Below, one piece after another: positions 1 to 64,000 of a stretch of 64,000 bases of DNA (within the stretch, counting starts at the first letter, position 1; the number at the start of each line of letters is the position of its first letter). The stretch covers positions 10,677-74,676 of the forward strand of contig JAGCVZ010000008.1 in the NCBI GenBank assembly GCA_017962125.1. Direction: 5' to 3'. The stretch comes from Alphaproteobacteria bacterium (lineage in GTDB: Bacteria; Pseudomonadota; Alphaproteobacteria; Rs-D84). The position numbers and the translations under genes were made by a program. The notes beneath the pieces are model-generated. The model saw only the letters and a program-made list of their open reading frames with translations, was not told the DNA's origin and did no database searches.

Positions 1-110
1 TTCGAAAAATTCCACACAAGGTCCGCGGCTTAATTGTTTTGACTTTAAAACATTTTCTACCGCTTTAAATTCTTTTCTGTTTATATTGGGTCGAAACAAC
101 GGAATTTTTT

Positions 111-959
111 TCATAGTTCTTTTTGCTTGGTATTATTACAGATTTGAGTGATTAAATTTTTATTATATGTCGCAATTAATTTTGGATTTTCAAACGGTCT
201 GTTTGTGTCCTGTTTACCATAAGTTACAGGTTTCCCATACATATCAACTATGACAGGCGTTTGACTTTTGTGAGCATAACGTAATATCGCATCATAAGCC
301 GCAATATCCCATTCATATTGCCGATGGAATAACGGCATAATATCGCCCTGGCCAGATAATATCAATGCGGGGTTCGGTGCCCCCAATGTTTCTGTGAATT
401 TTGTTATATTAAATTGCCGCAAATACTGTTTTATAGGTTCTGGATCTGGGGACGCGTTGGTTATTATTCCACGCAAATTTTTGCTACACAAACTATATTT
501 AAGCGTTTTCTTTTTACTTTCCTTTACAAAATATGATCCTGTTATGGATGAAGCGGCATATATTATATTTTGTTCTGGAAAACAAGCAAGCCCTATAACA
601 GGTTTACCCCTGTAAATTAATGATATTAAAATAGAATACGGTCCAGTATCATGAGAAAAGCAGAAAGAACCATCCAATGGGTCTATACACCAAAACGTAT
701 CAGAAGTTAACCTTGTATGATATTCTTCTGAGATAATAGGAAAATCGCTAATTAAACGGATTTTTTTGTGTAAAAAGTCGGACATTAAAAAGTCTTCATT
801 TTCTGCAGGTGTTTCTGTGACAGATATTATTTCGTCCAGGTCAAAAGGCAAAAAACCGTTTTTATAGATATCTTTGCGAATTTGTTGAGCATATTTACCA
901 GATTCTGAAATAATTTCAAAAGAATCATTTAGTAATTTGTTTATATCAAGTTCCATCAT
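111..959 (-). CDS. Inositol-monophosphatase / CysQ-type bisphosphate nucleotidase family phosphatase
   Basis: 282-aa ORF. 'WCIDPLDGS' fits the W-x-(I/V)-DP-(I/L)-DG metal-binding motif of the IMPase/FBPase superfamily. Its start overlaps the stop of the upstream ORF by 4 nt (operon). Confidence 0.6.
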   Translation of the reverse strand: MMELDINKLLNDSFEIISESGKYAQQIRKDIYKNGFLPFDLDEIISVTETPAENEDFLMSDFLHKKIRLISDFPIISEEYHTRLTSDTFWCIDPLDGSFCFSHDTGPYSILISLIYRGKPVIGLACFPEQNIIYAASSITGSYFVKESKKKTLKYSLCSKNLRGIITNASPDPEPIKQYLRQFNITKFTETLGAPNPALILSGQGDIMPLFHRQYEWDIAAYDAILRYAHKSQTPVIVDMYGKPVTYGKQDTNRPFENPKLIATYNKNLITQICNNTKQKEL

Positions 960-1930
960 CTTCCTTCCATATATAATTCGTAAACGTTTGGATTTTTCTT
1001 AATAAGTTCAATTAATTTATCAGTTTGTATATCGGCACAATTTTGTCTGCTTTTACCCATTTGTAAACCGTTTATGCCATGTAACGCAGGTGTGTATAAA
1101 ATATATGTTGGTTTCATAGTAATATTATATGCTTGGTATAATGCATACCTGCTGTCAAAATCTCTTTCTTTATAATGATCTAATCCACTGATACACAAAT
1201 CTATATCATAGTATTTTATACGTGGCAGTGCCAAAACCTTGTGATACAACCAATAGTATAAATCGTGGTAATTATGGGTTCCTTGGTACGAACAATCTGG
1301 ACATACTAGTTTGATATTATCTGGGGCTATAACTTTCGCTTGTGTGCGCGCAGATGTACATTTTGGACATATAGGATTACAATATGTGTACGGGAAACTT
1401 TTATGCAAAGGAAAACCAAGGTTTTGCATTATATTTCCTAATAGGTTTGGGTTTTTAATAGTTTTTAACACAACTTCTTTCATAATTGGCAAATCGCGCA
1501 TACTGGAGTTACGCACACATTGTATAGAAACATTTGGAAAACGCATTTGTACTTCTTGGACAGACGAATATATAACGTGTTCCCAATAATCCACATCGTG
1601 GGCAGGATCTTTTGAAAATTGGAAAGTTGTAAACTGGGGAATCACATTAAAAGGATATTCTTTCCAGTTCGTTTTTTCGGGGTCAAATCTTGTTTGTTCC
1701 CAATCATTTAAAAATACAAAAAAATTGAATTGCGCTTTCTTATTATTTTTCTCTAATTCTTCGCAAAGTAATATAGGATACGCAACGAAAGGAATTTTAT
1801 TGCCAGCATGAAATCCGTATGGCTTTATTCCCAAAAAAATGTTTTCTGTTCCTTTAAATTCCTTTGCAATTTCTTTTAACCCGTCCATTAAAAGATAAGG
1901 CTTGTGTTCCAACATAATCATATTCTCCAT
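956..1930 (-). CDS. Class-I aminoacyl-tRNA-synthetase-like protein (HIGH/KMSKS-like motifs, Cys4 ribbon), possible truncated class-I LysRS paralogue
   Basis: 324-aa ORF. 'GIKPYGFHAGN' resembles the class-I LysRS HIGH region (G-x-x-PSG-x-xHIGN) and 'LQMGKSRQN' resembles KMSKS. It carries 'CPKC...CPDC'. It is too short to include an anticodon-binding domain. Confidence 0.35.
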   Translation of the reverse strand: MENMIMLEHKPYLLMDGLKEIAKEFKGTENIFLGIKPYGFHAGNKIPFVAYPILLCEELEKNNKKAQFNFFVFLNDWEQTRFDPEKTNWKEYPFNVIPQFTTFQFSKDPAHDVDYWEHVIYSSVQEVQMRFPNVSIQCVRNSSMRDLPIMKEVVLKTIKNPNLLGNIMQNLGFPLHKSFPYTYCNPICPKCTSARTQAKVIAPDNIKLVCPDCSYQGTHNYHDLYYWLYHKVLALPRIKYYDIDLCISGLDHYKERDFDSRYALYQAYNITMKPTYILYTPALHGINGLQMGKSRQNCADIQTDKLIELIKKNPNVYELYMEGR

Positions 1931-3048
1931 TTTTTACAAATATCTTCAAAGATAAATTTTGCACCACTTGTTCCATATGTTTTTAATAAATTATATTGTT
2001 TGTTTGTGTCCGGTACAGACGAAACAGTTTGTTGAAATAATTCTACAAATTTATCTATTGTTTTCTTAGATTGTTTTACATCGTTTGCCATTTTATTGAT
2101 TTTTATAATCGCATCGTATTCCGGCAGACCCAAAATATCCAAATCTTTATCAATAACAGATTCCCATGTAATATCTGTGCCATTTGCATCAAATTGCTTG
2201 AATATATTGTGATTAACCCATTGGCTGAGATTAGTGGGCATTATAAAATTTATCGGTGTTTTAAAATAAATAGATTCTATGGTCGTGTTTAACCCGGGTG
2301 TACTTATGCACAATTCTGAAAGTGAAAGTTTACGTAAAAAAGCACCTTTTGATAAACTTATAAATTCTATATTGGGCGAAGATACATGTTGTTTTAAATA
2401 ATTTAATCCGTCATTTCCACCACAAACAGTAATATATTTCTGAGTTTCATTTAGGGCAACAGATATTAAATCCAGATAATCAGTAGGTGGATTATCGCTC
2501 AATGGTGATTTTAACCCGCCCAGTTGCAACAGCACACCCTGGCGGTTTTTCTTGCTTTTTTGTATAAAATCCAATGCATTATCAATTATAAGCGGGGTAA
2601 TAATCGCATTTTTATGTCCAGAGGTTTTTTCTGAAACCGTAGGAAAATCACTTGCATAATACATGTCTGCTTTCAGATAATCGTCCGGAATTTTATCCCA
2701 CAAATATGTCAACGTATCTATGAAACATGATGGTATTCCCAATTTATACGCAGCCAAAACGGCAAATCTATTCAAAGAACTGACTACATACGGATCTGGA
2801 TATTCTTTTAATAATTTTATTATTTCTGAGACATTGCGTTGATCTGCATCTATTATTGTTAGTGTTTTATAATCTTCTAGAATTTCTTTACACAAGCCAC
2901 GTGCAATAACGTAAATTTGTATATTTTTGAGATTTAAAAAATGGCGCAAAACCGCCATCATAGTCGCCGTGGGACCATAACCAAAAGGGTTAGAAAAAAA
3001 CAACAAACTTTTCATAAATAACCGTTGTTTTCTGCTTTGAGTGTACAA
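1918..3048 (-). CDS. GT-B-fold glycosyltransferase-like protein
   Basis: 376-aa ORF. The Gly-rich N-terminus 'FFSNPFGYGPTATMMAV' and two-lobed length are typical of MurG/UDP-glycosyltransferase-like enzymes. The track start at 3048 is TTG; the first ATG is at 3015. It overlaps the downstream ORF by 13 nt. Confidence 0.3.
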   Translation of the reverse strand: MYTQSRKQRLFMKSLLFFSNPFGYGPTATMMAVLRHFLNLKNIQIYVIARGLCKEILEDYKTLTIIDADQRNVSEIIKLLKEYPDPYVVSSLNRFAVLAAYKLGIPSCFIDTLTYLWDKIPDDYLKADMYYASDFPTVSEKTSGHKNAIITPLIIDNALDFIQKSKKNRQGVLLQLGGLKSPLSDNPPTDYLDLISVALNETQKYITVCGGNDGLNYLKQHVSSPNIEFISLSKGAFLRKLSLSELCISTPGLNTTIESIYFKTPINFIMPTNLSQWVNHNIFKQFDANGTDITWESVIDKDLDILGLPEYDAIIKINKMANDVKQSKKTIDKFVELFQQTVSSVPDTNKQYNLLKTYGTSGAKFIFEDICKKWRI

Positions 3049-3537
3049 AATAATTTAACGGAATCAAGTATTTTTAATAAGTAATTATTTTTTGTTTTTT
3101 GATGTATTAGTTTTTATCCCCAACTTTTTATATCTGTACATTATGGCATAAAAAAACGATGCAAAATCCCCATTGTTTCCTATTTTATTCTTGTTGTGCA
3201 TCTTTTAATACTGCTAAACTTATACCAGAAATAGAGCCGGTTTGAGCAACGGAATTACCCCGTATCGTTGCCGGCTCTATCTTTATTTCTTTAACTTTAT
3301 TTTCTGCAAAATTCTTATTTGCTTCGGGATATATAGAAATGGCTAAAAAAACGGTAACAAAATTGAGATATTATGAACCTGATATATACGCCTGCGAATC
3401 TAAAAAATAATTAAAACAATATCCAAATCTATGTTCAAGGCGATAGATAAATTCAGAAAAGCACCGACACGTTTTACAGAAACGTTTTTAAAAGCGAGAT
3501 GGCAGTATAAGTTTCAAAAAAAACTTTTGCGCGGTCA

Positions 3538-4572
3538 TTAAAACACATACTTAAATTCTGCGCCGCCGTTCCAACCACTGTGTGCACCATCATGACGTCC
3601 AAAGTTTATATTTAAACTAAATTCGTTAAATGTTTGCGAAAGACTTATTCCGTATTCAAAATAGTTGTTAATGTTTAATTTTGATAAAGTCTCACTATTT
3701 GCCCGCTGTCTGCCACCTCCAACAAAGTTCATAATATAACCAAAATGCCCGCCAACAGACAATCCATCGCCAATGTTACTTAAAACATCAAACATCGGCG
3801 AAAGTTCAAATAAATTGAAATCCTTGCCGGTAACCTTGACACTACCATCAGATTTATAACTTGCCGAATTCATCCAGGTATAGCCAGCACGTAATGACGG
3901 TCGCAACAAAACCGTATCATAAAAATTGTACGAATACGCCACATTACCAATGATGCCAGCATAGAAATTATTAAAACCATCGCGATGTACTGATGCGCCA
4001 ATATCATTAGCAGCAAATCCAAAATCCGCCATACCAGATAACTCTATATCACCGAATTTTTTACCAACATATGCCCCAATAAACGCGCCATCATTGTCTA
4101 TATCTAAAACATCGTTTTTCGTGTGCGACCCTGCATACCCACCAAAGAATTGAAGTCTTGTCGCATTAAATTCATTAGCATAAGCGGCGAAAATCAAATC
4201 GGACGTGTTTTTAACATGAGGATGCGATTTAAATTTTATTTTATCATAAGAATGTTGCCATCCGATACGTAAATTGTTATCTGATATGTCACCTCCATTA
4301 CGTCCAGAAACCAACGGTAACACTCCTGTATCATCTCCGAATTCACCATAATACAACATCTCTCCATATTCATCTGCGTCTAGTTCTTTTTCAGAAGTTC
4401 TTGAAAATGCGGACGGAACCTCTGATATCATAGGCACAAACACCCGATTAGCAATTTCGTGCTGAGTTGTTGCGATATTGTGCGCAGAAATTGAATTTCC
4501 ATATAAGCCAAAATTCGCAGAATGTGCCACAGATGTTAACAAAATTCCTATTAAAGCATATTGTATTTTCAT
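3538..4572 (-). CDS. Outer-membrane beta-barrel protein
   Basis: Signal peptide 'MKIQYALIGILLTSVAHSA' after a GGAGAG RBS. Gly/aromatic-rich alternating strands. The C-terminus 'GGAEFKYVF' ends in Phe, as in OMP barrels. Confidence 0.55.
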   Translation of the reverse strand: MKIQYALIGILLTSVAHSANFGLYGNSISAHNIATTQHEIANRVFVPMISEVPSAFSRTSEKELDADEYGEMLYYGEFGDDTGVLPLVSGRNGGDISDNNLRIGWQHSYDKIKFKSHPHVKNTSDLIFAAYANEFNATRLQFFGGYAGSHTKNDVLDIDNDGAFIGAYVGKKFGDIELSGMADFGFAANDIGASVHRDGFNNFYAGIIGNVAYSYNFYDTVLLRPSLRAGYTWMNSASYKSDGSVKVTGKDFNLFELSPMFDVLSNIGDGLSVGGHFGYIMNFVGGGRQRANSETLSKLNINNYFEYGISLSQTFNEFSLNINFGRHDGAHSGWNGGAEFKYVF

Positions 4573-4650
4573 AATATCTCTCCAATTTTCTGCATACATT
4601 ATATCACGAAAAGGATAATATGAAAACAGGAAAAGTTTTTATTGTTAAGT

Positions 4651-5238
4651 ATGAAAAAATTTTTTAATATGCGAAACATGAAAAACGAATTGAAAATAGA
4701 TAAACCGATAGTTATGGTCGGCCTAATGGGGGCCGGTAAGACAAGTGTTGGACGGGCGTTAGCGCATCATCTTGGGGTGCCGTTTGTTGATTCTGATAAA
4801 GAAATCGAACGCGCCGCCGGGTGCAGCGTTGTTGACATATTCGCAATGTATGGCGAAACCGAATTTCGTCGGGTCGAAGAACGCGTTGTGCGACGGCTGT
4901 TGGATTCTGAACCGCGGGTCAAGGTTTTGTCCACTGGCGAAGGCGCATTTATAACGCCGGAAATTCGGGACAAGGTTTTAAAAGATGCAATTAGTATTTG
5001 GCTCAAGGCAGACTTGGATTTGTTGTTTAAACGGACACAATTTCGTAATACGCGTCCGCAACTTTTGCACACGGATAGTAAAAAAATCCTTGCCCAATTG
5101 ATTGCAGAGCGGTATAACACATATGCAATGGCGGACATAACTGTGGAAACGTTCGACGAAAATTTGCGTAAGACGCTTGGCACGGTAATCGATGCTTTGC
5201 GCGAACACATCAAACAAAAAGGAAATAAACATGAGTAA
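4651..5238 (+). CDS. aroK: Shikimate kinase
   Basis: 'VMVGLMGAGKTSVGRALA' P-loop, followed by 'FVDSD..IE' and 'GETEFR..E', typical of AroK. About 195 aa. The first ATG is at 4651; the track start at 4642 is TTG. Confidence 0.85.
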   Translation: MKKFFNMRNMKNELKIDKPIVMVGLMGAGKTSVGRALAHHLGVPFVDSDKEIERAAGCSVVDIFAMYGETEFRRVEERVVRRLLDSEPRVKVLSTGEGAFITPEIRDKVLKDAISIWLKADLDLLFKRTQFRNTRPQLLHTDSKKILAQLIAERYNTYAMADITVETFDENLRKTLGTVIDALREHIKQKGNKHE

Positions 5239-5752
5239 ATTTTTAAAAGAATTCCGGGAATTTGCGGAGCGTGGTAGTGCAATCGATATGGCCATCGGTA
5301 TCATCGTTGGCTCTGTATTGACCAGTGTTGTGAACTCACTTGTCGCCGATGTTATTATGCCACCGATTGGACTTTTGATTGGCGGTATCGATTTTTCACA
5401 GTTCTTTATTGTTCTGTCAGGTGGCGCGGGGCAGAGTTTTAATACGTTGGCTGAGGCCCAGGCCGCCGGTGCCAAGACGATGAACATTGGGCTATTTTTG
5501 AATACTTTGGTAAGTTTCATAATCACGATGTTTGCGGCCTTCCTTATTGTGCGGACCGTCAACAAGATGAAAACCAAAAAGGCCGTAACAACGCGTGCGT
5601 GCCCGTATTGCAAGCAGACTGTGGATATGACCGCAACAAAGTGTCCACATTGCTGTTCAGAATTAGAAGCTGGTGAAATTAAACCCGCCGAAGAAAGTGA
5701 TTTGAACAAGGGACTTAAAAAGTTAAAGAAAATTGTAAGATTAAAGAAATAA
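5231..5752 (+). CDS. mscL: Large-conductance mechanosensitive channel MscL with C-terminal Cys4 extension
   Basis: 'FLKEFREFAERGSAIDMAIGIIVGSVLTSVVNSLVADVIMPPIGLLIGGIDFS' is the canonical MscL N-terminus/TM1. ATG at 5231. The tail carries 'CPYCKQTV..TKCPHCCSEL'. Confidence 0.85.
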   Translation: MSKFLKEFREFAERGSAIDMAIGIIVGSVLTSVVNSLVADVIMPPIGLLIGGIDFSQFFIVLSGGAGQSFNTLAEAQAAGAKTMNIGLFLNTLVSFIITMFAAFLIVRTVNKMKTKKAVTTRACPYCKQTVDMTATKCPHCCSELEAGEIKPAEESDLNKGLKKLKKIVRLKK

Positions 5753-5757
5753 GAAAT

Positions 5758-5779
5758 CGCCCCAAACGGGGCGTTTTTT
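5758..5779. terminator. Bidirectional intrinsic terminator
   Basis: Hairpin 'cgcccc aaac ggggcg' flanked by an A-run and a T-run, between the convergent genes mscL and ORF 5778-6302. Confidence 0.7.
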
Positions 5780-6302
5780 ATTTCGATTTTTCCGAATAAT
5801 TTATATTTTGGGTTAGTAATAAACGTTTTTTAATTTCATCCAATTTGGTGATTGTTTCTTGAATTTCATCATCATTCATTACTGTGCTGTGTGTATGAGC
5901 AAGCTCTGTTAAATAGAATTGAAGGTTATACACGCTGTCGTTAATAGTTTCTTCAAATGGATTTTTAAAATTTTTTCCATTTGCTTTGGTTTGGATAGCC
6001 TTGGACAGTTCAACATAATCTTTATCAAGTCCAACTAAATGTTTTCTGATAGGTACCGGTATATAAAGTGTTGTTCCTGGTTCTGTAAATATTAATTCCT
6101 GGCCGTACCCCTTGATAAAATGTTTACTGCGTGCCAATTCGTTATTTTCAAGTTTATATGGTCCAAACTCATAAATAGTTACAAAATCGTGGTCGTATCC
6201 ATGCGCATGATTAAAATCGCCGGCGCATATTTGCCCATTTGGATATGACACCGCAACGGGGTATTTTTGCAAGGCGGCATACATACTAATAAGTTGTTCC
6301 AT
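5778..6302 (-). CDS. Hypothetical protein
   Basis: 174-aa ORF filling the gap between the terminator and tRNA-His. No recognisable motif. Confidence 0.5.
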   Translation of the reverse strand: MEQLISMYAALQKYPVAVSYPNGQICAGDFNHAHGYDHDFVTIYEFGPYKLENNELARSKHFIKGYGQELIFTEPGTTLYIPVPIRKHLVGLDKDYVELSKAIQTKANGKNFKNPFEETINDSVYNLQFYLTELAHTHSTVMNDDEIQETITKLDEIKKRLLLTQNINYSEKSK

Positions 6303-6409
6303 AATATGTCCTTTTTCTTTGATTTGTTGACATTATGTATTGTTTTTGGCAGATGTAAAGAAAAATCTTGAAAACCGGATTTTTTAATGATAGACTGTGC
6401 CACGCACAT

Positions 6410-6487
6410 GGCGGATGTAGCTCAGCTGGTTAGAGCGTCGGTTTGTGGTACCGAATGTCGCCGGTTCGAATCCGGTCATCCGCCCCA
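6410..6487 (+). tRNA. tRNA-His (GTG) with genome-encoded G-1 and CCA
   Basis: Hand-folded cloverleaf. G-1, acceptor stem GCGGATG/CATCCGC, C73. Anticodon stem TCGGT/ACCGA with loop TTGTGGT (anticodon GTG). T-arm GCCGG TTCGAAT CCGGT. Encoded 3' CCA. Confidence 0.9.
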
Positions 6488-6498
6488 TTATAAAAAAG

Positions 6499-6521
6499 CG
6501 TCCCATTTGGGGCGATTTTTT
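6499..6521 (+). terminator. Intrinsic terminator after tRNA-His
   Basis: 'cgtccc attt ggggcg' followed by 'atttttt'. Confidence 0.65.
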
Positions 6522-6524
6522 ATA

Positions 6525-6760
6525 ATCGTGAATGTTCGAGTTTGAACCGGCGAAGCAGCCGGTTCGAAATGTTGAAACAAGGCAGACGGAGTATGCTGGT
6601 CCACCGTAGCGTTTTGCGAAGGTGGATGTTTCAACATTGGCGAAGCAATCCGGTCATCACACTTCACCACTTCGCTAAAGTTTTGTGGCGCAGACGCCAA
6701 GGTTTCGTGCGACAGGTCCTCCTCATTGTTTTTACTGTTATAAAGTTGCGTGCTACGACT
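6525..6760. repeat. GC-rich nested palindromic repeat region
   Basis: Hairpins 'gaaccggc gaagca gccggttc', 'aatgttgaaaca ... tgtttcaacatt' (12-bp inverted repeat) and 'tccacc...ggtgga'. Recurring 'ggcgaagc' and 'gcagacgg' words are shared with the elements at 13.33 kb and 57.22 kb. Confidence 0.55.
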
Positions 6761-6812
6761 TTTTATTGACATTGTGATGATGTTTTTATAGTATTCAGCG
6801 GAGGTTTTATAA

Positions 6813-7037
6813 ATGTTGTGGTCGACGAAAAAAGATTTATCTGTTTTGAAAGCTTTGGAATATCTGATTAATGCTCAACACGGGTACATGGACGAGTTAA
6901 AAAAGATGCCTTTGTTTAGTGATAAAATAATCCAGGAATTTTGTTCGATGTCTTTTATGAAAACGGGTTATACACAGCAAAAACAAACTTGGGCTGTTTT
7001 GCCGTTTGCTGAAAAGTTTTATTCAATAGTGAAATGA
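6813..7037 (+). CDS. Hypothetical small protein
   Basis: 74-aa ORF in otherwise unassigned DNA. No motif found. Confidence 0.3.
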   Translation: MLWSTKKDLSVLKALEYLINAQHGYMDELKKMPLFSDKIIQEFCSMSFMKTGYTQQKQTWAVLPFAEKFYSIVK

Positions 7038-7102
7038 TTTGCTTTTTGTGCATTTCCTTTTCTCTTGCTATGCTGGTTGTTTTTTTTGTATTTTAGTTAT
7101 GT

Positions 7103-9154
7103 ATGAAAAAAGAACTGTTTGATTTTTTGACGACGGATCTGCAATTTATTCGCGGGGTTGGGCCGGTGTTGGCGGCGCGGTTCTTTGATTTGTTGGGCAA
7201 TCGGCGGATTTTGGATTTCTTGCTGCACATCCCAGTTTATGTAAAGGAACGCGGTGTCATCGACAGTGTCGCGACCGCGATGCCGGGCGAGATTGTCACG
7301 ACTATGGTTCGGGTAAAGGCGCATAAAATAGGGCGCACTTTTGGTCGTCGGCGTAGCCCAACGCGCATAACATGTGTTGATAAAGTTGGTCAAACAGTTA
7401 TTATTCAATTCTTTAATTCGAACTTTTTGGATTATTGGCTGAAAAAATTGCCGATTGGCGAGTGGCGCATGATAAGTGGTAAATTGGAACAATCCGCAAC
7501 GCCGACGATTAATCATCCTGAATTTATCGAAGAAATTCAAGACGCAGATAAAATTCCAAAGATTCAAGCAATTTATCGCGCTGGCGAAGGAATTACACAA
7601 AAGACATTTACGAACATTCGTGATCAGATTTTTGCCGCCTTGCCTGACAAAATTATTGGCGAAGATGAACACTTGGTGGAATTTTTTGATGCGCTACGCG
7701 CCGCGCACTATGCGCAAAGTAATAACGAATTAAAATCTATGTCGGATATAATCGTAAAATTGGCATATTTCGAATTATTGGCGCACCAAGTTGCAATCGC
7801 CGCCAATCGTCGTACGCGCAAAGACGAACGGCATAAACGATGCGTGCGTGCAAAAAAATACGACTTGTTGCCACGATTCTATGAATCTTTGCCGTTTGAT
7901 TTGACAGGGGCCCAGAAACGGGCGATTGATGAGATTGCGCGTGATATTTCGTATGATTTTCCAATGATGCGGTTGGTCCAAGGTGATGTTGGTTGTGGCA
8001 AAACTATGGTTGCGATGGCTGCAATGGTTATGATGGCGGAATTAGGCGCACAAACGGCGTTACTTGCACCGACCGACACATTGGCACAGCAACACTATGC
8101 GAAACTAAAGCCTCTGTGCGATAAATTAGGACTGGTTTGTGAGATTTTAACTGGTCGTGACAAAGGCGCGGTGCGTCGTGAAAAATTGATATCGTTGCGT
8201 TCTGGGCGCACGCGATTGGTTGTTGGAACACATGCTTTGTTTTCTGATGATGTGGAATACAAAGATTTAGGGTTGGTTATAATTGATGAACAACACCGCT
8301 TTGGCGTTGCACAGCGTGAGGCATTGCGTGCGAAAGGAAATAACCCAGATGTTCTTGCGTTGTCGGCTACACCTATACCGCGAACATTGTCTATGACCAT
8401 TTACGGGGATATGGATGTTTCAATTATCAATGAAAAGCCTGCTGGACGCATACCGATAAAAACGACAAAATTGCCACTTTCGCGAATTGATGCTTTGATA
8501 GACCGCCTGCAGATCCAGGTTGTTGGTGGTGCCAAGGTTTTCTGGATTTGCCCATTAGTTGTTGATTCTATGGAATCTGATGCAACCGCGGCGGAACATC
8601 GTTATGACGAGTTGAAAAAAGTGTTTACTTGTGTCGGGCTTGTGCATGGTCAAATGTCCAAGGATGAACGTGACAAAGTGATGGCTGAATTTGCACGGCC
8701 TGGGACTGATATAAAAATACTTGTTGCTACAACTGTTGTTGAAGTTGGAATTGATGTTCCTGATGCAACAATAATTGTAATTGAAAATGCTGAACGATTT
8801 GGGCTTGCGGCGTTGCATCAACTGCGTGGTCGTGTTGGTCGCGGTTTGGCGCAATCGTATTGCATTTTACTTTATGGTGACAATATATCACCCGATGGTA
8901 TGAAACGTCTTGATGTGCTGACTGAAACAGAAGATGGTTTTGTAATTGCTGAACAAGATTTAATAATGCGTGGTGTTGGGGAATTATTGGGTACACGACA
9001 ATCAGGATGGGTAAATTATCATTTTGTTGATTATCGTGATCATCGGGATTTGTTCAAATTGGCGGCGCGTGCGGCATCTGATATGATTGATATTGAATCA
9101 TGGGTAAAAGATTTAATGTTCATATTTGATCGCACATTAAAGATAGGTGTCTGA
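7103..9154 (+). CDS. recG: ATP-dependent DNA helicase RecG
   Basis: 683 aa. N-terminal wedge/OB region, 'QGDVGCGKT' Walker A, 'VIIDEQHRFGV' DEQH box, 'LSATPIPRTL', 'QLRGRVGRG' and the C-terminal 'RGVGELLGTRQSG' TRG motif. Confidence 0.95.
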   Translation: MKKELFDFLTTDLQFIRGVGPVLAARFFDLLGNRRILDFLLHIPVYVKERGVIDSVATAMPGEIVTTMVRVKAHKIGRTFGRRRSPTRITCVDKVGQTVIIQFFNSNFLDYWLKKLPIGEWRMISGKLEQSATPTINHPEFIEEIQDADKIPKIQAIYRAGEGITQKTFTNIRDQIFAALPDKIIGEDEHLVEFFDALRAAHYAQSNNELKSMSDIIVKLAYFELLAHQVAIAANRRTRKDERHKRCVRAKKYDLLPRFYESLPFDLTGAQKRAIDEIARDISYDFPMMRLVQGDVGCGKTMVAMAAMVMMAELGAQTALLAPTDTLAQQHYAKLKPLCDKLGLVCEILTGRDKGAVRREKLISLRSGRTRLVVGTHALFSDDVEYKDLGLVIIDEQHRFGVAQREALRAKGNNPDVLALSATPIPRTLSMTIYGDMDVSIINEKPAGRIPIKTTKLPLSRIDALIDRLQIQVVGGAKVFWICPLVVDSMESDATAAEHRYDELKKVFTCVGLVHGQMSKDERDKVMAEFARPGTDIKILVATTVVEVGIDVPDATIIVIENAERFGLAALHQLRGRVGRGLAQSYCILLYGDNISPDGMKRLDVLTETEDGFVIAEQDLIMRGVGELLGTRQSGWVNYHFVDYRDHRDLFKLAARAASDMIDIESWVKDLMFIFDRTLKIGV

Positions 9155-10458
9155 TGAAAAAAATTTTATTTTCCATCTTTGCGATTTTGTTTGCAGTAAA
9201 TGTGCGTGCGGAATCGCTTATAAATGATACAGAAGTCGAGGCTGTGCTTGGCGAACTAGTTACGCCACTTGCGGCGGCAGCAGATATTTCGCCAAATCGT
9301 ATGCATATTTACCTTGTTGATAATGACAGTTTTAACGCTTTTGTAATTGGGGGCGAGGATATTTATATTTATACAGGATTATTAAAACGTGTAACAACAC
9401 CAAATGCGTTGCGGGCTGTTATAGCGCATGAGTTGGGACATACGCTTGGTGGACACATGGCGCAAATGTCGGCGCAAATAGAATCGGAAATGCGACGCGC
9501 TATGATCATTCAGGCCTTGGGGATTGGGTTGATGGTTCTTGGTGGAAATCCGTCGCTTGGTGCAGGTGTTATGGCGGGTGCGACAGGTGTTGCGAAACAA
9601 TCAATGATGTCTTTTTCACGTGACGAAGAACGGATTGCTGACGACCTTGGTTTTAACCTTATGGTCGAAGCGGGATATAATCCAAATGGTTTTGTAGAGA
9701 TTTTTACCCAGATGAATGAGATGACATCACCACTGGAATCACGCGTAAATAAAAATTCTATCAATCACCCTGTGACGGCTGAACGGTTAAAAAATGTACG
9801 TGAAAAGTTGTTGAATCAGAATATTAAAAATAAAAAATTCCCAGAAGATGATGCGAAAATAATCGAAAAGTATAACCTCGTGCGTGCAAAGTTGGTTGGA
9901 TATTTGGATGATTTTACGCGTGTCAAGACATTATATCCGTATTCGAATAAGTCAGATGAGGCAATCTATGCACGGGCAATAGCAAATATGCGTGGCGGAA
10001 ATTTATCAGGGGCGGTTACGGGAACAAAAACATTGATTTCACGACAACCAAAAAATCCATATTTTTATGAATTGCTTGGCGATATTGAATATCAATATGG
10101 GCATTATGATAACAGTGTCGCAGCATATGAACATGCAATAAATTTGCGGAAAAACTCGCCGCAAATTGAAACTGCACTTGCATTAGTTTTATCAGAACGT
10201 GGTACAGATAATGATCGTGCGCGTGCCATAGAACTTTGCCGTCATACAATCTTATTAGATCCTAAACCATTAGCATATTGGGTTTTGGCGCGTGCGTTTG
10301 GCGATGGTGATGGTCGGGCAGATTGGGCGATGGCGGAATTTTATACTCTGCAAAAGCAACCACAAAAGGCAAAAGAATATGCGCGTCGTGCCAAGACAAG
10401 ACTACCGCACGATGAACCTGAATATATCAAGTCAGACGATATTTTAAAGCAAGAATAA
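9154..10458 (+). CDS. Periplasmic M48 zinc metalloprotease with TPR domain (BepA/YfgC-like)
   Basis: Signal peptide 'MKKILFSIFAILFAVNVRA', 'HELGHTLGGH' (HExxH), and TPR-like C-terminal half. ATGA overlap with the recG stop. Confidence 0.8.
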   Translation: MKKILFSIFAILFAVNVRAESLINDTEVEAVLGELVTPLAAAADISPNRMHIYLVDNDSFNAFVIGGEDIYIYTGLLKRVTTPNALRAVIAHELGHTLGGHMAQMSAQIESEMRRAMIIQALGIGLMVLGGNPSLGAGVMAGATGVAKQSMMSFSRDEERIADDLGFNLMVEAGYNPNGFVEIFTQMNEMTSPLESRVNKNSINHPVTAERLKNVREKLLNQNIKNKKFPEDDAKIIEKYNLVRAKLVGYLDDFTRVKTLYPYSNKSDEAIYARAIANMRGGNLSGAVTGTKTLISRQPKNPYFYELLGDIEYQYGHYDNSVAAYEHAINLRKNSPQIETALALVLSERGTDNDRARAIELCRHTILLDPKPLAYWVLARAFGDGDGRADWAMAEFYTLQKQPQKAKEYARRAKTRLPHDEPEYIKSDDILKQE

Positions 10459-10463
10459 TTTGC

Positions 10464-11180
10464 TTATTCTAAAACTTTCTTTTGAAGGTCGATGAGTTTT
10501 TTTGTCGCATCAACCGCCATATCCATAATCACGTCCAAGTGTAATTTACTAAACGGATGTTGTTCGCCGGTTGATTGAACTTCGATAAAACGACCATCTT
10601 CGGCGACAACAAAATTTGCATCCATTTCGGCGGTGCAATCTTCTTGGTAATCCAAATCAAGGATTAATTCATTGTTCCAAAGTCCCGCGCTAATTGCCGC
10701 GACATGTTCGCGAATTGGGTTTTCGTTGATATGTTCGTTTTCAATCATCCAACGAACCGCAAGAGACAGTGCAACAAATCCGCCGGTTATTGCGGCACAG
10801 CGTGTTCCACCATCTGCTTGAATCACATCACAATCAATATTGATAGTATGTTTGCCAAGAATTTCCATATCAACAACACTACGTAATGCGCGCCCAACAA
10901 GACGGGATATTTCCATGCTGCGTTTATCGTTCATTAATGCTTCGCGTGATTTGCGTGTGTCGGTTGCGCGTGGCAACATTGAATAATCTGCGGTTACCCA
11001 GCCACCTGTTTTATGTTGCATACGCTTCCATGTTGGTTGATTAAAATCAACGGATGCAGTACAAAGAACATGTGTGTTACCAATTTTAATTAAACATGAC
11101 CCTTCGGCCCATTTGTTGACAGCGGTTTCTATGGATACTGGACGCATTTGATTGGGTTTGCGCAAAGAAGGACGTAACAT
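10464..11180 (-). CDS. rph: Ribonuclease PH
   Basis: 238 aa. 'MRPVSIETAVNKWAEGSCLIKIGNTHVLCTASV', 'GWVTADYSMLPRAT' and 'DCDVIQADGGTRCAAITG' are typical RNase PH motifs. Confidence 0.9.
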   Translation of the reverse strand: MLRPSLRKPNQMRPVSIETAVNKWAEGSCLIKIGNTHVLCTASVDFNQPTWKRMQHKTGGWVTADYSMLPRATDTRKSREALMNDKRSMEISRLVGRALRSVVDMEILGKHTINIDCDVIQADGGTRCAAITGGFVALSLAVRWMIENEHINENPIREHVAAISAGLWNNELILDLDYQEDCTAEMDANFVVAEDGRFIEVQSTGEQHPFSKLHLDVIMDMAVDATKKLIDLQKKVLE

Positions 11181-11288
11181 TTTTTACCTTTTTATAATGT
11201 TCATATGTACCAAAGTATATTAAATTGTTTCCAGATTGCAATTTTTTCTTGTTTTAAAATTGTGCAGTATGCTAGGATTACTTTGAAT

Positions 11289-11530
11289 CAGATGGGAATC
11301 TGGTTTGGGGCTGTAGCAAGCCCAGGTTTTCCGGTGCAAATTAAAGAAACATCGTTATTCCGAAAAACGTTTTTCCGTATTTTGCACCGTTATTGTGAAT
11401 GTCCCCGAATAAAAGGTTCGGGGTGCTAATGGGGTATACAAAAGGCGTCAAAACCGAAACCCATTGGAATCTGTTGAAAACCTGATTTGCTAACACCCCG
11501 ACCGCTTGGTTTCCAAAGCGGTGTTTTTTG
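11289..11530 (+). promoter_or_regulatory. Highly structured leader or small RNA ending in an intrinsic terminator
   Basis: Long-range closing helix (atggg/cccat plus ggttt/aaacc) enclosing three hairpins: gggct/agccc, ggtgcaaa/tttgcacc and ccccgaa/ttcgggg. It also holds a perfect palindrome 'gaaaaacgtttttc'. Terminator 'accgcttgg ttt ccaaagcggt' plus T6 lies at 11501-11530. Confidence 0.35.
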
Positions 11531-11603
11531 TATCCCCTTTCCTGTGGAAAGGGGGCGAACCACTGAAAGTGGTGGGGCATGGGTCAGAAAAAAGGAGAGA
11601 ACA

Positions 11604-13328
11604 ATGAAAAAAGTTTTAATAATGTTATGTGCGTTGTGCATGGGATTCGCATATGCAGATAATGTTCCGGCAAACAAAATCGTTTCATCCAAAGAATATG
11701 TTGATGAGCAACTTGCCGACAAGCAAACCATATTTGGTGCAAACGCAAACAATGTGGCGGTATTCACAGATGACCCGGGTGTAATTACACCTAAACCGGT
11801 TACCGAAACTTTGACAGGCAACGGTGTAAGCAATACCGATTTACCAACGGTCGGTGCAGTGAACAGTGGACTCGATACAAAACAAGATAAAATTGGTGTA
11901 AAAGATGTTCCAAACGAATACACCCAACTTGAATATATTGAAAGCACCGGAACACAGTATATTGATACAGGTTATGTACCAACCGCCACTACCAGAATCG
12001 AAGTCGATTTGAGTTTTACCTCTGATACATATGCCGGCAGCGGGGGAAATACATTCTTTGGAACTTCTAATTATGCTATAAATTTTGGTAGTGATGCTGG
12101 TCAAGCTTATATATTATTCCCATGGCTATGTAGGTATGGCTCGTCAGGATGTGGTATTAGTTCCTTTTCTATAAATGCCTCACTTAAAACCACACGTCAA
12201 ACGGTTGTTTTGGATGCGAAAAACAAAGTTGCACGTTATGGCACCGTATCACAAACTCTATCACAAACACAAAGTTCAGCATCCGGGTCAATATATTTAT
12301 TTGGAATACATAATAGTGACGGATCGGCCCTTGTTTATTCTCGGAATGCAGGAATGTTCGTATATGCGGCAAGAATTTACGAAAATGATGTTCTCGTCCG
12401 TGATTTTATTCCCGCTCGTCGTAACAGTAATGGTGTTATTGGTATGTATGATACAGTAACTGGAACATTCTTTACCAATTCTGGTACTGGAACATTTATC
12501 GCCGGACCGGCTGTTGGCGGTGCACCGGGTGCGGTTGTAACATATACAGATACCCCCGGAACACTTGGCGCAAAAGGGATATATCAGGATACGGGTACAT
12601 ATGCAGACCAAATGGATACTTTAATAGATGCAGGAACATTTAACGCGGCGTTGGCAGGTGCATTAGATAGCGAATTTGTATGTGCCAATCGTCCCGATGC
12701 CTATGACCCCGTTAGTGGTAATTGCTGGTTGTGGGAAATAAACAGTACAGGTGTATTACCATTCGGATATACCGAATTGGAATATATTGAAAGAAATAAC
12801 ACACATGCGTACATTGATACCGGGGTTTATCCAACAGCGAATTTTGAAATGTATGTTGATGCTATGATTTCTTCTGGGCAATTACCGCATAAATTTTTTG
12901 GTACAACCACCGACTCTATCAGTGTTACTTGGTATAGTAGCACAATGTTTGCTTCGGGAATTGGTAACCTCTATAGTAATGGTGGTATATCGATACCTGG
13001 TTTCAATAGCAAATTTCATATTGGTATATCACCAAAGTGGGTGCTTCGTTATGATGGAACATATAAAACCCTTGATCGTCCTTATTCCTCCCCATCGGGA
13101 ACATTTGCACTTTTTTACTCAGGTTCTAATGTGCAAGGGCGAATATATAATGCCCAACTTTATGATGGAGACATATTAACTTTTGATGGTATTCCCGCCC
13201 GTCGTAATAGCGATGATGTGATCGGAGTATACGATATTGTAAACAATAGGTTCCTTACTAATGCCGGAACAGGAACATTTGTTGCCGGACCAGATAAAAA
13301 TAATAACTATCTTCCACAAAACCAATAA
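11604..13328 (+). CDS. Secreted protein with two tandem ~200-aa domains, phage tail-fibre-like
   Basis: ATG at 11604 behind an AAGGAGA RBS. Signal peptide 'MKKVLIMLCALCMGFAYA'. N-terminal 'SSKEYVDEQLADKQ' and 'LPTVGAVNSGLDTKQDKI' are fibre-like motifs. Two copies run from 'YT(Q/E)LEYIE..(Y)IDTG(V)YP(T)' to 'IPARRNS..VIG(M/V)YD.V...F.TN.GTGTF(I/V)AGP'. Confidence 0.6.
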   Translation: MKKVLIMLCALCMGFAYADNVPANKIVSSKEYVDEQLADKQTIFGANANNVAVFTDDPGVITPKPVTETLTGNGVSNTDLPTVGAVNSGLDTKQDKIGVKDVPNEYTQLEYIESTGTQYIDTGYVPTATTRIEVDLSFTSDTYAGSGGNTFFGTSNYAINFGSDAGQAYILFPWLCRYGSSGCGISSFSINASLKTTRQTVVLDAKNKVARYGTVSQTLSQTQSSASGSIYLFGIHNSDGSALVYSRNAGMFVYAARIYENDVLVRDFIPARRNSNGVIGMYDTVTGTFFTNSGTGTFIAGPAVGGAPGAVVTYTDTPGTLGAKGIYQDTGTYADQMDTLIDAGTFNAALAGALDSEFVCANRPDAYDPVSGNCWLWEINSTGVLPFGYTELEYIERNNTHAYIDTGVYPTANFEMYVDAMISSGQLPHKFFGTTTDSISVTWYSSTMFASGIGNLYSNGGISIPGFNSKFHIGISPKWVLRYDGTYKTLDRPYSSPSGTFALFYSGSNVQGRIYNAQLYDGDILTFDGIPARRNSDDVIGVYDIVNNRFLTNAGTGTFVAGPDKNNNYLPQNQ

Positions 13329-13331
13329 TAA

Positions 13332-13378
13332 TGGGCGCGTCCGTCTTCGCTATCGCTACGTCGCGATCGGACCGCGCC
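13332..13378. terminator. GC-rich palindrome / bidirectional terminator (repeat-family member)
   Basis: 'gggcgcgtccg ... cggaccgcgccc' long hairpin between convergent genes. Its core 'tccgtcttcgctatcgctacgtcgcgatcgg' is about 90% identical to 57221-57250. Confidence 0.6.
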
Positions 13379-13403
13379 CATTTTGTTTAAACTAACATTT
13401 TTA

Positions 13404-14405
13404 CTATAACAATTTTCCCATTGCAACGGCGGTATCACTCATGCGGTTTGAAAAGCCCCACTCATTATCATACCACGCGGTTACATGGACCATGCGATTA
13501 TCAATCACGTGCGTTTGCGTTGAATCAAATATCGAACTGTGCGCATCGTGGGTGAAATCAATGGACACCAAAGGCAATTCGTTGTATCCGAATGTCGCGG
13601 ATTGTGCCGCGTGCATGGCATCGTTTACCATCTCTGTGGTAACATCTTTGTTCAAATTCACAACCAATTCAACAACCGATACGTCCGGGGTTGGAACGCG
13701 GATTGCAATACCATCCAATTTGCCCGCTAAATTTGGAAGAACCAATCCAATAGCCTTGGCGGCGCCGGTGCTGGTAGGAATCATAGAAAGTGCCGCCGCA
13801 CGCGCCCGCCGAAAGTCTTTATGGGTTTTATCCAGTAATTGTTGATCCCCAGTATACGCATGAACAGTTGTCATCCACCCAGATGCAATTCCGAATTTTT
13901 CATCCAAAACCTTTGCCACCGGTGCAAGGCAATTCGTCGTACAAGATGCGTTTGATACGATAATATCGTTTGGTGTCAAAGTGTCTTGGTTTACGCCGAA
14001 TACGATTGTTTTATCCGCACCCACAGACGGTGCTGAAACTAAAACGCGTTTCGCGCCACAGTCAATATGAACACGGGCTTTGTCCGCCGCGGTAAATAAC
14101 CCAGTACATTCCATAACAATATCGATTCCTAATTCGCGCCAAGGCAATTTCGTTGGATCTTTTTCGGCAATACATTTGATACGATGTTTTCCAACAACTA
14201 TTGTGTCGCCGTCCAATTTCACATCCATTGGCAACTTGTCGTGTACAGAATCATACTGTAACAAATACGCATTTTGTTCCGCCGGTGCCAAGTCATTTAT
14301 CGCAACAAATTCAATATCGTCACGCCCAGATTCCAATGCCGCACGCAGAACCAAACGACCAATACGACCAAAACCATTGATTGCAACTTTTACTTTTTTT
14401 GACAT
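13404..14405 (-). CDS. gap: Glyceraldehyde-3-phosphate dehydrogenase
   Basis: 333 aa. 'KVAINGFGRIGR', active site 'SNASCTTNCLAP', and C-terminal 'WYDNEWGFSNR'. Confidence 0.95.
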   Translation of the reverse strand: MSKKVKVAINGFGRIGRLVLRAALESGRDDIEFVAINDLAPAEQNAYLLQYDSVHDKLPMDVKLDGDTIVVGKHRIKCIAEKDPTKLPWRELGIDIVMECTGLFTAADKARVHIDCGAKRVLVSAPSVGADKTIVFGVNQDTLTPNDIIVSNASCTTNCLAPVAKVLDEKFGIASGWMTTVHAYTGDQQLLDKTHKDFRRARAAALSMIPTSTGAAKAIGLVLPNLAGKLDGIAIRVPTPDVSVVELVVNLNKDVTTEMVNDAMHAAQSATFGYNELPLVSIDFTHDAHSSIFDSTQTHVIDNRMVHVTAWYDNEWGFSNRMSDTAVAMGKLL

Positions 14406-14525
14406 AATAAACCTTCCTTTGTTTTATTGATGACCGTGGGCAATCATAGCACCTTTTGCCGAAAAATCCAATCTGAATTTTTACGGCTCTTGAATTTGCC
14501 AAATCATACGGTATAATTGACACAA

Positions 14526-15407
14526 ATGAATATAAAAAGTGCATATATTATTGCCGGGCCGACGGCATCTGGTAAATCAGATTTCGCTCATAAATTGGCG
14601 AAGCGTATTCATGGTGCAATTATAAATTGCGACAGCGTGCAAATATATCATGGTATTGAAAACATATCGGCAAGTCCTTTTGCCGGACGAAAGTTTTCTG
14701 ATGAGATAGATGGGGTGCCGTATCGGCTGTTTTCTATTTTGCCTCTTTCTGAACAAATAAGTGTGGCTGAATATATTGCACTTGCGCGACGTGAATATGA
14801 TATAGTCTGCGCAAACGGTTATGTACCAATTTTTGTCGGTGGAACGGGATACTATATAAATGGAATAGTAAACGGAATCGCACAAATCCCAGAGATATCA
14901 GCTGAAAATCGGGCGCGTGCGCGTGACATGGTTGCCAAAAATTTGGAAATGGCCCGTGCGATGGTTGCGGAAACTGGGGCAACAGATTCGCAACGTGTGG
15001 CGCGCGCACTAGAGGTCTTTTTTCAAACGGGACGTCATATAACAGAATGGTGGAATGAACCGCGCATTGGTGCAATTTTACCAACCCCTTTTAAAATCCT
15101 TATAAATCCATCAATGGACGTATTGCGTAAACGTATTGCTGGCCGGATTCCATGTATGTTGGCGGGTGGCGCGATAGACGAAGCAAAATATATTATTGAT
15201 AACAACCTTGATTCAAGTCGTGCTATTGGGGCAGGGCAACTGTGCGATTATATAACTGGTAAAATAACGCGTGATGTGGCGATTGAAAACTGGATAACGA
15301 AAACTAACCAGTACGCAAAACGGCAAAAAACATGGTTCAAAACGCAAATGGTCGCTGACACAGTAATCGATCATATCCCAACTAGCGATGATTTAATAGC
15401 GGGTTGA
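14526..15407 (+). CDS. miaA: tRNA dimethylallyltransferase
   Basis: 'IIAGPTASGKS' P-loop, 'DSVQIY', 'GGTGYY' and C-terminal 'YAKRQKTWF'. The first ATG is at 14526; the track start at 14517 is TTG, directly after the 'tataat' at 14512-14517. Confidence 0.9.
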   Translation: MNIKSAYIIAGPTASGKSDFAHKLAKRIHGAIINCDSVQIYHGIENISASPFAGRKFSDEIDGVPYRLFSILPLSEQISVAEYIALARREYDIVCANGYVPIFVGGTGYYINGIVNGIAQIPEISAENRARARDMVAKNLEMARAMVAETGATDSQRVARALEVFFQTGRHITEWWNEPRIGAILPTPFKILINPSMDVLRKRIAGRIPCMLAGGAIDEAKYIIDNNLDSSRAIGAGQLCDYITGKITRDVAIENWITKTNQYAKRQKTWFKTQMVADTVIDHIPTSDDLIAG

Positions 15408-15412
15408 TTTCA

Positions 15413-16234
15413 TTATGATTCAGATTGAGAGTCCGATTCGGCATTGGCTTTGGCCAAGGCGGCCGCTTTTTCCTTGGCGCGTTGCAGGCGTTCTTGTTGT
15501 CGTTGTTGCTTTGCCGCAACCTTTTCGATTATTGTTGCGTATTCGTTACGGATTGCCTCATTTAACCCAGATTCACGCATCGTGCTTGAAAAAGCAGTCG
15601 TGTTTTCAAATTCTGTTTCCAAAGTGCCCCAGCCAGCATATTCCCAATCTATAATTCCTGTAATGTTCATGGTTTTTGGGTCAACGATTATGTTATTGCA
15701 AAGGTCATTATGATTCCAACCATCGCCATCGCCATTTTTTAAATCATCTATTCCCACAGGCTTTGAATTATGAATTCTGTATATGAAACTTGCAATTTGC
15801 TGCGCCAATTTTTCGCGATTCGCAATTATTTTTTTTACACTCAAAGAATTTAAATTTTTGCCGGGAATAAATGGATATTTATAGAACATGTATTCCCCTG
15901 CTTGGATAACACGAATGGATAAAATGCGGACGGGCGAAAAAGGCGAAAGGGCATCAGTTATACGTTTTTCACGAACAATTTTATCTTGGGGAACCTTGCT
16001 ATCTGTATGCTTTCTGACCTTGAATACAAATTGGTTTTCGACAATAAATCCGATGTTCCAGCCACCTTTTATCATTTTGACATCATAAAAATCAAGGTTT
16101 GGGAAAGTGCGTTTAAGTGCATTATATTTTCGATACCAATCAAAAAGCTTAACACGTCGCATATACATACGCCAACGTCGTACAGGAATAAACCGGCATA
16201 AAAAATCACAAATAGCAAAAAAATATATCCACAT
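15413..16234 (-). CDS. Aminoglycoside/choline-kinase-family phosphotransferase (APH fold)
   Basis: 273 aa. 'HNDLCNNIIVDP...ITGIIDWEYAGWG' matches the APH catalytic loop (HxDxxxxN) and the DxD-W segment. Gln/Ala/Glu-rich C-terminal tail. Confidence 0.6.
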   Translation of the reverse strand: MWIYFFAICDFLCRFIPVRRWRMYMRRVKLFDWYRKYNALKRTFPNLDFYDVKMIKGGWNIGFIVENQFVFKVRKHTDSKVPQDKIVREKRITDALSPFSPVRILSIRVIQAGEYMFYKYPFIPGKNLNSLSVKKIIANREKLAQQIASFIYRIHNSKPVGIDDLKNGDGDGWNHNDLCNNIIVDPKTMNITGIIDWEYAGWGTLETEFENTTAFSSTMRESGLNEAIRNEYATIIEKVAAKQQRQQERLQRAKEKAAALAKANAESDSQSES

Positions 16235-16303
16235 AAATTACCTCGTTCAATAGCCTCGTTAAATACTATTGAAAAATGTAAAAAAAACAAGTATTTTGTT
16301 GTC

Positions 16304-18496
16304 ATGTTTAAAAAAGGCACTATTGTAAAGGTTCTTGTCCCAAATGTCGTGAATTCAGGTTATGACTATCGCCTGATTGAAGATGCTGATTTGGGGGCTT
16401 TTGTCCGGTGCAGTGTTATGAATTGTTCGTATGTCGGCATTGTGTACGGTATCGGTGATAGCAATCTTGCCCAAGAAAAAATAAAAAATGTTAGCGCGGT
16501 TTTCCCTTGGAAATTGCCAGTTGGGACATTGCAATGGATTCAAAAAATGTCAGAATGGACATTGATGGCACCTGGGGCTATTTTACGCTTGATTATAAAT
16601 GTTCCCGATGCATTCAATGCCCCAAAAACAGAACAGCTTTATGCATATAACTTTGATTTCAAAAATGTCAAAATGACAGAAAGCCGTCAAATGGTTTTAG
16701 ATGCTTTTCAAATCAATAATAATGAACCAATGTCGGCAAGTGATATTCAAAATATTGCGCGTGTTGGGTATTCTGTTGTAAAAACAATGATTGCTCGCAA
16801 CATATTAATTCCTGTTGCATCACGTTGCATATCAACCTCGTTTAATTCTGAATACTTTGATGTGGGCAATATCGAATTGAATCTTGAACAACGAATGGTT
16901 GCGGATAGTATAGGACGTGATATTAAAAACGGCGGTTTTTCTGTAAATCTGATTGATGGTATTACTGGCAGTGGAAAAACCCAAGTATATTTTGATTCCG
17001 TATGGCGCGCGTACAGTTCTGGTCGTTCGGTATTGTTGATGATGCCGGAAATCGCTCTCACTACTCAATTTATCAAGAGATTTGAATCACGCTTTGGTGC
17101 TGCGCCCGTCGTATGGCACAGTAATTTAACCGCGGCGCGCCGACGTGATATTTGGCGTGGCGTTTTGACGGGTGAAATAAAAATAGTTGTCGGAACACGT
17201 AGCGCATTATTTTTGCCGTGGCAAGATTTAGGTTTGATTGTAATTGATGAAGAACATGATTCGTCTTATAAGCAAGAAGATATGGGAAATTATCATGGGC
17301 GTGATATGGCGATACTGCGTGCTAAGTTGGAAAAAATTCCGGTTATATTGGCCAGTGCAACGCCGTCAGAAGAAACAATGCATAATGTTGAAATTGGCAA
17401 ATACGGTCATCATATTTTAAAATCACGTTATGGTGGTGCAGAATTGCCAAAAATTGAAACTATCGACCTGCGCGAACATAGACCCGAAGAATACAAAATA
17501 AATGATGAAACCCGTTCTGGAACACTCTCGCCGATTTTATGTGATGCAATTCGTGAAACGCTTGCAAGTAAGCAACAGGTTATGTTGTTTATAAATCGAC
17601 GTGGCTTTGCACCAATTACTCAATGTAAGAAATGCGGTTGGGTTGCGACATGCCCTGAATGTTCTGTGGGTATGACTTATCATAAAAAGTTAGGAAAATT
17701 GCTGTGCCATATATGTGGGCGGACAAAAGCTTTGCCAGAAAGTTGTCCTGAGTGTGGCGATTCGGTGTCAATGCGTGGCGCAGGTTTAGAGAAAATAGAA
17801 GAAGAGGTGGCAATAAAGTTCCCTGGTGCCAAAATCGCGCTGGTTTCAAGTGATACGATGATGTCGCGTGGGGCGCTAGAAAGATTAGTTGAAAGAATGG
17901 AATCGGGTGAATTGGACATCATTATTGGGACGCAAATTTTAGCAAAAGGACACCATTTTCCGAATCTAACACTGGTTGGCGTGGTGGACAGCGATATGGG
18001 TTTATTTGGAACTGACTTTCGCGCAGCAGAACATACGTTTCAACAGTTGTTCCAGGTCGCAGGCCGTGCCGGTCGCGGTAAAAACCCAGGGCGCGTTATG
18101 CTACAAACGTATCAACCGACAAATTCTGTTTTAACCGCGATTTGTGCGGGTAATCGTGATGAATTTTTGCGCGGTGATATGGATGTTCGACGCGCGGCCA
18201 AGATGCCGCCATTTGGGCAACTGATTGCATTAATTATTGAATCAAAAAAAGAGCCGCTACTTAAAGATTTTTGTGAAACCCTTGTACGGCAAAAGCCGAA
18301 TGTGAACGGCGCACGTATAATGGGGCCGATTGTTGCACAAATGTACCAAGTTCGTGGTTTTTACCGTATGCGTTTTTTGATTGCGGGTGATGCGCGTGCA
18401 TACTTGCAACCGATTGTGAAAAAATGGCTGCTGAATGTGAAAGTGCCGGCAAACATTAGAATCAAAATTGATGTAAATCCACAGAATTTTATGTAG
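16304..18496 (+). CDS. priA: Primosomal protein N' (replication restart helicase PriA)
   Basis: 730 aa. 'GITGSGKTQVY', 'IVIDEEHDSSYKQ', Cys-rich insert 'CKKCGWVATCPECSVGMTYHKKLGKLLCHICG...CPECG', and 'QVAGRAGRG'. Confidence 0.95.
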   Translation: MFKKGTIVKVLVPNVVNSGYDYRLIEDADLGAFVRCSVMNCSYVGIVYGIGDSNLAQEKIKNVSAVFPWKLPVGTLQWIQKMSEWTLMAPGAILRLIINVPDAFNAPKTEQLYAYNFDFKNVKMTESRQMVLDAFQINNNEPMSASDIQNIARVGYSVVKTMIARNILIPVASRCISTSFNSEYFDVGNIELNLEQRMVADSIGRDIKNGGFSVNLIDGITGSGKTQVYFDSVWRAYSSGRSVLLMMPEIALTTQFIKRFESRFGAAPVVWHSNLTAARRRDIWRGVLTGEIKIVVGTRSALFLPWQDLGLIVIDEEHDSSYKQEDMGNYHGRDMAILRAKLEKIPVILASATPSEETMHNVEIGKYGHHILKSRYGGAELPKIETIDLREHRPEEYKINDETRSGTLSPILCDAIRETLASKQQVMLFINRRGFAPITQCKKCGWVATCPECSVGMTYHKKLGKLLCHICGRTKALPESCPECGDSVSMRGAGLEKIEEEVAIKFPGAKIALVSSDTMMSRGALERLVERMESGELDIIIGTQILAKGHHFPNLTLVGVVDSDMGLFGTDFRAAEHTFQQLFQVAGRAGRGKNPGRVMLQTYQPTNSVLTAICAGNRDEFLRGDMDVRRAAKMPPFGQLIALIIESKKEPLLKDFCETLVRQKPNVNGARIMGPIVAQMYQVRGFYRMRFLIAGDARAYLQPIVKKWLLNVKVPANIRIKIDVNPQNFM

Positions 18497-18525
18497 ATAT
18501 TTATTGCAAAATAACCAGCCAAACA

Positions 18526-19047
18526 TTACTTTATAATTGAATAAATTTTCATATCACGCGGTATACCGCGCAATAGGAAGTATTTACGTAATACACCCTC
18601 GCATTTAAAACCACAGTTTTCGGCAACAGCACAAGATTGTACGTTATCAATATCGATTGTCAGTTGAATACGATTAAGGTGCATTTTATCAAAACCAATT
18701 TGAATCAATGTTAGTAATGCATTTGTTATTATACCGTGTCCATTATATTCTTTTGCCAACCAATAACTTATTTCTCCCATATTATTGTCAACATCAACAA
18801 AACCTATTTTACCAGCAATTTTTTTATCAATAACAATAAAATAAGAACATTTATCTAGTTTCCTAGATTTTCTTATGTTCACTAGGGCTCTCTCCGTTGT
18901 TGTATAAGAATCAACCCATTCCAAGTACTTACCCAAAAAATCACGATTATCGTTTATCACAGAAAGTAAATGTTCTGCATTTTTTGGGCTAGCCACAAGT
19001 TTTTCTAATGAAAAATTTCCACATTTAATACTTTTTTCGAAAATCAT
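18526..19047 (-). CDS. GNAT-family N-acetyltransferase (RimJ/RimL-like)
   Basis: 173 aa. 'EISYWLAKEYNGHGIITNAL..L' and 'AENCGFKCEGVLRKY' are typical of the Acetyltransf_3 / RimJ-like family. Confidence 0.75.
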   Translation of the reverse strand: MIFEKSIKCGNFSLEKLVASPKNAEHLLSVINDNRDFLGKYLEWVDSYTTTERALVNIRKSRKLDKCSYFIVIDKKIAGKIGFVDVDNNMGEISYWLAKEYNGHGIITNALLTLIQIGFDKMHLNRIQLTIDIDNVQSCAVAENCGFKCEGVLRKYFLLRGIPRDMKIYSIIK

Positions 19048-19188
19048 CTACACACCTATTGTTTACACGATTGTATGGTATAAACATTTATGACTAATCG
19101 CAACATTAAACTATTAACAGCAATTTTGTTAAAAATTCGCGGGAATGTTTGACATTAATTCCACCTTTTTGATAATATTAACAACACC

Positions 19189-20811
19189 ATGTTAATTGTA
19201 AAAAATCTTGAAAAATCATTTGATGGAAATCAGATTATAAAAAATCTGAGTTTTTCTGTTGCAGATGGCGATAAAGTTGCGGTCGTCGGGCTAAATGGTG
19301 CGGGCAAGTCAACGCTGTTCAGGATATTGCTGGACCAAATATCTTATGATTCTGGTGAGTTTTTTATGGGTAAAAAACCTCGAATTGGTTGGATGCCACA
19401 AACTGTGGATGAACTGAATCTACCGAATGATATAAATGTTTATGATTTTCTGCGTTCGGGTCGACCTTTGCCCCAAATAGAAAGTAAAATAACGGAAATT
19501 TATCAAAAAATAGCAAACGGTGACACATCTACCGAAATATTAAATTTATTGGGGCAATATCAAAATGAATTTGACAGTTGGGACGGGTATTCTGCGGAAT
19601 CAGAATTAGAAAATATGATTATCCAGATGGGGGTTCCACAAGAAAACCTTGATAAAAACCTTGGGGAATTATCAGGTGGGCAAAAGTCAAAAATATCTTT
19701 TGTTAGAACTTTGTATTCTCGTCCCGATGTTTTATTTTTGGATGAACCAACAAATCATCTGGATGCGGCTAGTCGTGAATGGATGATGAACTATTTAATC
19801 AAGACCAAATCAACTGTGATATTTATTTCGCATGATGAAGAATTTTTAACCAGAGTCGCAGATAAAGTTTTGTATTTGGATACAATGTCACATACTGGGA
19901 CTTTATATGGCTTTGGATATGATAAATTTATAAAAACTTTGGCGGAAACAAACGCAAGTTTAGAAAGACAATTTCAAAAACAAATGGACGAAATCAATAG
20001 AATACAAAAATTTATTGATGCACAGCGTGGAAAGTCTGGAAAAATTAAGCGCCAGGCACAAAGCCGTGAAAAATTGTTAGAAAAAAAGAAGCAAAATTTG
20101 GTCATTGTTTCGCAAGAAAAGAAAATAATTGATTTAGATTTGCAACCAAACAGGGCGGAAGATATTATCCCAATCGGCGTTGAAAATTTGAATTTTGCGT
20201 ATGATGCCAAAAAGCCAGTTATTAAAAAATTGTCTTTTTCATTAAACCGTGGTGAAAAATTTATTATTGTTGGTGAAAATGGTGCTGGCAAATCGACTCT
20301 ATTAAAACTGATAATGGGAATTTTGAAACCAGATTCTGGAAAAATATATATCGGTAAAAAAACAGACTTGGGGTATTATGCCCAGGAACACGAAACATTA
20401 GATTTTAATGTCAGTGTTTTTGACAATGTATCAAATGTTTCAAATTTACCAACTGTAAAATTACGTTCTGTATTAAGTCATTTTAACTTTGTGGGCGATA
20501 AATTAAAGCAAAAGGTTCAAACATTATCGCCAGGTGAACGTAGTAGGCTTGAATTATGTAAATTATGTTTAAGTGGTGCTAATACATTATTGTTGGACGA
20601 ACCTACAAATCATTTGGATGTTGCCACCAAGAAAGTAATGGCAGAAAGTTTACATGATTATGGTGGGACTTTGTTAATAGTCAGTCATGATTTAGATTTT
20701 CTTAGATATCTTGGTGTTGAAAGAATGTTAATGTTGCCCAGTGGTCGGTTGCAATTCTTTGACGAAAAAATAGTAAAAAGATACATTGATAAAGAAAAGA
20801 AACAAATATAA
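19189..20811 (+). CDS. ABC-F family ATPase (two NBDs, no TMD)
   Basis: 540 aa. Two Walker A motifs ('GLNGAGKST', 'GENGAGKST'), two signatures ('LSGGQKSK', 'LSPGERSR'), two 'LLLDEPTNHLD' motifs, and a basic interdomain linker. Confidence 0.9.
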   Translation: MLIVKNLEKSFDGNQIIKNLSFSVADGDKVAVVGLNGAGKSTLFRILLDQISYDSGEFFMGKKPRIGWMPQTVDELNLPNDINVYDFLRSGRPLPQIESKITEIYQKIANGDTSTEILNLLGQYQNEFDSWDGYSAESELENMIIQMGVPQENLDKNLGELSGGQKSKISFVRTLYSRPDVLFLDEPTNHLDAASREWMMNYLIKTKSTVIFISHDEEFLTRVADKVLYLDTMSHTGTLYGFGYDKFIKTLAETNASLERQFQKQMDEINRIQKFIDAQRGKSGKIKRQAQSREKLLEKKKQNLVIVSQEKKIIDLDLQPNRAEDIIPIGVENLNFAYDAKKPVIKKLSFSLNRGEKFIIVGENGAGKSTLLKLIMGILKPDSGKIYIGKKTDLGYYAQEHETLDFNVSVFDNVSNVSNLPTVKLRSVLSHFNFVGDKLKQKVQTLSPGERSRLELCKLCLSGANTLLLDEPTNHLDVATKKVMAESLHDYGGTLLIVSHDLDFLRYLGVERMLMLPSGRLQFFDEKIVKRYIDKEKKQI

Positions 20812-20834
20812 ACCGCGCGTGTCGCGCGGTTTGA
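20812..20834. terminator. Bidirectional hairpin terminator
   Basis: 'accgcgcg tgt cgcgcggt' 8-bp GC stem between convergent genes. Confidence 0.55.
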
Positions 20835-20836
20835 AA

Positions 20837-21259
20837 TTATTTGCCATGTTCAGGTTGTTGAGGTTTGCCTCGTTGAAAACCGAACAGTCGTGTAACAAGT
20901 TTCGCGCCATCTTTGAAAACCTCTGTTAGTCTTCCATAATCTTTTTGGGGGGCTTTAAGAATTTTTTCTTCTCTTTCATCGCTAATATGTTCTGGATATC
21001 TGATAGAATGAGCATTTTTTATTGTCCTTAGCCATTCCATCCGGCTTTCCACGATATTTGCAGAATTTGCATCATATCGTTCAAGTTCCAATTGTCGTCG
21101 TATTGGAATAATTTTACTAATCATGTCATCAATTACTTTTTCGAATTTAGCACGATCTATTGTATCCCCTTCCTTATTTATTGCACCGGCTTTTTCAAGA
21201 TTTTGCCTTAAATTATCGGTTATTTCGTTAAGTTGTTTTTCTATATCTAAGTAAGACAT
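20837..21259 (-). CDS. Hypothetical protein (downstream of the virB11-like gene)
   Basis: 140-aa ORF, coiled-coil-like, 18 nt downstream of the ATPase gene on the same strand. Confidence 0.5.
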   Translation of the reverse strand: MSYLDIEKQLNEITDNLRQNLEKAGAINKEGDTIDRAKFEKVIDDMISKIIPIRRQLELERYDANSANIVESRMEWLRTIKNAHSIRYPEHISDEREEKILKAPQKDYGRLTEVFKDGAKLVTRLFGFQRGKPQQPEHGK

Positions 21260-21277
21260 TTTTTCTCCTTTGTTTTA

Positions 21278-22246
21278 TTAAACTACTTCGGTTACTGCGC
21301 GCAAAGATCCATCACGCGACAGTTGCACAACGCGGATTTTTTGTTTCATTTCTGCAATCAAATCTGTGCGATTATACGCAGGTTGAGTGTGCAAAATTCT
21401 ATCTGCAAAGGCAGCATAGGCGGCTTCGGCACTTTCGGCATGAATCGTTGTGTAAAAATGTTCGTGCCCAGTGCCTAACATTTCCCAAAGAACCGCGGCG
21501 TTATCCGTCGATATTTCACCCCCAATAATTACGTCAGGTGTCATACGGACAACCAAATCCAGCAAACGCGCGTAGTTAAAACTGTTCGTTTGTTCGGTGC
21601 GTGACAGAACAAAGTGAACACGATTTTTCTGGGGAACGCGAATTTCCCGTGCATCTTCGACGGTGATTACGCGACTATTTTGGTCGATTAAAGTTAGCAT
21701 ATGATTCAAAAACGTTGTTTTTCCCGTTGCGGTTGCACCACTTATCAAAATAGGGCTGCCATCGTTTATTGCGGACATAAGTCTATCATATGGGTCGTCG
21801 GGCCGATTCGTTTCACGTGGTTTAACCTTCATCAACTTTTCGCCACGTTTTAAATGATAATTTTCAAAAGATGTCTCTGTGACACCGCCACCGCGTATAT
21901 TTAGTGCGACACCGCCCGTTATATCGCGTTCATCATATTGAACATTAGGACCAGCAATAGCACTAAAACGGTGATTGCCTGGCAAGGTTGCATAAACAAC
22001 AGGTATCCCATGAATCGGGTCAAACGGACGTTCATAAATGTTCGCGATCGTATGAATCAAATCAACAAGATATTGTTTGCTAAGCACTGGGGCATCGTAT
22101 GCAACCCACGGAACACGTGCGTCGTGCAAACGCATCCATACTTCGCCGGCGTGGTTGATTGCGATTTCTTCAACAAAAGATGGTCGATAAAATTCCGCAA
22201 TCGGTTTCAATAAAGATTCTAATACAACATTCGTCATCAAATTCAT
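21278..22246 (-). CDS. virB11: VirB11-family type IV secretion / traffic ATPase
   Basis: Walker A 'ISGATATGKTTFLN', 'RVITVEDAREI', 'RMTPDVIIGGEI' and His-box 'GTGHEHFYTTIHA'. About 320 aa. ATG at 22246 or 22237; the track start at 22273 is TTG. Confidence 0.8.
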   Translation of the reverse strand: MNLMTNVVLESLLKPIAEFYRPSFVEEIAINHAGEVWMRLHDARVPWVAYDAPVLSKQYLVDLIHTIANIYERPFDPIHGIPVVYATLPGNHRFSAIAGPNVQYDERDITGGVALNIRGGGVTETSFENYHLKRGEKLMKVKPRETNRPDDPYDRLMSAINDGSPILISGATATGKTTFLNHMLTLIDQNSRVITVEDAREIRVPQKNRVHFVLSRTEQTNSFNYARLLDLVVRMTPDVIIGGEISTDNAAVLWEMLGTGHEHFYTTIHAESAEAAYAAFADRILHTQPAYNRTDLIAEMKQKIRVVQLSRDGSLRAVTEVV

Positions 22247-22314
22247 TTTATCATAAATCGTCACTTGAATCAAAAAAGTTTATTTGATAAAATCAAAAAA
22301 AAGAGAGAAAGAAA

Positions 22315-22872
22315 ATGAAGAAATTATTTATTACTATTTTTGTTGGATTGCTTGCATTGGCGGGCTGTTCGGCGGATAAACCGTATAATACATCTGATTT
22401 TGCTAATGGCGGTGACGATGCGCCGTTCTATAATGAACGGACAAGTACGTTTATGCAATCTGATAATGAATACGCCGGAATCGATTCTTATAAACCTAAA
22501 ACGGACAAAGAATTGGATGAAATGGAACAACGTTGGAATACGTCACGCATGGAGACACGGTGGCAAGAATATCGTGGCGCAATGGTTCGGGTTCAAATAC
22601 TGCTTGGTAATACCGATTTACGTGAAATGCGCTTGCGTTTGATGCAAAATGCAGATGGTATGGATATTGATGGTGATATTCGTACTGTTTTATCGCGTGT
22701 GGCGGATTATGAGATGAAACGTGTTTGTGGTCGTAATGCCGATAGCATTGTTCTAGTATATGATAGACCGTCATTTGAATCGATGCGACCGACACCGTTC
22801 TTTGATTATAGGGTCGAAGCCGAAGGCGTGACGATGCGCGAATATGGTTTCAGATGCGTTTACAACAACTAA
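22315..22872 (+). CDS. Lipoprotein, unknown function
   Basis: Lipobox 'LLALAGC' after 'MKKLFITIFVG'. 185 aa. Confidence 0.6.
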   Translation: MKKLFITIFVGLLALAGCSADKPYNTSDFANGGDDAPFYNERTSTFMQSDNEYAGIDSYKPKTDKELDEMEQRWNTSRMETRWQEYRGAMVRVQILLGNTDLREMRLRLMQNADGMDIDGDIRTVLSRVADYEMKRVCGRNADSIVLVYDRPSFESMRPTPFFDYRVEAEGVTMREYGFRCVYNN

Positions 22873-22910
22873 ACAAAGTAAACAAACAAGAAAAACAAAA
22901 AGGAAAAAGA

Positions 22911-23243
22911 ATGAAAAAAATGCTTGGTATATTCGGTCTGTGTGGGGCATTGTTCTGCGCGGGTTGTGATGCGGGTGATACTACTGCCCAAAACGGTGAT
23001 ACTGTCATTATTAATTTTGCTGGGTATTTAGACGGTGTCGCGTTCGAAGGTGGAACAGCGGAATCGTTTCCTTTGGTTTTAGGCAGTGGTCAATTCGTTC
23101 CAGGGTTTGAAGAACAGTTGATTGGTGCTAAAAAGGGCGAAGAACGTGATTTGAACATCACTTTCCCGGAACAATATGTTCCAAGCCTTGCCGGTAAAGA
23201 TGTCGTGTTTAAGGTAAAGGTCGTTGATATTCAAAAGAAATAA
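22911..23243 (+). CDS. FKBP-type peptidyl-prolyl isomerase lipoprotein (trigger-factor PPIase-domain-like)
   Basis: ATG at 22911. Lipobox 'LFCAGC'. The rest ('GDTVIINFAGYLDGVAFEGGTAESFPLVLGSGQFVPGFEEQLIGAKKGEERDLNITFPEQY...LAGKDVVFKVKV') is collinear with the trigger-factor PPIase domain. Confidence 0.75.
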   Translation: MKKMLGIFGLCGALFCAGCDAGDTTAQNGDTVIINFAGYLDGVAFEGGTAESFPLVLGSGQFVPGFEEQLIGAKKGEERDLNITFPEQYVPSLAGKDVVFKVKVVDIQKK

Positions 23244-23259
23244 TTTGAATGTATTTAGG

Positions 23260-23289
23260 AAAAACGCCGGATTTTTGCCGGCGTTTTTC
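23260..23289. terminator. Bidirectional intrinsic terminator
   Basis: 'aaaaacgccgg atttttg ccggcgttttt'. Confidence 0.75.
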
Positions 23290-23580
23290 TTAATTTTGTT
23301 TCATATGCTCGCGTGTGCGTTCAAAAGCATATCGATTGCAAATAACGTTTTGTAATTCGTTTAAAGTGTCCAGTGTTGACCGACGATAACCAAGTGTTGT
23401 TTCTATTTTGTCTTTTGAAAGTGTAATACTGAACGTCGTATTTATCCTCTTTTGCAAATCGTCCGTTTTCCCCTTTTTGCGGAGAACAAGATGAATCAAC
23501 AAATCAGGGTGTTTTCGGAAAATGTCCGCACATTTTGAATAATATTCATTATATAAAGTTAAAAAACCTTCGGTTGCCAT
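23290..23580 (-). CDS. Hypothetical protein
   Basis: 96-aa ORF, 1-nt gap from the upstream 613-aa ORF (operon). Confidence 0.5.
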   Translation of the reverse strand: MATEGFLTLYNEYYSKCADIFRKHPDLLIHLVLRKKGKTDDLQKRINTTFSITLSKDKIETTLGYRRSTLDTLNELQNVICNRYAFERTREHMKQN

Positions 23581-23581
23581 T

Positions 23582-25423
23582 TTATTTTTCTTTGTCTTTT
23601 AACTGTTCAAAACGTCCATTTATAACATTTTGAATATAGTCACTGGTTTGACCATTTTTTATTATGGCTTTTACCATATCTTCAATAGTGTTTGATGCCC
23701 TGTCTATCTCTGGAATACGGATGCCAAACGTTTTTTCGCATTCGTTATATAACCTGATTACATCAGAAGAAGTCGCATGTAATTTTTCCCCCAATGATGC
23801 CGACAATGTTATATTTGTTGGTTCGGCGTTCAGAATTTCAGAAATAGTAGGCCGGGTGGCTTCAAGTATTTTGGAATTTATAACCAATTGCTTGTATTCC
23901 CAATATGTTCGACAGTTGGACAAGTTATACACTGATATTCTAACGCAATTCCTTTCTAAAACACTTTTAAAATGTCCAAATCTTGGAATGGACTTGTTAA
24001 TAATTCCCCACAACGGATGCATTTCGGAAATAGGAATGCGCAAATCTTCGGCCAATCCCCTTTTAACTAGCGATTTATAGGCGTTTGAACAAACATTGTA
24101 AACATTAACATTGTTGTCTTCTAAATTTATAGCGGTATAAAAATTTCTACGCAACCATTTGTTAAGTTCATTTTTCATACCGTTTGAAGATTTTTCGGTA
24201 TTAGGGAACAAGTAACAAATTTTGTCCCATCTCTGAATACTGGTGCTACGGTTTTTAAGCATAGAATTTATCTTGTTAATGGTTATTGCGAAAACTTCAT
24301 CACGACTTAACAATTTGCTTTTGGAAGAACCATGAACTTTCTCTTCCGAATTTTCTGAAGCAATCTGAATTTCGTCGAATAATTTTTTTCGTTGGTCTTG
24401 TGAATTTTTTATTTCTTCATAAACATACGTATAAAGGTTATTAACCCGAGTGCCAGATATATCGTAATTTACTTTTATATTGAAATCTTTTTGAACCTCG
24501 GTTTTTATACTATCAGATTTTATCGGTGAAATTATAAAACTGGACATGTTTGGACGTCTGGTAAAGTCTTCGGAAAGTGTTGTATATCTAAACATTATTT
24601 TATCAATTTTAACTTTGACTCTTTCCATCACTACAAAATCTTCAAGTTCTTCATAAGATTTAAAACTTGATACTTTATCTTCCAGTTCTTTGGTAAATAA
24701 TTTGTTTGCCTGTTTTTCTGATGGTACCCAAATTTCCAAATCTTTTTTTAACCTAGCCACAAGGCACCCAGCAGATGTAGCATACCAAATTGGTTTCCAA
24801 AAAGAATCCATCCCTTCACATTCTTCCTCTGGACTTATAGCCCTACCTTGGGCGACCAAATCATACGTTATTTGACAAGCGATGTTATAAACATATGTAT
24901 CTGGATTGAAATTCATTTCGGTTGTTAGCGACAAATCCTTCCACAGTTTTGTCAAAACCGCGTCAATTTCTTTTTCACGCTCTGACCCCAATTTCTTTTT
25001 TAAATCACAAATTTTATTGTCAAGTTGAGTTTCAACAACGGTATTAAGTATTGAAAGAACATGACCAAAAACTCTCCGGTTATTCCACATTTTTGTTTCA
25101 GATACAGGAACGCCCACTGTTCGTTGTGATTTCGAAGAGACATCTTTTTGTTGGCGCAACTTTTGCCTCTTATATTCGGAATGCACCATAGATTTTTGAA
25201 TAATTTTGCAAAGTTCTTCTGTGCTAATACCTGATATATCGCAATTCAAAAACACCCCAAATTTATCCTTAATATCTTGTTTAATAAGGCGGATGTTTGC
25301 GGCCGGAAGTTGTATAATATCACCAATCTTTTTTGATGCATCATCAACATCCTCGAAATGAGGTTGAAATATAATATCTATTATTTGTCTCTTTATATCG
25401 TTATATTGCATCGTTTTTGCCAT
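23582..25423 (-). CDS. Hypothetical 613-aa protein with three ACP-helix-like motifs
   Basis: Long uninterrupted ORF. Three spaced copies of an 'F(G/N)(V/I)x(I/L/V)...(D/I)....T/V..(E/N/D)(L/M)....I' segment: 'DKFGVFLNCDISGISTEELCKII', 'KDFNIKVNYDISGTRVNNLYTYV', 'KTFGIRIPEIDRASNTIEDMVKAI'. Confidence 0.55.
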   Translation of the reverse strand: MAKTMQYNDIKRQIIDIIFQPHFEDVDDASKKIGDIIQLPAANIRLIKQDIKDKFGVFLNCDISGISTEELCKIIQKSMVHSEYKRQKLRQQKDVSSKSQRTVGVPVSETKMWNNRRVFGHVLSILNTVVETQLDNKICDLKKKLGSEREKEIDAVLTKLWKDLSLTTEMNFNPDTYVYNIACQITYDLVAQGRAISPEEECEGMDSFWKPIWYATSAGCLVARLKKDLEIWVPSEKQANKLFTKELEDKVSSFKSYEELEDFVVMERVKVKIDKIMFRYTTLSEDFTRRPNMSSFIISPIKSDSIKTEVQKDFNIKVNYDISGTRVNNLYTYVYEEIKNSQDQRKKLFDEIQIASENSEEKVHGSSKSKLLSRDEVFAITINKINSMLKNRSTSIQRWDKICYLFPNTEKSSNGMKNELNKWLRRNFYTAINLEDNNVNVYNVCSNAYKSLVKRGLAEDLRIPISEMHPLWGIINKSIPRFGHFKSVLERNCVRISVYNLSNCRTYWEYKQLVINSKILEATRPTISEILNAEPTNITLSASLGEKLHATSSDVIRLYNECEKTFGIRIPEIDRASNTIEDMVKAIIKNGQTSDYIQNVINGRFEQLKDKEK

Positions 25424-25496
25424 TGACTATTTTGTGCTTAATACAAAGAACACCACAGTTGGCAATGATATACCAAATAATATGATTGTCAATAAA

Positions 25497-26309
25497 TTAT
25501 TCGTCTATGGCAACAATGAAAATTCCGCGTTCGTTTGCGCGTTTTATTACATCTTCGCGATGCACAACAAAGCATGTTTTAGTATTCACAACAATTCCAT
25601 GTAATTTTGCATCCGCAACTGCATTTATTGTATCTACGCCAATCGCGGGGATATCTATGCGTAAATCCTGACCTGGTTTGGTCATTTTTGCAAAAACTCC
25701 GCCGGTTTTCTTGCGGTTTTTGCGCATTTCAACTACACGTTCCAGCATCTTTGCGGTTCCTTCGGCAGCCTCTACCGCGATGACTTGTTTGTCCACAACA
25801 ACAGATGCACCGATGTCGGCGGCGCCGATAGTATGCGAGACATCAATCGCGCGTTCTATGTTCGCTATATCCGCCCGCGCAGGTTTTTTCTTTGTCAGAA
25901 TCCCAGCATGTTCAAAAGTTAGTTCTGGTGCTAAGTCTTGAGCCGCAACAACTTCAAAACCCGCATCTGTCATAATTTTATTCAAAGCAACAGCCATAGA
26001 ATCATACCCCCGTTGATGTTTTATCATTTTTAAAAGCGCGAAAAGAGTCCACAAATCTGGACGTAAGTCTGAAAGATTTGGATGTCCGATTGCGCCTACA
26101 AATATAACCTTCTTAATACCTAAACGTCGTGCCGTATGTATTGCACGTCCGGCACCCCCAAGCCGAATAACCAAATCTGGGTTTAGTTTTGGGTCATAGA
26201 AATTTTTAAGCCCGATTACAAATACATCAAAACCACGCCGTCGTAATGCGTCGCGCGTTAAAATCGGCAAATCCAGTGCCCCAGCAACTATCGCAATCTT
26301 TTTTTTCAT
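25497..26309 (-). CDS. lpxI: UDP-2,3-diacylglucosamine pyrophosphatase LpxI (DUF1009)
   Basis: 'IAIVAGALDLP' N-terminus and 'KMTKPGQDLRIDIPAIGVDTI' (the K-P-x-QD-x-R-x-D-x-P-x-IG motif of LpxI). ATG at 26309; the track start at 26330 is TTG. Confidence 0.75.
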   Translation of the reverse strand: MKKKIAIVAGALDLPILTRDALRRRGFDVFVIGLKNFYDPKLNPDLVIRLGGAGRAIHTARRLGIKKVIFVGAIGHPNLSDLRPDLWTLFALLKMIKHQRGYDSMAVALNKIMTDAGFEVVAAQDLAPELTFEHAGILTKKKPARADIANIERAIDVSHTIGAADIGASVVVDKQVIAVEAAEGTAKMLERVVEMRKNRKKTGGVFAKMTKPGQDLRIDIPAIGVDTINAVADAKLHGIVVNTKTCFVVHREDVIKRANERGIFIVAIDE

Positions 26310-26399
26310 ATGTTTATATGTTAATCGCAAATCATACTGGAATCAAGTCGGATTTTGTGATAAAATAGTTTCAAGTTATTAAATGGATGGAATTATCAA

Positions 26400-27173
26400 A
26401 TGAAAAAAATATCTTATTTTCTATTAGCATCTTTAGTGGGCATTTTTGGCGCGAATGCCGATACTAAAGATTTTAAAGGTGAAATTCGCAAAGGACTTAG
26501 AAATTCCGGCGGATATACATATTCTCGTTCGCAGAATAGGGCGAACGTTGTCGGTGAACTTGGACACGAGGTGTTCTACGACGATTGCCCTGCTGAATAT
26601 GATGGAGATGATGAATATCGTTTGTTCGTACCAACGTCAATGTACGTGCGTATGGGTGGTGGTATAAATCTGGGGTTTGCAACCAAAAAGGCGCGTGTTG
26701 CAGATGAAACGTATGTCGCCAAAGATTCGTGGAATGTACTGATTGGTCTTGGGTGGAATTTATCCTCTTATGTTCGTACAGAGGTAGAATTCCAACATCT
26801 TGATTTTAAATTTAGTGATTTAGATGGGGCAAACGCGTATCACAACACACTAAATGGGATGCTTTATTTCGATTTTGCTCGTCGTTATGTTCAAAATGGT
26901 GACATTACCTATCGTCGTACAATAGTTCCTTTTATGGGGATCGGTGCGGGAATCGGTATGTATGATTTTGATGGTTCAAATGGCGCAGGTGGTTTGACAG
27001 TGGCGGCACCGCGGGCGGAATTTGGTGTGAATTTCATGATTAATGATATAATTGGGTTGGATATTTATTATCAATACCAAATGTTAATAGAACATGGCTT
27101 TGGATGGAATACAAAACGCATAGGTGTTGATAATATAAGCAACATAATGGCAACATTTCGTATGAACTTTTGA
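26400..27173 (+). CDS. Small outer-membrane beta-barrel protein
   Basis: Signal peptide 'MKKISYFLLASLVGIFGANA', alternating aromatic/Gly strands, and C-terminal 'TFRMNF'. Confidence 0.65.
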   Translation: MKKISYFLLASLVGIFGANADTKDFKGEIRKGLRNSGGYTYSRSQNRANVVGELGHEVFYDDCPAEYDGDDEYRLFVPTSMYVRMGGGINLGFATKKARVADETYVAKDSWNVLIGLGWNLSSYVRTEVEFQHLDFKFSDLDGANAYHNTLNGMLYFDFARRYVQNGDITYRRTIVPFMGIGAGIGMYDFDGSNGAGGLTVAAPRAEFGVNFMINDIIGLDIYYQYQMLIEHGFGWNTKRIGVDNISNIMATFRMNF

Positions 27174-27184
27174 TGGGGGAAGCG

Positions 27185-27820
27185 ATGAAAAAATTACTAG
27201 TTAGTCTTTTTTGTTTGATGCCGGTGATGGCAAACGCGACTATGATATATCGTGTTCAAAAAACATGGGGCGAAAATGGGGAAAACGGAAGCCACGAAGC
27301 GTTCGCGTCGAAGCATCGTTTTTATGCTGGTGGTATGTATGATTTTTCAATGTGGCGGGATTATACGGCTGATGATATGGTTGCAGATGGCAAGGATACG
27401 TCTGGTTTTGATTTGTTACTGGGGTTTCGTTTGTTTGACACGTTCAGAATTGAAGCAGATTATTTGAACACACGAGCAAAGTGGAATGATGTTTCTGTAA
27501 AGACGAATACTGTATTTTTGAATATGATTGTAGATGCGCGGATAGATGGGCTTTATCGCATGCTTTACAATCAAAAAATAGTTCCGTATGTTGGTGCAGG
27601 TTTTGGTGCAACATGGTTCAACAGTGATGATATAGAAATGGAAAATGACACAGTTCCATCATTTGCCGCGCTTGCAGGGATAGGGCTTGAGCTGAGTGAA
27701 CATTTTGCGTTGGACTTTGGTTATCGTTATGTATATATGTTAAAACCCAAAGTCGAAGGAGCGCATGATTTGATACCACATGCACATCAATTACGTGTCG
27801 GAGCGCATATAAATTTCTAA
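27185..27820 (+). CDS. Small outer-membrane beta-barrel protein (paralogue-like neighbour)
   Basis: ATG at 27185. Signal peptide 'MKKLLVSLFCLMPVMANA'. 'VPYVGAGFGATW' and C-terminal 'RVGAHINF'. Confidence 0.65.
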   Translation: MKKLLVSLFCLMPVMANATMIYRVQKTWGENGENGSHEAFASKHRFYAGGMYDFSMWRDYTADDMVADGKDTSGFDLLLGFRLFDTFRIEADYLNTRAKWNDVSVKTNTVFLNMIVDARIDGLYRMLYNQKIVPYVGAGFGATWFNSDDIEMENDTVPSFAALAGIGLELSEHFALDFGYRYVYMLKPKVEGAHDLIPHAHQLRVGAHINF

Positions 27821-27836
27821 AACTTGGGGCGCACAG

Positions 27837-28760
27837 ATGAAGAAATGCCCATTATTTTCAATCTGCGGAGGCTGTCGATACGATTTCACAGCGCAGAATT
27901 ATCGCACAGAAAAAATCAAAAAGTTAGACGGTTGGAAATTATCGGCTGAACCTTTTTGGACTGCGCCAGGTGCGCGTCGTCGTGCAGATTTCTGTTTTTC
28001 TGGGGGAAATTTTGGTTTTTATGAACGCGGAACAAAAAATATAATTCGCGTTGATATGTGTCCGAATTTACTGCCCGAAATAAATGCAATTTTACCGAAA
28101 CTTTCCACATTGCCATGGGTTGGAACTGGTTCGGCATTGGTAACGGTGTGCGATAACGGAATTGACTTGGCGATAAATTCTGATGTGCCATATTTCACGC
28201 GCGAATTCAAAGAATCTGTTTCCAAATTACCATTGATTCGCGTTACATGGAACGGGGATATTGTTACCCAAACTATCATGCCAAAAATAAGTTTTGCGGG
28301 TCACACAGTTGACTATCCCCCAAACGCATTTTTGCAACCGACCGGCATTAGCGAAAACGCAATGCGTGAATTTGTAGCATCGCATATTGAACCAGATACG
28401 CGCGTTGCGGATTTATTCTGTGGCCTTGGGAATTTTACATTTGTAACAAATGCAGACGGATTTGATGTGGCGGGAACCGGCATAAAGCGTGATTTATTCA
28501 AAAATCCATTGTCGGTAAAAATGTTGAACACATACGATGTTGTGATAATGGATCCACCGCGCGCCGGGGCATTGGCGCAAACAAAACTTATCGCCGAATC
28601 AAATGTGAAAAAGGTGATTTATGTTTCTTGCAATCCAGTAACTTTGCGTCGCGACGCAAAAATACTAACTAATGCTGGATACAAAATCACCACCACCGCA
28701 GCATTTGACCAATTCGTAGGCAGCGACCATTGGGAAATCGCAGTTGTGTTTGAAAGGTGA
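27837..28760 (+). CDS. RumA/TrmA-family SAM-dependent RNA (uracil-5)-methyltransferase lacking TRAM domain
   Basis: 'CPLFSICGGCRY' Fe-S Cys cluster, 'DLFCGLGNFT', 'VIMDPPRAG' and 'YVSCNPVTLRRD'. Confidence 0.8.
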   Translation: MKKCPLFSICGGCRYDFTAQNYRTEKIKKLDGWKLSAEPFWTAPGARRRADFCFSGGNFGFYERGTKNIIRVDMCPNLLPEINAILPKLSTLPWVGTGSALVTVCDNGIDLAINSDVPYFTREFKESVSKLPLIRVTWNGDIVTQTIMPKISFAGHTVDYPPNAFLQPTGISENAMREFVASHIEPDTRVADLFCGLGNFTFVTNADGFDVAGTGIKRDLFKNPLSVKMLNTYDVVIMDPPRAGALAQTKLIAESNVKKVIYVSCNPVTLRRDAKILTNAGYKITTTAAFDQFVGSDHWEIAVVFER

Positions 28761-28786
28761 TAAAAACAAAATTACGGCTTATATAC

Positions 28787-29704
28787 TTATTTCCCATAAA
28801 TAGGCAATTGTATATGTTGAAGGACAACAGATTCCTGTAAAGCCTTGTGCTTTGCTATAAATTCTTGTCGATCTTTTGCCTGTAGATATTTTTGGTCTTT
28901 CTCGATTACACTGCGGTATTGTTGTTCTAACTGTATAAGGATGTTGCCCAACCGTTCTATATTTCGAATGTTTTTGTCTGCGATTAAATTTGCAATTGAA
29001 AACATTATGCTCAGCACGGATGCCGCAAGTTCGTTCTTAATGTTAACAGAGCTCATTTCATCCAATATGTGTATTGTTTCCTCCATAATTGGAAAATCTG
29101 TTGTCTGTAGCAAAGAATATATCGTCTTAAGCCCGTATTCAGTACCGTATGCGCCATCAAACAAACGTTCCATATTAAGTATGCTTTGTAATCTTTGTTC
29201 TCTGCGATAAGATTCATTTTTTGTTATTTCCACTAAAGTAGTTAACTTTGGGGATTGTACGCCGTCAAGTAGTAATAATTTTGCAAATCGACTCAATCTA
29301 TCTTTTGCCCCTGGTTTGCCAAATCGGTTCAATGAATCCATTATAGAAACGATAATTGCATCACTATTTTCTTTGTTATAAACATAATTACGGTAGGACA
29401 CATTGTACTCTCGTTTGGGGCCTTTCTCTATCAAAGATTTTAAAATATCCAACATTTCCATCGAAAATGTATTAGATTCTAAAGAATACAAACGTGGTTT
29501 TTTTTCTAAACGAATCTCAGATATACGTTTATCTGCCAATTTCCTTAAATCTTCAATAAAAAGGTCTAAATCTACCCAAGTACCCGCGGGCGCGTCACGA
29601 ACGAACCAATCTAGCGCTTCATCCATTTGTATCTTATATTCCAAATCGCCATATTTGATATAATTTTTCAAAGATCTATTTAAGTTGGCTTTCGCTATAA
29701 TCAA
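28787..29704 (-). CDS. Hypothetical protein
   Basis: 305-aa ORF with a TTG start at 29704, preceded by AAGGAG about 10 nt upstream. No motif recognised. Confidence 0.5.
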   Translation of the reverse strand: MIIAKANLNRSLKNYIKYGDLEYKIQMDEALDWFVRDAPAGTWVDLDLFIEDLRKLADKRISEIRLEKKPRLYSLESNTFSMEMLDILKSLIEKGPKREYNVSYRNYVYNKENSDAIIVSIMDSLNRFGKPGAKDRLSRFAKLLLLDGVQSPKLTTLVEITKNESYRREQRLQSILNMERLFDGAYGTEYGLKTIYSLLQTTDFPIMEETIHILDEMSSVNIKNELAASVLSIMFSIANLIADKNIRNIERLGNILIQLEQQYRSVIEKDQKYLQAKDRQEFIAKHKALQESVVLQHIQLPIYGK

Positions 29705-29762
29705 CCATAATTTTCTCCTTCCTATGATGCTGTCATCATATCATAAAAATTGGTCATTTGCA

Positions 29763-29954
29763 AAAAGAAACACCGCCGTTGCCGGCGGTATTCTTCGAAC
29801 GGCTTTGAAAGGAAGGAAAGGAGAAAAAGAAATAAGCCGTCCTAAACTTGGTAGGGGTCCAGAGTCCAGAGGAGAGAGAATGTAGGAGGGAGTCTGGAAT
29901 CTCTGGGCCCCACGAACATTTTCATGCTCGGTCAGGGATTGTTGCCTCTCTGAC
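29763..29954 (-). ncRNA. Candidate ~190-nt small RNA or leader with two CU-rich (anti-SD-like) loops
   Basis: Minus strand. SL1 (29854-29911): 16-bp interrupted stem 'GGGG-CCAGAG-UCCAGA / UCUGGA-CUCUGG-CCCC' with loop 'CUCCCUCCUACAUUCUCUCUCC'. SL2 (29799-29840): 'ACGGCUU/AAGCCGU' with loop rich in 'CUCCUUUCCUUCCUUUC'. Terminator: 'ACCGCCG..CGGCGGU' plus 'UUUCUUUUU'. Confidence 0.5.
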
Positions 29955-29961
29955 AAACGAA

Positions 29962-29990
29962 AATATAATACAACAGAAACCATTTGTCAA
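29962..29990 (-). promoter_or_regulatory. Sigma70-like promoter for the candidate sRNA
   Basis: Minus strand: TTGACA (29990-29985), 17-nt spacer, TATATT (29967-29962). Confidence 0.5.
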
Positions 29991-30139
29991 GACCTTTTGT
30001 CAAAAAAATTTTTTGGGCACCAAAAATTGGGTTAAAAATCCACTGAATTCCCCGGAAATCCTAGGAAATCGTGCTTGTTGCGGTTCTGTGCCGATGGCAT
30101 TAAAATATAGTCAAATTTAATAAAAAAAGGGAAAAAATT

Positions 30140-30388
30140 ATGACACATGAAGATGTTTGGCGCGCGATAGAGCGATTCGCAATGGAACATGGAATGTCAT
30201 GTTCGGGTCTGGCGCGGTGTAGTGGTCTGGACCCGACGACCTTTAATAAAAGCAAGCGTTGGACCAAGGAAGGTCAGCCTCGTTGGCCATCCACCAATAG
30301 CATATCAAAGATTTTGTCGTCGACTGGGGCGTCAATCCAGGAATTTACCAAGTTTATTGATAATCCTGGGCCTGAACACGCCAATTGA
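30140..30388 (+). CDS. XRE/Cro-CI-type helix-turn-helix protein
   Basis: 82 aa. 'WRAIERFAMEHGMSCSGLARCSGLDPTTFNKSKR...RWPSTNSISKIL' is the HTH pattern seen at the N-termini of alphaproteobacterial phage-repressor-like proteins. Confidence 0.7.
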   Translation: MTHEDVWRAIERFAMEHGMSCSGLARCSGLDPTTFNKSKRWTKEGQPRWPSTNSISKILSSTGASIQEFTKFIDNPGPEHAN

Positions 30389-30418
30389 TGGCAAAATATG
30401 GGCCTCTCGACAGCCAAA

Positions 30419-30462
30419 AACCGGTATGCGTTCACGCGTACCGGTTCCCCTTTTTCTTGTTT
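30419..30462 (+). terminator. Intrinsic terminator
   Basis: 'accggtatgcg ttca cgcgtaccggt' followed by 'tcccctttttcttgtttt'. Confidence 0.7.
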
Positions 30463-30624
30463 TGTTTATTTTTAATCAAAAATAACTTTTGTTCCAGTTC
30501 TTTAATTTTTTCAAAATTTACAATGAATCTGTCACCGCAAAATTGGTATGTAATAACAGAATAGGGCGGACTGGTACAGGATTTTTTGTTGGACAGGCGT
30601 TCCTCGCCGTATTACTATTAGGAT

Positions 30625-31044
30625 ATGTTCTCTGGACTAAGTTTTTTTTCATCTGACCCAGTTTGGCAACAAATAGTTGGCGAACTGGGGGCGACAGTTA
30701 CGACAGATTCGGTTTTGTGTGACGTGAACCTTGACAAGTTGGATTTAAAATTACCAATTTCGCCAACAGACTTAAAATCTGCAATCATCGCAGAGATAGA
30801 TGGCGCAAAAATTATCGATTCTATTTTTGGTCGTCGTGTTTCGCTCTCGCCGACACAAACAAGAATAATAACACTGCTTTATAAAAGCGGTGGTATGTCG
30901 GCGGATGGGTTGAAATCTGCACTTGGATATGCGCCAGATGCGACAACGCACAGCGTGGAAACCTTAATATATGGACTGAGAAAATTATACGGATACGATT
31001 TTATAAAAAACATAAATGGGATTTTCAAACTTGGGCGGATATAA
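30625..31044 (+). CDS. Winged-helix (OmpR/PhoB C-terminal-like) DNA-binding protein without receiver domain
   Basis: 139 aa. 'VSLSPTQTRIITLLYKSGGMSADGLKSAL...THSVETLIYGLRKLYG..FIKNINGIFKLG' follows the Trans_reg_C pattern. Confidence 0.5.
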   Translation: MFSGLSFFSSDPVWQQIVGELGATVTTDSVLCDVNLDKLDLKLPISPTDLKSAIIAEIDGAKIIDSIFGRRVSLSPTQTRIITLLYKSGGMSADGLKSALGYAPDATTHSVETLIYGLRKLYGYDFIKNINGIFKLGRI

Positions 31045-31696
31045 GGTTTTTTCTTTTGATAAAATTCCCAGTACGCAAGATTATGCGTATGATATGATTG
31101 CAAATGGAACAGCGCGTGATCACAGTGTCATTGTAGCAATGGCTCAGTCTGCTGGTCGTGGACGCTATCGGCGCAAATGGGTGTCGCATCATGGAAATTT
31201 GTACGCAAGTTTTATTTTTGATTCGCCTGAACGTGACCCAAGGCTTTCATATGCTGTTGCAGTTGCTGTTGCAGAAACAATTTTGAACTTTAAAGTATCA
31301 CCATCTATAAAATGGCCAAACGATATTTTGATATCGGGAAAGAAAATTTCTGGGATTTTGATAGAATACGCAGGGCGATTCGTTATTGTTGGAATTGGTA
31401 TAAATGTTCACACAAACCCAACTGTTGCAGAATATGAAACTACCCGTATGGATGTGCACACGCGCGCAGATGTTTCAGAAATTTTTTTCATGCTTGCAAA
31501 AAATTTAGATAAATGGATAAACGCAAATTTCGATTCGGTGCGTGCACGATGGATGGATTTCGCAATGGGTATAAATAAGTTGGTTAAATATCGTGGGGAA
31601 AGCGTAGAATTAATCGGAATAAATGACAATGGTGCACTGGTTGTACGTCGTGGTTCGGAATATCTTTTAATTCATGGTGATGAAATAATGATGTAA
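31016..31696 (+). CDS. birA: Biotin--[acetyl-CoA-carboxylase] ligase (group I, no HTH)
   Basis: 'GRGRYRRKWVSHHGNLYASF' (the GRGRxGRxW motif) and 'KWPNDILISGKKISGILIE'. 226 aa. Overlaps the upstream ORF by 29 nt. Confidence 0.85.
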   Translation: MGFSNLGGYKVFSFDKIPSTQDYAYDMIANGTARDHSVIVAMAQSAGRGRYRRKWVSHHGNLYASFIFDSPERDPRLSYAVAVAVAETILNFKVSPSIKWPNDILISGKKISGILIEYAGRFVIVGIGINVHTNPTVAEYETTRMDVHTRADVSEIFFMLAKNLDKWINANFDSVRARWMDFAMGINKLVKYRGESVELIGINDNGALVVRRGSEYLLIHGDEIMM

Positions 31697-31731
31697 AAAA
31701 AGCCGTAAATCCGGTTTTTTTTATAAATGTC

Positions 31732-31760
31732 TTGACTTTATCAGCGTTTTATGATATACT
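31732..31760 (+). promoter_or_regulatory. Strong sigma70-like promoter with extended -10 at the head of the phage-like module
   Basis: TTGACT (31732-37), 17 nt, then TGaTATACT (31752-60). Confidence 0.55.
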
Positions 31761-31790
31761 ATCGACTGTCAAAAGGGAATGTTGTATAGT

Positions 31791-31841
31791 TCGTACGTCA
31801 AGGTACGGATTTTTTTATGCCACGCATCTGCGTGGCTTTTT
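31791..31841 (+). terminator. Tandem intrinsic terminators between the promoter and the first phage-like gene
   Basis: Hairpin 1: 'tcgtac gtcaag gtacgg' plus 'attttttt'. Hairpin 2: 'gccacgc atct gcgtggc' plus 'ttttt'. The first ORF starts at 31857. Confidence 0.55.
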
Positions 31842-31856
31842 ACATAGGGAAAAATC

Positions 31857-32267
31857 ATGCAAATGGAAATAATCGAAGCTAATGATGAAATAATGACATT
31901 GTCTTATGCGGTGGCCAGAGTTGTTTATGCAGAAACACTTGCAAAATCTTTACAAGTTGTCGAAGCGTTGACATCAATGATTTTTAATGCTGCTTTGCAC
32001 GATATAAAAAATGTTCGACTTGTTATATCGGATTCGCAAATGTTCGAATCGTTACGAACCGAATCTACACGACATGAATTTTTATCAGTAGATGCATCAC
32101 GACGTGATTTTCAAATGTGCTTGCGTATAGCAAAAACTATGTTGCATGGAAATTTACCAGATACATGTCATCATGCAGTAAAATTTCATCGTACAGAATT
32201 TTTACCATCTTGGGCGGTTGCTCGCGGATACATATATGACTTGGATGGAATTTTATTTTATACGTAA
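31857..32267 (+). CDS. Cell-wall hydrolase (SleB / Hydrolase_2-like)
   Basis: 136 aa. 'VARVVYAET...', 'QMFESL' and C-terminal 'FHRTEFLPSWA....DLDGILFY' follow the SleB-domain pattern (A.V.YAE...QF...P.W...H.FY). Confidence 0.5.
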   Translation: MQMEIIEANDEIMTLSYAVARVVYAETLAKSLQVVEALTSMIFNAALHDIKNVRLVISDSQMFESLRTESTRHEFLSVDASRRDFQMCLRIAKTMLHGNLPDTCHHAVKFHRTEFLPSWAVARGYIYDLDGILFYT

Positions 32268-32285
32268 TTTTTATATGGGGGCAAC

Positions 32286-32474
32286 ATGAACAAATTTTTT
32301 CGCGGCGGTTTTTTTGCGAATCGCCGAACACAAATAATGACTGCTTGCGGAGTGGTTTCTGCGTTATGTGCATACCTTGTTGGTGATTCGGATTTGTTCG
32401 CTACGATTCAGGCTTTGATTGCGGTTGTTGGTGTTTACATGTTGCATAAAACAAATCAACAAAAAGGAAAATAA
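32286..32474 (+). CDS. Small two-TM membrane protein (holin-like by position)
   Basis: 62 aa with two hydrophobic segments ('IMTACGVVSALCAYLVG', 'IQALIAVVGVYML') and a basic tail, directly after the hydrolase. Confidence 0.4.
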   Translation: MNKFFRGGFFANRRTQIMTACGVVSALCAYLVGDSDLFATIQALIAVVGVYMLHKTNQQKGK

Positions 32475-32475
32475 A

Positions 32476-33132
32476 ATGGAAAAAGTACCAGAAAAATTTT
32501 TAAATGAAGATGGAACTTTGAATAGCGACGCATTGATAAAATCATATAATGAACTTGAAAAAAAAATTGGCGGGATGATAACTGTGCCTGATGAAAATTC
32601 AGACGAAACAGTGAAAAATCGGTTTTGGCGTGCGATTGGTGTCCCAGAAACTCCAGATGAATATCCGCATAGCGAAATGTTCGATAATGAAAACGTGCGT
32701 CAAGAATTCCATAAAATTGGATTAACAAATTCACAAGTAGAAAAAATTTACGATATTGCAAAAGAATTTTTATCACCGATTCTTGCAGAAATTTTTTCAC
32801 AGCAAAAGGAATCAAATGCGATATCGGAATTAAAAAATTTTTTTGGCAGCGAAGAAAAAATGCAAGATGCTTTTGTTGCAATTAAATCTTTTGGTGAAAA
32901 GTTTTTGCCGACAGATGCATTCAATGAATTGTGCTCTACACCCCAAGGAATACAAGGCATTTACAAGATGATGCAATCAATGGAACCACATGTTGAAACA
33001 GATGGTAATGCACCAGAAAAATTATCTGATTCTGATTTGCGAAATATGATGCGTGATCCGAAATATTGGCGTGATCATGATGTAGAATATATTCGCAAAA
33101 TTGAAAACGGTTTTAAAAAATTATATTCATAA
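32476..33132 (+). CDS. Phage scaffolding (capsid assembly) protein-like
   Basis: ATG at 32476. Acidic 218-aa protein. The N-terminal 'PEKFLNEDGTLNSDALIKSYNELEKKIG' is the pattern I associate with podovirus scaffolds. Its position upstream of the capsid gene matches T7 gp9. Confidence 0.45.
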   Translation: MEKVPEKFLNEDGTLNSDALIKSYNELEKKIGGMITVPDENSDETVKNRFWRAIGVPETPDEYPHSEMFDNENVRQEFHKIGLTNSQVEKIYDIAKEFLSPILAEIFSQQKESNAISELKNFFGSEEKMQDAFVAIKSFGEKFLPTDAFNELCSTPQGIQGIYKMMQSMEPHVETDGNAPEKLSDSDLRNMMRDPKYWRDHDVEYIRKIENGFKKLYS

Positions 33133-33249
33133 TGTAATTTTTTTTATAAAAATTTACTTTTCTTCTTTACTAATTTTTTTCTTTAATATAAAATGTAATC
33201 AAGAACAAAAGAAATTTGTTCTATCCAAAAAAATAGAAAGGAGAGATGA

Positions 33250-33546
33250 ATGGCATTCACATTCTTGAAAACTGCGGCAAAGAAACCTGCTGCGAAAAAA
33301 ACGGTTGCTGCTAAGAAGCCTGCGGCAAAGAAACCTGCGGCAAAGAAACCTGTCGCTAAAAAACCTGCTGTAAAGAAAGTTGCAGCAAAGAAACCGGTTG
33401 CAAAGAAAGTCGTTGCAAAGAAACCTGCTGCGAAAAAAACAGTTGCCAAAAAAGTGGCTGTAAAAAAAGTAGCTGCTAAAAAGCCGGTTGCAAAAAAAGT
33501 TGTCGCGAAGAAACCTTGTGCAAAAAAATGTGCAAAGAAAAAATAA
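33250..33546 (+). CDS. Lys/Ala-rich histone-H1-like repeat protein
   Basis: 98 aa, almost entirely (A/V)AKKP(A/V)AKK repeats, ending 'KKPCAKKCAKKK'. AGGAGAG RBS. Followed by two terminators. Confidence 0.7.
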   Translation: MAFTFLKTAAKKPAAKKTVAAKKPAAKKPAAKKPVAKKPAVKKVAAKKPVAKKVVAKKPAAKKTVAKKVAVKKVAAKKPVAKKVVAKKPCAKKCAKKK

Positions 33547-33563
33547 AAATTCGCTAAACTTGT

Positions 33564-33637
33564 AAAATGCCCGTATATCGGGCATTTTTTATAAAATTTT
33601 TCAGTCAGATGTGATCGGTCTGACTGAATTTTTTTAT
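33564..33637 (+). terminator. Tandem intrinsic terminators
   Basis: 'atgcccg tatat cgggcat' plus T6, and 'tcagtcaga ...tctgactga' plus 'attttttt'. Confidence 0.7.
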
Positions 33638-33762
33638 TTGGATAATCCAGTAATCTGGACCCGTTTAATTTTGTTCTTTGGCGCATACGTGCATAACCAA
33701 AAAACAATTTTTGGTTTGGTGAAAAATTTCACCGTGTATAACGTTTAACAAAAGGAATAATA

Positions 33763-34581
33763 ATGTCTACTTCAATAGATCAAGTGTTTGTAAAACAATT
33801 TGAAGCTGATGTTCATTTGGCATATCAACAAATGGGCACAAAATTGCGCTCAACCGTGCGCAGCAAATCCGGTGTTGTTGGTAAATCCACAACTTTTCAA
33901 AAAATAGGTAAAGGTACAGCGAGTACGAAATCTCGTCATGGTATTGTGCCAGTTATGAATTTAAATCACGAACCTGTAGAATGCAATTTACAAGATTATT
34001 ATGCGGGCGATTGGGTCGATGCGTTGGATGAATTAAAAGTTAACATTGATGAACGTCGTGTTGTAGCCTCGGCTGGGGCTTATGCATTGGGGCGTAAAAC
34101 CGATGAACTTATCATCGCGGCCATGGCTACGGCTACGCAGAATTCTGGGGATTATTCTACTGGTCTTACCAAAACTGTTATTTTGGGCGCTTTGGAAAAA
34201 TTGAATGAAAATGATGTTCCAGATGATGGTCGTAGATTCGCAGTTGTTGGTGTGAAACAATGGAACGAATTGCTTGGCATCGATGAGTTTTCGTCTGCGG
34301 AATATGTTGGTTCTGATTTGCCATTTATCAATGGCGGTGAAGTTAAAAGATGGCTTGGCATTACCTGGTTGATGCATAATGGCTTGCCGTTGTCTTCATC
34401 GACACATCGTGACTGTTTTATATATCATGCATCCAGCATTGGTCATGCGTGCGGGCAAGAAGTCAAGACGGATATATCGTGGCATGGAGAACGTGCGGCG
34501 CACTTTATTAGCAACAGCATGTCCCAGGGCGCGGTTCTGATTGATAACAGTGGAATTGTCCGTCTTAAATGTGGCGAATAA
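33763..34581 (+). CDS. Phage major capsid protein (HK97-fold type)
   Basis: 272 aa. The N-terminal 'FVKQFEADVHLAYQQMGTKLRSTVR...G....TFQKIGKG' pattern is typical of podoviral capsid proteins. It sits after the scaffold and before the gp11/12-like genes. Confidence 0.65.
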   Translation: MSTSIDQVFVKQFEADVHLAYQQMGTKLRSTVRSKSGVVGKSTTFQKIGKGTASTKSRHGIVPVMNLNHEPVECNLQDYYAGDWVDALDELKVNIDERRVVASAGAYALGRKTDELIIAAMATATQNSGDYSTGLTKTVILGALEKLNENDVPDDGRRFAVVGVKQWNELLGIDEFSSAEYVGSDLPFINGGEVKRWLGITWLMHNGLPLSSSTHRDCFIYHASSIGHACGQEVKTDISWHGERAAHFISNSMSQGAVLIDNSGIVRLKCGE

Positions 34582-34605
34582 AATCAATAATCAAAGGGGA
34601 AAACA

Positions 34606-34839
34606 ATGGCTTTTCAAAATAAAAATTTGTCGGTAATTGCATATGCAAACGGGTTTACATTGTGGCATTATGTTGAAAGCGCAACATTAGCAACAATTAC
34701 AGCCAGCGGTTATTTCAATGCGGTTGGAACATTAATGAACACAGGGGATATAGTTATTATCAATGCTTCTGATAAAACATCTATAAAGAAAATTGCGGTC
34801 AGTGATGCAGGCGTAGTAACAACCGGAGCTTTGGATTAA
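34606..34839 (+). CDS. Small phage-module protein, unknown function
   Basis: 77-aa ORF with RBS 'aaagggga', between the capsid gene and a terminator. Confidence 0.45.
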   Translation: MAFQNKNLSVIAYANGFTLWHYVESATLATITASGYFNAVGTLMNTGDIVIINASDKTSIKKIAVSDAGVVTTGALD

Positions 34840-34862
34840 TATTGATTATTGTTCACAAAATA

Positions 34863-34892
34863 GGGCCGGCTTTTCGGCCCTTTTAATTTTTT
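34863..34892 (+). terminator. Intrinsic terminator after the capsid block
   Basis: 'gggccg gctttt cggccc' plus 'ttttaatttttt'. Its position is analogous to the T7 T-phi terminator after gene 10. Confidence 0.65.
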
Positions 34893-34908
34893 ACCATAGG
34901 GGAAAGTA

Positions 34909-35427
34909 ATGCTGACGAAAGTAGATTTATGTTCAATGGCACTGTTGAAATTGGGGGAAAACCCGATTCAATCTTTGTCTGAAGACACAGCGGCTGCAAA
35001 ACTTGGTCGCACTCTTGTTGATTTTGTTATAGATACATTATTGGCAATGCATCCGTGGCGTTTTGCATGTCGCACATATAACCTGATTCGTGATGAAAAC
35101 GGTGATTTTATAATACCTTCGGATATACTAAGGATTATAAAAACCAATGGCAAAGTTATGGAAAATAAAATTATATCAAATGCAGATAACTTAACTATAA
35201 CAGCCGTGGTTCGTGTAACCCCTAATGATTTTCCAAGTTATTTCGCATCACTTGTAGCAACCAAACTTGCAGTAGAATTTTGTATGCCACTTATTTCGGA
35301 TCAAACGGTTTTTAGAACTTTGGTTGCACTTTATGAAAACGAATTACAAACAGCAAAATTTATAGATAGCACAACATCAGTGAATACAAATATAGAAGAT
35401 TTTTCATTAATAAATAGTCGGTTTTAA
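34909..35427 (+). CDS. Tail tubular protein A (T7 gp11-like)
   Basis: 172 aa. 'LCSMALLKLGENPIQSLSED' parallels T7 gp11 'VNDILASIGEPPVSTLEGD', followed by a 'HPWRF' Trp-Phe motif. Confidence 0.55.
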   Translation: MLTKVDLCSMALLKLGENPIQSLSEDTAAAKLGRTLVDFVIDTLLAMHPWRFACRTYNLIRDENGDFIIPSDILRIIKTNGKVMENKIISNADNLTITAVVRVTPNDFPSYFASLVATKLAVEFCMPLISDQTVFRTLVALYENELQTAKFIDSTTSVNTNIEDFSLINSRF

Positions 35428-35449
35428 TTATACCAAAGGGGAATTAAAT

Positions 35450-37153
35450 ATGGGAAATTTTATAAAAACTCAGGAATCTTTTGCCGACGGAGAGGTTTCA
35501 ATAAATTTTTTCGAAAATGACAACATTCATGGTGTTGCACACATGGAAAATTTTGACGTTTGTGCAGGAGGTGGACTGGTTCGTAGACCTGGATTAAAAA
35601 AATCTGCACAACTTATCATGGATGCGAGACTTGTATCATTTTCTGCATCGGAAACAGAAGAATATGTTTTAGCCATAATGAATGGTCGTATAAGAATTTT
35701 TGCAAATGATAGTTTCGTTCAAGATGTTACGACACCATGGGCGAGTTCTGACATACCAAAGTTACAATATGCACAACGCTTTGGTACGATGATATTTGTA
35801 CACCAAGATTATCCTCCGAAAATTCTTTATCGTGAAAACGGTGTTTTTAAAATTAGGAATTTTAGTTTTTCAAAATCATCTGACGGGAATACGGAAATTC
35901 CGTTTATGCGTTTCGAAGATTCTGAAAATATAACAGTAACCATCACAAATTCTGGAGGAACAATACATTTTACAACAAATGAAGATTTTTGGACACCGGA
36001 AAATGTAGGCGGACATTTACGTGCTATCGGCAAAACTTGGTTAATAAATTCTTATATTAGCGCGACAGATATAACTGCCACATGTAACGGCGCATATACA
36101 TTACCTGATGATCCAGTATCAGATTGGCAAGAGGCGGTATTTAGTCCGCGTCGTGGTTGGCCATCTGCGATAACTTTTCATCAGGATAGATTAGTTTTCG
36201 GTGGTGCTAAATCTTGGCCAGGAGGAATATGGTTGTCACAAGTTGGCAGACATGGAAATTTCGACCTTGGAACAGGACTTGATGACGAAGCCATATTTTT
36301 TACATTATTATCTGACCGCAGACAACAGGTGTGCACCCTTGTTAGTAGCGATAATTTACAGATACTTACATCCGAAGGTGAATGGGCTGTTTCAAATAAA
36401 CCGCTTACGCCGGAATCCGTAAATATAAAGATGCATACGTCGATTGGCAGTATCGCAGATAAATACTTGCCACCACAACAAATGGAAGGCAAAACTGTTT
36501 TCGTTGCAAAAAATAAGCGTGACATAAGGCAACTTAGTCTTGATGATTTAAGTGAAAAATATAATGCAGATAATTTATGTGCTTTGACCAGTCATCTTAT
36601 GAAAAATCCGGTAGATATTTCTTATAACAAAGATGCTCAGAAATTATTTGTTGTTATGTCAGATGGCAATATGGCAGTGTTAAATTATAATGCAGCACTT
36701 GGGATATCGGCATGGGGACGTTATACTACAGATGGAAAATTTACATCTGTGGTCACATGTGATGGCAAAACATTTGTTGTAGTAAAACGTGGAGATAATT
36801 TCTTTCTTGAACGTTTTGATGATTCAGAATTTGTTGATTCAACAAATTACGCATATGCTGCGACTGTATCCGGATTGCCGCTTTTGACATCGGGGCATAA
36901 TGCGAAAAATATCAGAATTAAAAAGATAACTGTTCGTGTGTACAATACAAAAACATTGTTTATCAATGATAGTCGTGTTGTTTTACCAAATGAAATTTAT
37001 GATGATACACAAGCGGGTTTCTGTGGTGATGCATCAATAAATATCTTGGGCACAAGTGTTGATTTAGTTGATACACCATGGAAAATTTCTACCACAGACA
37101 GTCTGCCGTTAAAGATATTGTCAGTGACAATATACGGAAGATATCAAATATAA
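35450..37153 (+). CDS. Tail tubular protein B (T7 gp12-like)
   Basis: 567 aa. 'GGGLVRRPGL' parallels T7 gp12 'EGLQKRPPL'. 'EYVLAIMNGRIRIF' parallels 'YYAVFTGSGIRVF'. It directly follows the gp11-like ORF. Confidence 0.5.
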   Translation: MGNFIKTQESFADGEVSINFFENDNIHGVAHMENFDVCAGGGLVRRPGLKKSAQLIMDARLVSFSASETEEYVLAIMNGRIRIFANDSFVQDVTTPWASSDIPKLQYAQRFGTMIFVHQDYPPKILYRENGVFKIRNFSFSKSSDGNTEIPFMRFEDSENITVTITNSGGTIHFTTNEDFWTPENVGGHLRAIGKTWLINSYISATDITATCNGAYTLPDDPVSDWQEAVFSPRRGWPSAITFHQDRLVFGGAKSWPGGIWLSQVGRHGNFDLGTGLDDEAIFFTLLSDRRQQVCTLVSSDNLQILTSEGEWAVSNKPLTPESVNIKMHTSIGSIADKYLPPQQMEGKTVFVAKNKRDIRQLSLDDLSEKYNADNLCALTSHLMKNPVDISYNKDAQKLFVVMSDGNMAVLNYNAALGISAWGRYTTDGKFTSVVTCDGKTFVVVKRGDNFFLERFDDSEFVDSTNYAYAATVSGLPLLTSGHNAKNIRIKKITVRVYNTKTLFINDSRVVLPNEIYDDTQAGFCGDASINILGTSVDLVDTPWKISTTDSLPLKILSVTIYGRYQI

Positions 37154-37169
37154 AAGAAGAGGTGTAAAA

Positions 37170-37514
37170 ATGGGACAAATTGTTTCAGATGTAACAGATA
37201 TTTTAAATTATAAAGAAAATAAAAACGCAGCAGAAAAAAATAAAAAGAAAATTCTATCTGACATAGAATCAGATGAAATAGAAAAACAAAATATTGTAAA
37301 TAAAGTTTTGGGGGCTCAACGTGCAAAATTTGGTGCATCAGGAATGTCTAATGATGGTGCCACCGAAAAAAATGTGCTTGATAGATTACAAAAAGAAATT
37401 GAAACTTCGTATGAAAATAAAAAGCAAGCAAATATGATGAAAATCGGCGACATAAAAACCAAGAAAAAAAATATATTAACATCAATCTTGGAACACCTTA
37501 ACAAATTGATTTAG
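37170..37514 (+). CDS. Hypothetical Lys-rich protein (small-terminase position)
   Basis: 114-aa ORF immediately upstream of TerL, as gp18 is in T7. No motif support. Confidence 0.35.
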   Translation: MGQIVSDVTDILNYKENKNAAEKNKKKILSDIESDEIEKQNIVNKVLGAQRAKFGASGMSNDGATEKNVLDRLQKEIETSYENKKQANMMKIGDIKTKKKNILTSILEHLNKLI

Positions 37515-37519
37515 AAAAC

Positions 37520-38113
37520 ATGAATCAATATGATGATTTTTTAAATTCTTGGAATCGGGTTTTGGGTTATGAAACGCCGGCGCATCATCATGAAATGACA
37601 AAGTTTCTTGCTAATGTCGTCGATGGCGATTTGCATCGTGGGTTGCTTATGGCGTTTCGACATTCTGGCAAGTCAACGATTGTAGGAATTTTTGCGGCTT
37701 GTATGTTGTATTTACACCCAGAAACGCGAATTTTAATATTGTCTGCAGAAACACATTTGGCTACACGGATGGTTATGCACATACGAAATATTTTAGAAAA
37801 TCATCCGTGGTGTGTTGATATGATACCTAAAAATAAACGAGAATGGGCAGAAAACAAAATAACAATCAATAGACCAATCGGAATACGCGAACCTTCTGTT
37901 GTTTGTCAAGGTGTTTATGGAAATATAACAGGTATGCGCGCAGATTTAATAATATGCGATGATGTCGAAGTGCCAAATACATGTAACACTGCAAGAAAGC
38001 GTGCTAATCTAAGGGAAAGACTACGAGAACTAGATTTTATATTATCACCAAAAGGTACAATGATTTATATAGGTACGCCACACACACTGGATACTATATA
38101 TCGAACGACCTAA
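37520..38113 (+). CDS. Terminase large subunit, N-terminal ATPase half (T7 gp19-like)
   Basis: 'LLMAFRHSGKSTIV' Walker A, 'RADLIICDDVEVPNT' Walker B, and 'MIYIGTPHTLDTIY' (the GTPQ coupling motif). The ORF stops about 6 aa after that motif. Confidence 0.8.
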   Translation: MNQYDDFLNSWNRVLGYETPAHHHEMTKFLANVVDGDLHRGLLMAFRHSGKSTIVGIFAACMLYLHPETRILILSAETHLATRMVMHIRNILENHPWCVDMIPKNKREWAENKITINRPIGIREPSVVCQGVYGNITGMRADLIICDDVEVPNTCNTARKRANLRERLRELDFILSPKGTMIYIGTPHTLDTIYRTT

Positions 38114-38781
38114 GATTCGTCGTGCGATGGTAAAGAACTTGTTAAACTGTGCAGGCGATGTAACAATTCTTTACCGTCATCGCCAAACATTGGTAAATAA
38201 GTTTCATATTCTGGCATATCGACTTGCAGATTTGCACGAATCTTGTCAGTTATAGGTTGTCCAAGAAGTTTGTTTGCTTCGTCCCACAACCGATAAGCCG
38301 TAGAAATACGAACAATGTCACCGAATTTTTTCAAAGCCTCGGGATTATCAGATAACACATTCCGACCTGCTGAAACCCAATCGGTGCCAAATTTTTTTAT
38401 TGCGGAAGTGTTCATAAAATCGTTCAGACCATCAGAAGTTGGGGTAAAATTGTCAATAGCCGTGAGTACATCCTGTAATTCAGATTGTGATACATCCACC
38501 GATTTTTCTGATTCTGCCATCATACCACCATACGGTAACAATTCGTGCGCAATGGAATCCATGGGGGTTTTACCTGTACGCAGATTTTCAATGTGCTGAA
38601 TTAACATTTTACCAGTGGGCAAACTTTGTAATTCGCGAATAATATCGTCATCGGCTTCGTTAACAAATACTGAATTAACCGCCGACCAACCGCCAATAAT
38701 GACGTGGGCTTGGCGATAAAGATTCAAAAGCTTCTGTGCTGTCACACTGGCTTTGGCTTTCATACTGCTTGCTCCCCCCAA
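38110..38781 (-). CDS. Hypothetical protein (first gene of the antisense cassette)
   Basis: 223-aa ORF. Its stop codon (38110-12) overlaps the TerL-N stop codon (38111-13) on the opposite strand. Confidence 0.5.
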   Translation of the reverse strand: MGGASSMKAKASVTAQKLLNLYRQAHVIIGGWSAVNSVFVNEADDDIIRELQSLPTGKMLIQHIENLRTGKTPMDSIAHELLPYGGMMAESEKSVDVSQSELQDVLTAIDNFTPTSDGLNDFMNTSAIKKFGTDWVSAGRNVLSDNPEALKKFGDIVRISTAYRLWDEANKLLGQPITDKIRANLQVDMPEYETYLPMFGDDGKELLHRLHSLTSSLPSHDES

Positions 38782-38796
38782 AAAAACGATATTCGC

Positions 38797-39807
38797 TTAA
38801 TCTACGATAACCATTATGACTTTGTGCATGGTTTTCGCAGAAATCTTTTCTTCTGGTGAAACCATTTGACCATAGATTTTGCCCTTGGAATCCTTGCGAA
38901 CAATGGCAATATTAGCAGATGCAGGCTCTTCTGATTTTAAAGAACCAAAATCAGCATCAATAAACACGCCCAAGTCCCCAGGGGACACGACCGCTTTGCT
39001 GTCCACAAAAACGTAAGATTTTTCAGGTATAAATCCACCAAGACGTTTCGAGTTTGGTATTATCGCATAAATTCCACGACGCCCTTCAAGATTTGCGGGC
39101 GCGGCAATCATATGAGAATCAGAACGTTTAAAGGATATACCTTTTCCTTCTGGCTTACCGAACACTGGTATCAATTTACGACGCGCATTATCATATAGTT
39201 TTGCACCATATAAATGACTAGGCGTTTCGTCAAAATCACTAGACGAATCACCCGGAACCAAAACCGCTTTGACGCGTTCTTTGACCTTGTCCATCTGTTT
39301 GGTCAATTCGCCAGATTTATAAAGTTCTGCGATTTTATCAAAAAGACCTTCCACCGAATGTGCGAAAGATTTTGCAAGCGGTTCAATTTCATTTTTGTAA
39401 ACTTCGCGTTGACCAACCTCAATTTTATGGTAAACAGAAAGCGTCATACCTGCATCTTTGGCGGCTTGGGCAATAGTTTTTCCTGATTGCTGACGTATCT
39501 TGCGTAAACCACTGCCAAAAATCTTAAGACCGCCATCTTCGTTATCATTCATACGGCGTGTGATTTCGTTCTGCCACTTAGATGCGACTTCATCGGTGTC
39601 CTTGATAAAAATGTCAGACAATTTGCAACCCAAGATATTACATATATTCAGTAACTGCTTTTGGTTCAAGCGTCGAACACCTTTTTCAATTTTTGAAACC
39701 GCAGATAAAGATAAATTAGACCTTCTTGCAAGTTCGGTCATTTTCATACCCGCCGCAAGTCTAATGTTACGAATGTTATTTGGAAAAATGATTTCTTCTT
39801 GAGCCAT
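38797..39807 (-). CDS. Double-HTH (XRE-type) regulator with CI/LexA S24-like C-terminal domain
   Basis: 336 aa. HTH1 is 'IRNIRLAAGMKMTELARRSNLSLSAVSKIEKG'. HTH2 is 'LRKIRQQSGKTIAQAAKDAGMTLSVYHKIEVG'. The C-terminal beta-rich domain 'GFIPEKSYVFVDSKAVVSPGDLGVF' resembles the S24 fold, but no clear Ser/Lys dyad is present. Confidence 0.65.
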   Translation of the reverse strand: MAQEEIIFPNNIRNIRLAAGMKMTELARRSNLSLSAVSKIEKGVRRLNQKQLLNICNILGCKLSDIFIKDTDEVASKWQNEITRRMNDNEDGGLKIFGSGLRKIRQQSGKTIAQAAKDAGMTLSVYHKIEVGQREVYKNEIEPLAKSFAHSVEGLFDKIAELYKSGELTKQMDKVKERVKAVLVPGDSSSDFDETPSHLYGAKLYDNARRKLIPVFGKPEGKGISFKRSDSHMIAAPANLEGRRGIYAIIPNSKRLGGFIPEKSYVFVDSKAVVSPGDLGVFIDADFGSLKSEEPASANIAIVRKDSKGKIYGQMVSPEEKISAKTMHKVIMVIVD

Positions 39808-39885
39808 ATATAATCTCCTTGGGTAAATCTTGACAAAATGATAAGGTATTTTTTGAAACTTGGCAAGTAAAAAAAATTACAAATT

Positions 39886-41439
39886 TTATTCGAATTCATC
39901 CGGAATATCATCAATGTCAATCGGCGTTGGTGCGTCACCAGATTCCGTGATTTGTGATGGCTCTGGTGCAAATTCCACCGTACGTGCCGCCATCTCATTA
40001 AGATTATCGAACAGACTATATTCTGCCAAAAAGGCAACGGTGACAGTATCTGTTCGACCATGACGATTTTTTCCGATAATGATATCCGCCTTGCCTTTGG
40101 CTTTTTCAAGCCGGTTTTGCCATGAATCGATAGATTTTTCATTTGGTGTGTTTGAAAGTCTACGAGATGGGTCGCGGTTTTGCAAATAGTATTCTTCACG
40201 ATAAGTGAACATAACGATGTCGGCATCTTGTTCAATAGAACCAGATTCACGCAAATCGGCAAGTTGTGGCCGTTTGTCGTCACGACTTTCCACACTGCGT
40301 GACAATTGAGATAGCGCAATCACCGGTACATTAAATTCCTTGGCAAGCATTTTAAGACCGCGCGTTATTTCCGATAGTTCTTGAACGCGGTTGTCATTGC
40401 GCTTTCCACCGGGCAATGTTAATAATTGCAGATAATCGATGACGATAAGCGCGATGCCATTATATTTCCGCGCAAGCCGTCGTACGCGTGTGCGAATCAT
40501 TGGCAAAGACATGCCAGGAGTGTCATCAATGAATAATGGAATCCGCCCAATAGCATCAGCAAACTGAGCCATCTTAAGAAAATCTTCATCGTTCAAAGAT
40601 GAACCCTCACGCATCGCACTTGACGGAATTCTTGTCTGAGATGATAAAACACGAGCCGCTAATTCGGAAGCCCCCATTTCAAGGCTGAAAAAAGCGACAG
40701 CTCCTTTATATTGCTCATTAGCGCGTCCAGAAAAAATAGCATTTGCGGCATTAAAAGCAATGTTCATTGCAAGTGTAGTCTTACCCATACCCGGACGCCC
40801 AGCAATAATAATCAAATTTGATTTATGCATACCACTTATTACGTGGTCTAAGTCGACAAGCCCCGTAGTTAGTCCGGAAAGCTTGCCGTCGGCCTTGTAT
40901 GCAATCTCTGCTTCGGCTAACGCGTCTTTTAACGCATTTGCGATTGGCACGACATCGCGTGTTGTGTCCCCAGTCATAGACAGATTAAACAGTTTTTGTT
41001 CGGCTGTTTCAATCTGGGCAGATACAGGGTTGTCAAGGTCTTCAATAAACGCGGCATCGGTTACAGATTGACCAAAATCAATAAGTTCACGTCGAACGGC
41101 ATTTTCATGAACAATGCGACCATATTGTTCCACGTTTACTACGGTAGCGCCAGCACTGGCTAACTGGGTCAGATATTCAACACCACCAACTGATTCCAAG
41201 GTGCCTTGTTGATCAAGATAATTTTTCGCCGTTATTATATCAAAAGGTATCCCAGCGGCAAACTGGCGCAGGGCAAGTTTATAAATTTCTTGGTGCGCAG
41301 GATGCGAAAAATCTTCTGGACGTAAAAATTCGGAAATTTTTTCCAAAGCGCGATTTTTCATCAAAACCGCGGCCAAGACCGCTTGTTCGGCCTCTAAATT
41401 AGTTGGCAAAGTTTTGGGAGTAAAGTCCATGTCAAACAT
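39886..41439 (-). CDS. dnaB: Replicative DNA helicase DnaB
   Basis: 517 aa. 'LPTNLEAEQAVLAAVLM', 'IIIAGRPGMGKTTLAMNIA' Walker A, 'LIVIDYLQLL' Walker B, 'ITRGLKMLAKEFNVPVIALSQLSR' and 'GSIEQDADIVMF'. Acidic C-terminal tail '...IDIDDIPDEFE'. Confidence 0.95.
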   Translation of the reverse strand: MFDMDFTPKTLPTNLEAEQAVLAAVLMKNRALEKISEFLRPEDFSHPAHQEIYKLALRQFAAGIPFDIITAKNYLDQQGTLESVGGVEYLTQLASAGATVVNVEQYGRIVHENAVRRELIDFGQSVTDAAFIEDLDNPVSAQIETAEQKLFNLSMTGDTTRDVVPIANALKDALAEAEIAYKADGKLSGLTTGLVDLDHVISGMHKSNLIIIAGRPGMGKTTLAMNIAFNAANAIFSGRANEQYKGAVAFFSLEMGASELAARVLSSQTRIPSSAMREGSSLNDEDFLKMAQFADAIGRIPLFIDDTPGMSLPMIRTRVRRLARKYNGIALIVIDYLQLLTLPGGKRNDNRVQELSEITRGLKMLAKEFNVPVIALSQLSRSVESRDDKRPQLADLRESGSIEQDADIVMFTYREEYYLQNRDPSRRLSNTPNEKSIDSWQNRLEKAKGKADIIIGKNRHGRTDTVTVAFLAEYSLFDNLNEMAARTVEFAPEPSQITESGDAPTPIDIDDIPDEFE

Positions 41440-42277
41440 AGTATACGAAAAAAATGTTTTTTCAACGCCTTTTTTATCTGGTTATGCAGAATTAAAAATT
41501 CCAGTGGTTGATAATAGCGGAAATCCAGCTTGGCCATCGGTTTTTCCAGTAGAAAAAATAGCAGAAATTCGTAAAACAGTCGGAGATAGGCATTTTTCGG
41601 CACAAATGATGTTGGAATATGTTGCACCAGATAAAATACGTCTTGACCCAGGAGGAATAAAATTTTACGAGACAGATTTTGACAAACATAGTTGCAAAAT
41701 TGGTGAAACACTTGTAACTGGGGCGACAATATATTGGGATCCTTCTGGGGGACGGAAAAATTCCGATGAAAGTGTTTGTGTGATTATTTATCGCGATGAC
41801 CAAACACACCGTTTTTTCATCCATGATATGATTTACCTTACTGTACCGGATGGTGTCGAATACCCGTTGACATATCAATGTGACAAGGTTTTGGGGTTTG
41901 TTCGCATGCATCGCCAAAGAGTGCTTTCTGTTGAAACAAACGGAATCGGTGCGGCGTTACCAGAAATAATGCGTGAAACAATTATGCGCGCAGGTTACGA
42001 GATACAAATTCGCCCGATTACCAACAGTCGTCGCAAAGAAGATAGAATTTTGGATGCCATAGAACCATTGCTTACAACTGGTCGACTTTACGCCCACCAA
42101 CGCATAACCCAGACTCCTTTTATATCGGAAATGTTAGCATGGACACCAATTGGTGGTGGTGAACATGATGACGGATTGGATGCGGTCGCAGGGGCAATTT
42201 TATCTTTGCCTACACCGATGCGCCCCATTGGAAAAAATGTTCGCGGCTATATTGCGAACACAGATTTTAAACTTTAA
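41429..42277 (+). CDS. Terminase large subunit, C-terminal nuclease half (T7 gp19-like)
   Basis: 'HFSAQMMLE' (T7 'GFTLQFML'), 'IYWDPSGGRKNSDES' (T7 'VIDPSGRGKDETG') and 'GEHDDGLDAVAGA' (T7 'AHDDRLDALALG'). ATG at 41429 behind GGGAG. The 5' end overlaps the dnaB start on the other strand. Confidence 0.75.
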   Translation: MSNIVYEKNVFSTPFLSGYAELKIPVVDNSGNPAWPSVFPVEKIAEIRKTVGDRHFSAQMMLEYVAPDKIRLDPGGIKFYETDFDKHSCKIGETLVTGATIYWDPSGGRKNSDESVCVIIYRDDQTHRFFIHDMIYLTVPDGVEYPLTYQCDKVLGFVRMHRQRVLSVETNGIGAALPEIMRETIMRAGYEIQIRPITNSRRKEDRILDAIEPLLTTGRLYAHQRITQTPFISEMLAWTPIGGGEHDDGLDAVAGAILSLPTPMRPIGKNVRGYIANTDFKL

Positions 42278-42292
42278 CCAAAAGGAAACAAA

Positions 42293-43519
42293 ATGAAATA
42301 TGATTTACAAAAAATGTACTCACGTGCAATGGCATTGCGAGAACCATGGATTAAACGCTGGTCAGATGCGCGCCGTTATACCATGCCGACGTCTGACGAA
42401 GAAATTGCAACATTATTTGATGGAACAGCTGCAGATGCGGCAGATAATTTGGCAGCATGTATGTATTCATTGTTAACACCACCGGAATCATTGTGGTTAA
42501 ACCTTGTCCCAGAATCTGAAGAATCTCCGGATGCGGTTACGGCGACCATGGCATTGCGTTCTAACTTGAACGAATCAAATTTTTATACAACGATTCATCA
42601 GTGTTATCTTGACTTGGTAACCATGGGAACGGCATGTCTGTTTATGGCTGAATCACCAATTGGCGCGGCAAGTGCATTTAATTTTACAGCAATCCCAATT
42701 ACAGATATTGCAATTTTACCGAACGCCATATTCCATACTGCTATGATTACCGCCCAAGATGTTGCTATTCGTTATCCTGAATGGACACCACCGCGTGCAA
42801 TCCTTGATGCTATGAAGCAAAATCCAGAATATCAACTGCGTCTGGTCCAGGCATTGGTAGATACTGAATTTACCGCATGGATAGATGTAGGGGGAAATAT
42901 TGAAAATAATATCGTATCAAAAGGAACTTTTGAAACTAACCCATATATTGTATTCCGTTGGGCACTAGCAAGTGGTGAATTATATGGTCGTGGTCCTGTC
43001 TTGCGCGCACTTCCTGACATCAAAACGGCGAACAAGGTCGTTGAACTTGTTTTAAAGAACGCCACTATTGCGGTAAGTGGTATATGGCAAGCCGATGATG
43101 ATGGTGTCATAAACCTTAGTAATATAAATCTTATGCCGGGTGCAATAATTCCAAAAGCCGTAGGCAGCACCGGTTTAACACCGCTTTCAACCGGTGCAAA
43201 CTTTGACGTGTCGCAAATAATTCTGAAAGATTTGCGCGAACGCATTCGCCATACAATGCTTGCAGATAGAATAGGCACACTTTCAGATAAGGAAATGACA
43301 GCAACAGAAATACTTGCGCGGAATGCGGATATGTTGCGCATCTTGGGCGCTACATACGGGCGATTGTTACATGAATTTATCAGACCATTATGTGATCGTG
43401 GATTACAGATACTTGCACGTCGTGGTGTAATAGACAAAATATCATTACACAGTGATGCAGAATTAAAATATATTGCGCCAATTGCGCAAATGGTTGCGGA
43501 AAACAGCACATTGATATAG
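42293..43519 (+). CDS. Phage portal (head-to-tail connector, T7 gp8-like)
   Basis: 408 aa. 'YSRAMALREPWIKRWSDARRYTMP' parallels gp8 'YERLKNDRAPYETRAQNCAQYTIP'. 'KEMTATEILARNADMLRILGATYGRLLHEFIRPL' parallels 'ERVTAEEIRYVASELEDTLGGVYSILSQELQLPL'. Confidence 0.65.
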   Translation: MKYDLQKMYSRAMALREPWIKRWSDARRYTMPTSDEEIATLFDGTAADAADNLAACMYSLLTPPESLWLNLVPESEESPDAVTATMALRSNLNESNFYTTIHQCYLDLVTMGTACLFMAESPIGAASAFNFTAIPITDIAILPNAIFHTAMITAQDVAIRYPEWTPPRAILDAMKQNPEYQLRLVQALVDTEFTAWIDVGGNIENNIVSKGTFETNPYIVFRWALASGELYGRGPVLRALPDIKTANKVVELVLKNATIAVSGIWQADDDGVINLSNINLMPGAIIPKAVGSTGLTPLSTGANFDVSQIILKDLRERIRHTMLADRIGTLSDKEMTATEILARNADMLRILGATYGRLLHEFIRPLCDRGLQILARRGVIDKISLHSDAELKYIAPIAQMVAENSTLI

Positions 43520-43529
43520 GGGGAAAACA

Positions 43530-43736
43530 ATGGAAAAAATTGCACATGAATATGCGCGCACTTTTTCAAACGCATCGGGAAAAGCGGTTATTTCACATTT
43601 ACGCAAAATAACAATAGAAAGATTTTTAGGACCGCATGCAACAGATAGTGAACTTCGTTCTCTTGAAGGTGCGCGTGCGCTGGTTCATCAAATTGAAACT
43701 TTAATTGAACGGGGGCAAGCAAATGCCAAAGTCTAA
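43530..43736 (+). CDS. Small phage protein (Bbp19-like)
   Basis: 68 aa. The 'ARTFSNASGKAVISHL...ELRSLEGARALVHQIETLI' pattern is recalled from the Bbp19-like family of BPP-1-type podoviruses. Low certainty. Confidence 0.35.
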   Translation: MEKIAHEYARTFSNASGKAVISHLRKITIERFLGPHATDSELRSLEGARALVHQIETLIERGQANAKV

Positions 43737-43980
43737 TGGACTATCAAATATTATCGATGTATTACGCAGTGGTTGGTTCCTAATAGTGTTTATCGCCGGA
43801 ATGATATATTGGGTCGCCCGACAAGATAACGCTTTGGTTGAACTTGATCGATTGACCGTTCGTATGACGACACTTGAAAACCGAACAACTGTTTTAGAAA
43901 CGGGAATAGGGCAACTGCAACTAAAAATAGATGGCATCAAAGAAGATTTGACATTAATAAAAACAGCTGTCATAAGATAA
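43723..43980 (+). CDS. Membrane-anchored coiled-coil protein
   Basis: ATG at 43723. TM segment 'GWFLIVFIAGMIYWV' followed by heptad-like 'LDRLTVRMTTLENRTTVLETGIGQLQLKIDGIKEDL'. Confidence 0.45.
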   Translation: MPKSNGLSNIIDVLRSGWFLIVFIAGMIYWVARQDNALVELDRLTVRMTTLENRTTVLETGIGQLQLKIDGIKEDLTLIKTAVIR

Positions 43981-44016
43981 AAAAACCGCGGGATTTTTCC
44001 CGCGGTTGATTTTTTA
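43981..44016. terminator. Bidirectional intrinsic terminator closing the phage-like module
   Basis: 'aaaaa ccgcggg attttt cccgcgg ttgatttttt'. Confidence 0.75.
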
Positions 44017-44154
44017 ATTGCAACTTCCAATCCATTTAGAGATAGAAATATCTTTGTGCAACAAGAAATCATATTCACAATTCCCAGACCGATATGACCC
44101 AGTGCATGCCGCCAATGTCAACACAGCGAACAATGCCAAAATAAGTTTTTTCAT
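44014..44154 (-). CDS. Small lipoprotein (46 aa), not in the ORF track
   Basis: Hand translation: 'MKKLILALFAVLTLAACTGSYRSGNCEYDFLLHKDISISKWIGSCN'. Lipobox LAAC. RBS 'aaggagaa' upstream of the ATG at 44154. Confidence 0.45.
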   Translation of the reverse strand: MKKLILALFAVLTLAACTGSYRSGNCEYDFLLHKDISISKWIGSCN

Positions 44155-44309
44155 GTTTTCTCCTTTGGTTGATATAAACGGATTATATTCCCATATAACA
44201 AAATTGCAAACAGTTTTTTATTCGCTACGATGAATTTAATGTATGACAGTAAGTACTAGCGCTCAGCATATTTCAAAATTCACCAGTCACTAACACTAGT
44301 TACTTTCTA

Positions 44310-44651
44310 CTAAAATGCATTTTTTACCCAATTAATATGTCGACCATGGACTATGATAACATCAAATCGTGCATCACCATTCCATCGCTTTTGTAATAAA
44401 AAAGTCTCGGCCGCAAGTCGTAATCTTCTTTGCTGGGTAGGCGTAATTGCTTCCCATGCTTCCATTACAGTCTTACGTTTTTTGACTTCTACAAATACAA
44501 TAAGATTTCCACGCTTTGCAATTATATCAATTTCTGCACGCCCAGTATTACGACCAGTTATATAACGTCGATGCAGAATCCTAAATCCATGCAACATTAA
44601 AAACGCGCACGCAAAGAACTCTGAAAAAATTCCGATGTTGTACGAATTCAT
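44310..44651 (-). CDS. yraN: YraN-family (UPF0102) endonuclease-like protein
   Basis: 113 aa. 'GRAEIDIIAKRGNLIVFVEVKKRK' and 'RFDVIIV' follow the PD-(D/E)xK-like YraN pattern. Confidence 0.8.
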   Translation of the reverse strand: MNSYNIGIFSEFFACAFLMLHGFRILHRRYITGRNTGRAEIDIIAKRGNLIVFVEVKKRKTVMEAWEAITPTQQRRLRLAAETFLLQKRWNGDARFDVIIVHGRHINWVKNAF

Positions 44652-44653
44652 AT

Positions 44654-45460
44654 TTAAAAAGCGTAAGGTTTTGCAGCAAAATTATCTTGAGATTGTTGCA
44701 CATTCAAAGCACTATCTTCGGCTTGTTTGCCACAGTCAACCAATTCTAATTCCCCAGAATACGCATTCATTACTGGGTCAAAAGAATTATCAGAACTTGC
44801 CCAACTTGTACTACCTGCATTCGGGATACCGTACTTGTTAATCACATCTTGCCACCAAAGCATAGTTTTTTTATTACGTTGATTTTCAAATTTCTCCGCG
44901 TCACCTTCGATTTCATCTGTGTCGTTTTTGTAAACAATTTTCCATACAACATTGTCTGTCGCATTACTTGTAAAGAATACGTCAATCGTTTCCCCTGTTA
45001 TGTTGCGCACCAAGTGCAATTCCGCTAGGTACAAAACACCACGATTTCGTGCAAGCGAATATATGCATTTTTCAAGTTGAGCCGGTGCATAGATTTTTTC
45101 CCCACGACATTCGTAATCAAGGTTATATTTCCAATCAGGGTGTATAGAATATACAACACTGTTTTTTGGACGTTCAACATAAAGACCATTATTATCAACG
45201 GCAAATTTTACATCATCAAAATTCATCCCAAGCATAATTCCTGCAATATCAAAATCGCCCACGGCTAATGGCACTGCGCCGGCGTTTAATGACAAATTGT
45301 CCAAGCTGCATCCAATGTCACTGCTGGTTGGGGTTTCGATATTGTAATTATCATAATCAACATTGTCATCAGCCAAGACATCTTGAAAATCGTCTGCATG
45401 CGCATGCGCGGATAACAAGCAGGCAAAAATTCCAATAATAATTTTTCTCATCATTGTCAT
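44654..45460 (-). CDS. Secreted/periplasmic protein, unknown function
   Basis: 268 aa. Signal peptide 'MRKIIIGIFACLLSAHAHA'. 4-nt overlap with the upstream ORF and a 2-nt gap to yraN. Confidence 0.55.
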   Translation of the reverse strand: MTMMRKIIIGIFACLLSAHAHADDFQDVLADDNVDYDNYNIETPTSSDIGCSLDNLSLNAGAVPLAVGDFDIAGIMLGMNFDDVKFAVDNNGLYVERPKNSVVYSIHPDWKYNLDYECRGEKIYAPAQLEKCIYSLARNRGVLYLAELHLVRNITGETIDVFFTSNATDNVVWKIVYKNDTDEIEGDAEKFENQRNKKTMLWWQDVINKYGIPNAGSTSWASSDNSFDPVMNAYSGELELVDCGKQAEDSALNVQQSQDNFAAKPYAF

Positions 45461-46122
45461 TTCTCTTCGACTAAAACCCTTTGAACCCTAAAAAAGAAAA
45501 CGAGTGCCGGATCAATGCCACGTTGCAATGCTGCTTGGACGTTTTCAATCGGTTGTTTTATATCCCCAATACGTTTGACCCAATCATCACCCCCAAGATC
45601 AAGATATATTACGCCACGTGTTATTGTCGGATTTTCAGACATATCATTTGGTTTATACCAAGTTTTTAATTCATAATCAACCCTCCAATAATCACTTGAT
45701 GCGGGTTTATAGATTGCATCAAAAACAATAACGTTGCGTCGCACCCCTTGTGACGATAATTGCTGAATTTTTGGTAATTCCTTTTTTTCCCAATAATCCA
45801 GTGCCGCCGGCGCAGACATTATGTATAAAGGCGGGTTATACCTTTTTTCTGTGCGACGAGTGATGTTTTCTTTATCTGGGACTATATAAAAATATTCTGT
45901 AACATATTTCTGGATAAGCCAATTTCGTAATTTACTTTTCCCTATTTCATCCCAAGATTTTGGCATTCCTGGCAAATCGTTTGATTGGGTGCTTGTACGC
46001 AAGAAATACGTTTCAACTTCGAACTTATCACTTGTGTCATAGATAGACGCGGCAACATAAATTGCACCAAAAACCATAATTATTGTCATAAAGCCAAATA
46101 AAAATCCAATCAGTTTTTTCAT
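45457..46122 (-). CDS. Bitopic membrane protein, possible VirB8/NTF2-like fold
   Basis: 221 aa. N-terminal TM segment 'LIGFLFGFMTIIMVFGAIYVAA' followed by a ~190-aa periplasmic domain ('WLIQKYVTEYFYI'). ATGA overlap on both sides. Confidence 0.35.
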   Translation of the reverse strand: MKKLIGFLFGFMTIIMVFGAIYVAASIYDTSDKFEVETYFLRTSTQSNDLPGMPKSWDEIGKSKLRNWLIQKYVTEYFYIVPDKENITRRTEKRYNPPLYIMSAPAALDYWEKKELPKIQQLSSQGVRRNVIVFDAIYKPASSDYWRVDYELKTWYKPNDMSENPTITRGVIYLDLGGDDWVKRIGDIKQPIENVQAALQRGIDPALVFFFRVQRVLVEEK

Positions 46123-46832
46123 TGCGATTCCCTATAAGCTTTGAAATCCGCCACATAAAAACCAAGTGTTTGTGGATAACGTTCTATATCATATGCAATT
46201 TTGACATAGGCGATAACATCAAAATCCCCATTTAGATTTGATTGTACACGCGCCCTAACAATCCATGTGCCACCATTGGCAGAATTCGCATTCTTGTTCC
46301 TTTCGCCGCTTGAAATAGTGATTTTATCCGAATTTACAAACCAACGTTGCCCCATAGATTCATATTCTTTATACATCGGCAAAACATTATCCGCAAAATT
46401 TCGATACATGTTGTCACCAGCCATACAATAAATATCGCAACCAATATCAGTTTCAAAAGTGTTGCTAACGCGATCTGTACACGCTGTGGCTCTGTCACAT
46501 TGCATCCAGTTCTTGCTGTTTACCCCAGGATTATCAGAAATAGTAAACCATTTTTTTGTGAAAATCCCCGCTAAGGCCCGTTGCATAGAGTCATAATATG
46601 GAACGACTATATTAGGTCTTACTTGCCCGACCATTTCCCATTTACCATGCATACCGTCAACATAAATCACATAAGGACTAACCGTGCGGTTATTTTGCAA
46701 GTATGGTATAGCAATGCAACACGCAACAACCAAAAAGAAAGCAACCATTACCCACACGCCAAAGGTGCGCGAAATCGCGATTCTTTTCCCGGCGGGAAAC
46801 GCGGGTGTATTAAAATCTTCTGGGTAATCCAA
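46119..46832 (-). CDS. VirB8-like bitopic inner-membrane protein
   Basis: 237 aa. ~25-aa cytoplasmic N-terminus, TM segment 'FGVWVMVAFFLVVACCIAI', then 'SPYVIYVDGMHG'. The C-terminal 'TLGFYVADFKAYRE' resembles the VirB8 'NPLGFxVxxYRxD' ending. Confidence 0.45.
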   Translation of the reverse strand: MDYPEDFNTPAFPAGKRIAISRTFGVWVMVAFFLVVACCIAIPYLQNNRTVSPYVIYVDGMHGKWEMVGQVRPNIVVPYYDSMQRALAGIFTKKWFTISDNPGVNSKNWMQCDRATACTDRVSNTFETDIGCDIYCMAGDNMYRNFADNVLPMYKEYESMGQRWFVNSDKITISSGERNKNANSANGGTWIVRARVQSNLNGDFDVIAYVKIAYDIERYPQTLGFYVADFKAYRESQ

Positions 46833-46860
46833 TATTCCCCCCTACGCGGTGTCACGCCCA

Positions 46861-47007
46861 CTATGCGCGATAGACCATGATGCATGCGCATGGACTAAGT
46901 TTCAATTCGTTTGTATCATATCCGATTCCAACCGGTTCGCGGTCATAAATTTGACCACACCCGGCAAGTGTCAGCCCCAAAAATATGGCAACTAAAAACT
47001 TTTTCAT
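46861..47007 (-). CDS. Small lipoprotein (VirB7-like by size and position)
   Basis: ATG at 47007 behind GGAGAAAG. 'MKKFLVAIFLGLTLAGCG' lipobox. 48 aa. First gene of the operon. Confidence 0.45.
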   Translation of the reverse strand: MKKFLVAIFLGLTLAGCGQIYDREPVGIGYDTNELKLSPCACIMVYRA

Positions 47008-47085
47008 CACTTTCTCCCTTTGCTTTTCTTGATTATAAAAAATTTTCTTGTCGCCGGTCAAGTGTAAATACGAAACCTAAAACAC

Positions 47086-47113
47086 TTGAAATTTGGAAAA
47101 AATGTCCTATAAT
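47086..47113 (+). promoter_or_regulatory. Sigma70-like promoter of the aspS leader
   Basis: TTGAAA (47086-91), 16 nt, TATAAT (47108-13). Confidence 0.55.
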
Positions 47114-47119
47114 GAAAAA

Positions 47120-47396
47120 CGAAAGCCGATAATCCACTAACAATGGGGAGGCGGAAGAAGAACGGCGGCAAGATACTTGCGCTCATTAGAACTTCCCGGG
47201 ATTGCCCGTTACAGCAAACGACTCTTTAATGGTATGGCGAATCCAGCGAGAGTTAAAAAGGCAACATTGGCGACAGTGTTGTAAAACAAGGTGGCACCGC
47301 GTTGGTGTTGTGTATTCTGAAATACGATATGCACGATATTTAACGTCCTTGTGTTCTTATTATCAGCAGTAATAACGAAACATAAAGGAGGTTAAA
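47120..47396 (+). promoter_or_regulatory. T-box riboswitch leader with SD-sequestering expression platform
   Basis: 'AAACAAGGUGGCACCGCG' matches the T-box consensus. Antiterminator-type fold: acaagg/ccttgt, a 7-nt bulge UGGCACC, and gcgtt/aacgt. F-box-like 'CCGUUA' at 47206-11. The 3' strand 'aacgtcctt' (47342-50) can instead pair with the SD 'aaggaggtt' (47385-93). Confidence 0.6.
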
Positions 47397-48713
47397 ATGT
47401 CAATGATAAGAACGCATATCGCCGAAATTCCACAAAAGATTGGCGAAACAATAACTGTCAAAGGTCACGCGCAAACAATACGCGCGCAATCGGGTGTTGC
47501 GTTTATTGTCCTGCGTGAAATAACTGGAACTGTTCAATGTGTTGTTGAGCGGGGAACGTCGGTCTTTGAAACAGTAAAAAAAATCACAACGGAATCTGTC
47601 ATTTCCGTAACAGGAACCGTTGTAAAAACATCCAGTACGGAATCGGGTTATGAAATCCACGTGTCCGAATTGGAAATAATATCACTGGCGGAGGCGACAC
47701 CGATACCAGTAACCACAAAAGGCAGTGCCGAAGTCACACCGGAAAAATCGCAAGATTGGCGTTTCTTGTCGTTGCGTTCACCGCGCAGTGCGACAATCAT
47801 GCGCGCTTTTTCTGCAATGACAGCGGGTTATCATGAATATCTGGAAAAACAAGGTTTCATTGAAATCCAAACACCAAAAATCATGGCAACACCGTCTGAA
47901 TCCAAGGCCGAATTATTCAAACTTGAATACTTTGGGCAAACGGCATACCTTGCGCAATCGCCCCAGTTGTTCAAACAGATGGCAATAGCAAGTGGCCTTG
48001 AACGCGTGTTCGAAGTCGCACCAGCATTCCGTGCGGATAAATCTTTCACAACTCGTCATGCAACCGAATTCACATGTTACGATGTTGAAATGGGTTACAT
48101 TGAAAGTTTTGAAGAAGTGATGACAGAATTGGAACAAACGATACGCTATATGCTGACATCAATAAAAAAGACGTGTGGCAAAGAAATCGAAAAGTATTTC
48201 GGTATCACAGAGTTCCAGTTAAAAAAGCCGATTCCACGTATAACCATGGCGCGTGCCAAAGAAATCTTGCGTGAAATGGGTGTTGCATCAGAACAGCCGG
48301 ATCTTACCACGGCGGAAGAAAAGGCACTGGGCGAATACGTGCGGGAACACTTTGGTTCAGAATTCGTCTATGTCACCGAATGGCCATGGGAGGCGCGTCC
48401 GTTCTATCACAAGAAAGGCATTGGTGAACACGGTGAACCGATATCTGTTTCGGCCGACTTGTTATACAAGGGTGTCGAAATTGTGACATGCGCCCAACGT
48501 GAAGAATCCTATAGCAAACTGTGTGAACAATTGCGCGAAAAGGGTTTGCACCAAGAAGGTCTGCAGTGGTATCTGGAATGCTTCCGCTATGGCATGCCGC
48601 CACATGGTGGTTGGGGGTTTGGTGGCGCACGGTTTATAAAACAGTTGTTGGAATTACCAACAATCCGTGAAGCGATGTTTTTATTCCGTGGACCGACACG
48701 CTTGATGCCCTAA
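47397..48713 (+). CDS. aspS: Aspartyl-tRNA synthetase, archaeal/eukaryal type (no GAD insertion)
   Basis: 438 aa. N-terminal OB fold, class-II motif 2 'FRADKSFTTRHATEFTCYDVEM', motif 3 'GGWGFGGARF', and C-terminal 'FRGPTRLMP' (the AspRS 'FPRD..RL.P' ending). Far shorter than the ~590-aa bacterial type. Confidence 0.85.
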   Translation: MSMIRTHIAEIPQKIGETITVKGHAQTIRAQSGVAFIVLREITGTVQCVVERGTSVFETVKKITTESVISVTGTVVKTSSTESGYEIHVSELEIISLAEATPIPVTTKGSAEVTPEKSQDWRFLSLRSPRSATIMRAFSAMTAGYHEYLEKQGFIEIQTPKIMATPSESKAELFKLEYFGQTAYLAQSPQLFKQMAIASGLERVFEVAPAFRADKSFTTRHATEFTCYDVEMGYIESFEEVMTELEQTIRYMLTSIKKTCGKEIEKYFGITEFQLKKPIPRITMARAKEILREMGVASEQPDLTTAEEKALGEYVREHFGSEFVYVTEWPWEARPFYHKKGIGEHGEPISVSADLLYKGVEIVTCAQREESYSKLCEQLREKGLHQEGLQWYLECFRYGMPPHGGWGFGGARFIKQLLELPTIREAMFLFRGPTRLMP

Positions 48714-48716
48714 AAC

Positions 48717-48744
48717 AAAAGCCCGCACACGCGGGCTTTTGTTT
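48717..48744. terminator. Bidirectional intrinsic terminator
   Basis: 'aaaa gcccgc acac gcgggc ttttgttt'. Confidence 0.75.
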
Positions 48745-48750
48745 ATCAGT

Positions 48751-50607
48751 TTAACGATGTTTCTTGACGGTGATTACGCCGCGCGTATTGTTTATGTAAT
48801 CCCAATGTTCTTTCAACACATCGCGCGGAATATACGAACGCAACGTATCCTTTTTTTCTTCCAGTTTTTCTGGATACACAGCGGCATCCATCCAACCAAA
48901 ATCTGCCTCCAACTGCGCCATAGCTAAACGGCAAATTTCTGGATATTTCCGTTTTACCGAAGATTTAATGCCTTCCAATGACATCGGGTCCTTGGTCACA
49001 GCCCTTCTGCATAACCATAGATTTTGCAATTGAACCACTTCCGGAACTTGCTTAATTCTATATGGATACTCGGTAATTGCTATCCAACAAACGCCGGGAT
49101 GTTCTTTTTTCACTTTATTTGGGACATCGTCAAGGTTATATTTGGCTTTCATAACCGCAATTTTGCACATTTCATAAGTTCTAAAACGTGGCGGAACACT
49201 TGAAAGGTCACTCATGTTATCACTCAAAAACGCGTTCTTATAATGTTCAATCGTTACATATCGTGCCGGTGCGTACGGGGCCAACCAAGGCGCATCGGTC
49301 AATACCCGGATCCAATTATCACGTGTTTGAATTTTTTTGGGAAACTTTCGTAATAATGGGGGACATTTTGATAGTAATTGTTCGTATAAATCTGGATTTT
49401 TATCAAAAACGGCCTGTGGGATTTTTTCATATGCCTTTGCCCCAAATTTTTCAATCGCCGCAACACAGATTTCTGGATGTGCAATTAAAACATCAGTATT
49501 GACATATTTCATCAATTCAAGGTGTTCGCATACCAGTTCTGATAACAACTCTGTATTTTTATCTTGTAATTCTTTACATAATCCCCGCAGGTTTAATCCT
49601 GGAATTGGTCCGTGCGCCCACGGTACAAAACACCAACTGTGTTCATGTGGATCTTTCGTTAATTTTTCCACGCATGTTCCTGGTATTAACATTTGCACAG
49701 ATGGTTTAACGGCCCCCAAACCAATTTTTCCGGTTTTAAGTGCCGTTTCAACCAAATCAACCAATTCTTTCTGTTCCGTTGCGTATAAATACGCCAACAT
49801 TTCGGGATGTTTTTGCGCCATACTACGTGTAATGTCGCGCAATTTTTGCTGTTCTGTTGCGGATAAATACGACCATATTTCGTAATTTTTGCCTGCCACG
49901 TCACGTATAACATCAAAATGATTTTTTCGAAAATCTTTCGGCAATTTTTTAATATGTTCAGGGTGCTTTAATAAAATTGCACCAACCTTGTCCGGGTTGC
50001 TATCCACCCATTTGGCAGACACAGTTTCTAATGTAAGTGTGCTGTCAAAAATATTTGGGAATTTTTCGAATATAGATTTATTTAATGCATCAAAAATTAT
50101 TTTTTCCCGTTTTTCGGTGCTGAAATCAACATCATCAGTCATTATTTGATGATAGTGGCTTACCGCGGTTTCACAGACCCGTTGGTCTGCCATTTGAACT
50201 TCAACCGGCACAAATTGCAATGTTCGCCAATCATATTTTGCTGATGCAATGCAAACATCAACCGTCCGGAATTTTTCCGGCACATATTTTATCACAGGAT
50301 CAAAATATTTATATTCATCATCATAATAAGTGGTTCCGTCCGGATCACTCATAGACTCGACAGAACGAACATATTTTTTCTTTGGATTGGCACTAACGGC
50401 GATTTTGCATAAATTTTCATCTACAAATTTTGGGTATTTTTCTAGGAACCACTTAAAAAATTCATAATCGCCGGCGGCCTTTTTCATTGCTGCACAACAC
50501 ATTTTATCATTCAATTCATCTGCGGGTATTTTATCTATGTAATATGCATCACGTGCAATATTTGCAATGTGTTTTTTTGAAATATAATCATCATATGATG
50601 TCGACAT
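48751..50607 (-). CDS. DUF4116-like repeat protein (effector-like)
   Basis: 618 aa with many copies of a '(T/N).(E/D).C..A(V/I)...P..(L/I)..(V/F)P' unit, e.g. 'TVDVCIASAKYDWRTLQFVP', 'TYEMCKIAVMKAKYNLDDVP', 'NLWLCRRAVTKDPMSL', 'PEICVAAIEKFG'. Confidence 0.5.
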   Translation of the reverse strand: MSTSYDDYISKKHIANIARDAYYIDKIPADELNDKMCCAAMKKAAGDYEFFKWFLEKYPKFVDENLCKIAVSANPKKKYVRSVESMSDPDGTTYYDDEYKYFDPVIKYVPEKFRTVDVCIASAKYDWRTLQFVPVEVQMADQRVCETAVSHYHQIMTDDVDFSTEKREKIIFDALNKSIFEKFPNIFDSTLTLETVSAKWVDSNPDKVGAILLKHPEHIKKLPKDFRKNHFDVIRDVAGKNYEIWSYLSATEQQKLRDITRSMAQKHPEMLAYLYATEQKELVDLVETALKTGKIGLGAVKPSVQMLIPGTCVEKLTKDPHEHSWCFVPWAHGPIPGLNLRGLCKELQDKNTELLSELVCEHLELMKYVNTDVLIAHPEICVAAIEKFGAKAYEKIPQAVFDKNPDLYEQLLSKCPPLLRKFPKKIQTRDNWIRVLTDAPWLAPYAPARYVTIEHYKNAFLSDNMSDLSSVPPRFRTYEMCKIAVMKAKYNLDDVPNKVKKEHPGVCWIAITEYPYRIKQVPEVVQLQNLWLCRRAVTKDPMSLEGIKSSVKRKYPEICRLAMAQLEADFGWMDAAVYPEKLEEKKDTLRSYIPRDVLKEHWDYINNTRGVITVKKHR

Positions 50608-50679
50608 AACATATCCTTTGAGTTATTTGACAACATTCTCTACTATCCTAGAGTTTGTACTCGTAAGTTCTAACTATAC

Positions 50680-51684
50680 TTACCGTTCAAGCTTGCCTGC
50701 ATGTCTAATCAATTCTTTTGGCAATGACACATAAACCTGGGCAAGTTTTGTTTTTACCGCTTTTGTGTCTTGCTGCAGATTTTTATATTGAGGTTGTGCA
50801 AGCATATGTTGAATTGCCGTAGTAGAATAAGCATAGTGCAATTTTAACGACAATGGTGGACAATAGGCCTGCAACTCCGTCAAAACCAATTCAATAAATT
50901 CACGTGGTCTATCATGTTCTGCAGATATATAATACTGCTCAAGTTGCAAACAAGAAGCCAAAGGCCCGCATGCTGCTATATTTAATGAACAAAACGGATT
51001 ACCGTAAGCAGATTTAGTTCTGATTTTTTCTGGAAAATATGTCACCAAATTAGAATATTTTTCAATTTGGTCAAAATGGTTTGCAAATTTTTGCACCATA
51101 GCAGTACTACACCATCCGTCTGGGGCAAAAGCCTTAAATCCGTGGATCGCAAAGTTTTCAAGATCATGTTGTATATTGTGCATAACTTCGGTAAAATCGT
51201 CCATTTGTTTTTTATCTTTGGCATGCTTATGTATTTTATCCGCACATTCGGTATCTAAATAATTATGCATACCACAGAGTGCACCATACAATGGACCAAG
51301 CGAAAATACCTGATGCTGTAACACGTCGTAATCCGCACAAAAAATAAAACCTTCTTCTGTAACAAAAGAATCTGCATTGTTGTATATATAAAATGTAACA
51401 TCCCCCATTGGACTCCAATCACCGTTTATAGGAGACCGAAAACCATACTTTACGTCCAAATCAGGCTTGTTTTTAGATATGGCGGCAAGCGACTTTTTTT
51501 GTGTGTGCAATCTGTTATTGTATACGGTTTTTTCTTTGCGCAAACTTTTGACACTCTCAACTTGTTCCTGCAGTTCACCAAGATACGCGGCAACACATGC
51601 AACAGCATCTTGTTTACGAGAAAAATGATTCAGAAGATTAGGCATCTTATAACCTTTATTGTTTTGTCTCCTCCTCCCGTACAA
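50680..51684 (-). CDS. Hypothetical protein
   Basis: 334-aa ORF. No motif recognised. Confidence 0.5.
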   Translation of the reverse strand: MYGRRRQNNKGYKMPNLLNHFSRKQDAVACVAAYLGELQEQVESVKSLRKEKTVYNNRLHTQKKSLAAISKNKPDLDVKYGFRSPINGDWSPMGDVTFYIYNNADSFVTEEGFIFCADYDVLQHQVFSLGPLYGALCGMHNYLDTECADKIHKHAKDKKQMDDFTEVMHNIQHDLENFAIHGFKAFAPDGWCSTAMVQKFANHFDQIEKYSNLVTYFPEKIRTKSAYGNPFCSLNIAACGPLASCLQLEQYYISAEHDRPREFIELVLTELQAYCPPLSLKLHYAYSTTAIQHMLAQPQYKNLQQDTKAVKTKLAQVYVSLPKELIRHAGKLER

Positions 51685-51732
51685 TCTGTTCTGATGGTAC
51701 TAAATTTTTCATACAAGTCAAATATTTTGTGA

Positions 51733-53991
51733 TTAAAACTGTGTTTCAAACGAAAGCAAGAAGCGGCGTTCGCGGTCGTGCGGACCGGTTTTCAGTGGCC
51801 AACCCCAACTGAAATTCATTGGCCCCATCGGCGTATTCCAATATATACCAACACCGGCCGATGTACGAAGCCCCGTTTCAATATAATTCGGTTGCCCAAG
51901 GTAAGTATCTTCGCGTGCTGGCGGCTTGCCCAAAATACCGTAATCCATAAACACAAAACCCTTTATCTGATATTCGTCGGGAATAAAGATTGGAAAATTT
52001 AACTGTGTTGAACCGTTCGCCTTCCACATGCCGCCCAATGAATAAGACTGATATGCCCAATTACGACTGCCTACGCCGGCGATATCAAACCCACGCAATG
52101 ATTCACCACCCAAAAAGTAGCGGTATACACGTGGAACATAATCACCACCAATCGGCTGAATATAACCAAATTCCAGTGATGAACGTAATTGCCACCGGTC
52201 GTCCCAGAAATTCACCATGCCAATCACGTCAGCATTATACCGGAAAAATTCTTCTGTGCCACCGAACCCAGTATATGCCACACCGATATTCCCAACAATA
52301 CCAGTATGCGTATTTTGTTCAAAATTCGTATTCAAATTATGATATTTCCAATAAGTGCCAAGAGTATATAATGTTGCATCACGCCAACCACCTTCTTGCA
52401 AATCATAATTTTGATCGAATGATGCCGATAAACGTAACGTCTGAGACCAATGATCGGTCAATCGCCACCCAAGGCGCCCCGCCACAGTAAGTGAATCGCG
52501 GTCATATCCAAAACCACCAAGTCTTTTATAGTTATACATTGTATAAGATACATCAAATCCAGCAGACAATTCGCGTCCAAATAAGAACGGTTCGGTAAAA
52601 CTAAATAATGCCTGTTTTTGATACTGGGCAATCGAAGCGCGTAACTGAACCGTTTGTCCGCGCCCCATAAAATTATTTTCCGTAATTCCCGCATCAACCA
52701 TAAACCCATTTATATTCGACCAACCAAATCCACCAGATAATTCACCTGTTGGTTGTTCTTCGACTTTGATATCCAGGTTCATCATGTTTGCATCAGGAAT
52801 TCTACTTGGCACCATTTGTACATCTTTGAAATAGCGCGTACGCATCAAACGCTGACGACCCTGCTCAATAGTCTGCAGTGAAAATGGATCGCCCGCGCGC
52901 ATAGGAATTAATTGGTTTATCACAGAATCAAACGTGCGAACATTACCCAATATATTGATAGAATTCAAATAAATTCGATTTGTTTTTTGTATTTTGAATT
53001 TTAAATCAATCGTACGCGTGTCATCGTTCTTTTGTGGAATTGGATCAACACTTATGAACGCATAACCATAGTCCGCAACCGCACCGCGAATGTTGGAAAT
53101 AGTCGCCTCTACGGCATCAACATTGTACGTATCACCAGTGGAAACTTTCATAATACTAAACAGTTCTGAATTCGCCACATCCGAAAAAGGGTTATCCAAT
53201 TCGACTTTGCCAATTTTATATTTTTCACCTTCGTCTACATTGAAAACAACCGAATAAAATTGCCTGTCGGGCGTAAAAGTTCCCTTGGCGTTTTTAACCT
53301 GAAAATCGACATAGCCATTACGCAGATAGAACTGGCGTAACATTTGCTGGTCATATTGGATTCTATCTTCGTCATATACATCAAATTGTGACATAAAACG
53401 CCACCATGCATGTTCGCGCGAAAGAATTTCACCACGCAATGTTCTGTCGCTAAAACGGTCATTCCCTTCAAATTCAATAGATTCAATGTATGTCGGATGC
53501 CCTTCGGTAATCTCATAGACAACGTTCACGCGATTATCATCTAACAAGATTTTCTGCGGTTCGATTTTCGTTCCAAAGAACCCCTTGCGTTGGTACACCG
53601 TAAGCATACGACCAACATCCGCCCCAACAACAGATTCATCAAATGCGGAACGCTCAGATAACTTTATTTCTTTTTTTAAATCATCAGTTGAAACTTCGTC
53701 ATTACCTTCGACGGTAACCTGATTTACAATCGGGGATTCTGTGATTTTTATCTCCAACGTGTCACCAACGGTTTTAACAGAAACCTTTGAAAAATACCCA
53801 CTTTCTTGGAGTTTTTTTGCAATTTTGTTTGCGCGTTCAGCACTAACATCTTCCCCGACTTTTACATCGGCAAGTATTCTGATTGATTCCGCGTCCATAC
53901 GCCTATTCCCTGAAACATTTATACGCGAAACACCAGCATGTGCAACGCCGACTGACAACAGTGTCAAACAAAAAACAATTTTTTTCATCAT
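51733..53991 (-). CDS. bamA: Outer-membrane protein assembly factor BamA
   Basis: Signal peptide 'MMKKIVFCLTLLSVGVAHA', POTRA repeats ('I..I.V.GN.R'), a C-terminal barrel with 'YFLGGESLRGF', and a terminal '...FETQF'. ATGA overlap with the rseP stop; ATG at 53991. Confidence 0.95.
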   Translation of the reverse strand: MMKKIVFCLTLLSVGVAHAGVSRINVSGNRRMDAESIRILADVKVGEDVSAERANKIAKKLQESGYFSKVSVKTVGDTLEIKITESPIVNQVTVEGNDEVSTDDLKKEIKLSERSAFDESVVGADVGRMLTVYQRKGFFGTKIEPQKILLDDNRVNVVYEITEGHPTYIESIEFEGNDRFSDRTLRGEILSREHAWWRFMSQFDVYDEDRIQYDQQMLRQFYLRNGYVDFQVKNAKGTFTPDRQFYSVVFNVDEGEKYKIGKVELDNPFSDVANSELFSIMKVSTGDTYNVDAVEATISNIRGAVADYGYAFISVDPIPQKNDDTRTIDLKFKIQKTNRIYLNSINILGNVRTFDSVINQLIPMRAGDPFSLQTIEQGRQRLMRTRYFKDVQMVPSRIPDANMMNLDIKVEEQPTGELSGGFGWSNINGFMVDAGITENNFMGRGQTVQLRASIAQYQKQALFSFTEPFLFGRELSAGFDVSYTMYNYKRLGGFGYDRDSLTVAGRLGWRLTDHWSQTLRLSASFDQNYDLQEGGWRDATLYTLGTYWKYHNLNTNFEQNTHTGIVGNIGVAYTGFGGTEEFFRYNADVIGMVNFWDDRWQLRSSLEFGYIQPIGGDYVPRVYRYFLGGESLRGFDIAGVGSRNWAYQSYSLGGMWKANGSTQLNFPIFIPDEYQIKGFVFMDYGILGKPPAREDTYLGQPNYIETGLRTSAGVGIYWNTPMGPMNFSWGWPLKTGPHDRERRFLLSFETQF

Positions 53992-55043
53992 AATCCAAAT
54001 ACCCGCGCTATATCGTTCCACATGGTCAGCAAAAATACAAACCCAAGAAAAATCCAACCACACACAATTACAATTTCCATGCCTTTGCCACCAAGTTTTT
54101 TCCTTGTTACACCTTCAATTAATAAAATCAAAAGGTAACCGCCATCCAAAACCGGTAACGGCAACAGGTTTATCACACCCAAATTCACAGACAGCAGTGC
54201 AATAATGGATAAAAGTGCAAAGAAACCTGCCGCTAATGCCTGACCGGAAACCTGGGCAATAGTAATGAATGAACCAAGTTGTTTAGAAGATCTATCGCCA
54301 GTAATAATCTGTTTAAGTACAACAACCAGTGTTCGTGACTGATAATATGTTTCACGTGCCCCAGAATATATTGCGCCAAAGAACCCTTTCTTGCGAAATT
54401 CAGTTTTGTTCCCGTCTGCAACCAACCCCCATCGTGCCGCAGGAGCAATTTTTACATTTACAATTTCATCGCCACGCGAAATAACAACATCTGCATCATG
54501 GGTGCCGGCAAGTTCTTTGGCAATCACCAATTCACCCCAGTTTGTTATTTCTGAATTATCAATTTTAACGATAATGTCACCCGGTTTAATTCCGGCATGA
54601 AAAGCGACACTTTCTTGAATAACTTGACCAATTACTGGTAATTGAACGTTGCGGGGTTTAAACATAAATATGGCAGAATAAATTGCCCATGCCAAAATAA
54701 AATTCATAAACACGCCCGCCGCAATTATAATAAACTGTTTCCATGCCGGTACAGATAAATAATGCCCAACTTTCTTTTCTTTTGGCAATTCATTGTATTT
54801 TTTTCGATTAAACATGTCTTCTTGGCCATAAATAGAAACATATCCGCCAAGTGGTAAACATGCGATTTTCCAAATAGTTCCACGTTTGTCATGCCATTTT
54901 ACAATCGCCGGTCCAAAGCCAATGGAAAATGCATCAACTCGGACCCCCGCCCATCGCGCCGCCAAAAAATGTCCAAGTTCATGTATAAAAACCACGACCC
55001 CAAGGACAATCAATAATGCAATAATGGTTGTTATAGTATGCAT
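53988..55043 (-). CDS. rseP: RIP zinc metalloprotease RseP (M50)
   Basis: 'FIHELGHFLAAR' HExxH in TM1, a PDZ-like middle region ('GIKPGDIIVKIDN'), and 'NLLPLPVLDGG'. Confidence 0.9.
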   Translation of the reverse strand: MHTITTIIALLIVLGVVVFIHELGHFLAARWAGVRVDAFSIGFGPAIVKWHDKRGTIWKIACLPLGGYVSIYGQEDMFNRKKYNELPKEKKVGHYLSVPAWKQFIIIAAGVFMNFILAWAIYSAIFMFKPRNVQLPVIGQVIQESVAFHAGIKPGDIIVKIDNSEITNWGELVIAKELAGTHDADVVISRGDEIVNVKIAPAARWGLVADGNKTEFRKKGFFGAIYSGARETYYQSRTLVVVLKQIITGDRSSKQLGSFITIAQVSGQALAAGFFALLSIIALLSVNLGVINLLPLPVLDGGYLLILLIEGVTRKKLGGKGMEIVIVCGWIFLGFVFLLTMWNDIARVFGL

Positions 55044-55062
55044 TCCTTTCCCCCCACGGTTG

Positions 55063-55713
55063 TTATGCGAGTATCATCCAAATAACAGGTAACACATAAA
55101 TCCAGCCGTCGAAACGGTCGATAACTCCGCCATGTGCTCCCAATAAATTACTAAAATCTTTAATCTTTAATTTGCGTTTTACAAAGCTCGCAGTCAAATC
55201 ACCATACTGTGATAGCAATGAGACACTGATACCAATCCACAATAACTGTGGCGCAAATACACCCATAGTTAAATATCCATATAATACCGCAACGGCTGTT
55301 CCACCGATAACTCCAAAAATCTGTCCGGCCCACGTTTTGTGTTCAGAAATATGTTCCCACATCTTGTCTCCGCCAATCATGCGACCAAAAAGCCATGCAC
55401 AAATGTCGGCGGCACATATTACACAAAGCACAAACAACAATAGCATCGGTCGACCACCTAATACCAAAAGTGATACAAAATCAAACCCCAACAATGTCAA
55501 AAAAAGACCGAATAAGACAAGATTTTTTACATTAAACATAATCGCGCGTGGTGCAAGCCAAAGGCGATAAGCAAATTCACCAATCATAGCCAGTCCAACA
55601 ATAACGCAAAGCCAATAAACAGCATGAATTCCAAAAAATTCCAACAGCGCGACAAGCCCGAAAACAAAAGCTAAACCGGTCGCAATCAAAACCCTATTCA
55701 TCGTCTCAGACAT
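55063..55713 (-). CDS. cdsA: Phosphatidate cytidylyltransferase
   Basis: Polytopic 216-aa protein with the CdsA signature 'SFVKRKLKIKDFSNLLGAHGGVIDRFDG'. Confidence 0.9.
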   Translation of the reverse strand: MSETMNRVLIATGLAFVFGLVALLEFFGIHAVYWLCVIVGLAMIGEFAYRLWLAPRAIMFNVKNLVLFGLFLTLLGFDFVSLLVLGGRPMLLLFVLCVICAADICAWLFGRMIGGDKMWEHISEHKTWAGQIFGVIGGTAVAVLYGYLTMGVFAPQLLWIGISVSLLSQYGDLTASFVKRKLKIKDFSNLLGAHGGVIDRFDGWIYVLPVIWMILA

Positions 55714-55715
55714 TT

Positions 55716-56477
55716 TTACCCCATTTTCTTTCCAGAATAATTTGCTTTTTTCCCGCCACCGAATCGCCGATTACGTTTAGCATATTCGTCCAATACAAAT
55801 TGCCATAATTTTTCAGATTTTACCAAATCCGGCCAATGTTCCGGCAAGAATAGCAATTCGGCATATGCCAATTTCCAAAGCAAGAAATTCGAAATCCTAA
55901 ATTCATTGCTTGTTCTGACCATTAAATCAATAGGTAACAAATCCCCTGTATCAAGAAAAGTTTCAAACGTTTCGCGGGTGACTTTTTCCCCCGCGGCAAT
56001 CGCAGCATTTACAGCGTTCACAATTTCATCTTGGCCACCATAGTTTAACGCAAAGACAACGGTGCCCCCGGTGTTTTCTGCGGACTTTTCTTCCAAGTCA
56101 TCGCAAAGTTGCGCCAACTTTTCTGGTAACTTTTCGCGCGTACCAATCACCCGATAGCGTAAATTTTTTTCAATTGCATGCTTTAAATTTTTCTTTAATT
56201 CAGAATAAAATAAATCCATAAGAAAATTGACTTCTTCTTCGGATCGATTCCAATTTTCTGTTGAAAATATAAAGAATGTTACCGTCGTTACACCACGCGC
56301 GATAAACCAATCAACCAAGTTTTCAAAATTTGCAATCCCCGCACGATGTCCCATAAGCGGTGGCAAACCACGCGCTTCGGCCCAGCGACGATTACCGTCA
56401 CAAATAAATGCAACATGTTTTGGAACCTTTACTGGTTGCGCGACAGTGTCTTTCTTCTTTTTTAGTATTTTAAACAT
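55716..56477 (-). CDS. uppS: Undecaprenyl-diphosphate synthase
   Basis: 'HVAFICDGNRRWA', 'FSTENWNR' and 'RTSNEFRISNFLLWKLAYAEL'. Confidence 0.95.
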   Translation of the reverse strand: MFKILKKKKDTVAQPVKVPKHVAFICDGNRRWAEARGLPPLMGHRAGIANFENLVDWFIARGVTTVTFFIFSTENWNRSEEEVNFLMDLFYSELKKNLKHAIEKNLRYRVIGTREKLPEKLAQLCDDLEEKSAENTGGTVVFALNYGGQDEIVNAVNAAIAAGEKVTRETFETFLDTGDLLPIDLMVRTSNEFRISNFLLWKLAYAELLFLPEHWPDLVKSEKLWQFVLDEYAKRNRRFGGGKKANYSGKKMG

Positions 56478-56497
56478 TTTTTTCGCTTTTATTTTTA

Positions 56498-57058
56498 TTA
56501 CACCGACATAATATCTGTTTCTTTTTGCTTTGCTATAGCATCAACTTCGGTACCACGTGCATCGAAAACCTTTTGCAAATCAGATTCATATTTGCGCTGA
56601 TCATCTTCGGAAATTTCTTTGTCGGTAACGGCGCGTTTAATTTTGCCCATGGCATCTTGGCGAATGTTACGCATAGAAATTTTTGCTTCTTCCGCGTATT
56701 TACCAGCAACTTTGGTCAGTTCACGACGACGCTCTTTGGTAAGTGGTGGCATGTTCAGACGAATAACACCGCCCGCACTCATCGGGTTCAGCCCCAATCC
56801 AGAATCACGAATCGCCTTTTCAACAGGTCCAACATTCGCAATATCCCAAACGGTGACGGAAAGTGTTTGATTATCCGGCGTTGATACGGTTGCCAACTGA
56901 TTCAGTGGCATATCGGATCCATACGTCTGCACCCGCACGCCATCAAGTAAATGTACCGATGCACGCCCTGTGCGCAAACCCGCATATCCATCGCGCAAAA
57001 CATCCAATGTTTGCGCAGTTTTTTGTTCAACTTCTGATTTCAAAGATTGATAGTCCAT
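56498..57058 (-). CDS. frr: Ribosome recycling factor
   Basis: 186 aa from the ATG at 57058, behind AGGAGA. 'LRTGRASVHLLDGVRV', 'NPMSAGGVIRLNMPPLTKERR' and 'RNIRQDA'. Confidence 0.95.
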   Translation of the reverse strand: MDYQSLKSEVEQKTAQTLDVLRDGYAGLRTGRASVHLLDGVRVQTYGSDMPLNQLATVSTPDNQTLSVTVWDIANVGPVEKAIRDSGLGLNPMSAGGVIRLNMPPLTKERRRELTKVAGKYAEEAKISMRNIRQDAMGKIKRAVTDKEISEDDQRKYESDLQKVFDARGTEVDAIAKQKETDIMSV

Positions 57059-57143
57059 ATGTAAATCTCCTTGCTTGTCGGACACAGGTTAGCAAATCCA
57101 TTTGACATTTGGCAAGAAGAAATATAGAATGGTTGTCCGATAT

Positions 57144-57219
57144 GGGGTTGTAGCTCAGTTGGTAGAGCACTTGCATGGCATGCAAGGGGTCGTCGGTTCG
57201 AGTCCGATCAGCTCCACCA
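57144..57219 (+). tRNA. tRNA-Ala (GGC)
   Basis: Hand-folded. Acceptor stem GGGGTTG/CAGCTCC with the G3:U70 pair. Anticodon stem CTTGC/GCAAG with loop ATGGCAT. T-loop TTCGAGT. A73 and encoded CCA. Confidence 0.9.
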
Positions 57220-57366
57220 TCCGTCTTCGCTTCGCTCCGTCGCGATTGGCACAATCGGGCGGGGCGATGTGATTTTAATCACGCGAAGCGGATGTCGCGA
57301 CGGAGCACACGAAGTGTGCGCAGACGGACAAAGTCGCGAAGTAGCGTAAGCGCAGACGGACGGACA
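57220..57366. repeat. GC-rich palindromic repeat element abutting tRNA-Ala
   Basis: 'tccgtcttcgcttcgctccgtcgcgattgg' (about 90% identical to 13338-13368). Its inverted copy 'tcgcgacggagc'. Two copies of 'gcgcagacgga'. Recurring 'cgcgaag' words. GC content is far above the surrounding intergenic DNA. Confidence 0.6.
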
Positions 57367-57371
57367 ATAAA

Positions 57372-57611
57372 ATGTATTATGTGTATATTTTACAGAGTAT
57401 AGATTCGCCAGATAAGTTTTATATCGGATATACCGAAGATTTGAAACGTCGTATGAAACAACATAATTATGAACATTTTGGACATACAGAAAAATATCGT
57501 CCGTGGCGACTGAAAGATTATTTTGCGATAGATAATGAACAAAAGGCAAAAGATTTTGAAAAATATTTAAAATCTCAATGCGGACGCAAATTTTCTAAAA
57601 ACCATTTTTAA
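57372..57611 (+). CDS. GIY-YIG nuclease-domain protein (stand-alone)
   Basis: 79 aa. 'YYVYILQS.....FYIGYTEDLKRRMKQHN' is the GIY-(x10)-YIG motif plus the conserved Arg/helix. Confidence 0.8.
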   Translation: MYYVYILQSIDSPDKFYIGYTEDLKRRMKQHNYEHFGHTEKYRPWRLKDYFAIDNEQKAKDFEKYLKSQCGRKFSKNHF

Positions 57612-57682
57612 CTACAGACACGCAATCTGGCACTGTTCTTGATATAAAAAACAATCCTATGCAACATGCGTGGGCAGATTGA

Positions 57683-58561
57683 CTACCTATCCCGATAATC
57701 TTTTATAAATTGTGGTTCTTGTGTTTTTATAGTGCTTGCGTTTTGAACAGTCTCTATTCCCCGCAGAAAGTTTGTACTATCCGCTGCTATTTCGTTTCGT
57801 TGATATGCTTCAATTATTGAAGGAGAGAGTACACGGCGGTCTATCGTTGTTAATTTGGGCAATCGAACATCTTGTATCTCACATTTACTTGTAAAACTGT
57901 CAATAATCTCCGTTACATTGGGTAAATCTAAAATTGTTAATTTTGTAACAACATGAAAAGAATCATATATATCCTGCAATTTAGGGGCAAACACTCTAGA
58001 TAATTTTTGATTTTGTCTACAACACATACACAAAGAACCCTCAAGCTTAGGCAAATCAAGCGTTTCTAATTCTTCATTATATTCAAGGAAATACGATCCA
58101 GCTTTTTCCAAATTCGGTACATTGAGTTTTTTTAAATTTTTAGCCCCCCTTAAAAAACCCTTACCAACAAATTTCAAAGACGGGGCATCAAATTCTTGTG
58201 ATTCCTTTGATATATCACACCAGTCGCCAACACGTATCAACTTCGGCGCAGAAACCATTTGTAACCCGCCTAAATACACTTCGTCACCAATACTTTCAAC
58301 ATTCGGCAACTCAAGAAATCTAATATCTTTAACAACATCAAATGGTAACCAATCATGATGAAGTTCCTTTGCACCCAGTAGGTACATTTCAGTAATCGCA
58401 TTGCCATCAAAATATATCACAGGTATATTATTCACGTATAGAATAAAAGCCTCGCCACTTGGTTGAAGTAGCATGCTCTTTAGACCAGATTTTGGCATTA
58501 TCAACTTCATAATTTTCCCTGCTGTTTCTTCATTTTTGAAATAATCTTCCAATTTTGCCAT
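57683..58561 (-). CDS. Leucine-rich-repeat protein (BspA-type LRR)
   Basis: 292 aa with ~22-24-aa repeats: 'LELPNVESIGDEVY', 'VSAPKLIRVGDWC', 'FDAPSLKFVGKGFL', 'LNVPNLEKAGSYFL', 'LDLPKLEGSLCMCC', 'VFAPKLQDIYDSF', 'LDLPNVTEIIDSF', 'VRLPKLTTIDRRV'. Confidence 0.65.
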   Translation of the reverse strand: MAKLEDYFKNEETAGKIMKLIMPKSGLKSMLLQPSGEAFILYVNNIPVIYFDGNAITEMYLLGAKELHHDWLPFDVVKDIRFLELPNVESIGDEVYLGGLQMVSAPKLIRVGDWCDISKESQEFDAPSLKFVGKGFLRGAKNLKKLNVPNLEKAGSYFLEYNEELETLDLPKLEGSLCMCCRQNQKLSRVFAPKLQDIYDSFHVVTKLTILDLPNVTEIIDSFTSKCEIQDVRLPKLTTIDRRVLSPSIIEAYQRNEIAADSTNFLRGIETVQNASTIKTQEPQFIKDYRDR

Positions 58562-58723
58562 CGGTAATCCTTTTATTTATCACGTTGGTATTATATCAGA
58601 AAAATATGGTGTTATCAAACAAAAATAGGGCATCAATCGAAATAAAACACCAGCGAAGGCGGACAAAAATTCCAGATAATTTTTTAATTTGCAATCAGCG
58701 CTTTTTCATTCTACAATTTCCGC

Positions 58724-59281
58724 ATGCTCTACATTATGCGACATGGCGAAACAGATTGGAACCTTGAAAATAAAATTCAAGGTCAGGTTGATGTTCCATT
58801 GAATGATACCGGTCGGATTCAAGTGGTCACCGCGGCGCAAAAGATTGCGCAACTTCGGATACATCGTATTGTTTCTTCTGATTTATTGCGTGCGGCGGAA
58901 ACCGCAAAAATTCTTGAATGGCCACTATGGCTAACTGTTGAATATGATGCGCGTTTGCGCGAATGGGATTTTGGGGACTTGAATACAGCAAAGCTAACCA
59001 GCGTTGCGACATTTGCATCGGTGTTGACTGAATATCAGAAATATAATGCGGAATCAATTGATAGTGTATTTACTCGGGTGGCGACATTTTTCGATAAATT
59101 TGATATGAACCAAAACACTTTGATTGTATCGCATGGCGGACTAATGCGCGTAATGATGTATTATTTGGAAACAGGCGGAAAAAACAATATCGATGATTTT
59201 ATAAAGTTTGGTTTTTCCACACATATCGGCAATGCACAAGTTTTTGCATTTAAAAACAAAAAATTTGAACTTGTTCGGTAA
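58724..59281 (+). CDS. Histidine phosphatase (phosphoglycerate-mutase-like) family protein
   Basis: 'LYIMRHGETDWN' RHG catalytic motif, '...SSDLLRAAETA' and 'VSHGG'. Confidence 0.8.
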   Translation: MLYIMRHGETDWNLENKIQGQVDVPLNDTGRIQVVTAAQKIAQLRIHRIVSSDLLRAAETAKILEWPLWLTVEYDARLREWDFGDLNTAKLTSVATFASVLTEYQKYNAESIDSVFTRVATFFDKFDMNQNTLIVSHGGLMRVMMYYLETGGKNNIDDFIKFGFSTHIGNAQVFAFKNKKFELVR

Positions 59282-60205
59282 CTACACCACCAACCACGCC
59301 ACATAGCCAGCATACGTAATCAGAAATAAAATTCCACCCATGCGCGACAACCTTGATCGGCGCGCTACAAAAATCATTAGCATGATAATCGCCAATAACG
59401 CCACCAGCCCGTCTATCACAAATGCATGTTCAAAGGGCAGGGGGCTTATCGCCGCTGTTGTGCCAAGAACAAACAAAATATTGAAAATGTTCGACCCAAC
59501 GATATTTCCAACCGCCATATCGTATTCGCGCTTTAATGCGGCCGCCACACAGACGACGAGTTCCGGTAAACTGGTCCCGATGGCCACCAGTGTCAGCCCA
59601 ATTACACGGTCTGAAACGCCAAACCGTGTTGCAATATCTGTGGCAGAATCAACGGTCAGATTGCTTCCGATAACCAGTGCGGCAATACCGGCGACAATCA
59701 TAACAATCGTTTCAACCATCGGGATTTTTTTGTAATCTTCGGTTGGTTCGTTTGATTTTTTCGCAATAACGATGGTGTAAATTATAAACCCGACAAACAG
59801 TGTCAAAAACGCCATCGCGGTTATGCGCGAAATTTCCCCAAACCAAAATCCAACCAAGCACAGTAACAAAGTTATCGCGCCCACAAACGGCAATTCATAG
59901 AACTTTGTGTTTTTTCGAATTGGCAGTGCAGCAATAACGGCGGTAAGACCCAAGATAAGAAAAATGTTGGTTATATTGCTGCCGATTATATTTCCTATGG
60001 ACACACCTTCCGACCCGGCGATTGCAGCGGTGATACTAATTGCAGCCTCTGGCGCACTGGTACCGATGGCAACAAGTGTCGTACCAATTACGATTGGTGG
60101 GATATTAAAACGTCGTGCAATGCTAACAGCGCCGTCAACAAAAGTGTCTGCGCCACGTACCAACAGTACAAAACCGATGACTAATAATAAAAAGGATATC
60201 AACAT
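59282..60205 (-). CDS. CaCA-family Ca2+/Na+ antiporter (YrbG-like)
   Basis: 307-aa polytopic protein with two alpha-repeats: 'GTSAPEAAISI...GNIIGSNITNIFLILG' and 'GTSLPELVVCV...GNIVGSNIFNILFVLG'. Confidence 0.85.
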   Translation of the reverse strand: MLISFLLLVIGFVLLVRGADTFVDGAVSIARRFNIPPIVIGTTLVAIGTSAPEAAISITAAIAGSEGVSIGNIIGSNITNIFLILGLTAVIAALPIRKNTKFYELPFVGAITLLLCLVGFWFGEISRITAMAFLTLFVGFIIYTIVIAKKSNEPTEDYKKIPMVETIVMIVAGIAALVIGSNLTVDSATDIATRFGVSDRVIGLTLVAIGTSLPELVVCVAAALKREYDMAVGNIVGSNIFNILFVLGTTAAISPLPFEHAFVIDGLVALLAIIMLMIFVARRSRLSRMGGILFLITYAGYVAWLVV

Positions 60206-60290
60206 GTAGAGTATCTTATCATAAAAAGACTTTGTTTATAACAATTTTTATGATAAAATAAAAAACAGAAAAAAAAAGGGGGAAGTTGTT

Positions 60291-63200
60291 ATGCCAACAG
60301 TTACGGTTGATAACGCAAAAAATATGGATGTCCAAGAAAAAAAATCAGACCAAGATGTGGTTCGTTTGGCAAAGCGGATTGCTATCGCGTATGGTAGTGA
60401 CAAGGTTAGATTACTTGCTTCGCGTGATGTGCGACGGGCGGTGCTTTTGCATGATATTGACGCGATAAATAGGATTATTACCAAGGTTCCACAAATGTCG
60501 CCGGAACTGCGTTTGAATTTTTGTGATGCGTTTGTTGGTGAAGATATGATGGGGTTGGATCTTGCTACACCGGCAATCTTGGGTGATGCGTATCGCGCAA
60601 TTTCCAAACGGGTGCGTAGCGGTGATAAAGGACAACAAGAACGTCTTGATAAACTTGCGGCGCATATTGATGATTTGTCTACGGATTTTGCAAATTCTGG
60701 CGGTATGGTGGTCAGCCAAAGAGAGTGGCCTCTGGTTGATGTGACGAACATTGCCGACGTTTACGAAGGTTTTGGAAGTATGCTTGATGCGCGTAAAACC
60801 GAAATTGATGCGGCATCAAACCCTGATAAAATCAAAGAAATCGATAACAACTTAGAACAGATAAAAGTAGTTGTTTCAGATTACGATGAATCTTGGGGGC
60901 TTATGAAAGCGCGGAACGAAGATGCGCCAAAGTTGGCGGATCGCTGGGAAGATTTGTATGGTGTGTTAAACCGGGCAAAAATTTTCGAAGAAACCAAGGA
61001 AAAATTGGCGTTGCAGAAATTCTTGGATAGCAAAAAACAGGTTATTCCGCAATTTGTATCTGGCAAACAAGGCGATAAAAAGAAATATGAAACTTATGAA
61101 CGTGGTTTTGATATTGCCAGGGGTGGGCGTTTAGATTCTATTGTTGAAATAGCGCGCCATAATATTGCAAAAAGACATGTTGCAGATTTTAATTTCAAGA
61201 TTGACGAGGCGGCACTTGAATCAGAATTAAATGAAGAAATTTTGAATGTATTGTTTGAAATTAGTACTATGGACAAAATTGTTCAAAAAGGTACAGAAGA
61301 TACAGACAAGTTTGCTGATGAAAAGTATCGCGAGGAATTTGTTAACAGCCTTACAGAAACGACTGGCGAGATTTCAGATACAGGTTATAACGCCGCGATA
61401 GAAGCGCAAACTAATGCAACGGTCGGGTGGGGTGCGCGCCTCAAGGGCAAAATAGGCAAATCTAAAAAACTTGATAATCTTTGGAAAAAAGTCAATCAGC
61501 CACTTGAACGCATAGATGATATGGCGGATGTGCGCATGTCACGTGGTGCGGTCGCGCGGCGTAAGAAACGGCGTGATTTTTGTTGGGGTATTTTACAAGG
61601 CTTTGATACTTCTTCGATTGTTAGTGCGTTTATTACAATTGTTGCGACTGCGGCTGCGGCGAAGTACGGTGTGTCACTTGCAGTGTCACTTGCAATTCTC
61701 GGGGGCATATCGACACTTACGTTGATTGCAATTCAATTTGCACAATGGGTAAAGGCACAGAAAAAAGCTGGGCGGCCGGTTAGTTGGGAAGAATTCAAGA
61801 AAAACAAACAATTGGTGCGGTCTTTTGGCACAAGTGGTCTTGCGATGGTTGCAATGGGATTTGCGGCTGGTGGTTTGGCCGGTATCGCAATGGGTGCCGG
61901 GCTTGGCGCTTTGGCACTTGGCGCATATAACAACGGAAAAACTGTTTACCATGCAGCCAGGGATGCTAAAATGTCCAAAATTCAAGCGATTGCATGGGCG
62001 ATTGCAAAGGCTGGATCTATTGTTTTGGGTGGTTTCACCGGTCGGTATGTGGCGCAGGGGTTGACCAGTATGTATAACAGGGTAAACCCAGACAATACTT
62101 GGTTTCAAAACAAAGAAATGATTGATGGTGAACCTAAAAAGATTTCTGACGAAGTTACACACGAAGAAACCACTACACATTATACAGATGAGATGTTACA
62201 AAGTGCAGAAAGTGCTGTGAAAGATTGGTATGCCAAGGATTTCCCAAACAATCCGGAAAAATTACAGCAAGATATTGATATCATAAATCAATACAATGCG
62301 GAACATCACACAAATATTGACCCATATCGCGCATTGCGCATGATCAAGATGGCGCAACCAGAACGTTTTTCGTTCACTGATTTGTGGGCCGACCGGTATC
62401 ATTATACACCCGAACAAATAAATTCTGTGGCGCATGCGCTTGATACAGGGGTGGCCAACCCGGATGCGATGAGCATATTAAACCAAATGGATATCCATAA
62501 TGTTGGTGTCAAAGGGCAGATTGGACCAGTCGAAAGTCATATTGAAAATCAACTTTATTCGAATCCTGGGGAATTGCCGACCCAAACAACCAAGACAGTG
62601 GTCGATAAACCGGCGGTTTGGGAATCAACCAAGATTCCAAGATATGACTCGGTCAAGGGTGATGGCATCGGAACGGTCGGAAATTATGAACAAGATGAAT
62701 ATAAATCAACAGGAATAAGCCGTAATTTAGATTCTTTTCTTGCACGCGTTCGTCAAAACCGTCGGAACAAAGTACCAGATAGTATTTCACCTGTTGTTCC
62801 AAAAGAAGAACCACAAGATGAAATTTTACCTGTTATTTCACCTGTTGTTCCAAAAGAAGAACCACAAGATGAAATTTTACCTGTTATTCCACCTGTTGTT
62901 CCAAAAGAAGAACCACAAGATGAAATTTCGCCTATTGTCCCAGAAAAAGAATCACAAGATGAAATTCCACCTGTTGCCCCAGAAGAAGAACAGGAAAATG
63001 CTGAAAAATCTTTGTTTACACCAGTCATAGAAGAAAAAGTCCAACCAACCACGGAACAAATTCTTTCGGAACTGCAAGATGAAGATTTACCAATACTTGA
63101 ACCGCTTTCGAAAGATGAGCAAAAATTATCTGATAAACCAAAGTTTGAATTGCCTAAACTTTCGCTGGATCGTGTGTTCCCGAAACCTTTATTCCCAGAT

Positions 63201-64000
63201 GCCGAAGGACACTTACGCAAAATACGTGAGGCTTTTCGGCAAAAAAATTCGAAACATGATGAAAACCCAATCAGTGTTTCAAAGCCCGAAGATGCACCGA
63301 CAAAAGTATTTGCAATATCGTATTCCAAGGCAAAGAGATGGGATGAATTACACGAACAACTTGAACAGGTTAAAAATGAATTAAAAGATTCTTCGTTACA
63401 AGGTTCCAAAAGGAAAGAACGTGATACCCTGGTAAAAACTCTTAATCAGAAAATAGCGCAGTTACGGAATCAAACTGGTCGACTCTCGGACTCTGAAATG
63501 TACGATGCGCTTGGGGATGCCTATCGGCGCGAATATAAACAACATCTGTTGATGAAACCGGACGAAAGCGATTTAGATGAATTTGTTAAATGGGACAAAA
63601 AACTGAATTTTTTAACAGAAAAACTTGAGCACTATGGTTTTGGTGATTCAGTGGAACAATCTGACTTGATATTCAAGGCGCCAATCATTGGAATTCAGGC
63701 GCAAAAACAAGCCGAACGTGAAGAGGAATATGAACGCGCATTGCGTGAAAGACAAGCGGCAAAAGAAAAGGATAAAGATAAACCAAAGCCACAACCTACG
63801 CCGAAACCTTTGGAAATAATGCAAGAAGAAAAAGGTTCTAGTCTTGAAACTGCGGTTGAAAACGCTTATGCGAAATCAATACACGACCCCAGTGGAAGAC
63901 ATTATATCCCGGATGTGCTTGTAAACCTATCGGAACAACCGGACCTTATATCGAAAGAATTGTTTAAAATACGTGGTGTTCCGGTAACATTGGTTGATAT
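60291..64000 (+). CDS. Very large membrane-associated repeat protein (>=1236 aa, 3' end outside the window)
   Basis: Absent from the ORF track because it has no stop in the window. ATG at 60291 behind AAGGGGGA. I hand-translated 60291-63010 and 63412-64000 and found no stop. Central TM/glycine-zipper block ('GFAAGGLAGIAMGAGLGALALGAY'), then Pro/Glu tandem repeats. Confidence 0.7.
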   Translation, partial: MPTVTVDNAKNMDVQEKKSDQDVVRLAKRIAIAYGSDKVRLLASRDVRRAVLLHDIDAINRIITKVPQMSPELRLNFCDAFVGEDMMGLDLATPAILGDAYRAISKRVRSGDKGQQERLDKLAAHIDDLSTDFANSGGMVVSQREWPLVDVTNIADVYEGFGSMLDARKTEIDAASNPDKIKEIDNNLEQIKVVVSDYDESWGLMKARNEDAPKLADRWEDLYGVLNRAKIFEETKEKLALQKFLDSKKQVIPQFVSGKQGDKKKYETYERGFDIARGGRLDSIVEIARHNIAKRHVADFNFKIDEAALESELNEEILNVLFEISTMDKIVQKGTEDTDKFADEKYREEFVNSLTETTGEISDTGYNAAIEAQTNATVGWGARLKGKIGKSKKLDNLWKKVNQPLERIDDMADVRMSRGAVARRKKRRDFCWGILQGFDTSSIVSAFITIVATAAAAKYGVSLAVSLAILGGISTLTLIAIQFAQWVKAQKKAGRPVSWEEFKKNKQLVRSFGTSGLAMVAMGFAAGGLAGIAMGAGLGALALGAYNNGKTVYHAARDAKMSKIQAIAWAIAKAGSIVLGGFTGRYVAQGLTSMYNRVNPDNTWFQNKEMIDGEPKKISDEVTHEETTTHYTDEMLQSAESAVKDWYAKDFPNNPEKLQQDIDIINQYNAEHHTNIDPYRALRMIKMAQPERFSFTDLWADRYHYTPEQINSVAHALDTGVANPDAMSILNQMDIHNVGVKGQIGPVESHIENQLYSNPGELPTQTTKTVVDKPAVWESTKIPRYDSVKGDGIGTVGNYEQDEYKSTGISRNLDSFLARVRQNRRNKVPDSISPVVPKEEPQDEILPVISPVVPKEEPQDEILPVIPPVVPKEEPQDEISPIVPEKESQDEIPPVAPEEEQENAEKSLFTPVIEEKVQPTTEQILSELQDEDLPILEPLSKDEQKLSDKPKFELPKLSLDRVFPKPLFPDAEGHLRKIREAFRQKNSKHDENPISVSKPEDAPTKVFAISYSKAKRWDELHEQLEQVKNELKDSSLQGSKRKERDTLVKTLNQKIAQLRNQTGRLSDSEMYDALGDAYRREYKQHLLMKPDESDLDEFVKWDKKLNFLTEKLEHYGFGDSVEQSDLIFKAPIIGIQAQKQAEREEEYERALRERQAAKEKDKDKPKPQPTPKPLEIMQEEKGSSLETAVENAYAKSIHDPSGRHYIPDVLVNLSEQPDLISKELFKIRGVPVTLVD
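62784..62990 (+). repeat. In-frame 51-bp tandem repeat (about 3.7 copies) inside the large ORF
   Basis: Units at 62784, 62835 and 62886. The first two are identical: 'atttcacctgttgttccaaaagaagaaccacaagatgaaattttacctgtt', encoding 'ISPVVPKEEPQDEILPV'. A degenerate fourth unit follows. Confidence 0.9.

Follow-up and report, generated by a model that had tools for sequence, protein, structure and literature searches.

A window of 64,000 nucleotides from Candidatus Enterousia, a gut and rumen alphaproteobacterium of the order Rs-D84 with a reduced genome, contains at positions 30140-44007 what we read as the remains of a compact, temperate, podovirus-like element that has been domesticated and is inherited vertically. 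As a whole the block is best explained as a fixed podovirus particle module with a function like that of gene transfer agents (GTAs), a reading to which, origin and function taken jointly, we give a probability of about 0.6. The most unusual feature of the block is that its large terminase gene, TerL, is split by dnaB.

Extent of the element

A sequence-only reading of the window had described a continuous plus-strand phage block, starting to the right of birA and ending at a bidirectional terminator, in a bacterium of intracellular style. Both landmarks are present as described, namely birA (31016-31696, plus strand), which encodes biotin protein ligase (PF03099, E = 6.7e-19), and a bidirectional intrinsic terminator at 43984-44007, recognised by sequence analysis at the right end of the block. 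A terminator-like site is found 3' of the last module gene in 58 of 78 loci. The left end, however, is the gene of an 82-aa Cro/CI-type helix-turn-helix (HTH) protein (30140-30388, plus strand) that is related to the repressor of kindred elements. Thus birA, a housekeeping gene, is embedded in the element, with the regulator genes to its left and the late operon to its right, and its position is constant in all species checked. The boundary order of 82-aa gene, 139-aa gene, birA and hydrolase gene is identical in the 8 species checked. Moreover, the block is not continuous, since three minus-strand genes interrupt it over 3.3 kb, and an intracellular life is not known for the host.

The 82-aa protein resembles the N-terminus of S24 repressors. 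It is 47-50% identical to that of repressors adjoining related elements (E = 2e-25 and 7e-24), and its HMM matches the S24 repressor open reading frame (ORF) in at least 45 related loci (E = 1e-22 to 1e-34). Judged from these matches, it consists of the DNA-binding domain of an S24 repressor ancestral to the element and lacks that repressor's peptidase domain. Among three Enterousia species it is 85-89% identical. The neighbouring 139-aa protein (30625-31044, plus strand), whose gene lies 5' of birA in all 8 species checked, shows weak winged-helix signals (weak MarR and Trans_reg_C matches), and its AF2 single-sequence model is too low in confidence to use (pLDDT 47).

Head, tail and lysis genes

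Profile matches confirm the scaffold, Lys/Ala-rich, capsid, 77-aa, gp11-like, gp12-like, portal and Bbp19-like proteins listed by the earlier reading and support a T7-like, podovirus ancestry of the module's components. All genes in this section are on the plus strand. The T7 gp9-like scaffolding protein (32476-33132; PF05396, E = 2.6e-8) corresponds in locus L001 to a gene call of 218 aa. Next comes a 98-aa Lys/Ala-rich, histone H1/Hc2-like protein (33250-33546; PF07382, E = 7.5e-16; NCBIfam matches under cut-off), whose gene is present in 66 loci (dN/dS 0.18) and for which an HMM search found no match in distant relatives. The major capsid protein (33763-34581), of HK97 fold and HTVC010P type (PF19821, E = 3.3e-75; phrog_3437), shares 47% identity with Pelagibacter phage Hodr and has a dN/dS of 0.08. 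It is followed by a conserved virion-module protein of 77 aa (34606-34839; phrog_18004, E = 2.9e-12; dN/dS 0.10), also encoded 3' of the capsid gene in relatives. The tail tube is represented by the T7 gp11-like tubular protein A or adaptor (34909-35427; phrog_394, E = 1.8e-32, with a weak PF17212 match; dN/dS 0.11) and the gp12-like tubular protein B or nozzle (35450-37153; phrog_376, E = 5.2e-86; dN/dS 0.10), the latter shortened to 567 aa and 31% identical to the 919-aa Hodr protein. The portal, a T7 gp8-like head-tail connector (42293-43519; PF12236, E = 1.8e-80; dN/dS 0.06), has 4792 homologues, the best 120 of which are 79-95% identical. As in relatives, a small Bbp19-like virion-module protein (43530-43736; PF25181, E = 4.7e-9) is encoded 3' of it.

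A 114-aa coiled-coil protein (37170-37514) had been placed in the gp18 position. An HMM of its orthologues instead matches the ORF 3' of gp12 in 9 relatives (E = 9e-12 to 1e-5), so it occupies the gp14 position. One relative's post-gp12 ORF has a weak T7_gp14 Pfam match (E = 0.0014), and the 114-aa protein is probably a gp14-like internal or ejection protein.

The three proteins that we connect with lysis are all present as first listed. The SleB/Hydrolase_2-type cell-wall hydrolase (31857-32267; phrog_938 endolysin, E = 1.7e-5) is a putative endolysin with 157 homologues, many carrying PF07486, and in relatives its gene adjoins TerL and a holin. A 62-aa holin-like protein (32286-32474) has two hydrophobic stretches, predicted by eye from the translation to be transmembrane (TM), and a charged C-terminus. 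An ORF of 62-73 aa is found at this position, 3' of the hydrolase, in all species checked. At the right end, a TM coiled-coil protein of 85-91 aa (43723-43980; dN/dS 0.10) is weakly XhlA-like (PF10779, E = 0.0079). Relatives encode an XhlA/hemolysin-like protein 3' of the endolysin, and a role as lysis accessory is possible.

These relatives are compact elements that run from an S24 repressor through portal ... TerL to endolysin and XhlA-like protein. One of them, L174, is a ~10.4-kb element with dnaE and lnt on one flank and murJ on the other (flanks identified by eye from translations). Relatives of this compact kind that lack an early region altogether are widespread, and by sequence comparison the Enterousia gene order is a rearrangement of their portal ... 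TerL-lysis order. The earlier proposal of an early and middle region removed from a circularised map was therefore only partly right.

A terminase gene split by dnaB

TerL is indeed in two pieces, as the earlier reading had seen, but the dnaB block between them had been overlooked, and halves that lie 3.3 kb apart contradict the claim that the retained ORFs are all intact and closely packed. TerL-N (37520-38113, plus strand) is the ATPase core with Walker A, Walker B and motif III (phrog_38 positions 273-459, E = 9.3e-43), and TerL-C (41429-42277, plus strand) is the rest of the ATPase domain with a T7-type RNase H-like nuclease (PF22530, E = 1.3e-9; phrog_38 positions 482-711). They align to residues ~6-197 and ~198 to the end of intact TerLs of 450-515 aa, and together they cover intact TerLs of 481-505 aa over the full length, with no part missing. 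TerL is intact in every relative outside the clade that has it on the fetched contig. Walker A, Walker B and motif III are invariant in 71 species and the nuclease Asp motifs in 78, with dN/dS values of 0.055 for TerL-N and 0.11 for TerL-C. TerL-C starts at a separate ATG, preceded by a GGGAG ribosome-binding site, in a start region that is conserved; the TerL-N stop is conserved too and overlaps that of the convergent gene in 54 of 71 loci.

The gap holds three genes on the opposite strand. The first encodes a clade-restricted all-alpha protein of 223 aa (u223; 38110-38781, minus strand; AF2 pLDDT 81.5), which has no Pfam, PHROG or NCBIfam match and whose model has no PDB fold match. It has 1310 homologues, and the 120 listed are all unannotated or "hypothetical". 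The second encodes a 336-aa regulator (38797-39807, minus strand) with two XRE-type HTH domains (HTH_3, E = 1.7e-19, two stretches), to which its PDB matches are confined. Its C-terminal domain looks by eye similar to an S24 fold, but no serine in it is conserved. In a 16-species alignment its mean column identity is 84%, and the N-terminal HTH columns are mostly invariant. The third is dnaB (39886-41439, minus strand), which scores above cut-off for the NCBIfam equivalogs NF006606 (589.7 vs 540) and TIGR00665. A phage helicase was rejected, as the score for phage_DnaB TIGR03600 (401.7) is below the cut-off of 498.65. By these scores, the gene inside the TerL gap is the cell's own, chromosomal-type replicative DNA helicase.

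The block u223-xre-dnaB would have been inserted in the linker after ATPase motif III. The two TerL halves would then be translated separately and have to reassemble non-covalently. We found no precedent in the literature for a TerL expressed as two polypeptides, and its activity is assumed from conservation. TerL-C, portal and Bbp19 could be reached by read-through antisense to dnaB or from a promoter inside dnaB; in the former case, particle production would be coupled to shut-off of helicase and regulator.

Control of the late genes

All 8 species compared share a near-consensus, TG-extended sigma-70 promoter (31732-31760, plus strand; TTGACT-17-TATACT). It precedes a leader (31788-31836, plus strand) with two tandem intrinsic-terminator hairpins (31788-31811 and 31819-31836), each with a T run after it, directly 5' of the first late gene. 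This architecture is kept in all 8 species although the stem sequences differ, and the leader matches no Rfam family. Sequence analysis places further intrinsic terminators 5' of the capsid gene (33600-33628, plus strand), where a terminator-like hairpin and T run occur in the intergenic region of 67 of 67 loci, and 3' of the capsid/77-aa gene pair (34862-34881; kept in 68 of 69 loci). Transcription from the strong, constitutive-looking promoter would thus meet two terminators at once, and others after the Lys/Ala-rich gene and the capsid pair. The arrangement suggests antitermination control, and late-gene expression should therefore need an antitermination factor. No antiterminator was identified at the locus, the 223-aa protein having given no fold match. 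The switch may be set by the 82-aa repressor-domain protein, the 336-aa double-HTH protein, or both.

Vertical inheritance and purifying selection

The module was compared across 80 species-representative genomes retained from a scan, all Ca. Enterousia or uncultured alphaproteobacterial rumen/gut MAGs. Gene order, strand pattern, chromosomal site and TerL split are identical in 80 of 80. Each module ORF is full length in 66-80 loci, and short ones are found mainly at contig ends. The dN/dS values of module genes, computed by NG86, range from 0.05 to 0.27, on par with neighbouring host genes (dnaB 0.047, asnS 0.069, yraN 0.14, others 0.10-0.20). Synonymous divergence between species is near saturation (median dS ~1 in filtered pairs), which means that the element is old. 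Moreover, module and flanks have diverged in step, the protein distances between pairs being correlated for the module and for four non-phage genes beside it (Spearman 0.90). Finally, the retention of ~10 kb of phage genes in a genome of ~0.75-1.0 Mb (PMC12306168) implies a function. Synteny and dN/dS across relatives, which the sequence-only reading had set as tests, both favour domestication over decay, and comparison at the sequence level strongly supports the domestication of the module. Its fixation in the chromosome would predate the diversification of the genus, and purifying selection would have maintained it since.

Proposed function and alternatives

The scaffold, capsid, 77-aa protein, portal, Bbp19-like protein, adaptor, nozzle and gp14-like protein would form a small short-tailed head, to be filled with DNA by the T7-type terminase made as two polypeptides and released by lysis through the SleB-type hydrolase, the 62-aa holin-like protein and the XhlA-like protein. 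We infer that the module would be switched on in rare cells, which would then package DNA irrespective of its sequence and lyse. As reported before, the block has no integrase; replication genes are likewise absent from the module. No small terminase is recognisable in the module or the rest of the 64-kb window; relatives carry one candidate (phrog_31793). The reported lack of gp14-16 equivalents holds in the same range for gp15/16-type ejection proteins, but not for gp14, for which the 114-aa protein is a candidate. Nor is there a receptor-binding fibre in module or window, as had been stated, although 31 of 70 sister species encode, between TerL-N and the 114-aa ORF, a stub of 181 aa that carries the N-terminal domain of T7 gp17.

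That the block is a functionless, decaying or defective prophage remnant, kept through recent acquisition or because its deletion would take dnaB and birA, is most improbable, and we reject it. Such decay would fit the interrupted TerL and the lack of fibre, ejection, replication and integration genes, and the embedded essential genes could shield the region from large deletions. They give no shield against point mutations, however, yet the ORFs are intact in 66-80 species. Synteny, host-like dN/dS, invariant catalytic motifs including those of TerL, the age implied by dS and the parallel divergence of module and flanks all speak against it. We also see very little prospect that TerL is repaired before use, whether because producer cells excise the 3.3-kb insert in a programmed way, on the model of the sigK skin element, or by RNA or protein splicing, to give a single-chain terminase. 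The insert does sit precisely in the linker, costing TerL nothing, and terminally differentiating producer cells could do without dnaB. But it encodes no recombinase; moreover, repeats, whether direct or inverted, are absent from its junctions, an Rfam search found neither an intron nor any other family, split-intein halves would not fit, and the halves have their own conserved stop (TerL-N) and Shine-Dalgarno sequence with ATG (TerL-C).

Two other readings accept domestication and are each unlikely rather than implausible. The module might be induced by infection and act against or with an infecting podovirus, either hijacking the fibres, ejection proteins and small terminase of this helper or poisoning its assembly. 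The missing set (fibre, gp15/16, small terminase) is exactly what a helper could supply, full-length fibres are known from related phages, the module is flanked by regulators of repressor type, and lysis genes are carried, as they may be by abortive systems. But without integrase, replication or excision it could not spread as a satellite, and its strict vertical descent and very slow capsid and portal evolution (79-95% identity in the 120 best portal clusters) are unlike those of arms-race genes. Alternatively, particles or shells could serve without gene transfer, as empty or protein-filled heads or through programmed lysis that gives kin DNA and nutrients, with the TerL halves kept for another role such as that of a chromosome-acting nuclease or ATPase. 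The missing delivery apparatus, the histone-like gene inserted in the head operon and the split within the TerL ATPase domain would agree with this. However, both TerL halves, complete in their motifs, and the portal, adaptor and nozzle are as conserved as the capsid, which would be difficult to account for if DNA were not pumped through a portal and retained by a tail. We prefer the GTA-like reading.

Comparison with known systems

A module acting against or with an infecting podovirus would be comparable to capsid-forming phage satellites, though fixed and not mobile, or would be a device for abortive infection, and not a self-sufficient GTA. Under the preferred reading, the Enterousia module is probably a new podovirus-type GTA-like system. 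The earlier statement that all GTAs derive from long-tailed phages is outdated, given that FpGTA (2026) has already been claimed as the first podovirus-like GTA-like element. Depending on the capacity of its capsid, the Enterousia element might fit into its own head, a point that bears on the classical GTA criterion. BaGTA and CcGTA are controlled by promoter-terminator-antiterminator circuits (bioRxiv 10.1101/2024.11.20.624540), and the conserved promoter and tandem terminators of the Enterousia module suggest control of the same kind.

Gene content of the module

ORF listing and family searches account for most of the genes that a sequence-only reading had assigned to a T7-like particle module; the host is Candidatus Enterousia. 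On the plus strand, a SleB/Hydrolase_2-type hydrolase (31857-32267; PHROG endolysin, E 1.7e-5; many of its homologues are annotated with PF07486) is followed by a 62-aa protein with two hydrophobic stretches, as read by eye from its translation, a T7 gp9-type scaffold (PF05396), a 98-aa Lys/Ala-rich protein resembling histone H1 or Hc2, whose gene lies between those of scaffold and capsid and has its own terminator (33250-33546), the major capsid protein (PF19821, HTVC010P type, E 3.3e-75), a 77-aa protein (phrog_18004), the tail tubular proteins A (gp11; phrog_394, E 1.8e-32) and B (gp12; phrog_376, E 5.2e-86), a 114-aa coiled-coil protein and the N-terminal piece of the large terminase (TerL-N, 37520-38113; phrog_38 positions 273-459). 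However, the continuous plus-strand block that had been proposed does not exist. Three minus-strand genes, encoding a 223-aa protein without family, a 336-aa regulator with two XRE-type HTH domains and the chromosomal-type replicative helicase DnaB, lie between TerL-N and the C-terminal piece (TerL-C, 41429-42277; PF22530, a T7-type RNase H-like domain; phrog_38 positions 482-711). The plus strand then continues with the portal (PF12236, E 1.8e-80), a small gene for a Bbp19-like protein and a TM coiled-coil protein that weakly resembles XhlA, and the block ends at a bidirectional terminator (43984-44007). Elsewhere, the window carries the core genes recG, priA, asnS/aspS and bamA and those for an M48 peptidase and an ABC-F protein.

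Judged from these families, the module codes for a head, a short tail and lysis; the lysis genes had previously been listed as missing. The 114-aa ORF, formerly placed at the gp18 position, is instead a homologue of the protein that follows gp12 in related elements (the gp14 position), and this homology rules it out as a small terminase or gp18 equivalent. Of the functions thought to be lacking, integrase and gp15/16 could indeed not be found, but the 114-aa ORF is gp14-like. Neither gp15/16-like proteins nor TerS or an integrase were detected in the module or the 64-kb window, and Pfam and PHROG searches revealed no replication, integration or excision genes for the element in 30140-44007 or its flanks. 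A single-subunit RNA polymerase, phage DNA replication genes, the gp15/gp16 core and a full-length fibre are likewise absent from module and window.

The fibre was thus correctly described as missing from the window, and a shortened version of it, a 181-aa stub, is absent from this lineage too. The stub consists of the T7 gp17 N-terminal adaptor domain (phrog_1640, E 2.3e-10; PF03906 weak) and a short tail. It is found between the 114-aa gene and TerL-N in 31/70 Enterousia species (e.g., L044:4670-5215, in one of the loci fetched for comparison) and is 58-83% identical among its carriers. It seems that the Enterousia fibre was first shortened and later lost. Outside the module, the window contains no homologues of the internal proteins or fibres of phage Hodr, or of the stub. 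Finally, 66 Enterousia loci contain the Lys/Ala-rich gene, and none was detected in the relatives; its product could be a captured host nucleoid protein or a DNA-condensing cargo.

The module is fixed in Enterousia and under purifying selection

An identical portal is encoded on ENA metagenome contigs, and the database contains 4792 homologues, the best 120 clusters being 406-410 aa long and 79-95% identical. Relatives were sought in one genome per GTDB species, which yielded 260, and the best 80 of these were used. They are MAGs named Candidatus Enterousia or uncultured Alphaproteobacteria and come from rumen, omasum, colon and faeces. Enterousia belongs to the order Rs-D84 and has genomes of ~0.75-1.0 Mb (PMC12306168). 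The paper on these genomes mentions neither phage nor capsid nor gene transfer, a murine VLP paper mentions neither Enterousia nor Rs-D84, and titles and abstracts of the other papers found on Enterousia or Rs-D84 contain no description of such an element.

As far as the contigs reach, 80/80 loci share the order scaffold, Lys/Ala-rich protein, capsid, 77-aa protein, gp11, gp12, 114-aa protein and TerL-N, followed by the 223-aa gene, the regulator and dnaB on the other strand and then by TerL-C, portal, Bbp19 and TM protein. On the left, the succession of 82-aa gene, 139-aa gene, birA and hydrolase is identical in 8/8 species checked; on the right, loci that extend far enough mostly have yraN and three unknown genes. 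This right-hand group of genes is inverted in one locus (L082). Each ORF is full length in 66-80 loci, and the short ones are mostly at contig ends. Pairwise dN/dS (NG86, own code, pairs with 0.05<dS<1.2) is 0.08 for capsid, 0.06 for portal, 0.055 for TerL-N, 0.11 for TerL-C, 0.11 for gp11 and 0.10 for gp12. The smaller module genes have values of 0.10 (77-aa protein), 0.10 (TM protein), 0.22 (scaffold), 0.26 (Bbp19) and 0.27 (114-aa protein), and host genes of 0.047 (dnaB), 0.069 (asnS), 0.14 (yraN) and 0.10-0.20 (the three flanking unknowns). Moreover, protein distances calculated for the module and for flanking non-phage genes are correlated (Spearman 0.90). Phage structural genes that are chromosomally fixed, co-diverge with the host and are under purifying selection, as seen here in 80 species genomes (dN/dS 0.05-0.27), are a trait of gene transfer agents (GTAs).

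The conservative alternative was that the module is a decaying prophage remnant. Pseudogenes, relaxed selection or patchy spread were not observed, and the catalytic motifs are invariant. Thus, the synteny, the intact ORFs, the low dN/dS values and a divergence that tracks the flanks exclude a decaying remnant, and the two comparisons across relatives that had been suggested for recognizing domestication, synteny and dN/dS, both speak for it. We conclude that the module is selected, functional and domesticated, to which we assign a probability of roughly 0.9.

Beside the module, the three conserved unknowns after yraN (window 44654-46832, minus strand; 268, 221 and 237 aa) are found in 34-36 species. 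The 237-aa protein scores barely above the Pfam VirB8 cut-off (24.3 vs 23.2 bits) and is a possible VirB8-like secretion or uptake component next to the particle genes.

A large terminase split around dnaB

Most of the nearest relatives of TerL-N among 50%-identity representatives are TerLs of ~450-515 aa, of which it covers the first ~200 residues. When concatenated, TerL-N and TerL-C align end to end with four intact TerLs, and the break is in a variable linker that directly follows motif III (GTPHT) of the ATPase. Across 71-78 species, there is no variation in Walker A, Walker B and motif III or in the aspartate motifs of the nuclease. Outside the Enterousia clade, TerL is intact in every relative that has it on the fetched contig. 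No junction repeats for a programmed excision of the insert, no recombinase within it, no intron-like RNA (Rfam) and no space for intein halves were found; over the whole window, Rfam detected tRNAs only. The simplest reading is that the two halves would be separate polypeptides that work together, for which the literature searched offered no precedent.

In 54/71 loci, the stop codons of TerL-N and of the convergent gene for the 223-aa protein overlap by 4 nt. At the other junction, TerL-C has a conserved start (GGGAG-N9-ATG), and within the palindrome CATG this ATG and a possible start codon of dnaB overlap. A promoter-like sequence of the minus strand (TTGAAA-16-TACTAT), also conserved, lies inside the first TerL-C codons, and a dnaB mRNA initiated from it would be leaderless or near-leaderless. 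Nucleotide conservation of this region (window 41400-41470) exceeds 90% across 71 species.

The enclosed dnaB passes NCBIfam equivalogs for the chromosomal protein (NF006606, 589.7 bits vs a cut-off of 540; TIGR00665) and fails the NCBIfam phage DnaB model, which rules out a phage-type DnaB. The 223-aa protein has no sequence match in Pfam, PHROG, NCBIfam or PDB, and its all-alpha AF2 model (pLDDT 81.5) has no Foldseek match in PDB (best E 0.85, TM ~0.2). There is therefore no support for a role as a Q-like protein, a loader or TerS. In bacteria, rplI often neighbours dnaB. In one divergent species, rpsF-rpsR-rplI are located just upstream of the 82-aa, 139-aa and birA genes (L165:6539-7741), which hints at an insertion of the element next to dnaB, with dnaB brought into TerL by later rearrangements.

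Origin of the module and its compact relatives

Among cultured phages, the HTVC010P-type pelagiphages are nearest for capsid (47% identity to Hodr), portal, Bbp19, scaffold, 77-aa protein, gp11 and gp12; in these phages very large internal proteins come after gp12. The closest cultured relatives of TerL are T7-like Autographiviridae (35-36% identity), TerL-N being 35-36% identical to T7-like vibriophages. Scans of IMG/VR and metagenomes uncovered a large and diverse set of relatives (portal 40-46%, capsid 55-65% identical; GC 35-75%), many of which sit within contigs of 90-450 kb. Their plan starts with an S24/CI-type repressor on the opposite strand and two or three small genes, continues with portal, Bbp19, scaffold, capsid, 77-aa protein, gp11, gp12 and the 114-aa homologue, which in one relative has a weak T7_gp14 match, often has a T7 gp17-type fibre next and ends with a phrog_31793 ORF (candidate TerS), an intact TerL, a SleB-type hydrolase and a holin/XhlA-like protein. 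One such element of ~10.4 kb (L174:6909-17354) lies between dnaE/lnt and murJ, as identified by eye from translations, and lacks integrase and replication genes; in another (L217), purB and genes for porin and RNase E/G directly adjoin the repressor. Since the relatives carry the compact plan, the compact gene set is older than Enterousia. Specific to Enterousia is that the portal-Bbp19 pair now follows TerL and the hydrolase stands at the front, that the fibre was lost or truncated and the TerS candidate lost, that a histone-like gene was inserted and that TerL was split.

The compact family (~10-13 kb; L174, L217, L142, L175, L178, L185 and ~35 further loci) is found within long chromosomal contigs of widely differing GC (41-75%). 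Its members may be GTA-like themselves or a new kind of minimal prophage. In another relative, a holin of the Pfam family GTA_holin_3TM (PF11351, E 3.4e-9) is encoded between endolysin and portal (L141:4851-5381). An unannotated relative from human faeces, deposited as 'Bacteriophage sp.' (L084; GenBank MT838907.1, 5084 bp), has a 65% identical capsid and the ancestral order portal-Bbp19-scaffold-capsid-gp11-gp12. The Enterousia module itself has entered IMG/VR as dozens of 'viral genomes' of ~10-12 kb (UViGs, L085-L138), many of which have their beginning precisely at the capsid gene and their end shortly behind portal or Bbp19; they look like the result of automatic provirus trimming of host contigs and not like physical virus genomes. 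Finally, a tRNA(U5)-methyltransferase-like gene is located near the element both in the window (27837-28760) and in the distant relative L142 (10239-11258). The two proteins are 36% identical, and the shared neighbour is either a coincidence or marks a shared ancient insertion site.

Regulatory anatomy

The 82-aa HTH protein (30140-30388) is 85-89% identical among Enterousia species and shares 47-50% identity with the N-terminal domain of S24 repressors from related elements; in at least 45 loci, an HMM of the protein matched this repressor (E 1e-22 to 1e-34). Because of this homology, we place the start of the element at ~30140, with birA inside. The profile of the 139-aa protein gave weak winged-helix matches and nothing else in PDB, and its single-sequence AF2 model is unusable (pLDDT 47).

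In 8/8 species, the spacer between birA and the hydrolase contains, from left to right, a near-consensus extended -10 promoter, a short motif that is conserved (CATCAAaAG), one or two hairpins rich in GC, each with a run of Ts (T7-8), and a ribosome-binding site. The hairpin stems differ in sequence between species, and the leader has no significant Rfam match. Internal terminators are conserved after the Lys/Ala-rich gene (67/67 loci) and after the capsid/77-aa pair (68/69); the other co-oriented spacers checked have none, except for 114-aa/TerL-N (19/70 loci) and TerL-C/portal (one locus). Promoter and terminators together have what appears to be the anatomy of a late operon controlled by antitermination, and the arrangement that typifies Q-type circuits, a promoter and then one or more terminators ahead of the late genes, is present in 8/8 species. 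Transcripts of TerL-C, portal and Bbp19 might start at a promoter within dnaB or result from read-through on the strand antisense to it. Plus-strand terminator-like sites antisense to the dnaB block numbered 640, compared to 555 in shuffles, with a detector too permissive to reveal a depletion.

A possible role in gene transfer

We consider a GTA-like production of DNA-containing particles the probable function of the module, with moderate confidence. That it lacks a recognisable TerS is no more than suggestive of a packaging of random host DNA. A complete model that includes coupling to dnaB is speculative and rather unlikely to hold in full. In such a model, Enterousia, and possibly many Proteobacteria with compact relatives, would have a podovirus-type GTA of independent origin, the large terminase of which would be active as two separately translated polypeptides. 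Since the terminase genes flank the gene for the cell's only replicative helicase and the regulator, both on the opposite strand, the antiterminated late transcript would run antisense through the two. The producer cell would thereby be committed: replication would stop, the chromosome would be packaged and lysis would follow. For DNA entry, gp15/16 and fibres might be replaced by the retained gp14-like protein, as a putative outer-membrane component, and the uptake machinery of the host.

In either case, a podovirus module has stayed intact through the radiation of a whole gut and rumen genus whose genomes are <1 Mb and have lost nearly all dispensable genes. If it is a GTA, it would define a new viriform lineage, and gene exchange would be a selected function in a genome-reduced, symbiont-like lineage. 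The TerL split inside the ATPase domain, with both halves strongly constrained, amounts to a natural experiment in fragment complementation of a viral DNA motor, and the position of dnaB and the regulator between the halves suggests a link of replication and particle production. Relatives of ~10-13 kb with host core genes at their borders are moreover present in very different bacteria, which suggests a widespread type of element.

To our knowledge, only few independent domestications of phages to GTAs exist, and the well-studied ones are long-tailed. The argument of the sequence-only reading that all GTAs derive from long-tailed phages needs to be revised, since an element of Faecalibacterium has already been claimed to be GTA-like and podovirus-like (PMC12946183). 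What remains new is a domesticated T7/HTVC010P-type module in genome-reduced Alphaproteobacteria and a terminase conserved in two pieces around dnaB and a regulator; there is also a hint of a new, widespread family of compact relatives.

Comparison with known systems

The HTVC010P-type pelagiphages (e.g., Pelagibacter phage EXVC031P Hodr) and compact relatives such as L174, L217 and L142 have homologues of portal, Bbp19, scaffold, capsid (47-65% identical), 77-aa protein, gp11 and gp12, with the internal order shared. Unlike Enterousia, the phages encode a single-chain TerL, early genes, fibres and large internal proteins. The compact relatives differ in that the S24 repressor has its catalytic residues, TerL is intact, a candidate TerS is present and the order runs from portal to TerL and lysis genes. 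T7-like podoviruses of the Autographiviridae type share the T7-type scaffold, portal, tubular proteins A and B and TerL; T7, however, has a gp10-type capsid, whereas that of Enterousia is PF19821 (HTVC010P type). The lambdoid PR'-tR'/Q control likewise combines a strong, constitutive-looking promoter with intrinsic terminators within ~100 nt and lysis and structural genes after them, but in Enterousia no Q-like protein, Q-binding or pause element was identified, and there are two tandem terminators as well as internal ones. A capsid-forming phage satellite (cf-PICI-like) would be expected to be mobile; the element was rejected as such because it has no integrase, att sites or replication/primase module and its chromosomal site is fixed in all species.

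Among GTAs, FpGTA of Faecalibacterium prausnitzii (Nat Commun 2026, PMC12946183) is also a GTA-like element of a gut bacterium that is thought to be podovirus-like. It resides in a Firmicute, occupies two loci, has a baseplate, a tail fibre and an RBP, and was shown to package host DNA, whereas the Enterousia element, a single locus without fibre in a proteobacterium, is known from its genes alone; the two are set apart by descriptions. BaGTA (Bartonella, Bartogtaviriformidae) resembles the Enterousia element in its host-associated alphaproteobacterial host, in a compact, genus-wide cluster of structural and lysis genes (~14 kb in BaGTA), in a promoter followed by an attenuating leader/terminator and in the physical linkage to replication functions (ROR in BaGTA, dnaB in Enterousia). 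In BaGTA, the processive antiterminator BrrG has been shown to overcome this attenuation (bioRxiv 10.1101/2024.11.20.624540). Gene sizes and order differ in BaGTA (portal 1863 nt, TerL 1344 nt, 'phage related protein' 1119 nt), and its TerL groups with Sulfitobacter phages (ICTV paper), in contrast to the T7-like Autographiviridae that are nearest to Enterousia. Judged from these published gene sizes and TerL neighbours, the element does not look like BaGTA (bgtA-K).

RcGTA and CcGTA (Rhodogtaviriformidae) are of HK97-type siphovirus origin and have a long tail, a small terminase, a single-chain TerL and known regulators. The Enterousia element, in contrast, belongs to T7/HTVC010P-type podovirus families throughout, has its TerL halves around dnaB and lacks TerS. 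An RcGTA-like cluster is ruled out, since Pfam and PHROG put all parts in these families and long-tail genes are absent. What the three have in common is a chromosomally fixed head-tail-packaging cluster that is inherited vertically, is under purifying selection and has no integrase or replication genes; RcGTA and CcGTA are released by lysis, for which Enterousia has predicted genes. Moreover, the late cluster of CcGTA also lies behind terminators, and its antitermination by GafZ in Caulobacter is reported in work cited in bioRxiv 10.1101/2024.11.20.624540. In evolutionary signature and regulatory anatomy, the Enterousia element behaves like the known alphaproteobacterial GTAs.

Follow-up and report, generated by a model that had tools for sequence, protein, structure and literature searches.

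A large terminase gene in two pieces around an antisense, cellular-type dnaB in a phage-derived chromosomal cluster of Candidatus Enterousia-like Alphaproteobacteria

The analyzed window is a 64,000 nt stretch of DNA from Alphaproteobacteria bacterium (Rs-D84; GCA_017962125.1, contig JAGCVZ010000008.1, positions 10,677 to 74,676 of the forward strand). It comes from the chromosome of a Candidatus Enterousia-like alphaproteobacterium in the order Rs-D84, whose genome is <1 Mb. Host genes, birA on one side and yraN on the other, flank a compact cluster of approximately 12 kb that is of T7/BPP-1 podovirus type. It encodes endolysin, holin-like, scaffold, histone-like, capsid, adaptor, nozzle, internal, terminase, portal, Bbp19 and XhlA-like proteins. 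No integrase gene was found in the cluster or its flanks and no phage replication module was found in the cluster. Rather than the genome of a phage, the locus is a phage-derived cluster that has become fixed in the chromosome and is conserved across an order of bacteria whose genomes are below 1 Mb. The divergence of its proteins keeps pace with that of the flanking host genes, and the site between birA and yraN is fixed.

All structural and lysis genes of the cluster are on the plus strand. A sigma70-like promoter (TTGACT-17-TATACT) was predicted by consensus scan at its head (31732..31760, +), where 62 loci show almost no variation in CTTGACTTT and the -10 region. Between it and the first cluster gene, the leader contains a tandem pair of T-run hairpins that resemble intrinsic terminators (31788..31836, +). 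RNAalifold predicted 15 pairs in these hairpins across 27 loci, with compensatory changes in every pair. The first product, p136 (31857..32267), is endolysin-like (SleB/Hydrolase_2-like; phrog_938, E = 1.7e-5), and the unsplit relative L012 also has a Hydrolase_2 gene. A 62 aa hydrophobic protein (32286..32474) gave faint family matches, has a counterpart called in relatives and is probably holin-like. It is followed by a T7-type scaffold or capsid assembly protein (32419..33132, probable start ATG 32473; PF05396, E = 2.2e-8), the counterparts of which are annotated PF05396 in relatives. A 98 aa basic protein with KKPAA repeats (33250..33546) is histone-H1/Hc2-like (PF07382 HC2, E = 7.5e-16). 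The major capsid protein (33763..34581) matched PF19821 (E = 3.3e-75) and phrog_3437, and a 77 aa conserved phage protein (34606..34839) matched phrog_18004 (E = 2.9e-12). Tail tubular protein A, the adaptor (34909..35427), matched phrog_394 (E = 1.8e-32) and weakly PF17212. Tail tubular protein B, the nozzle (35450..37153), matched phrog_376 (E = 5.2e-86), and its L012 orthologue matched PF25675 Phage_nozzle. A weak match to phrog_418 (E = 0.0017) makes p114 (37170..37514) a possible internal virion protein. Beyond the terminase region lie the T7-type portal or head-to-tail connector (42293..43519; PF12236, E = 1.8e-80), a Bbp19-like small phage protein (43530..43736; PF25181, E = 4.7e-9) and p91 (43705..43980), a putative lysis-associated protein with transmembrane and coiled-coil regions and a weak XhlA-like match (PF10779, E = 0.0079). 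The cluster is closed by a bidirectional hairpin terminator (43984..44007), which scored on either strand and has a 10-bp stem with 7 GC pairs.

Five genes occupy the terminase region in the order TerL-N (+), an orphan (-), a regulator with two HTH domains (-), dnaB (-) and TerL-C (+), and the ORF positions were confirmed. TerL-N (37520..38113, +; 197 aa) comprises the ATPase core to motif III, with Walker A RHSGKST, Walker B LIICDDVE and GTPH. It ends 9 residues after GTPH, just beyond a conserved DTIY. Among the 120 listed of its 856 homologue clusters, lengths ranged from 177 to 217 aa. TerL-C (41429..42277, +) supplies what remains of the ATPase domain (residues ~1-70) and an RNaseH-type nuclease with the motifs YWDPS, ETNG and DDGLDA. 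The NCBIfam model termin_lrg_T7 was matched at positions 2-190 by TerL-N and 332-500 by TerL-C, and phrog_38 at 273-459 and 483-711, respectively. When concatenated, the halves gave a single HSP against T7-like TerL and aligned to PhiV-1/T7 gp19 without a gap over the junction, residue 197 corresponding approximately to gp19 residue 213. The combined 479 aa compare with 477-505 aa in the nearest unsplit relatives, which are at most 52% identical and lie in similar compact chromosomal clusters of other bacteria. Walker A, Walker B, GTPH, DPS, ETNG and DDGLDA are all present. Judged by these alignments, TerL-N and TerL-C add up to a single full T7-type large terminase, with no sequence lost at the break. 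The original prediction of two intact halves around three minus-strand genes, with essentially nothing missing, was thus borne out. Its pairing of T7 'RGYTTI' with TerL-C 'SGYAEL' was not, as the alignment places 'RGYTTI' against 'IVYEKN'.

Both junctions are gap-free, as had been described, and neither contains non-coding DNA. On the left, the stop of the orphan gene overlaps that of TerL-N. Conservation is poor at this junction, and TerL-N tails of varying length give totals of 196-211 aa. On the right, the start codons of dnaB (41430) and TerL-C (41429) overlap in the palindrome CATG. The SD of TerL-C, GGGAG, lies within dnaB codons 3-5, and the CATG overlap and SD were present in 72/73 loci. 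Alternative starts had been proposed for both genes; comparative data fixed 41430 and 41429 and discarded the longer dnaB ORF to 41439 and the TerL-C start at 41414.

The genes enclosed within the herpesvirus terminase gene UL15/UL89 are antisense. That gene resembles the present locus in enclosing other genes, but there mRNA splicing connects the exons (PMC6466031). Inteins, introns and 'fractured gene' arrangements are also known from terminase genes (PMC2677866). These precedents favor a reading in which a single TerL is still made, by way of split inteins or of a very large intron spliced in trans or in cis. Fractured-gene inteins, however, have an N-intein of 88-105 aa and a C-intein of 33-54 aa (PMC2677866). 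The TerL-N profile match extends to residue 195/197 and TerL-C picks up within ~10 residues, leaving no room for such parts. No Rfam intron family was matched, even at E <= 1, and the lack of non-coding DNA at the junctions also argues against an intron. RNA or protein joining was considered extremely improbable.

The orphan gene of the 3.3-kb cassette (38110..38763, -) had been given as 223 aa, the length of the longer ORF at 38110-38781. Homologues make ATG 38763 the most likely start, for a product of 217 aa (MKAKAS...), here called p217. No Pfam, PHROG or NCBIfam match was found. Its AF2 model is all-alpha (pLDDT 81.7) and resembled no fold in either PDB or BFVD. It had 1117 homologue clusters and is clade-restricted; among the matches listed with a source name, all were from Alphaproteobacteria MAGs. 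The regulator (38797..39807, -) is very strongly conserved, with a mean column identity of 84%. It has two HTH_3 domains (PF01381 x2), as in the double-HTH CI/LexA-like protein first described, and a non-catalytic C-terminal domain. The LexA/CI-type part of that description was unsupported: Pfam gave no S24 match with the threshold relaxed to E <= 1, and conservation is lacking at the candidate serine. The dnaB gene (39886..41430, -; MDFTPK start) encodes a housekeeping-type replicative helicase. It scored 589.7 against NF006606 (cutoff 540) and 503 against TIGR00665 (cutoff 385), compared to 401.7 for the phage_DnaB model, below the cutoff of 498.65. By these profile scores the nested DnaB is of the alphaproteobacterial cellular type. 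It is probably the cell's own helicase gene and presumably has no second copy in the genome.

In temperate podoviruses, DnaB-type helicases and CI-type repressors are often encoded antisense to the structural genes. By this precedent dnaB, the HTH regulator and p217 could be leftovers of a phage early region, the locus being a rearranged prophage whose dnaB was adopted by the reduced host, and not a phage cluster that host genes had entered. Both DnaB and the regulator have PHROG matches, and the regulator adjoins the particle genes and could control them. Against this, DnaB passes the alphaproteobacterial equivalog and fails the phage model, and the best phage DnaB is just 42-49% identical. 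The deep relative L174/L177, of termite-gut type and 50% GC (TerL-N 65%, DnaB 57% identity), has the identical split point with dnaB inside and different co-inserted genes. The L177 insert consists of dnaB and an unrelated 834-aa Cys-rich protein, its cluster is interleaved elsewhere with cellular genes (M48 peptidase, ParA-like, pilin-like), and its 20-kb locus lacks both p217 and the HTH gene. A phage origin of the cassette was judged quite unlikely.

Promoters were predicted for two of the minus-strand genes. The regulator promoter (39828..39866, -) has a conserved TTGCCA-17-TATCAT followed by a conserved 10-mer, TTTGTCAAGA. The dnaB promoter (41438..41465, -; TTGAAA-16-TACTAT) lies within TerL-C codons 4-13. 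The third-position entropy of TerL-C codons 4-15 was 0.17 compared to a gene mean of 1.19, and this extreme synonymous constraint reflects the embedded promoter. A dnaB mRNA made from it would be leaderless or nearly so. For TerL-C, no promoter on the plus strand was detected.

A scan of GTDB species representatives gave 367 candidate matches, of which 80 loci were kept. All were of the split type in Enterousia or Alphaproteobacteria MAGs where the contig spans the region. The + - - - + orientation with intact halves was found in 77/77 loci having all five genes, and these contained no internal stops in TerL-N, TerL-C or dnaB. Walker A, Walker B and motif III were invariant in 15 sequences and the TerL-C nuclease motifs in 74. 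Values of dN/dS, which are rough as dS was near saturation (~1.3), were 0.11 for TerL-N, 0.18 for TerL-C, 0.23 for p217, 0.083 for the regulator, 0.065 for dnaB, 0.074 for the portal, 0.088 for the capsid, 0.32 for p136 and 0.16 for birA. Both TerL halves are under purifying selection.

In a single genome, a terminase split by unrelated genes would resemble a dead prophage or a chimeric contig, and inactivated halves and an assembly artefact had both been offered as options. The arrangement recurs in >80 assemblies made independently, with many hosts and pipelines represented, on contigs of up to 688 kb and on a 958,618-bp circular long-read chromosome. It persists in genomes below 1 Mb, which shed dead genes (PMC12306168). 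With 77/77 loci intact, catalytic motifs invariant and selection purifying, decay or artefact was refuted and was left with next to no probability.

The original prediction had also suggested an excised or inverted element. A conditional rearrangement of the skin or nifD kind would remove the cassette in doomed particle-producing cells and restore terL. The reading frames are joinable in principle, and dnaB loss would be tolerable as gene transfer agent (GTA) producer cells die. No recombinase was found inside the cassette, and the housekeeping type of dnaB also weighed against the suggestion. The junction similarity proposed before, 'tatatatcgaa/tagtatacgaaa', is at chance level: the longest k-mers common to both junction zones averaged 5.6 nt compared to 6.0 nt in shuffles (73 loci). 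The variable left junction, the SD and ATG retained by TerL-C and the differing L177 insert at an unchanged split point all speak against excision. In L093/L094, the one other case of a split at this site that the analysis turned up, terL is divided, apparently independently, into adjacent translationally coupled ORFs with no insert, and the site can thus tolerate fission. Such a rearrangement was considered very improbable. The excision, intein, intron and pseudogene readings were not supported.

The split TerL of L093/L094 stands beside defence-like genes with no head genes, showing that TerL pieces can survive in isolation on bacterial chromosomes. The halves in the window might serve separate or new roles with no two-piece motor, for example with TerL-C working by itself as a nuclease and TerL-N providing ATPase activity for defence or DNA processing. 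Alternatively, the particles might be empty or protein-carrying. No small terminase (TerS) gene was identified at this locus and no tail-fiber gene was identified in the cluster of the window's subclade, as would fit such exaptation; an extra 182-aa T7-fiber N-domain gene is present only in other subclades. These two absences were counted against a working terminase, and a split within the RecA-like ATPase fold is structurally demanding, which also counts against one in two pieces. Yet the halves remain within a complete head, portal and tail cluster, the members of which are under similar purifying selection, and no variation was seen in the ATPase coupling motif or in the metal-binding motifs of the nuclease. 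The best fold match of TerL-C was the T7-like terminase 8dgc_E (E = 6.4e-13). In its AF2 model residues 70-260 are confident, but residues 1-70 have low pLDDT and are predicted to be disordered alone. These ~70 residues are nevertheless conserved (FSTPFL, IP, GNPAWP, HFSAQMMLE), which fits a segment needing TerL-N as partner. Exaptation without packaging was regarded as unlikely.

We consider it probable that the terminase gene underwent fission long ago and now encodes a two-piece enzyme within a domesticated, GTA-like element. The functional two-subunit option of the original prediction was favored by the 77/77 loci, the selection, the invariant motifs and the TerL-C SD and ATG; the observation itself was confirmed and its interpretation partly supported. 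The cluster would be a vertically inherited particle-making element of the GTA kind. Fission would have occurred in the lineage ancestor, inside the ATPase domain after motif III and ~10 residues past GTPH, and both pieces would have been separate genes since. They would be translated independently, with TerL-C using its own SD and ATG, and non-covalent fragment complementation would rebuild from them a working terminase that docks on the portal. The DNA between them would be ordinary cellular genes with their own conserved opposite-strand promoters, not an intron or mobile insert.

Under the two-piece terminase explanation, the cluster is probably transcribed from the one conserved promoter. 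The two tandem terminators behind it suggest anti-termination control like that of CcGTA (GafZ) or lambda Q. Such control is established for the alphaproteobacterial CcGTA cluster (PMC11150451). Anti-terminated polymerases may, speculatively, cross the antisense dnaB cassette to TerL-C and the portal. Polymerases on this route would run 3.3 kb head-on through dnaB, which, like the lack of a detected plus-strand promoter for TerL-C, counts against the proposal. In this gut bacterium with a tiny genome, a long-split terL gene encloses what appears to be the cell's own dnaB, within a domesticated-looking virus-particle cluster.

The window carries an apparently domesticated element, phage-derived or GTA-like, whose terminase is naturally split and encloses what appears to be the host replicative helicase gene. 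The arrangement is real, conserved and unusual. The first part of the large terminase, TerL-N (197 aa), is encoded at 37520-38113 on the plus strand and the second, TerL-C (282 aa), at 41414/41429-42277 on the same strand, followed by the T7-type portal gene at 42293-43519 (+). Between the halves lies a cassette of three minus-strand genes. These encode an orphan 217-aa protein (p217; p223 ORF of 223 aa, 38110-38781), a regulator of 336 aa with a double helix-turn-helix (2xHTH, 38797-39807) and DnaB (39886-41439). The ORF map placed the five genes where the original prediction had them.

The phrog_38 profile matched TerL-N over profile positions 273-459 and TerL-C over 483-711. The NCBIfam profile termin_lrg_T7 did so over positions 2-190 and 332-500, respectively. 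Pfam identified Terminase_6N in TerL-N and the T7 RNaseH-like nuclease in TerL-C. A concatenate of TerL-N and TerL-C aligned to T7-like terminases in one tblastn HSP, and in phmmer alignments with PhiV-1/T7 gp19 the junction was crossed without a gap, which puts the break at approximately gp19 residue 213. Judged by these alignments a single terminase is encoded in succession by the two plus-strand ORFs. Their summed length is 479 aa (197 + 282) compared to 477-505 aa in the nearest unsplit relatives; together with the gap-free junction this bears out the claim that nothing is missing between the halves. Aligned with the unsplit relatives, TerL-N stops at ...GTPHTLDTIYRTT and TerL-C picks up in a short variable linker ahead of the conserved FLxGFxRLxIP. 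No intein-sized surplus sequence is present in either half. A short duplication at the break (TIY/IVY) was considered and rejected, as T7-like TerLs have both tyrosines (TLY...KGY) and the junction aligns without a gap.

The terminase scored 225 bits against NF033889. The ASCE ATPase motifs RHSGKST, LIICDDVEVP and GTPH are all in TerL-N and were invariant in 15 sequences; the longer forms of Walker A (FRHSGKST) and Walker B (ADLIICDDVEVPNT) showed no variation in the same number, nor did motif III (GTPH). TerL-C matched PF22530 and PF17289, giving it an RNaseH-fold nuclease, and its nuclease motifs YWDPS, ETNG and DDGLDA were invariant in 74/74 sequences. By motifs and fold this is a T7-type terminase, yet it is not the single polypeptide of ~480-590 aa typical of the family, since two ORFs (197 + 282 aa) separated by 3.3 kb were found in 77/77 complete loci. 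It shares its family with T7 gp19 and PhiV-1 TerL (PDB 4BIJ, 8DGC) on the evidence of NF033889, phrog_38 and the 8dgc_E fold, with all catalytic motifs present. Unlike gp19, a single chain of 586 aa, it is broken inside the ATPase domain.

An AF2 model of TerL-C was built from a 35-sequence alignment. The RNaseH-type domain at residues ~70-260 was modeled confidently, and residues 1-70 were of low confidence though well conserved. In fold searches 8dgc_E, a T7-like terminase, ranked first (E=6.4e-13), and behind it came the nuclease domains of the P22, HSV, HCMV, Sf6, RB49 and SPP1 terminases. The terL break is thus within the ATPase domain and not between the ATPase and nuclease domains. Going by the model, the N-terminal segment of TerL-C probably folds solely against TerL-N.

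Homologues of TerL-N formed 856 clusters and those of TerL-C 787, nearly all of the latter 279-288 aa in length. The 120 TerL-N homologues listed measured 177-217 aa, had identities of 73-92% and belonged to uncultured Alphaproteobacteria, with contigs reaching 350 kb. Two short TerL-N-like representatives (P0123 and P0136) came from contigs just 949 and 1,237 bp long and were uninformative. A 402-aa 'TerL-C' (P0398) was set aside because part of it is duplicated internally, in all likelihood through misassembly. Scanning the GTDB species representatives gave 367 candidate loci. The best 80 of the 367 were all from 'Candidatus Enterousia' or uncultured Alphaproteobacteria, had been sampled from ruminants, horses and chickens (rumen, hindgut and faeces), and included a 958,618-bp circular long-read chromosome. 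In one MAG (JAZTWT01) the locus turned up twice, each time on its own contig (L080, L086), which may reflect a bin of mixed strains or a genuine duplication.

Gene order was identical throughout the relative contexts fetched. The orientation + - - - + was found in 77/77 loci having all five genes, with no internal stop in TerL-N, TerL-C or dnaB in any of the 77. The stops of TerL-N and p223 overlap by 4 nt in 61/77 loci. A comparison of orthologous loci had been proposed as a check, and relatives have both the split and the gene order in common. Misassembly had also been put forward; with the same layout in all complete loci and a circular long-read chromosome among the best 80, the split is neither an artefact nor unique to this window. 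Every TerL-N ends right after DTIY(R/K), followed by a variable tail of 2-17 residues, which points to one ancient break point.

Median pairwise dN/dS (NG86, pairs with dS of 0.05-1.5) was 0.11 for TerL-N, 0.18 for TerL-C, 0.065 for dnaB, 0.083 for the 2xHTH regulator, 0.23 for the 217-aa protein, 0.074 for the portal, 0.088 for the capsid and 0.16 for birA, values that are rough because dS was high and that are clear in direction. By this measure both terminase halves are kept by selection.

Unsplit TerL relatives (≤52% identity) were found in other bacteria, in compact clusters flanked by host genes. One of these (L012) has the order TerL-...-portal-Bbp19-scaffold-capsid-tubeA-nozzle. A deep, diverged lineage of termite type from a JGI metagenome (L174, L177 and L178; 50% GC) was 65% identical to the window in TerL-N, 57% in DnaB, 76% in capsid and 56% in portal. 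Its break point is as in the window, with TerL-N ending ...DTIYQV* and TerL-C starting MSPFLRNYSLLKIP. Again dnaB is between the halves, here directly convergent with TerL-N, and an 834-aa Cys-rich protein is encoded beside it, with neither the HTH gene nor p217. Terminase fission and dnaB nesting are therefore older than Enterousia, and the terminase halves have long been independent genes. Elsewhere in its cluster the same lineage has further interspersed cellular genes, namely an M48/TPR peptidase gene and two 221-aa genes in the scaffold-capsid interval (L177/L178 1-20600, also L174) and a pilin-like and a ParA-like gene in the interval between TerL-C and portal.

A TerL of another bacterium (L093/L094, 10001-11480 of a 1.47-Mb contig), with an identity of 43-44%, is broken at this very site too. 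Its halves are adjacent overlapping ORFs with a textbook coupling junction (GGAGGAG SD...ATGGGTGA). In a rough NJ tree it grouped with full-length TerLs, so its fission looks independent of that in Enterousia. Head or portal genes were not nearby, and the neighbors include OLD-like and M78 genes. A high-GC TerL on a single 1.2-kb contig (L095, 317-1237) has an in-frame TAA at GTPHSY*TIYAD, a few residues from the Enterousia break; this stop could be an error or mark a pseudogene. From these examples the site just past motif III seems to tolerate breakage.

At the right junction the dnaB ATG and an in-frame TerL-C ATG are back-to-back in the palindrome CATG in 72/73 loci. The TerL-C SD is purine-rich and lies 8-9 nt upstream, within dnaB codons 3-5. 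On the minus strand TTGAAA-16-TACTAT falls inside codons 4-13 of TerL-C, its end ~7 nt upstream of the dnaB ATG. Third-codon-position entropy in TerL-C codons 4-15 was 0.17 compared to a gene mean of 1.19, and this difference directly indicates an embedded element. The element is predicted to be the dnaB promoter, with a leaderless or near-leaderless mRNA. For a plus-strand TerL-C promoter inside dnaB, the consensus scan gave 50 sites compared to 42.7 ± 6.5 in shuffles, which is no enrichment. Nor did synonymous constraint indicate one, the minimum entropy in the cassette being 0.63 compared to 0.17 at the embedded dnaB promoter, the positive control. At the left junction conservation is poor in both the TerL-N tail and the p217 3' end.

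Several routes by which the halves could be joined were considered. A group I or II intron is not supported, as Rfam intron families gave no match at E≤1 in window positions 30000-46000 and there is no non-coding DNA at either junction, the latter as originally predicted. The cassette had also been proposed to be excised or inverted, restoring terL. Elements of the skin/nifD type need a recombinase and repeats. Pfam and NCBIfam searches identified no recombinase domain in the cassette. The longest k-mers common to both junction zones were no longer than in shuffled controls (73 loci), so a weak repeat similarity suggested between the junctions is not beyond chance. With recombinase and junction repeats both absent an excised element of this type is not supported, and inverting the cassette would leave the halves unjoined. 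As in skin/nifD a multigene DNA segment interrupts a gene; unlike them, the insert carries a dnaB that appears essential, and each half is an ORF in its own right.

Split-intein fractured genes, which come with a free-standing homing endonuclease, include a gp17-type terminase (Dassa et al., 2009, PMC2677866). They resemble terL in having a gene in two ORFs with another gene between, but here intein fragments and a homing endonuclease are lacking and the intervening helicase gene, regulator and orphan are all antisense. Split-intein parts are 88-105 aa (N) and 33-54 aa (C) (PMC2677866). The TerL profile reaches residue 195/197 in TerL-N and resumes within ~10 residues of the TerL-C start, and a split-intein fractured gene is not supported on this basis.

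By analogy the nearest match to the gene arrangement is herpesvirus UL15/UL89, in which the terminase ATPase-nuclease coding sequence is likewise broken by several kb with other complete genes. The genes enclosed in HSV-1 UL15 are the antisense UL16 and UL17. Herpesvirus halves are spliced at the mRNA level into one polypeptide, whereas here each half has its own start and stop, and bacteria to our knowledge have no spliceosome. The break point in the protein also differs from that of Enterousia. Alphaherpesviruses have two genes enclosed by the two UL15/UL89 exons; betaherpesviruses and gammaherpesviruses have four to five (PMC6466031).

DnaB passed the alphaproteobacterial equivalog NF006606 at full length (589.7, cutoff 540) and TIGR00665 (503, cutoff 385.25). 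Against phage_DnaB TIGR03600 it scored 401.7, under the cutoff of 498.65, and its best phage homologues were 42-49% identical. The cassette dnaB appears to be the gene for the host's replicative helicase. Enterousia is a member of the order Rs-D84, in which genomes are mostly under 1 Mb (PMC12306168), a size from which this dnaB is predicted to be the only copy in the genome.

The 2xHTH regulator has two HTH_3 domains and a mean column identity of 84%. It had been described as a double-HTH CI/LexA-like regulator, of which the double HTH holds and the LexA likeness is not supported. Residues 190-336 gave no Pfam match to Peptidase_S24 even at E≤1, and the candidate serine (NSKR) is outside the conserved columns, while K254 and R255 are conserved. 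The S24 domain with a Ser-Lys dyad that marks autocleaving LexA/CI-type repressors was not found. The spacer between dnaB and the regulator contains the regulator's own conserved promoter, an adjoining conserved 10-mer (TTTGTCAAGA) and an SD. An 82-aa protein encoded at 30140-30388 (+) (region 29983-30388) was HTH-like by eye (...GLDPTTFNKSKR...RWPST...); Pfam gave nothing at E≤0.001. Its gene is preceded by TTTGTCAAGAccTTTTGTCAAAA, and the same 10-mer lies directly downstream of the -10 of the regulator promoter (39828-39837). The 10-mer may be a shared operator; the motif occurred 13 times across the window, marginally above the 7.8 ± 2.6 expected by chance. The sequence upstream of the 82-aa gene (29750-29990) is structured-looking, relatively GC-rich and non-coding, with no Rfam match at the gathering threshold. 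The 217-aa protein is clade-restricted and all-alpha with a confident AF2 model. It had no match in Pfam, PHROG or NCBIfam, and Foldseek found nothing in PDB/BFVD at E≤0.001.

The terminase is part of a phage-derived gene cluster at 31.7-44.0 kb (+). The order is endolysin-like, small hydrophobic, T7-type scaffold, Hc2/histone-H1-like KKPAA-repeat, major capsid, 77-aa phage protein, tubular proteins A and B, possible internal virion protein, TerL-N, the minus-strand cassette, TerL-C, portal, Bbp19-like and XhlA-like membrane protein. A strong bidirectional terminator ends the cluster. The flanks are cellular (OMP, tRNA methyltransferase, birA, yraN, VirB8-like and class II aminoacyl-tRNA synthetase). 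Neither an integrase nor genes for excision or phage replication were identified in cluster or flanks using Pfam, PHROG and NCBIfam, and the sole replication gene in the cluster is the cellular-type dnaB. Related loci reaching the flanks have the cluster at the same birA...yraN position, even where BirA is only ~60% identical, and divergence of the cluster proteins keeps pace with that of host proteins. The structural genes are of podovirus type (T7/BPP-1), with a PF12236 portal, a PF05396 scaffold and tubular proteins A and B. Together these features are consistent with a GTA-like particle cluster that derives from a phage, is passed on vertically and has podovirus ancestry. The genomic hallmarks of a GTA are present, namely a chromosomally fixed, vertically inherited cluster that lacks an integrase/excision/replication module. 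RcGTA and CcGTA are likewise compact, fixed and vertically inherited head/tail/portal/terminase clusters with lysis genes, in which integrase and phage replication genes are absent. Unlike this cluster they have an HK97-type siphovirus module. The terminase here is also in two genes enclosing cellular genes, with no TerS gene recognised in the cluster, and the host, a gut symbiont, has less than 1 Mb of genome. No published description of the cluster was found in literature on Enterousia/Rs-D84 phage or GTA, split terminase and Bbp19, and phage genes go unmentioned in PMC12306168.

A near-invariant promoter at 31732-31760 heads the cluster. Two tandem hairpins with T-runs lie 3' of it, before the first gene (promoter and hairpins 31732-31836, +), and 15/15 of their base pairs had compensatory substitutions (27 loci). 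More terminators are present 3' of the histone-like gene and of the capsid gene. Terminators placed behind a promoter are the classical mark of anti-termination control, and the promoter and two terminators suggest such control of the cluster. The Caulobacter element CcGTA has the same layout, and there anti-termination has been demonstrated, by GafZ with NusA, NusG and NusE (PMC11150451). It may be speculated that a termination-resistant RNA polymerase could continue past TerL-N, cross the antisense cassette and reach TerL-C and portal, and would collide with dnaB transcription.

A wider reading, which we put forward tentatively and regard as possible but rather unlikely, is that the whole order Rs-D84/Ca. 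Enterousia carries an undescribed podovirus-derived GTA-like element. Its motor would be a terminase naturally made of two polypeptides and broken within the ATPase fold, with an essential helicase gene locked between the halves, its start overlapping that of TerL-C and its promoter embedded in TerL-C. If true, the layout would make the element undeletable, and particle production could be antagonistically coupled to dnaB expression via head-on anti-terminated transcription.

TerL is a model ring ATPase. A split right after the coupling motif, apparently twice independently at one site, would show an ATPase fold assembled from two chains, and would offer a ready-made system separating ATP hydrolysis from DNA translocation and cutting. 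A virus-derived particle cluster under strong selection in <1-Mb genomes argues for a benefit to the cell, and its interleaving with essential host genes shows the depth of domestication. With it, the range of GTA-like elements would widen to include podovirus ancestry and rumen/gut symbionts that are abundant but uncultured.

Further features were noted in and around the cluster. The KKPAA-repeat protein (98 aa, lysine/alanine-rich, 33250-33546, +) is Hc2/histone-H1-like (PF07382, E=7.5e-16). Its gene is between those for scaffold and capsid and is present in relatives; the protein may condense DNA and be packaged in the head. A conserved leader of ~200 nt 5' of the capsid gene (~33560-33760, +) has a near-invariant 11-bp inverted repeat (TTCAGTCAGAT...GTCTGACTGAA, 33600-33628) and a TGGATAATCCA palindrome, with no Rfam match. 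Some Enterousia subclades, though not that of the window, have an extra 182-aa gene with a weak match to the T7 tail-fibre N-terminal domain (PF03906), located in one locus (L004, 9472-10020) between TerL-N and p114, the gene for the possible internal virion protein. In IMG/VR 284 entries match these loci. In the viral-contig scan these were mostly ~10-kb provirus calls excised from Enterousia contigs, dnaB included (L097-L173), and not free phages; the calls by virus-prediction pipelines are probably wrong. Downstream of the cluster a VirB8-like protein is encoded at 46119-46832 (-) (PF04335, E=3.1e-5), which hints at type IV secretion genes nearby.

Follow-up and report, generated by a model that had tools for sequence, protein, structure and literature searches.

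Gene context of the aspS leader

The window, which is the whole 64-kb stretch of DNA that was analyzed, belongs to "Candidatus Enterousia", an uncultured diderm gut alphaproteobacterium, and the presence of BamA at positions 51733-54063 supported the diderm assignment. It carries an aspartyl-tRNA synthetase gene (aspS) that is preceded by a sigma-70-type promoter and a leader of ~275 nt (Table 1). The distance between TATAAT and Stem I of the leader was constant across orthologous leaders, and the transcript should start ~5-10 nt upstream of Stem I.

The encoded AspRS has the archaeal-type architecture (about 430 aa, without the GAD domain). It passed the curated NCBIfam cut-off of NF003483 (aspartate--tRNA(Asn) ligase; 463.5 bits vs 353), and its best PDB matches were 3nel and 1b8a (T. 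kodakarensis AspRS) and 1n9w (T. thermophilus AspRS2). An earlier sequence-only reading of the window had called the gene probably horizontally acquired. As a recent event this found no support: throughout an alphaproteobacterial clade the gene and its leader are kept, at protein identities as low as 47%. The GC3 of aspS (0.43) was only mildly different from that of its neighbours (0.34-0.38), a gap that was too small to argue for recent transfer.

Table 1. Features of the aspS locus, with positions in the window.
Feature	Position	Strand	Description
Sigma-70-type promoter	47086-47113	+	TTGAAA (-35), 16-nt spacer, TATAAT (-10); 11/12 consensus matches
Ultrashort Stem I, 28 nt	47125-47152	+	C-stem GCC/GGC, K-turn, NC stem UCCA/UGGG, 7-nt terminal loop CUAACAA; from the Rfam alignment
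Specifier and conserved purine	47139-47142	+	AAC (Asn codon) 47139-47141 and A47142 in the Stem I terminal loop; complementary to tRNA-Asn anticodon GUU
Stem II	47153-47196	+	Lower helix GGAAG/CUUCC, S-turn region, variable apical hairpin
Stem II S-turn region	47158-47163 opposite 47186-47191	+	AAGAAC opposite UUAGAA; A-G-A at 47188-47190
Stem IIA/B pseudoknot	47197-47218	+	IIA CGGG/CCCG; loop AUUG with CAAA 47215-47218
F-box-like motif	47206-47211	+	CCGUUA (CCGUCA in close relatives)
Clade-specific inserted hairpin, 35 nt	47220-47254	+	GACUCUU...GAGAGUU, inner UGG/CCA; insertion relative to RF00230 between IIA/B and Stem III
Stem III	47261-47282	+	GCAACAUUG, GCGA tetraloop, CAGUGUUGU; aligns to RF00230 Stem III
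Discriminator, antisequestrator (ON) form	47286-47352	+	A1, bulge, A2 and 38-nt variable hairpin
Helix A1	47286-47291 with 47347-47352	+	ACAAGG with CCUUGU; standard pairs
T-box bulge, 7 nt	47292-47298	+	UGGCACC; UGGC complementary to tRNA 3' end GCCA
Helix A2	47299-47303 with 47342-47346	+	GCGUU with AACGU; standard pairs
Variable hairpin lengthening A2, 38 nt	47304-47341	+	
Sequestrator (OFF) helix	47342-47393	+	A2/A1 3' strand and following bases (AACGUCCUUGUGUU) with AACAU-A-AAGGAGGUU
Hairpin capping the sequestrator	47357-47375	+	UUAUUA/UAAUAA
Shine-Dalgarno (SD) and start codon	47387-47399	+	GGAGG 47387-47391, ATG 47397-47399
Archaeal-type AspRS gene, 438 aa	47397-48713	+	NCBIfam name aspartate--tRNA(Asn) ligase

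T-box core and discriminator helix

The T-box sequence AAACAAGGTGGCACCGCG was located at 47284-47301. Its core GGTGGNACCRCG (47290-47301) was found a single time in the 64-kb window, with the 12/12 match that the sequence-only reading had claimed and with 0.04 occurrences expected from shuffles. The window leader contained the conserved T-box sequence (...GGUGGNACCGCG) that forms A1, the 7-nt bulge and A2, and the antiterminator-like fold proposed for this region was recovered with 11/11 standard pairs in A1/A2. Among 49 leaders this helix existed in 15 distinct versions, with 149/150 cells paired and 5/10 positions covarying; the A1/A2 core and the SD helix were almost invariant within the genus, and their covariation came from ~12 more distant leaders. 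Lack of covariation in the bulged helix had been named beforehand as an argument against a T-box, and the opposite was observed. No other T-box was found in the 64-kb window by pattern search, by a permissive Rfam scan or with a family-specific model.

Stem I and the specifier

The Stem I of the window leader is a short hairpin, and a long Stem I with an AG bulge and a distal-loop platform for the tRNA elbow was absent. As the published ultrashort translational class is also without this platform, the platform defines the canonical subclass and not the T-box family. In 18 diverse leaders, compensatory changes were present at 2/3 pairs of the C-stem and at all four pairs of the NC stem. The putative K-turn of the window was laid out as the C-stem, a 3-nt bulge GAU and then AA opposite GA, and the first sheared pair had an A instead of the near-universal G (GAUAA vs GAUGA). 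The canonical GAUGA or an equivalent K-turn was present in 12 Enterousia leaders and in leaders L052, L053, L054 and L138. An automatic K-turn finder returned spurious upstream starts and was replaced by anchors that were read from the sequences.

Positions 3-5 of the terminal loop were AAC in the window, the other Enterousia leaders, L052, L053 and L139, and GAC (Asp) in L054, L138, L056, L057, L140, L141 and L142. The loop was invariant in all Enterousia leaders aligned, and across ~50 orthologous leaders (47-100% AspRS identity) it held AAC or GAC exclusively. The stem around it changed completely between leaders (UCCA/UGGG, GGUG/CACU, GCCG/CGGU, CCUG/CAGG). AAC and GAC are the two codons expected for an AspRS serving tRNA-Asn or tRNA-Asp.

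The sequence-only reading had arranged this part of the leader differently, with the GGGGAG/CUUCCC helix and its apical hairpin as Stem I and the specifier either as the AAC in UAGAACUU (UAGAAC) or as GAU in the apical loop. That helix does exist, and UAGAAC holds an Asn codon on the 3' side, which is the specifier side in T-boxes with a long Stem I. RF00230, however, aligned GGGGAG/CUUCCC to Stem II, and it aligned the hairpin just upstream to Stem I with its K-turn. UAGAAC was nearly invariant with GAC as with AAC loops, so it cannot set specificity, and its counterpart in the ileS T-box is the A-G-A S-turn; the apical loop holding GAU varied freely (AUA, UUUC, GUGA, GCAA). This layout was considered very improbable, and the helix was reassigned to Stem II.

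Stem II, the IIA/B pseudoknot and Stem III

Stem II had compensatory changes at 4/5 pairs of the lower and 5/7 pairs of the upper helix, and the motifs GAAGAA and UAGA-C were invariant or nearly so in leader alignment A3. The A-G-A S-turn of the Mtb ileS T-box is described in PMC10651847, and the F-box CCGUCA in PMC7583486. One leader, L033, carried a deletion that removed part of Stem II and IIA. Within the genus, IIB covaried between U-A (23 leaders) and C-G (11 leaders), and in the diverse set the pseudoknot had compensatory changes at 4/4 pairs, with variants such as UUAGAC/GUCUAA in L055 and AAAGC/GCUUU in L057. The inserted hairpin was kept in the Asn-specifier clade, with U-A to A-U changes in its inner helix, and was absent from the GAC clade. 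In Stem III, compensatory changes were seen at 8/9 pairs within the genus.

Rfam match and family-wide covariation

The leader scored 32.0 bits with RF00230 against a gathering score of 93, which is a curation threshold and not a biological feature, and a default Rfam scan reported nothing. In a permissive search the model was matched end to end (model positions 1-219), with E-values of 2.2e-5 (leader) and 0.0025 (whole window). Stem I shrank to a 7-nt loop in this alignment, which retained Stem II, IIA, III and the bulged helix. The score was low because 78 Stem I model positions were deleted and two insertions were present, and not because pairs were broken. The relatives also stayed under 93, with 36-56 bits or no match. 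A score below threshold had been listed by the sequence-only reading as a refutation; formally this occurred (32 vs 93), but the refutation does not hold for a full-length match at E = 2e-5 that has lost 78 Stem I positions.

In 38 leaders of the genus 94.5% of the cells were paired, compared with 39-48% when the partners were slid, and 21 compensatory pairs were counted, a number reached by 0/500 shuffles. For 18 diverse decoding modules these values were 91.4% and 33-56%, and 19/27 pairs were compensatory, including all NC-stem and pseudoknot pairs. Taken over ~50 orthologous leaders, covariation was seen in Stem I, Stem II, the IIA/B pseudoknot, Stem III and the bulged A1/A2. A family-specific covariance model gave one match in the window, with 106.5 bits, and scored the held-out leaders L142 and L140 at 83.7 and 44.8 bits. 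L034 was misaligned with the genus by MAFFT and Rfam found nothing in it; its Stem I, which was read by hand from the sequence, is a tentative assignment.

The low Rfam score could also be that of a decayed T-box relic without regulation, and the non-canonical K-turn of the window and the deletion in L033 would fit such decay. This explanation is extremely improbable: every helix was kept by compensatory changes in ~50 leaders of 47-100% protein identity, the specifier loop, S-turn, F-box and bulge were invariant or nearly so, and the score was lowered by the missing distal Stem I and the two insertions, not by broken pairs. At the level of sequence, the assignment of positions 47125-47393 to a T-box riboswitch, predicted to sense tRNA, was confirmed. 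The sequence-only reading had placed an SD-sequestering T-box in front of an archaeal-type AspRS gene of a Gram-negative genome; the sequence features that it listed were all found at the positions given, and this description was borne out.

Proposed expression switch

The sequence-only reading had noted the lack of a terminator U-run and, in its place, a helix that masks the SD. No terminator-like site was found between the promoter and the ATG. The segment AACGUCCUU (47342-47350), which contains the 3' strand of A2, can pair with AAGGAGGUU (47385-47393) at 8/9 positions. When the two alternative folds were compared, as had been suggested, the unconstrained minimum free energy (MFE) structure of the expression platform was the SD-masking fold with -34.8 kcal/mol, and the forced ON fold had -26.4 kcal/mol. 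The MFE structure of the whole leader was also the SD-masking fold (z = -3.7; 0/200 shuffles folded as well), each of the four scored SD bases had its partner in the T-box 3' strand when folded in this way, and the sequestrator was predicted by RNAalifold without guidance. SD masking was the MFE structure in 7/7 Asn-clade leaders tested, where the ON fold cost 5.5-12.6 kcal/mol. The shared 3' strand covaried with both its ON and its SD partner, as in AACGU/GCGUU/GGAGGUU, UGCGU/GCGCC/GGAGGCA and AGCGC/GCGCU/GGUGCU, and the proposed masking helix was upheld by the MFE fold and by three-strand covariation.

In the distant GAC clade the sequestrator was weak or absent by MFE, and either the ON fold was the MFE structure or the SD paired with the bulge. 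A single sequestrator model for the whole family failed on these leaders, and the folding predictions suggest that not all members of the family control expression in the same way. In CPR contigs, the homologous decoding modules carried true terminators.

The alternative fold might also act without SD occlusion, through Rho-dependent termination or altered mRNA stability. Translation is often coupled to Rho or RNase access, the leader is long (~275 nt), and the homologous CPR modules do use true terminators. Such a mode is nevertheless unlikely, given that an intrinsic terminator is absent from the leader, that the SD itself lies within the competing helix, which stops 3 nt short of the AUG and covaries with it, and that SD masking is the published design of translational T-boxes. 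Control by hiding the SD of the archaeal-type AspRS gene is, on these folding models, the most likely mode. A secondary effect on Rho or decay would be compatible with SD sequestration as the main one.

Predicted tRNA partner and the AspRS

From the UGGC of the bulge a G73 discriminator had been predicted, and this proved correct: the tRNA-Asn(GUU) of the genus (L009:1065-1140) and the tRNA-Asn of L052 ended in G73-CCA, as the bulge requires. The tRNA-Asp of the genus also ended in G73-CCA, so the bulge cannot tell tRNA-Asp from tRNA-Asn.

A T-box that senses tRNA-Asp, or both tRNA-Asp and tRNA-Asn, would place the AspRS under its own canonical substrate. This would suit the enzyme that is regulated, the shared G73-CCA end and the relatives with a GAC specifier, and T-boxes of relaxed or dual specificity are known in the literature. 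It is still quite unlikely for the window leader. AAC was invariant in all Enterousia leaders aligned, the anticodon GUC could read AAC only through an A-C mismatch in the first position of the specifier, and the family clearly uses GAC where Asp is meant. Further, the AAC T-box of L139 lies beside a bacterial-type AspRS that is able to serve tRNA-Asp. The preferred ligand of the window leader is tRNA-Asn.

In L139 the bacterial-type AspRS gene directly adjoins the T-box-regulated archaeal-type gene, and in L055 a second archaeal-type paralog without a T-box is found upstream. Both contexts fit a dedicated extra AspRS under tRNA-Asn control. In the window, neither asnS, gatCAB nor a second aspS was found among the 16 ORFs scanned (the ten largest and the six flanking aspS). 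The tRNA-Asn carries a U1-A72 pair, which is associated with GatCAB use (PMC4206432) and is a widespread pair.

The AspRS sequence was inspected at the positions that may govern tRNA choice. According to Feng et al. in 2003, Trp26 and Lys85 of the T. kodakarensis AspRS reportedly decide tRNA-Asn discrimination, and His and Pro at these positions permit U36. His and Pro are the equivalent residues of T. thermophilus AspRS2. The window AspRS has Gln26 and Glu82, a pair that fits neither the discriminating pattern nor the textbook non-discriminating one. The two positions varied in the family, with no correlation with the Asn vs Asp specifier class. The window AspRS is predicted to be non-discriminating. 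Its probable role is to make the Asp-tRNA(Asn) that the indirect, GatCAB-dependent pathway converts to Asn-tRNA(Asn), and the enzyme would be made when tRNA-Asn charging falls.

Discussion

We consider the aspS leader to be a translational, ultrashort-Stem-I T-box that monitors tRNA-Asn, and assign this reading a probability of roughly 0.85; binding of the tRNA, sensing of its charge and control at the level of translation are inferred. In the terminal loop of Stem I, with its putative K-turn, the specifier AAC would pair with the anticodon GUU of tRNA-Asn, and this duplex would be reinforced by the Stem II S-turn, itself positioned by the IIA/B pseudoknot. If the tRNA-Asn is uncharged, its 3' G73-C-C-A would pair with UGGC of the 7-nt bulge, and this contact would stabilize the A1/A2 antisequestrator, leave the SD free and allow translation of AspRS. 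With charged tRNA-Asn the bulge contact would fail and the 3' strand of A1/A2 would pair with the SD region, in a masking helix predicted to be more stable by ~8 kcal/mol, and initiation would be blocked.

The likeness to the actinobacterial translational class, which the sequence-only reading had pointed out, extended to the layout of Stem I, the S-turn, the pseudoknot and the predicted SD sequestration. That class is represented by the ileS T-box of Mycobacterium/Nocardia with its ultrashort Stem I (TBDB 'class II'; Sherwood et al., 2015, as cited in PMC7583486 and PMC7778990). Both elements have a Stem I of K-turn layout, without a distal platform and with the specifier in the apical loop, a Stem II with an A-G-A S-turn, a compact IIA/B pseudoknot with an F-box, a Stem III, and an A1/7-nt bulge/A2 helix that competes with an SD-sequestering helix, the terminator being absent (for the window leader, as computed here). 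The decoding module measures 94 nt in the window and 99 nt in Mtb T99. Unlike the ileS T-box, the window element is found in a diderm alphaproteobacterium on an archaeal-type aspS, its predicted ligand is tRNA-Asn (AAC, G73) and not tRNA-Ile, and it has the extra 35-nt hairpin between IIA/B and Stem III, the 38-nt extension of A2 and the GAUAA K-turn.

With the canonical transcriptional T-boxes (RF00230; B. subtilis tyrS, glyQS) the leader shares the T-box sequence, the pairing of the bulge with NCCA, the specifier and following purine, the K-turn layout, Stem II/IIA/B, Stem III and a default state in which the competing helix is the more stable one. It differs from them in that the long Stem I, AG bulge and distal-loop platform are missing, the specifier occupies a terminal instead of an internal loop, an SD sequestrator takes the place of the terminator as competitor, and the score is 32 bits vs 93.

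An Asn-responsive T-box over tRNA-dependent amidation genes is known from Clostridium acetobutylicum (Saad et al., 2012, as cited in PMC4206432 and PMC4574755). Its regulatory logic is similar: a tRNA-Asn T-box governs the machinery for indirect Asn-tRNA(Asn) formation, and the organism has several AspRS enzymes. The clostridial element, from a Firmicute, is said to be transcriptional, to have a long Stem I and to control an operon, whereas the window element precedes a single gene, is predicted to be translational and has an ultrashort Stem I. Lineage-specific insertions have been described as well: staphylococcal glyS T-boxes carry a 'stem Sa' in the antiterminator domain (PMC9177973). They show that otherwise standard T-boxes can acquire clade-specific insertions, although position and sequence of the insertion, host, gene and mode of control are different.

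T-boxes are treated as a Gram-positive hallmark. In an early survey, T-boxes were present in 2/125 genomes of Proteobacteria, namely in Geobacter and Pelobacter, and each preceded leuA (PMC2494555). Descriptions of the translational short-Stem-I class place it mostly in Actinobacteria (PMC7583486), and the main T-box database searched for it only in Actinobacteria and among RF00230 hits (PMC7778990). T-boxes in Alphaproteobacteria are unreported in surveys and standard databases. The aspS leaders are missed entirely by current models, as they score 32-56 bits against a threshold of 93, and with Stem I truncated the window element is overlooked by pipelines. On the sequence evidence, what appears to be new here is the occurrence of an already known design, the ileS-type translational T-box of Actinobacteria, in uncultured gut Alphaproteobacteria, with the full architecture for tRNA decoding and predicted charge sensing, on another synthetase and reading another tRNA.

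The leaders may represent a deep, undescribed family of ultrashort-Stem-I aspS T-boxes, translational in host-associated Alphaproteobacteria and transcriptional in CPR/Parcubacteria. In it the specifier would have been switched between Asp and Asn, and Stem II and the pseudoknot shed in three termite-gut lineages (L054, L138, L034), so that leaders of about 85-125 nt with just the ultrashort Stem I and the discriminator remain. We put this forward tentatively, as a possibility somewhat short of even odds. Should tRNA sensing persist in these minimal leaders, they would rank as the smallest natural T-boxes and would speak against the current view of Stem II as indispensable once the Stem I platform is lost.

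The covariance model and the ~50 sequences can be used to re-annotate such genomes, and they provide a natural series of Asn/Asp specifier swaps and natural domain-deletion variants for testing which T-box modules tRNA recognition needs. For the organisms themselves, the leader points to tRNA-Asn charging as the controlled variable for an extra archaeal-type AspRS, which bears on how Asn-tRNA is made in reduced gut symbionts.

The aspS leader aligns with the T-box model

The leader of the archaeal-type aspS gene contains an element of a known T-box kind that was previously unannotated. The sequence-only reading had described a promoter, a T-box sequence (AAACAAGGUGGCACCGCG), a bulged helix with a 7-nt bulge (UGGCACC) and a pairing of the Shine-Dalgarno (SD) sequence, and all were confirmed at the positions tabulated below. 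The T-box core occurred once in the 64-kb window against 0.04 occurrences expected from shuffles, and, as had also been claimed, a terminator-like site was not found from the promoter to the start codon. In a scan with the Rfam T-box model RF00230, the T-box was not reported at default settings, and permissive filters gave a full-length alignment (positions 1-219) at 47120-47353 with 32 bits and an E-value of 2.2e-5 for the leader or 0.0025 for the whole window. The low score is due to the reduction of Stem I, in which 78 positions were replaced by a 7-nt loop, and to two insertions (~46 nt and ~38 nt). As the score is below Rfam's threshold, the element had not been annotated. The alignment ordered the elements as K-turn Stem I, Stem II, IIA, Stem III and bulged helix, and also corrected the earlier anatomy: the helix first taken for Stem I is Stem II, and the real Stem I is a tiny K-turn hairpin.

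Features of the window discussed in the text
Feature	Position	Strand	Remarks
ABC-F protein ORF	19189-20811	+	ribosomal-protection-like; NCBIfam 406.7 bits, cut-off 380
48-aa ORF	46861-47007	-	divergent, opposite to aspS; lipoprotein signal and lipobox (MKKFLVAIFLGLTLAGC...)
Promoter of 48-aa ORF	47061-47032	-	TTGACC-18-TATAAT
aspS promoter	47086-47113		TTGAAA-16-TATAAT; 11/12 consensus matches
Stem I	47125-47152
K-turn	47128-47132		GAUAA
Inserted hairpin	47220-47254		UCUCUUUAA...GGCGA...AGCGAGAGA; between pseudoknot and Stem III
Bulged helix, A1	47286-47291 / 47347-47352		ACAAGG / CCUUGU
T-box core	47290-47301		GGTGGNACCRCG
Bulged helix, A2	47299-47303 / 47342-47346		GCGUU / AACGU
Inserted hairpin	47304-47341
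SD pairing	47342-47350 / 47385-47393		AACGUCCUU / AAGGAGGUU; 8/9 positions paired
AspRS ORF	47397-48713		438 aa
BamA	51733-54063

Among known systems the element most resembles the translational T-box of actinobacterial ileS, whose Stem I is likewise ultrashort. Both have the K-turn layout, a specifier in the apical loop, the S-turn, a IIA/B pseudoknot bearing the F-box, Stem III and the sequestrator. The element differs from the ileS T-box in host phylum, gene and tRNA, in its two inserted hairpins and in a G-to-A change in the K-turn. The upstream inserted hairpin is conserved and confined to the clade with an Asn specifier; the conservation of its internal loop, together with the GGCGA loop, hints at a tertiary contact. 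At its first sheared pair, the K-turn carries an A in the window, in many leaders of the host genus "Candidatus Enterousia" and at the related public loci L139 and L142; the canonical GAUGA is found in a 12-member Enterousia subclade and several distant leaders (e.g. L053, L054, L138, L056). This G/A polymorphism is recurrent, at a position usually considered critical.

The leader structure is supported by covariation

Unguided RNAalifold analysis of 38 orthologous leaders from the genus recovered Stem I, Stem II, IIA, the extra hairpin, Stem III and the SD-sequestering helix. When the antisequestrator (ON) structure was imposed on this alignment, 94.5% of the cells paired, compared with 39-48% with the partners slid, and compensatory changes were present in 21 pairs (matched by none of 500 shuffles), including 5 in upper Stem II and 8 of 9 in Stem III. 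The IIB pseudoknot pair was U-A in 23 leaders and C-G in 11. The T-box core was nearly invariant and therefore carried little information at this depth. Eleven more distant loci were examined, and the leaders of all of them proved to be T-boxes whose Stem I is an ultrashort K-turn hairpin (tentative in L034). In an alignment of 18 diverse decoding modules, 91.4% of the cells were paired (33-56% slid) and 19 of 27 pairs were compensatory, including 4/4 in the NC stem of Stem I, 4/5 in lower Stem II and 4/4 in the pseudoknot. The bulged helix itself was paired in 149 of 150 cells across 49 leaders with 15 distinct versions, and 5 of its 10 positions covaried; the element thereby passed the check by which an absence of covariation in this helix was to refute the sequence-only reading.

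A covariance model built from the 18 modules had a single match in the window (106.5 bits), recovered the held-out leaders of L142 (83.7 bits) and L140 (44.8 bits), and matched just 3 of 80 distant archaeal-type AspRS loci from metagenomes. The leader of L033 (L033:2749-2847) scored 49 bits, compared with ~100 for its relatives. A 20-nt deletion there takes out the IIA hairpin together with the 3' side of lower Stem II; either a faulty assembly or natural damage to the T-box may account for it.

The specifier is AAC in the Stem I loop

The Stem I loop was CUAACAA in the window, the other Enterousia leaders, L052, L053 and L139, and CUGACAA, CGACA or UGACG in L054, L138, L056, L057, L140, L141 and L142. 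Positions 3-5 thus read AAC (Asn) or GAC (Asp), with a purine as the next base, and the surrounding stem was wholly replaced between leaders through compensatory changes. Both earlier specifier candidates were discarded: the AAC within UAGAAC belongs to a motif conserved under either specifier that corresponds to the A-G-A S-turn in the ileS T-box of Mtb, and the apical-loop GAU is not conserved. The G73 discriminator predicted from the UGGC bulge was borne out by tRNAs on two fetched loci, as tRNA-Asn(GUU) and tRNA-Asp(GUC) of the genus both end in G73-CCA; L052 carries the same tRNA-Asn. Since the bulge fits both tRNAs, specificity must come from the AAC-GUU pairing. The T-box of L055 has the loop ACAACG (AAC) and a UGGU bulge; such a bulge would call for either a G-U wobble with G73 or a tRNA bearing A73. 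L056 and L057 have an 8-nt bulge (UUGGCACC), one nucleotide more than the canonical 7.

Two mutually exclusive folds are predicted to mask or release the SD

Comparison of the alternative folds over 47283-47402 gave the sequestrator (OFF) as the unconstrained MFE (-34.8 kcal/mol), and -26.4 kcal/mol with A1/A2 forced and the bulge free. The sequestrator was also the MFE of the whole leader (-83.6 kcal/mol, z = -3.7). In all 7 Asn-clade leaders tested the ON fold cost 5.5-12.6 kcal/mol and the SD was paired to the T-box 3' strand. A more stable OFF state that the ligand has to overcome is the published T-box logic (PMC7778990, PMC7583486). The shared 3' strand covaried with both its ON partner, the 5' strand of A2, and its OFF partner, the SD strand: AACGU with GCGUU and GGAGGUU in the window, UGCGU with GCGCC and GGAGGCA in L052, and AGCGC with GCGCU and GGUGCU in L034. 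As read from these alignments, such dual covariation is the mark left by two helices that exclude each other.

By MFE, the GAC clade has a weak sequestrator or none. The platforms grouped as the Asp-specifier clade (L056, L057, L140, L142, L138, L055) have the SD AAAGGUG, and their predicted ON fold either is already the MFE or differs from it by 0-3 kcal/mol; the MFE of L140 and L142 instead pairs GGUG of the SD with CACC of the bulge. In L141 (1501-1560), the called gene start falls within the T-box leader. The real start, with the SD AAAGGUG, is ~60 nt further on, and the deposited protein of 452 aa is thus probably ~20 residues too long.

Relatives beyond the window

Surveys reported proteobacterial T-boxes only for leuA of Geobacter and Pelobacter (PMC2494555), and TBDB restricted the search with its translational model to Actinobacteria and RF00230 hits (PMC7778990). 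Our literature searches found no report of T-boxes in Alphaproteobacteria or CPR bacteria. Three aspS leaders of termite-gut Alphaproteobacteria (L054:2380-2500, L138:1344-1500, L034:2839-3000) had an ultrashort K-turn Stem I (tentative in L034) with a GAC specifier, placed 24-41 nt from the T-box discriminator, without Stem II and the IIA/B pseudoknot. The current literature regards Stem II as indispensable to T-boxes with a shortened Stem I; should these leaders function, they would be the smallest T-boxes known in nature. The environmental contigs L118:474-700, L084:478-700 and L080:377-700 carried the same ultrashort Stem I/Stem II/IIA-B module upstream of archaeal-type aspS (75, 61 and 50 bits with our model), but have true terminators with U-runs. 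The AspRS of L118 and L084 has its nearest named relatives in Parcubacteria/CPR (Ca. Lloydbacteria, Ca. Liptonbacteria, ACD_24). The minimal leaders, the terminator-bearing contigs and the weak GAC-clade sequestrator are the most interesting leads, and the verdict on the window is independent of them.

Host, regulated gene and proposed physiology

About 40 public-genome loci encode the same AspRS (74-97% identity), all in MAGs that come from the guts of ruminants and horses and carry the label Alphaproteobacteria or "Candidatus Enterousia", a genus placed by NCBI in Alphaproteobacteria incertae sedis. The family forms a continuum down to 47% identity, with proteins from alphaproteobacterial and "Rickettsiales" MAGs. 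As the window encodes BamA, the host is a diderm. The aspS gene and the 48-aa lipoprotein ORF are divergent, each with its own promoter, so the intergenic region holds back-to-back promoters. The enzyme is archaeal-type, as first described, matching NCBIfam aspartate--tRNA(Asn) ligase with 463.5 bits (curated cut-off 353), a type named non-discriminating by NCBI. As for residues linked to tRNA-Asn discrimination, it has Gln and Glu at the equivalents of T. kodakarensis Trp26 and Lys85, and across the family these positions showed no correlation with the specifier class.

We infer that the leader senses tRNA-Asn. The anticodon of uncharged tRNA-Asn would dock on Stem I, with the S-turn of Stem II and the pseudoknot as supports, and the GCCA end of the tRNA on the bulge; together, these contacts would stabilise the antisequestrator, leaving the SD accessible. 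With charged tRNA the bulge contact would be impossible and the SD would stay masked. In C. acetobutylicum, an Asn-linked T-box governs tRNA-dependent amidation, according to Saad 2012 as cited in PMC4206432 and PMC4574755. At L139, a divergent bacterial-type (GAD-domain) AspRS (1-1127, minus strand; NF001750, 459.6 bits, cut-off 443) adjoins the archaeal-type AspRS with the Asn T-box (1234-2832, plus strand), so at least that relative has both types. The human-gut (Hadza) contig L055 has tandem archaeal-type AspRS paralogs (1-1301 and 2304-3811), with a T-box on the downstream copy only. These gene contexts are consistent with an extra AspRS that would be devoted to tRNA-Asn and controlled by tRNA-Asn.
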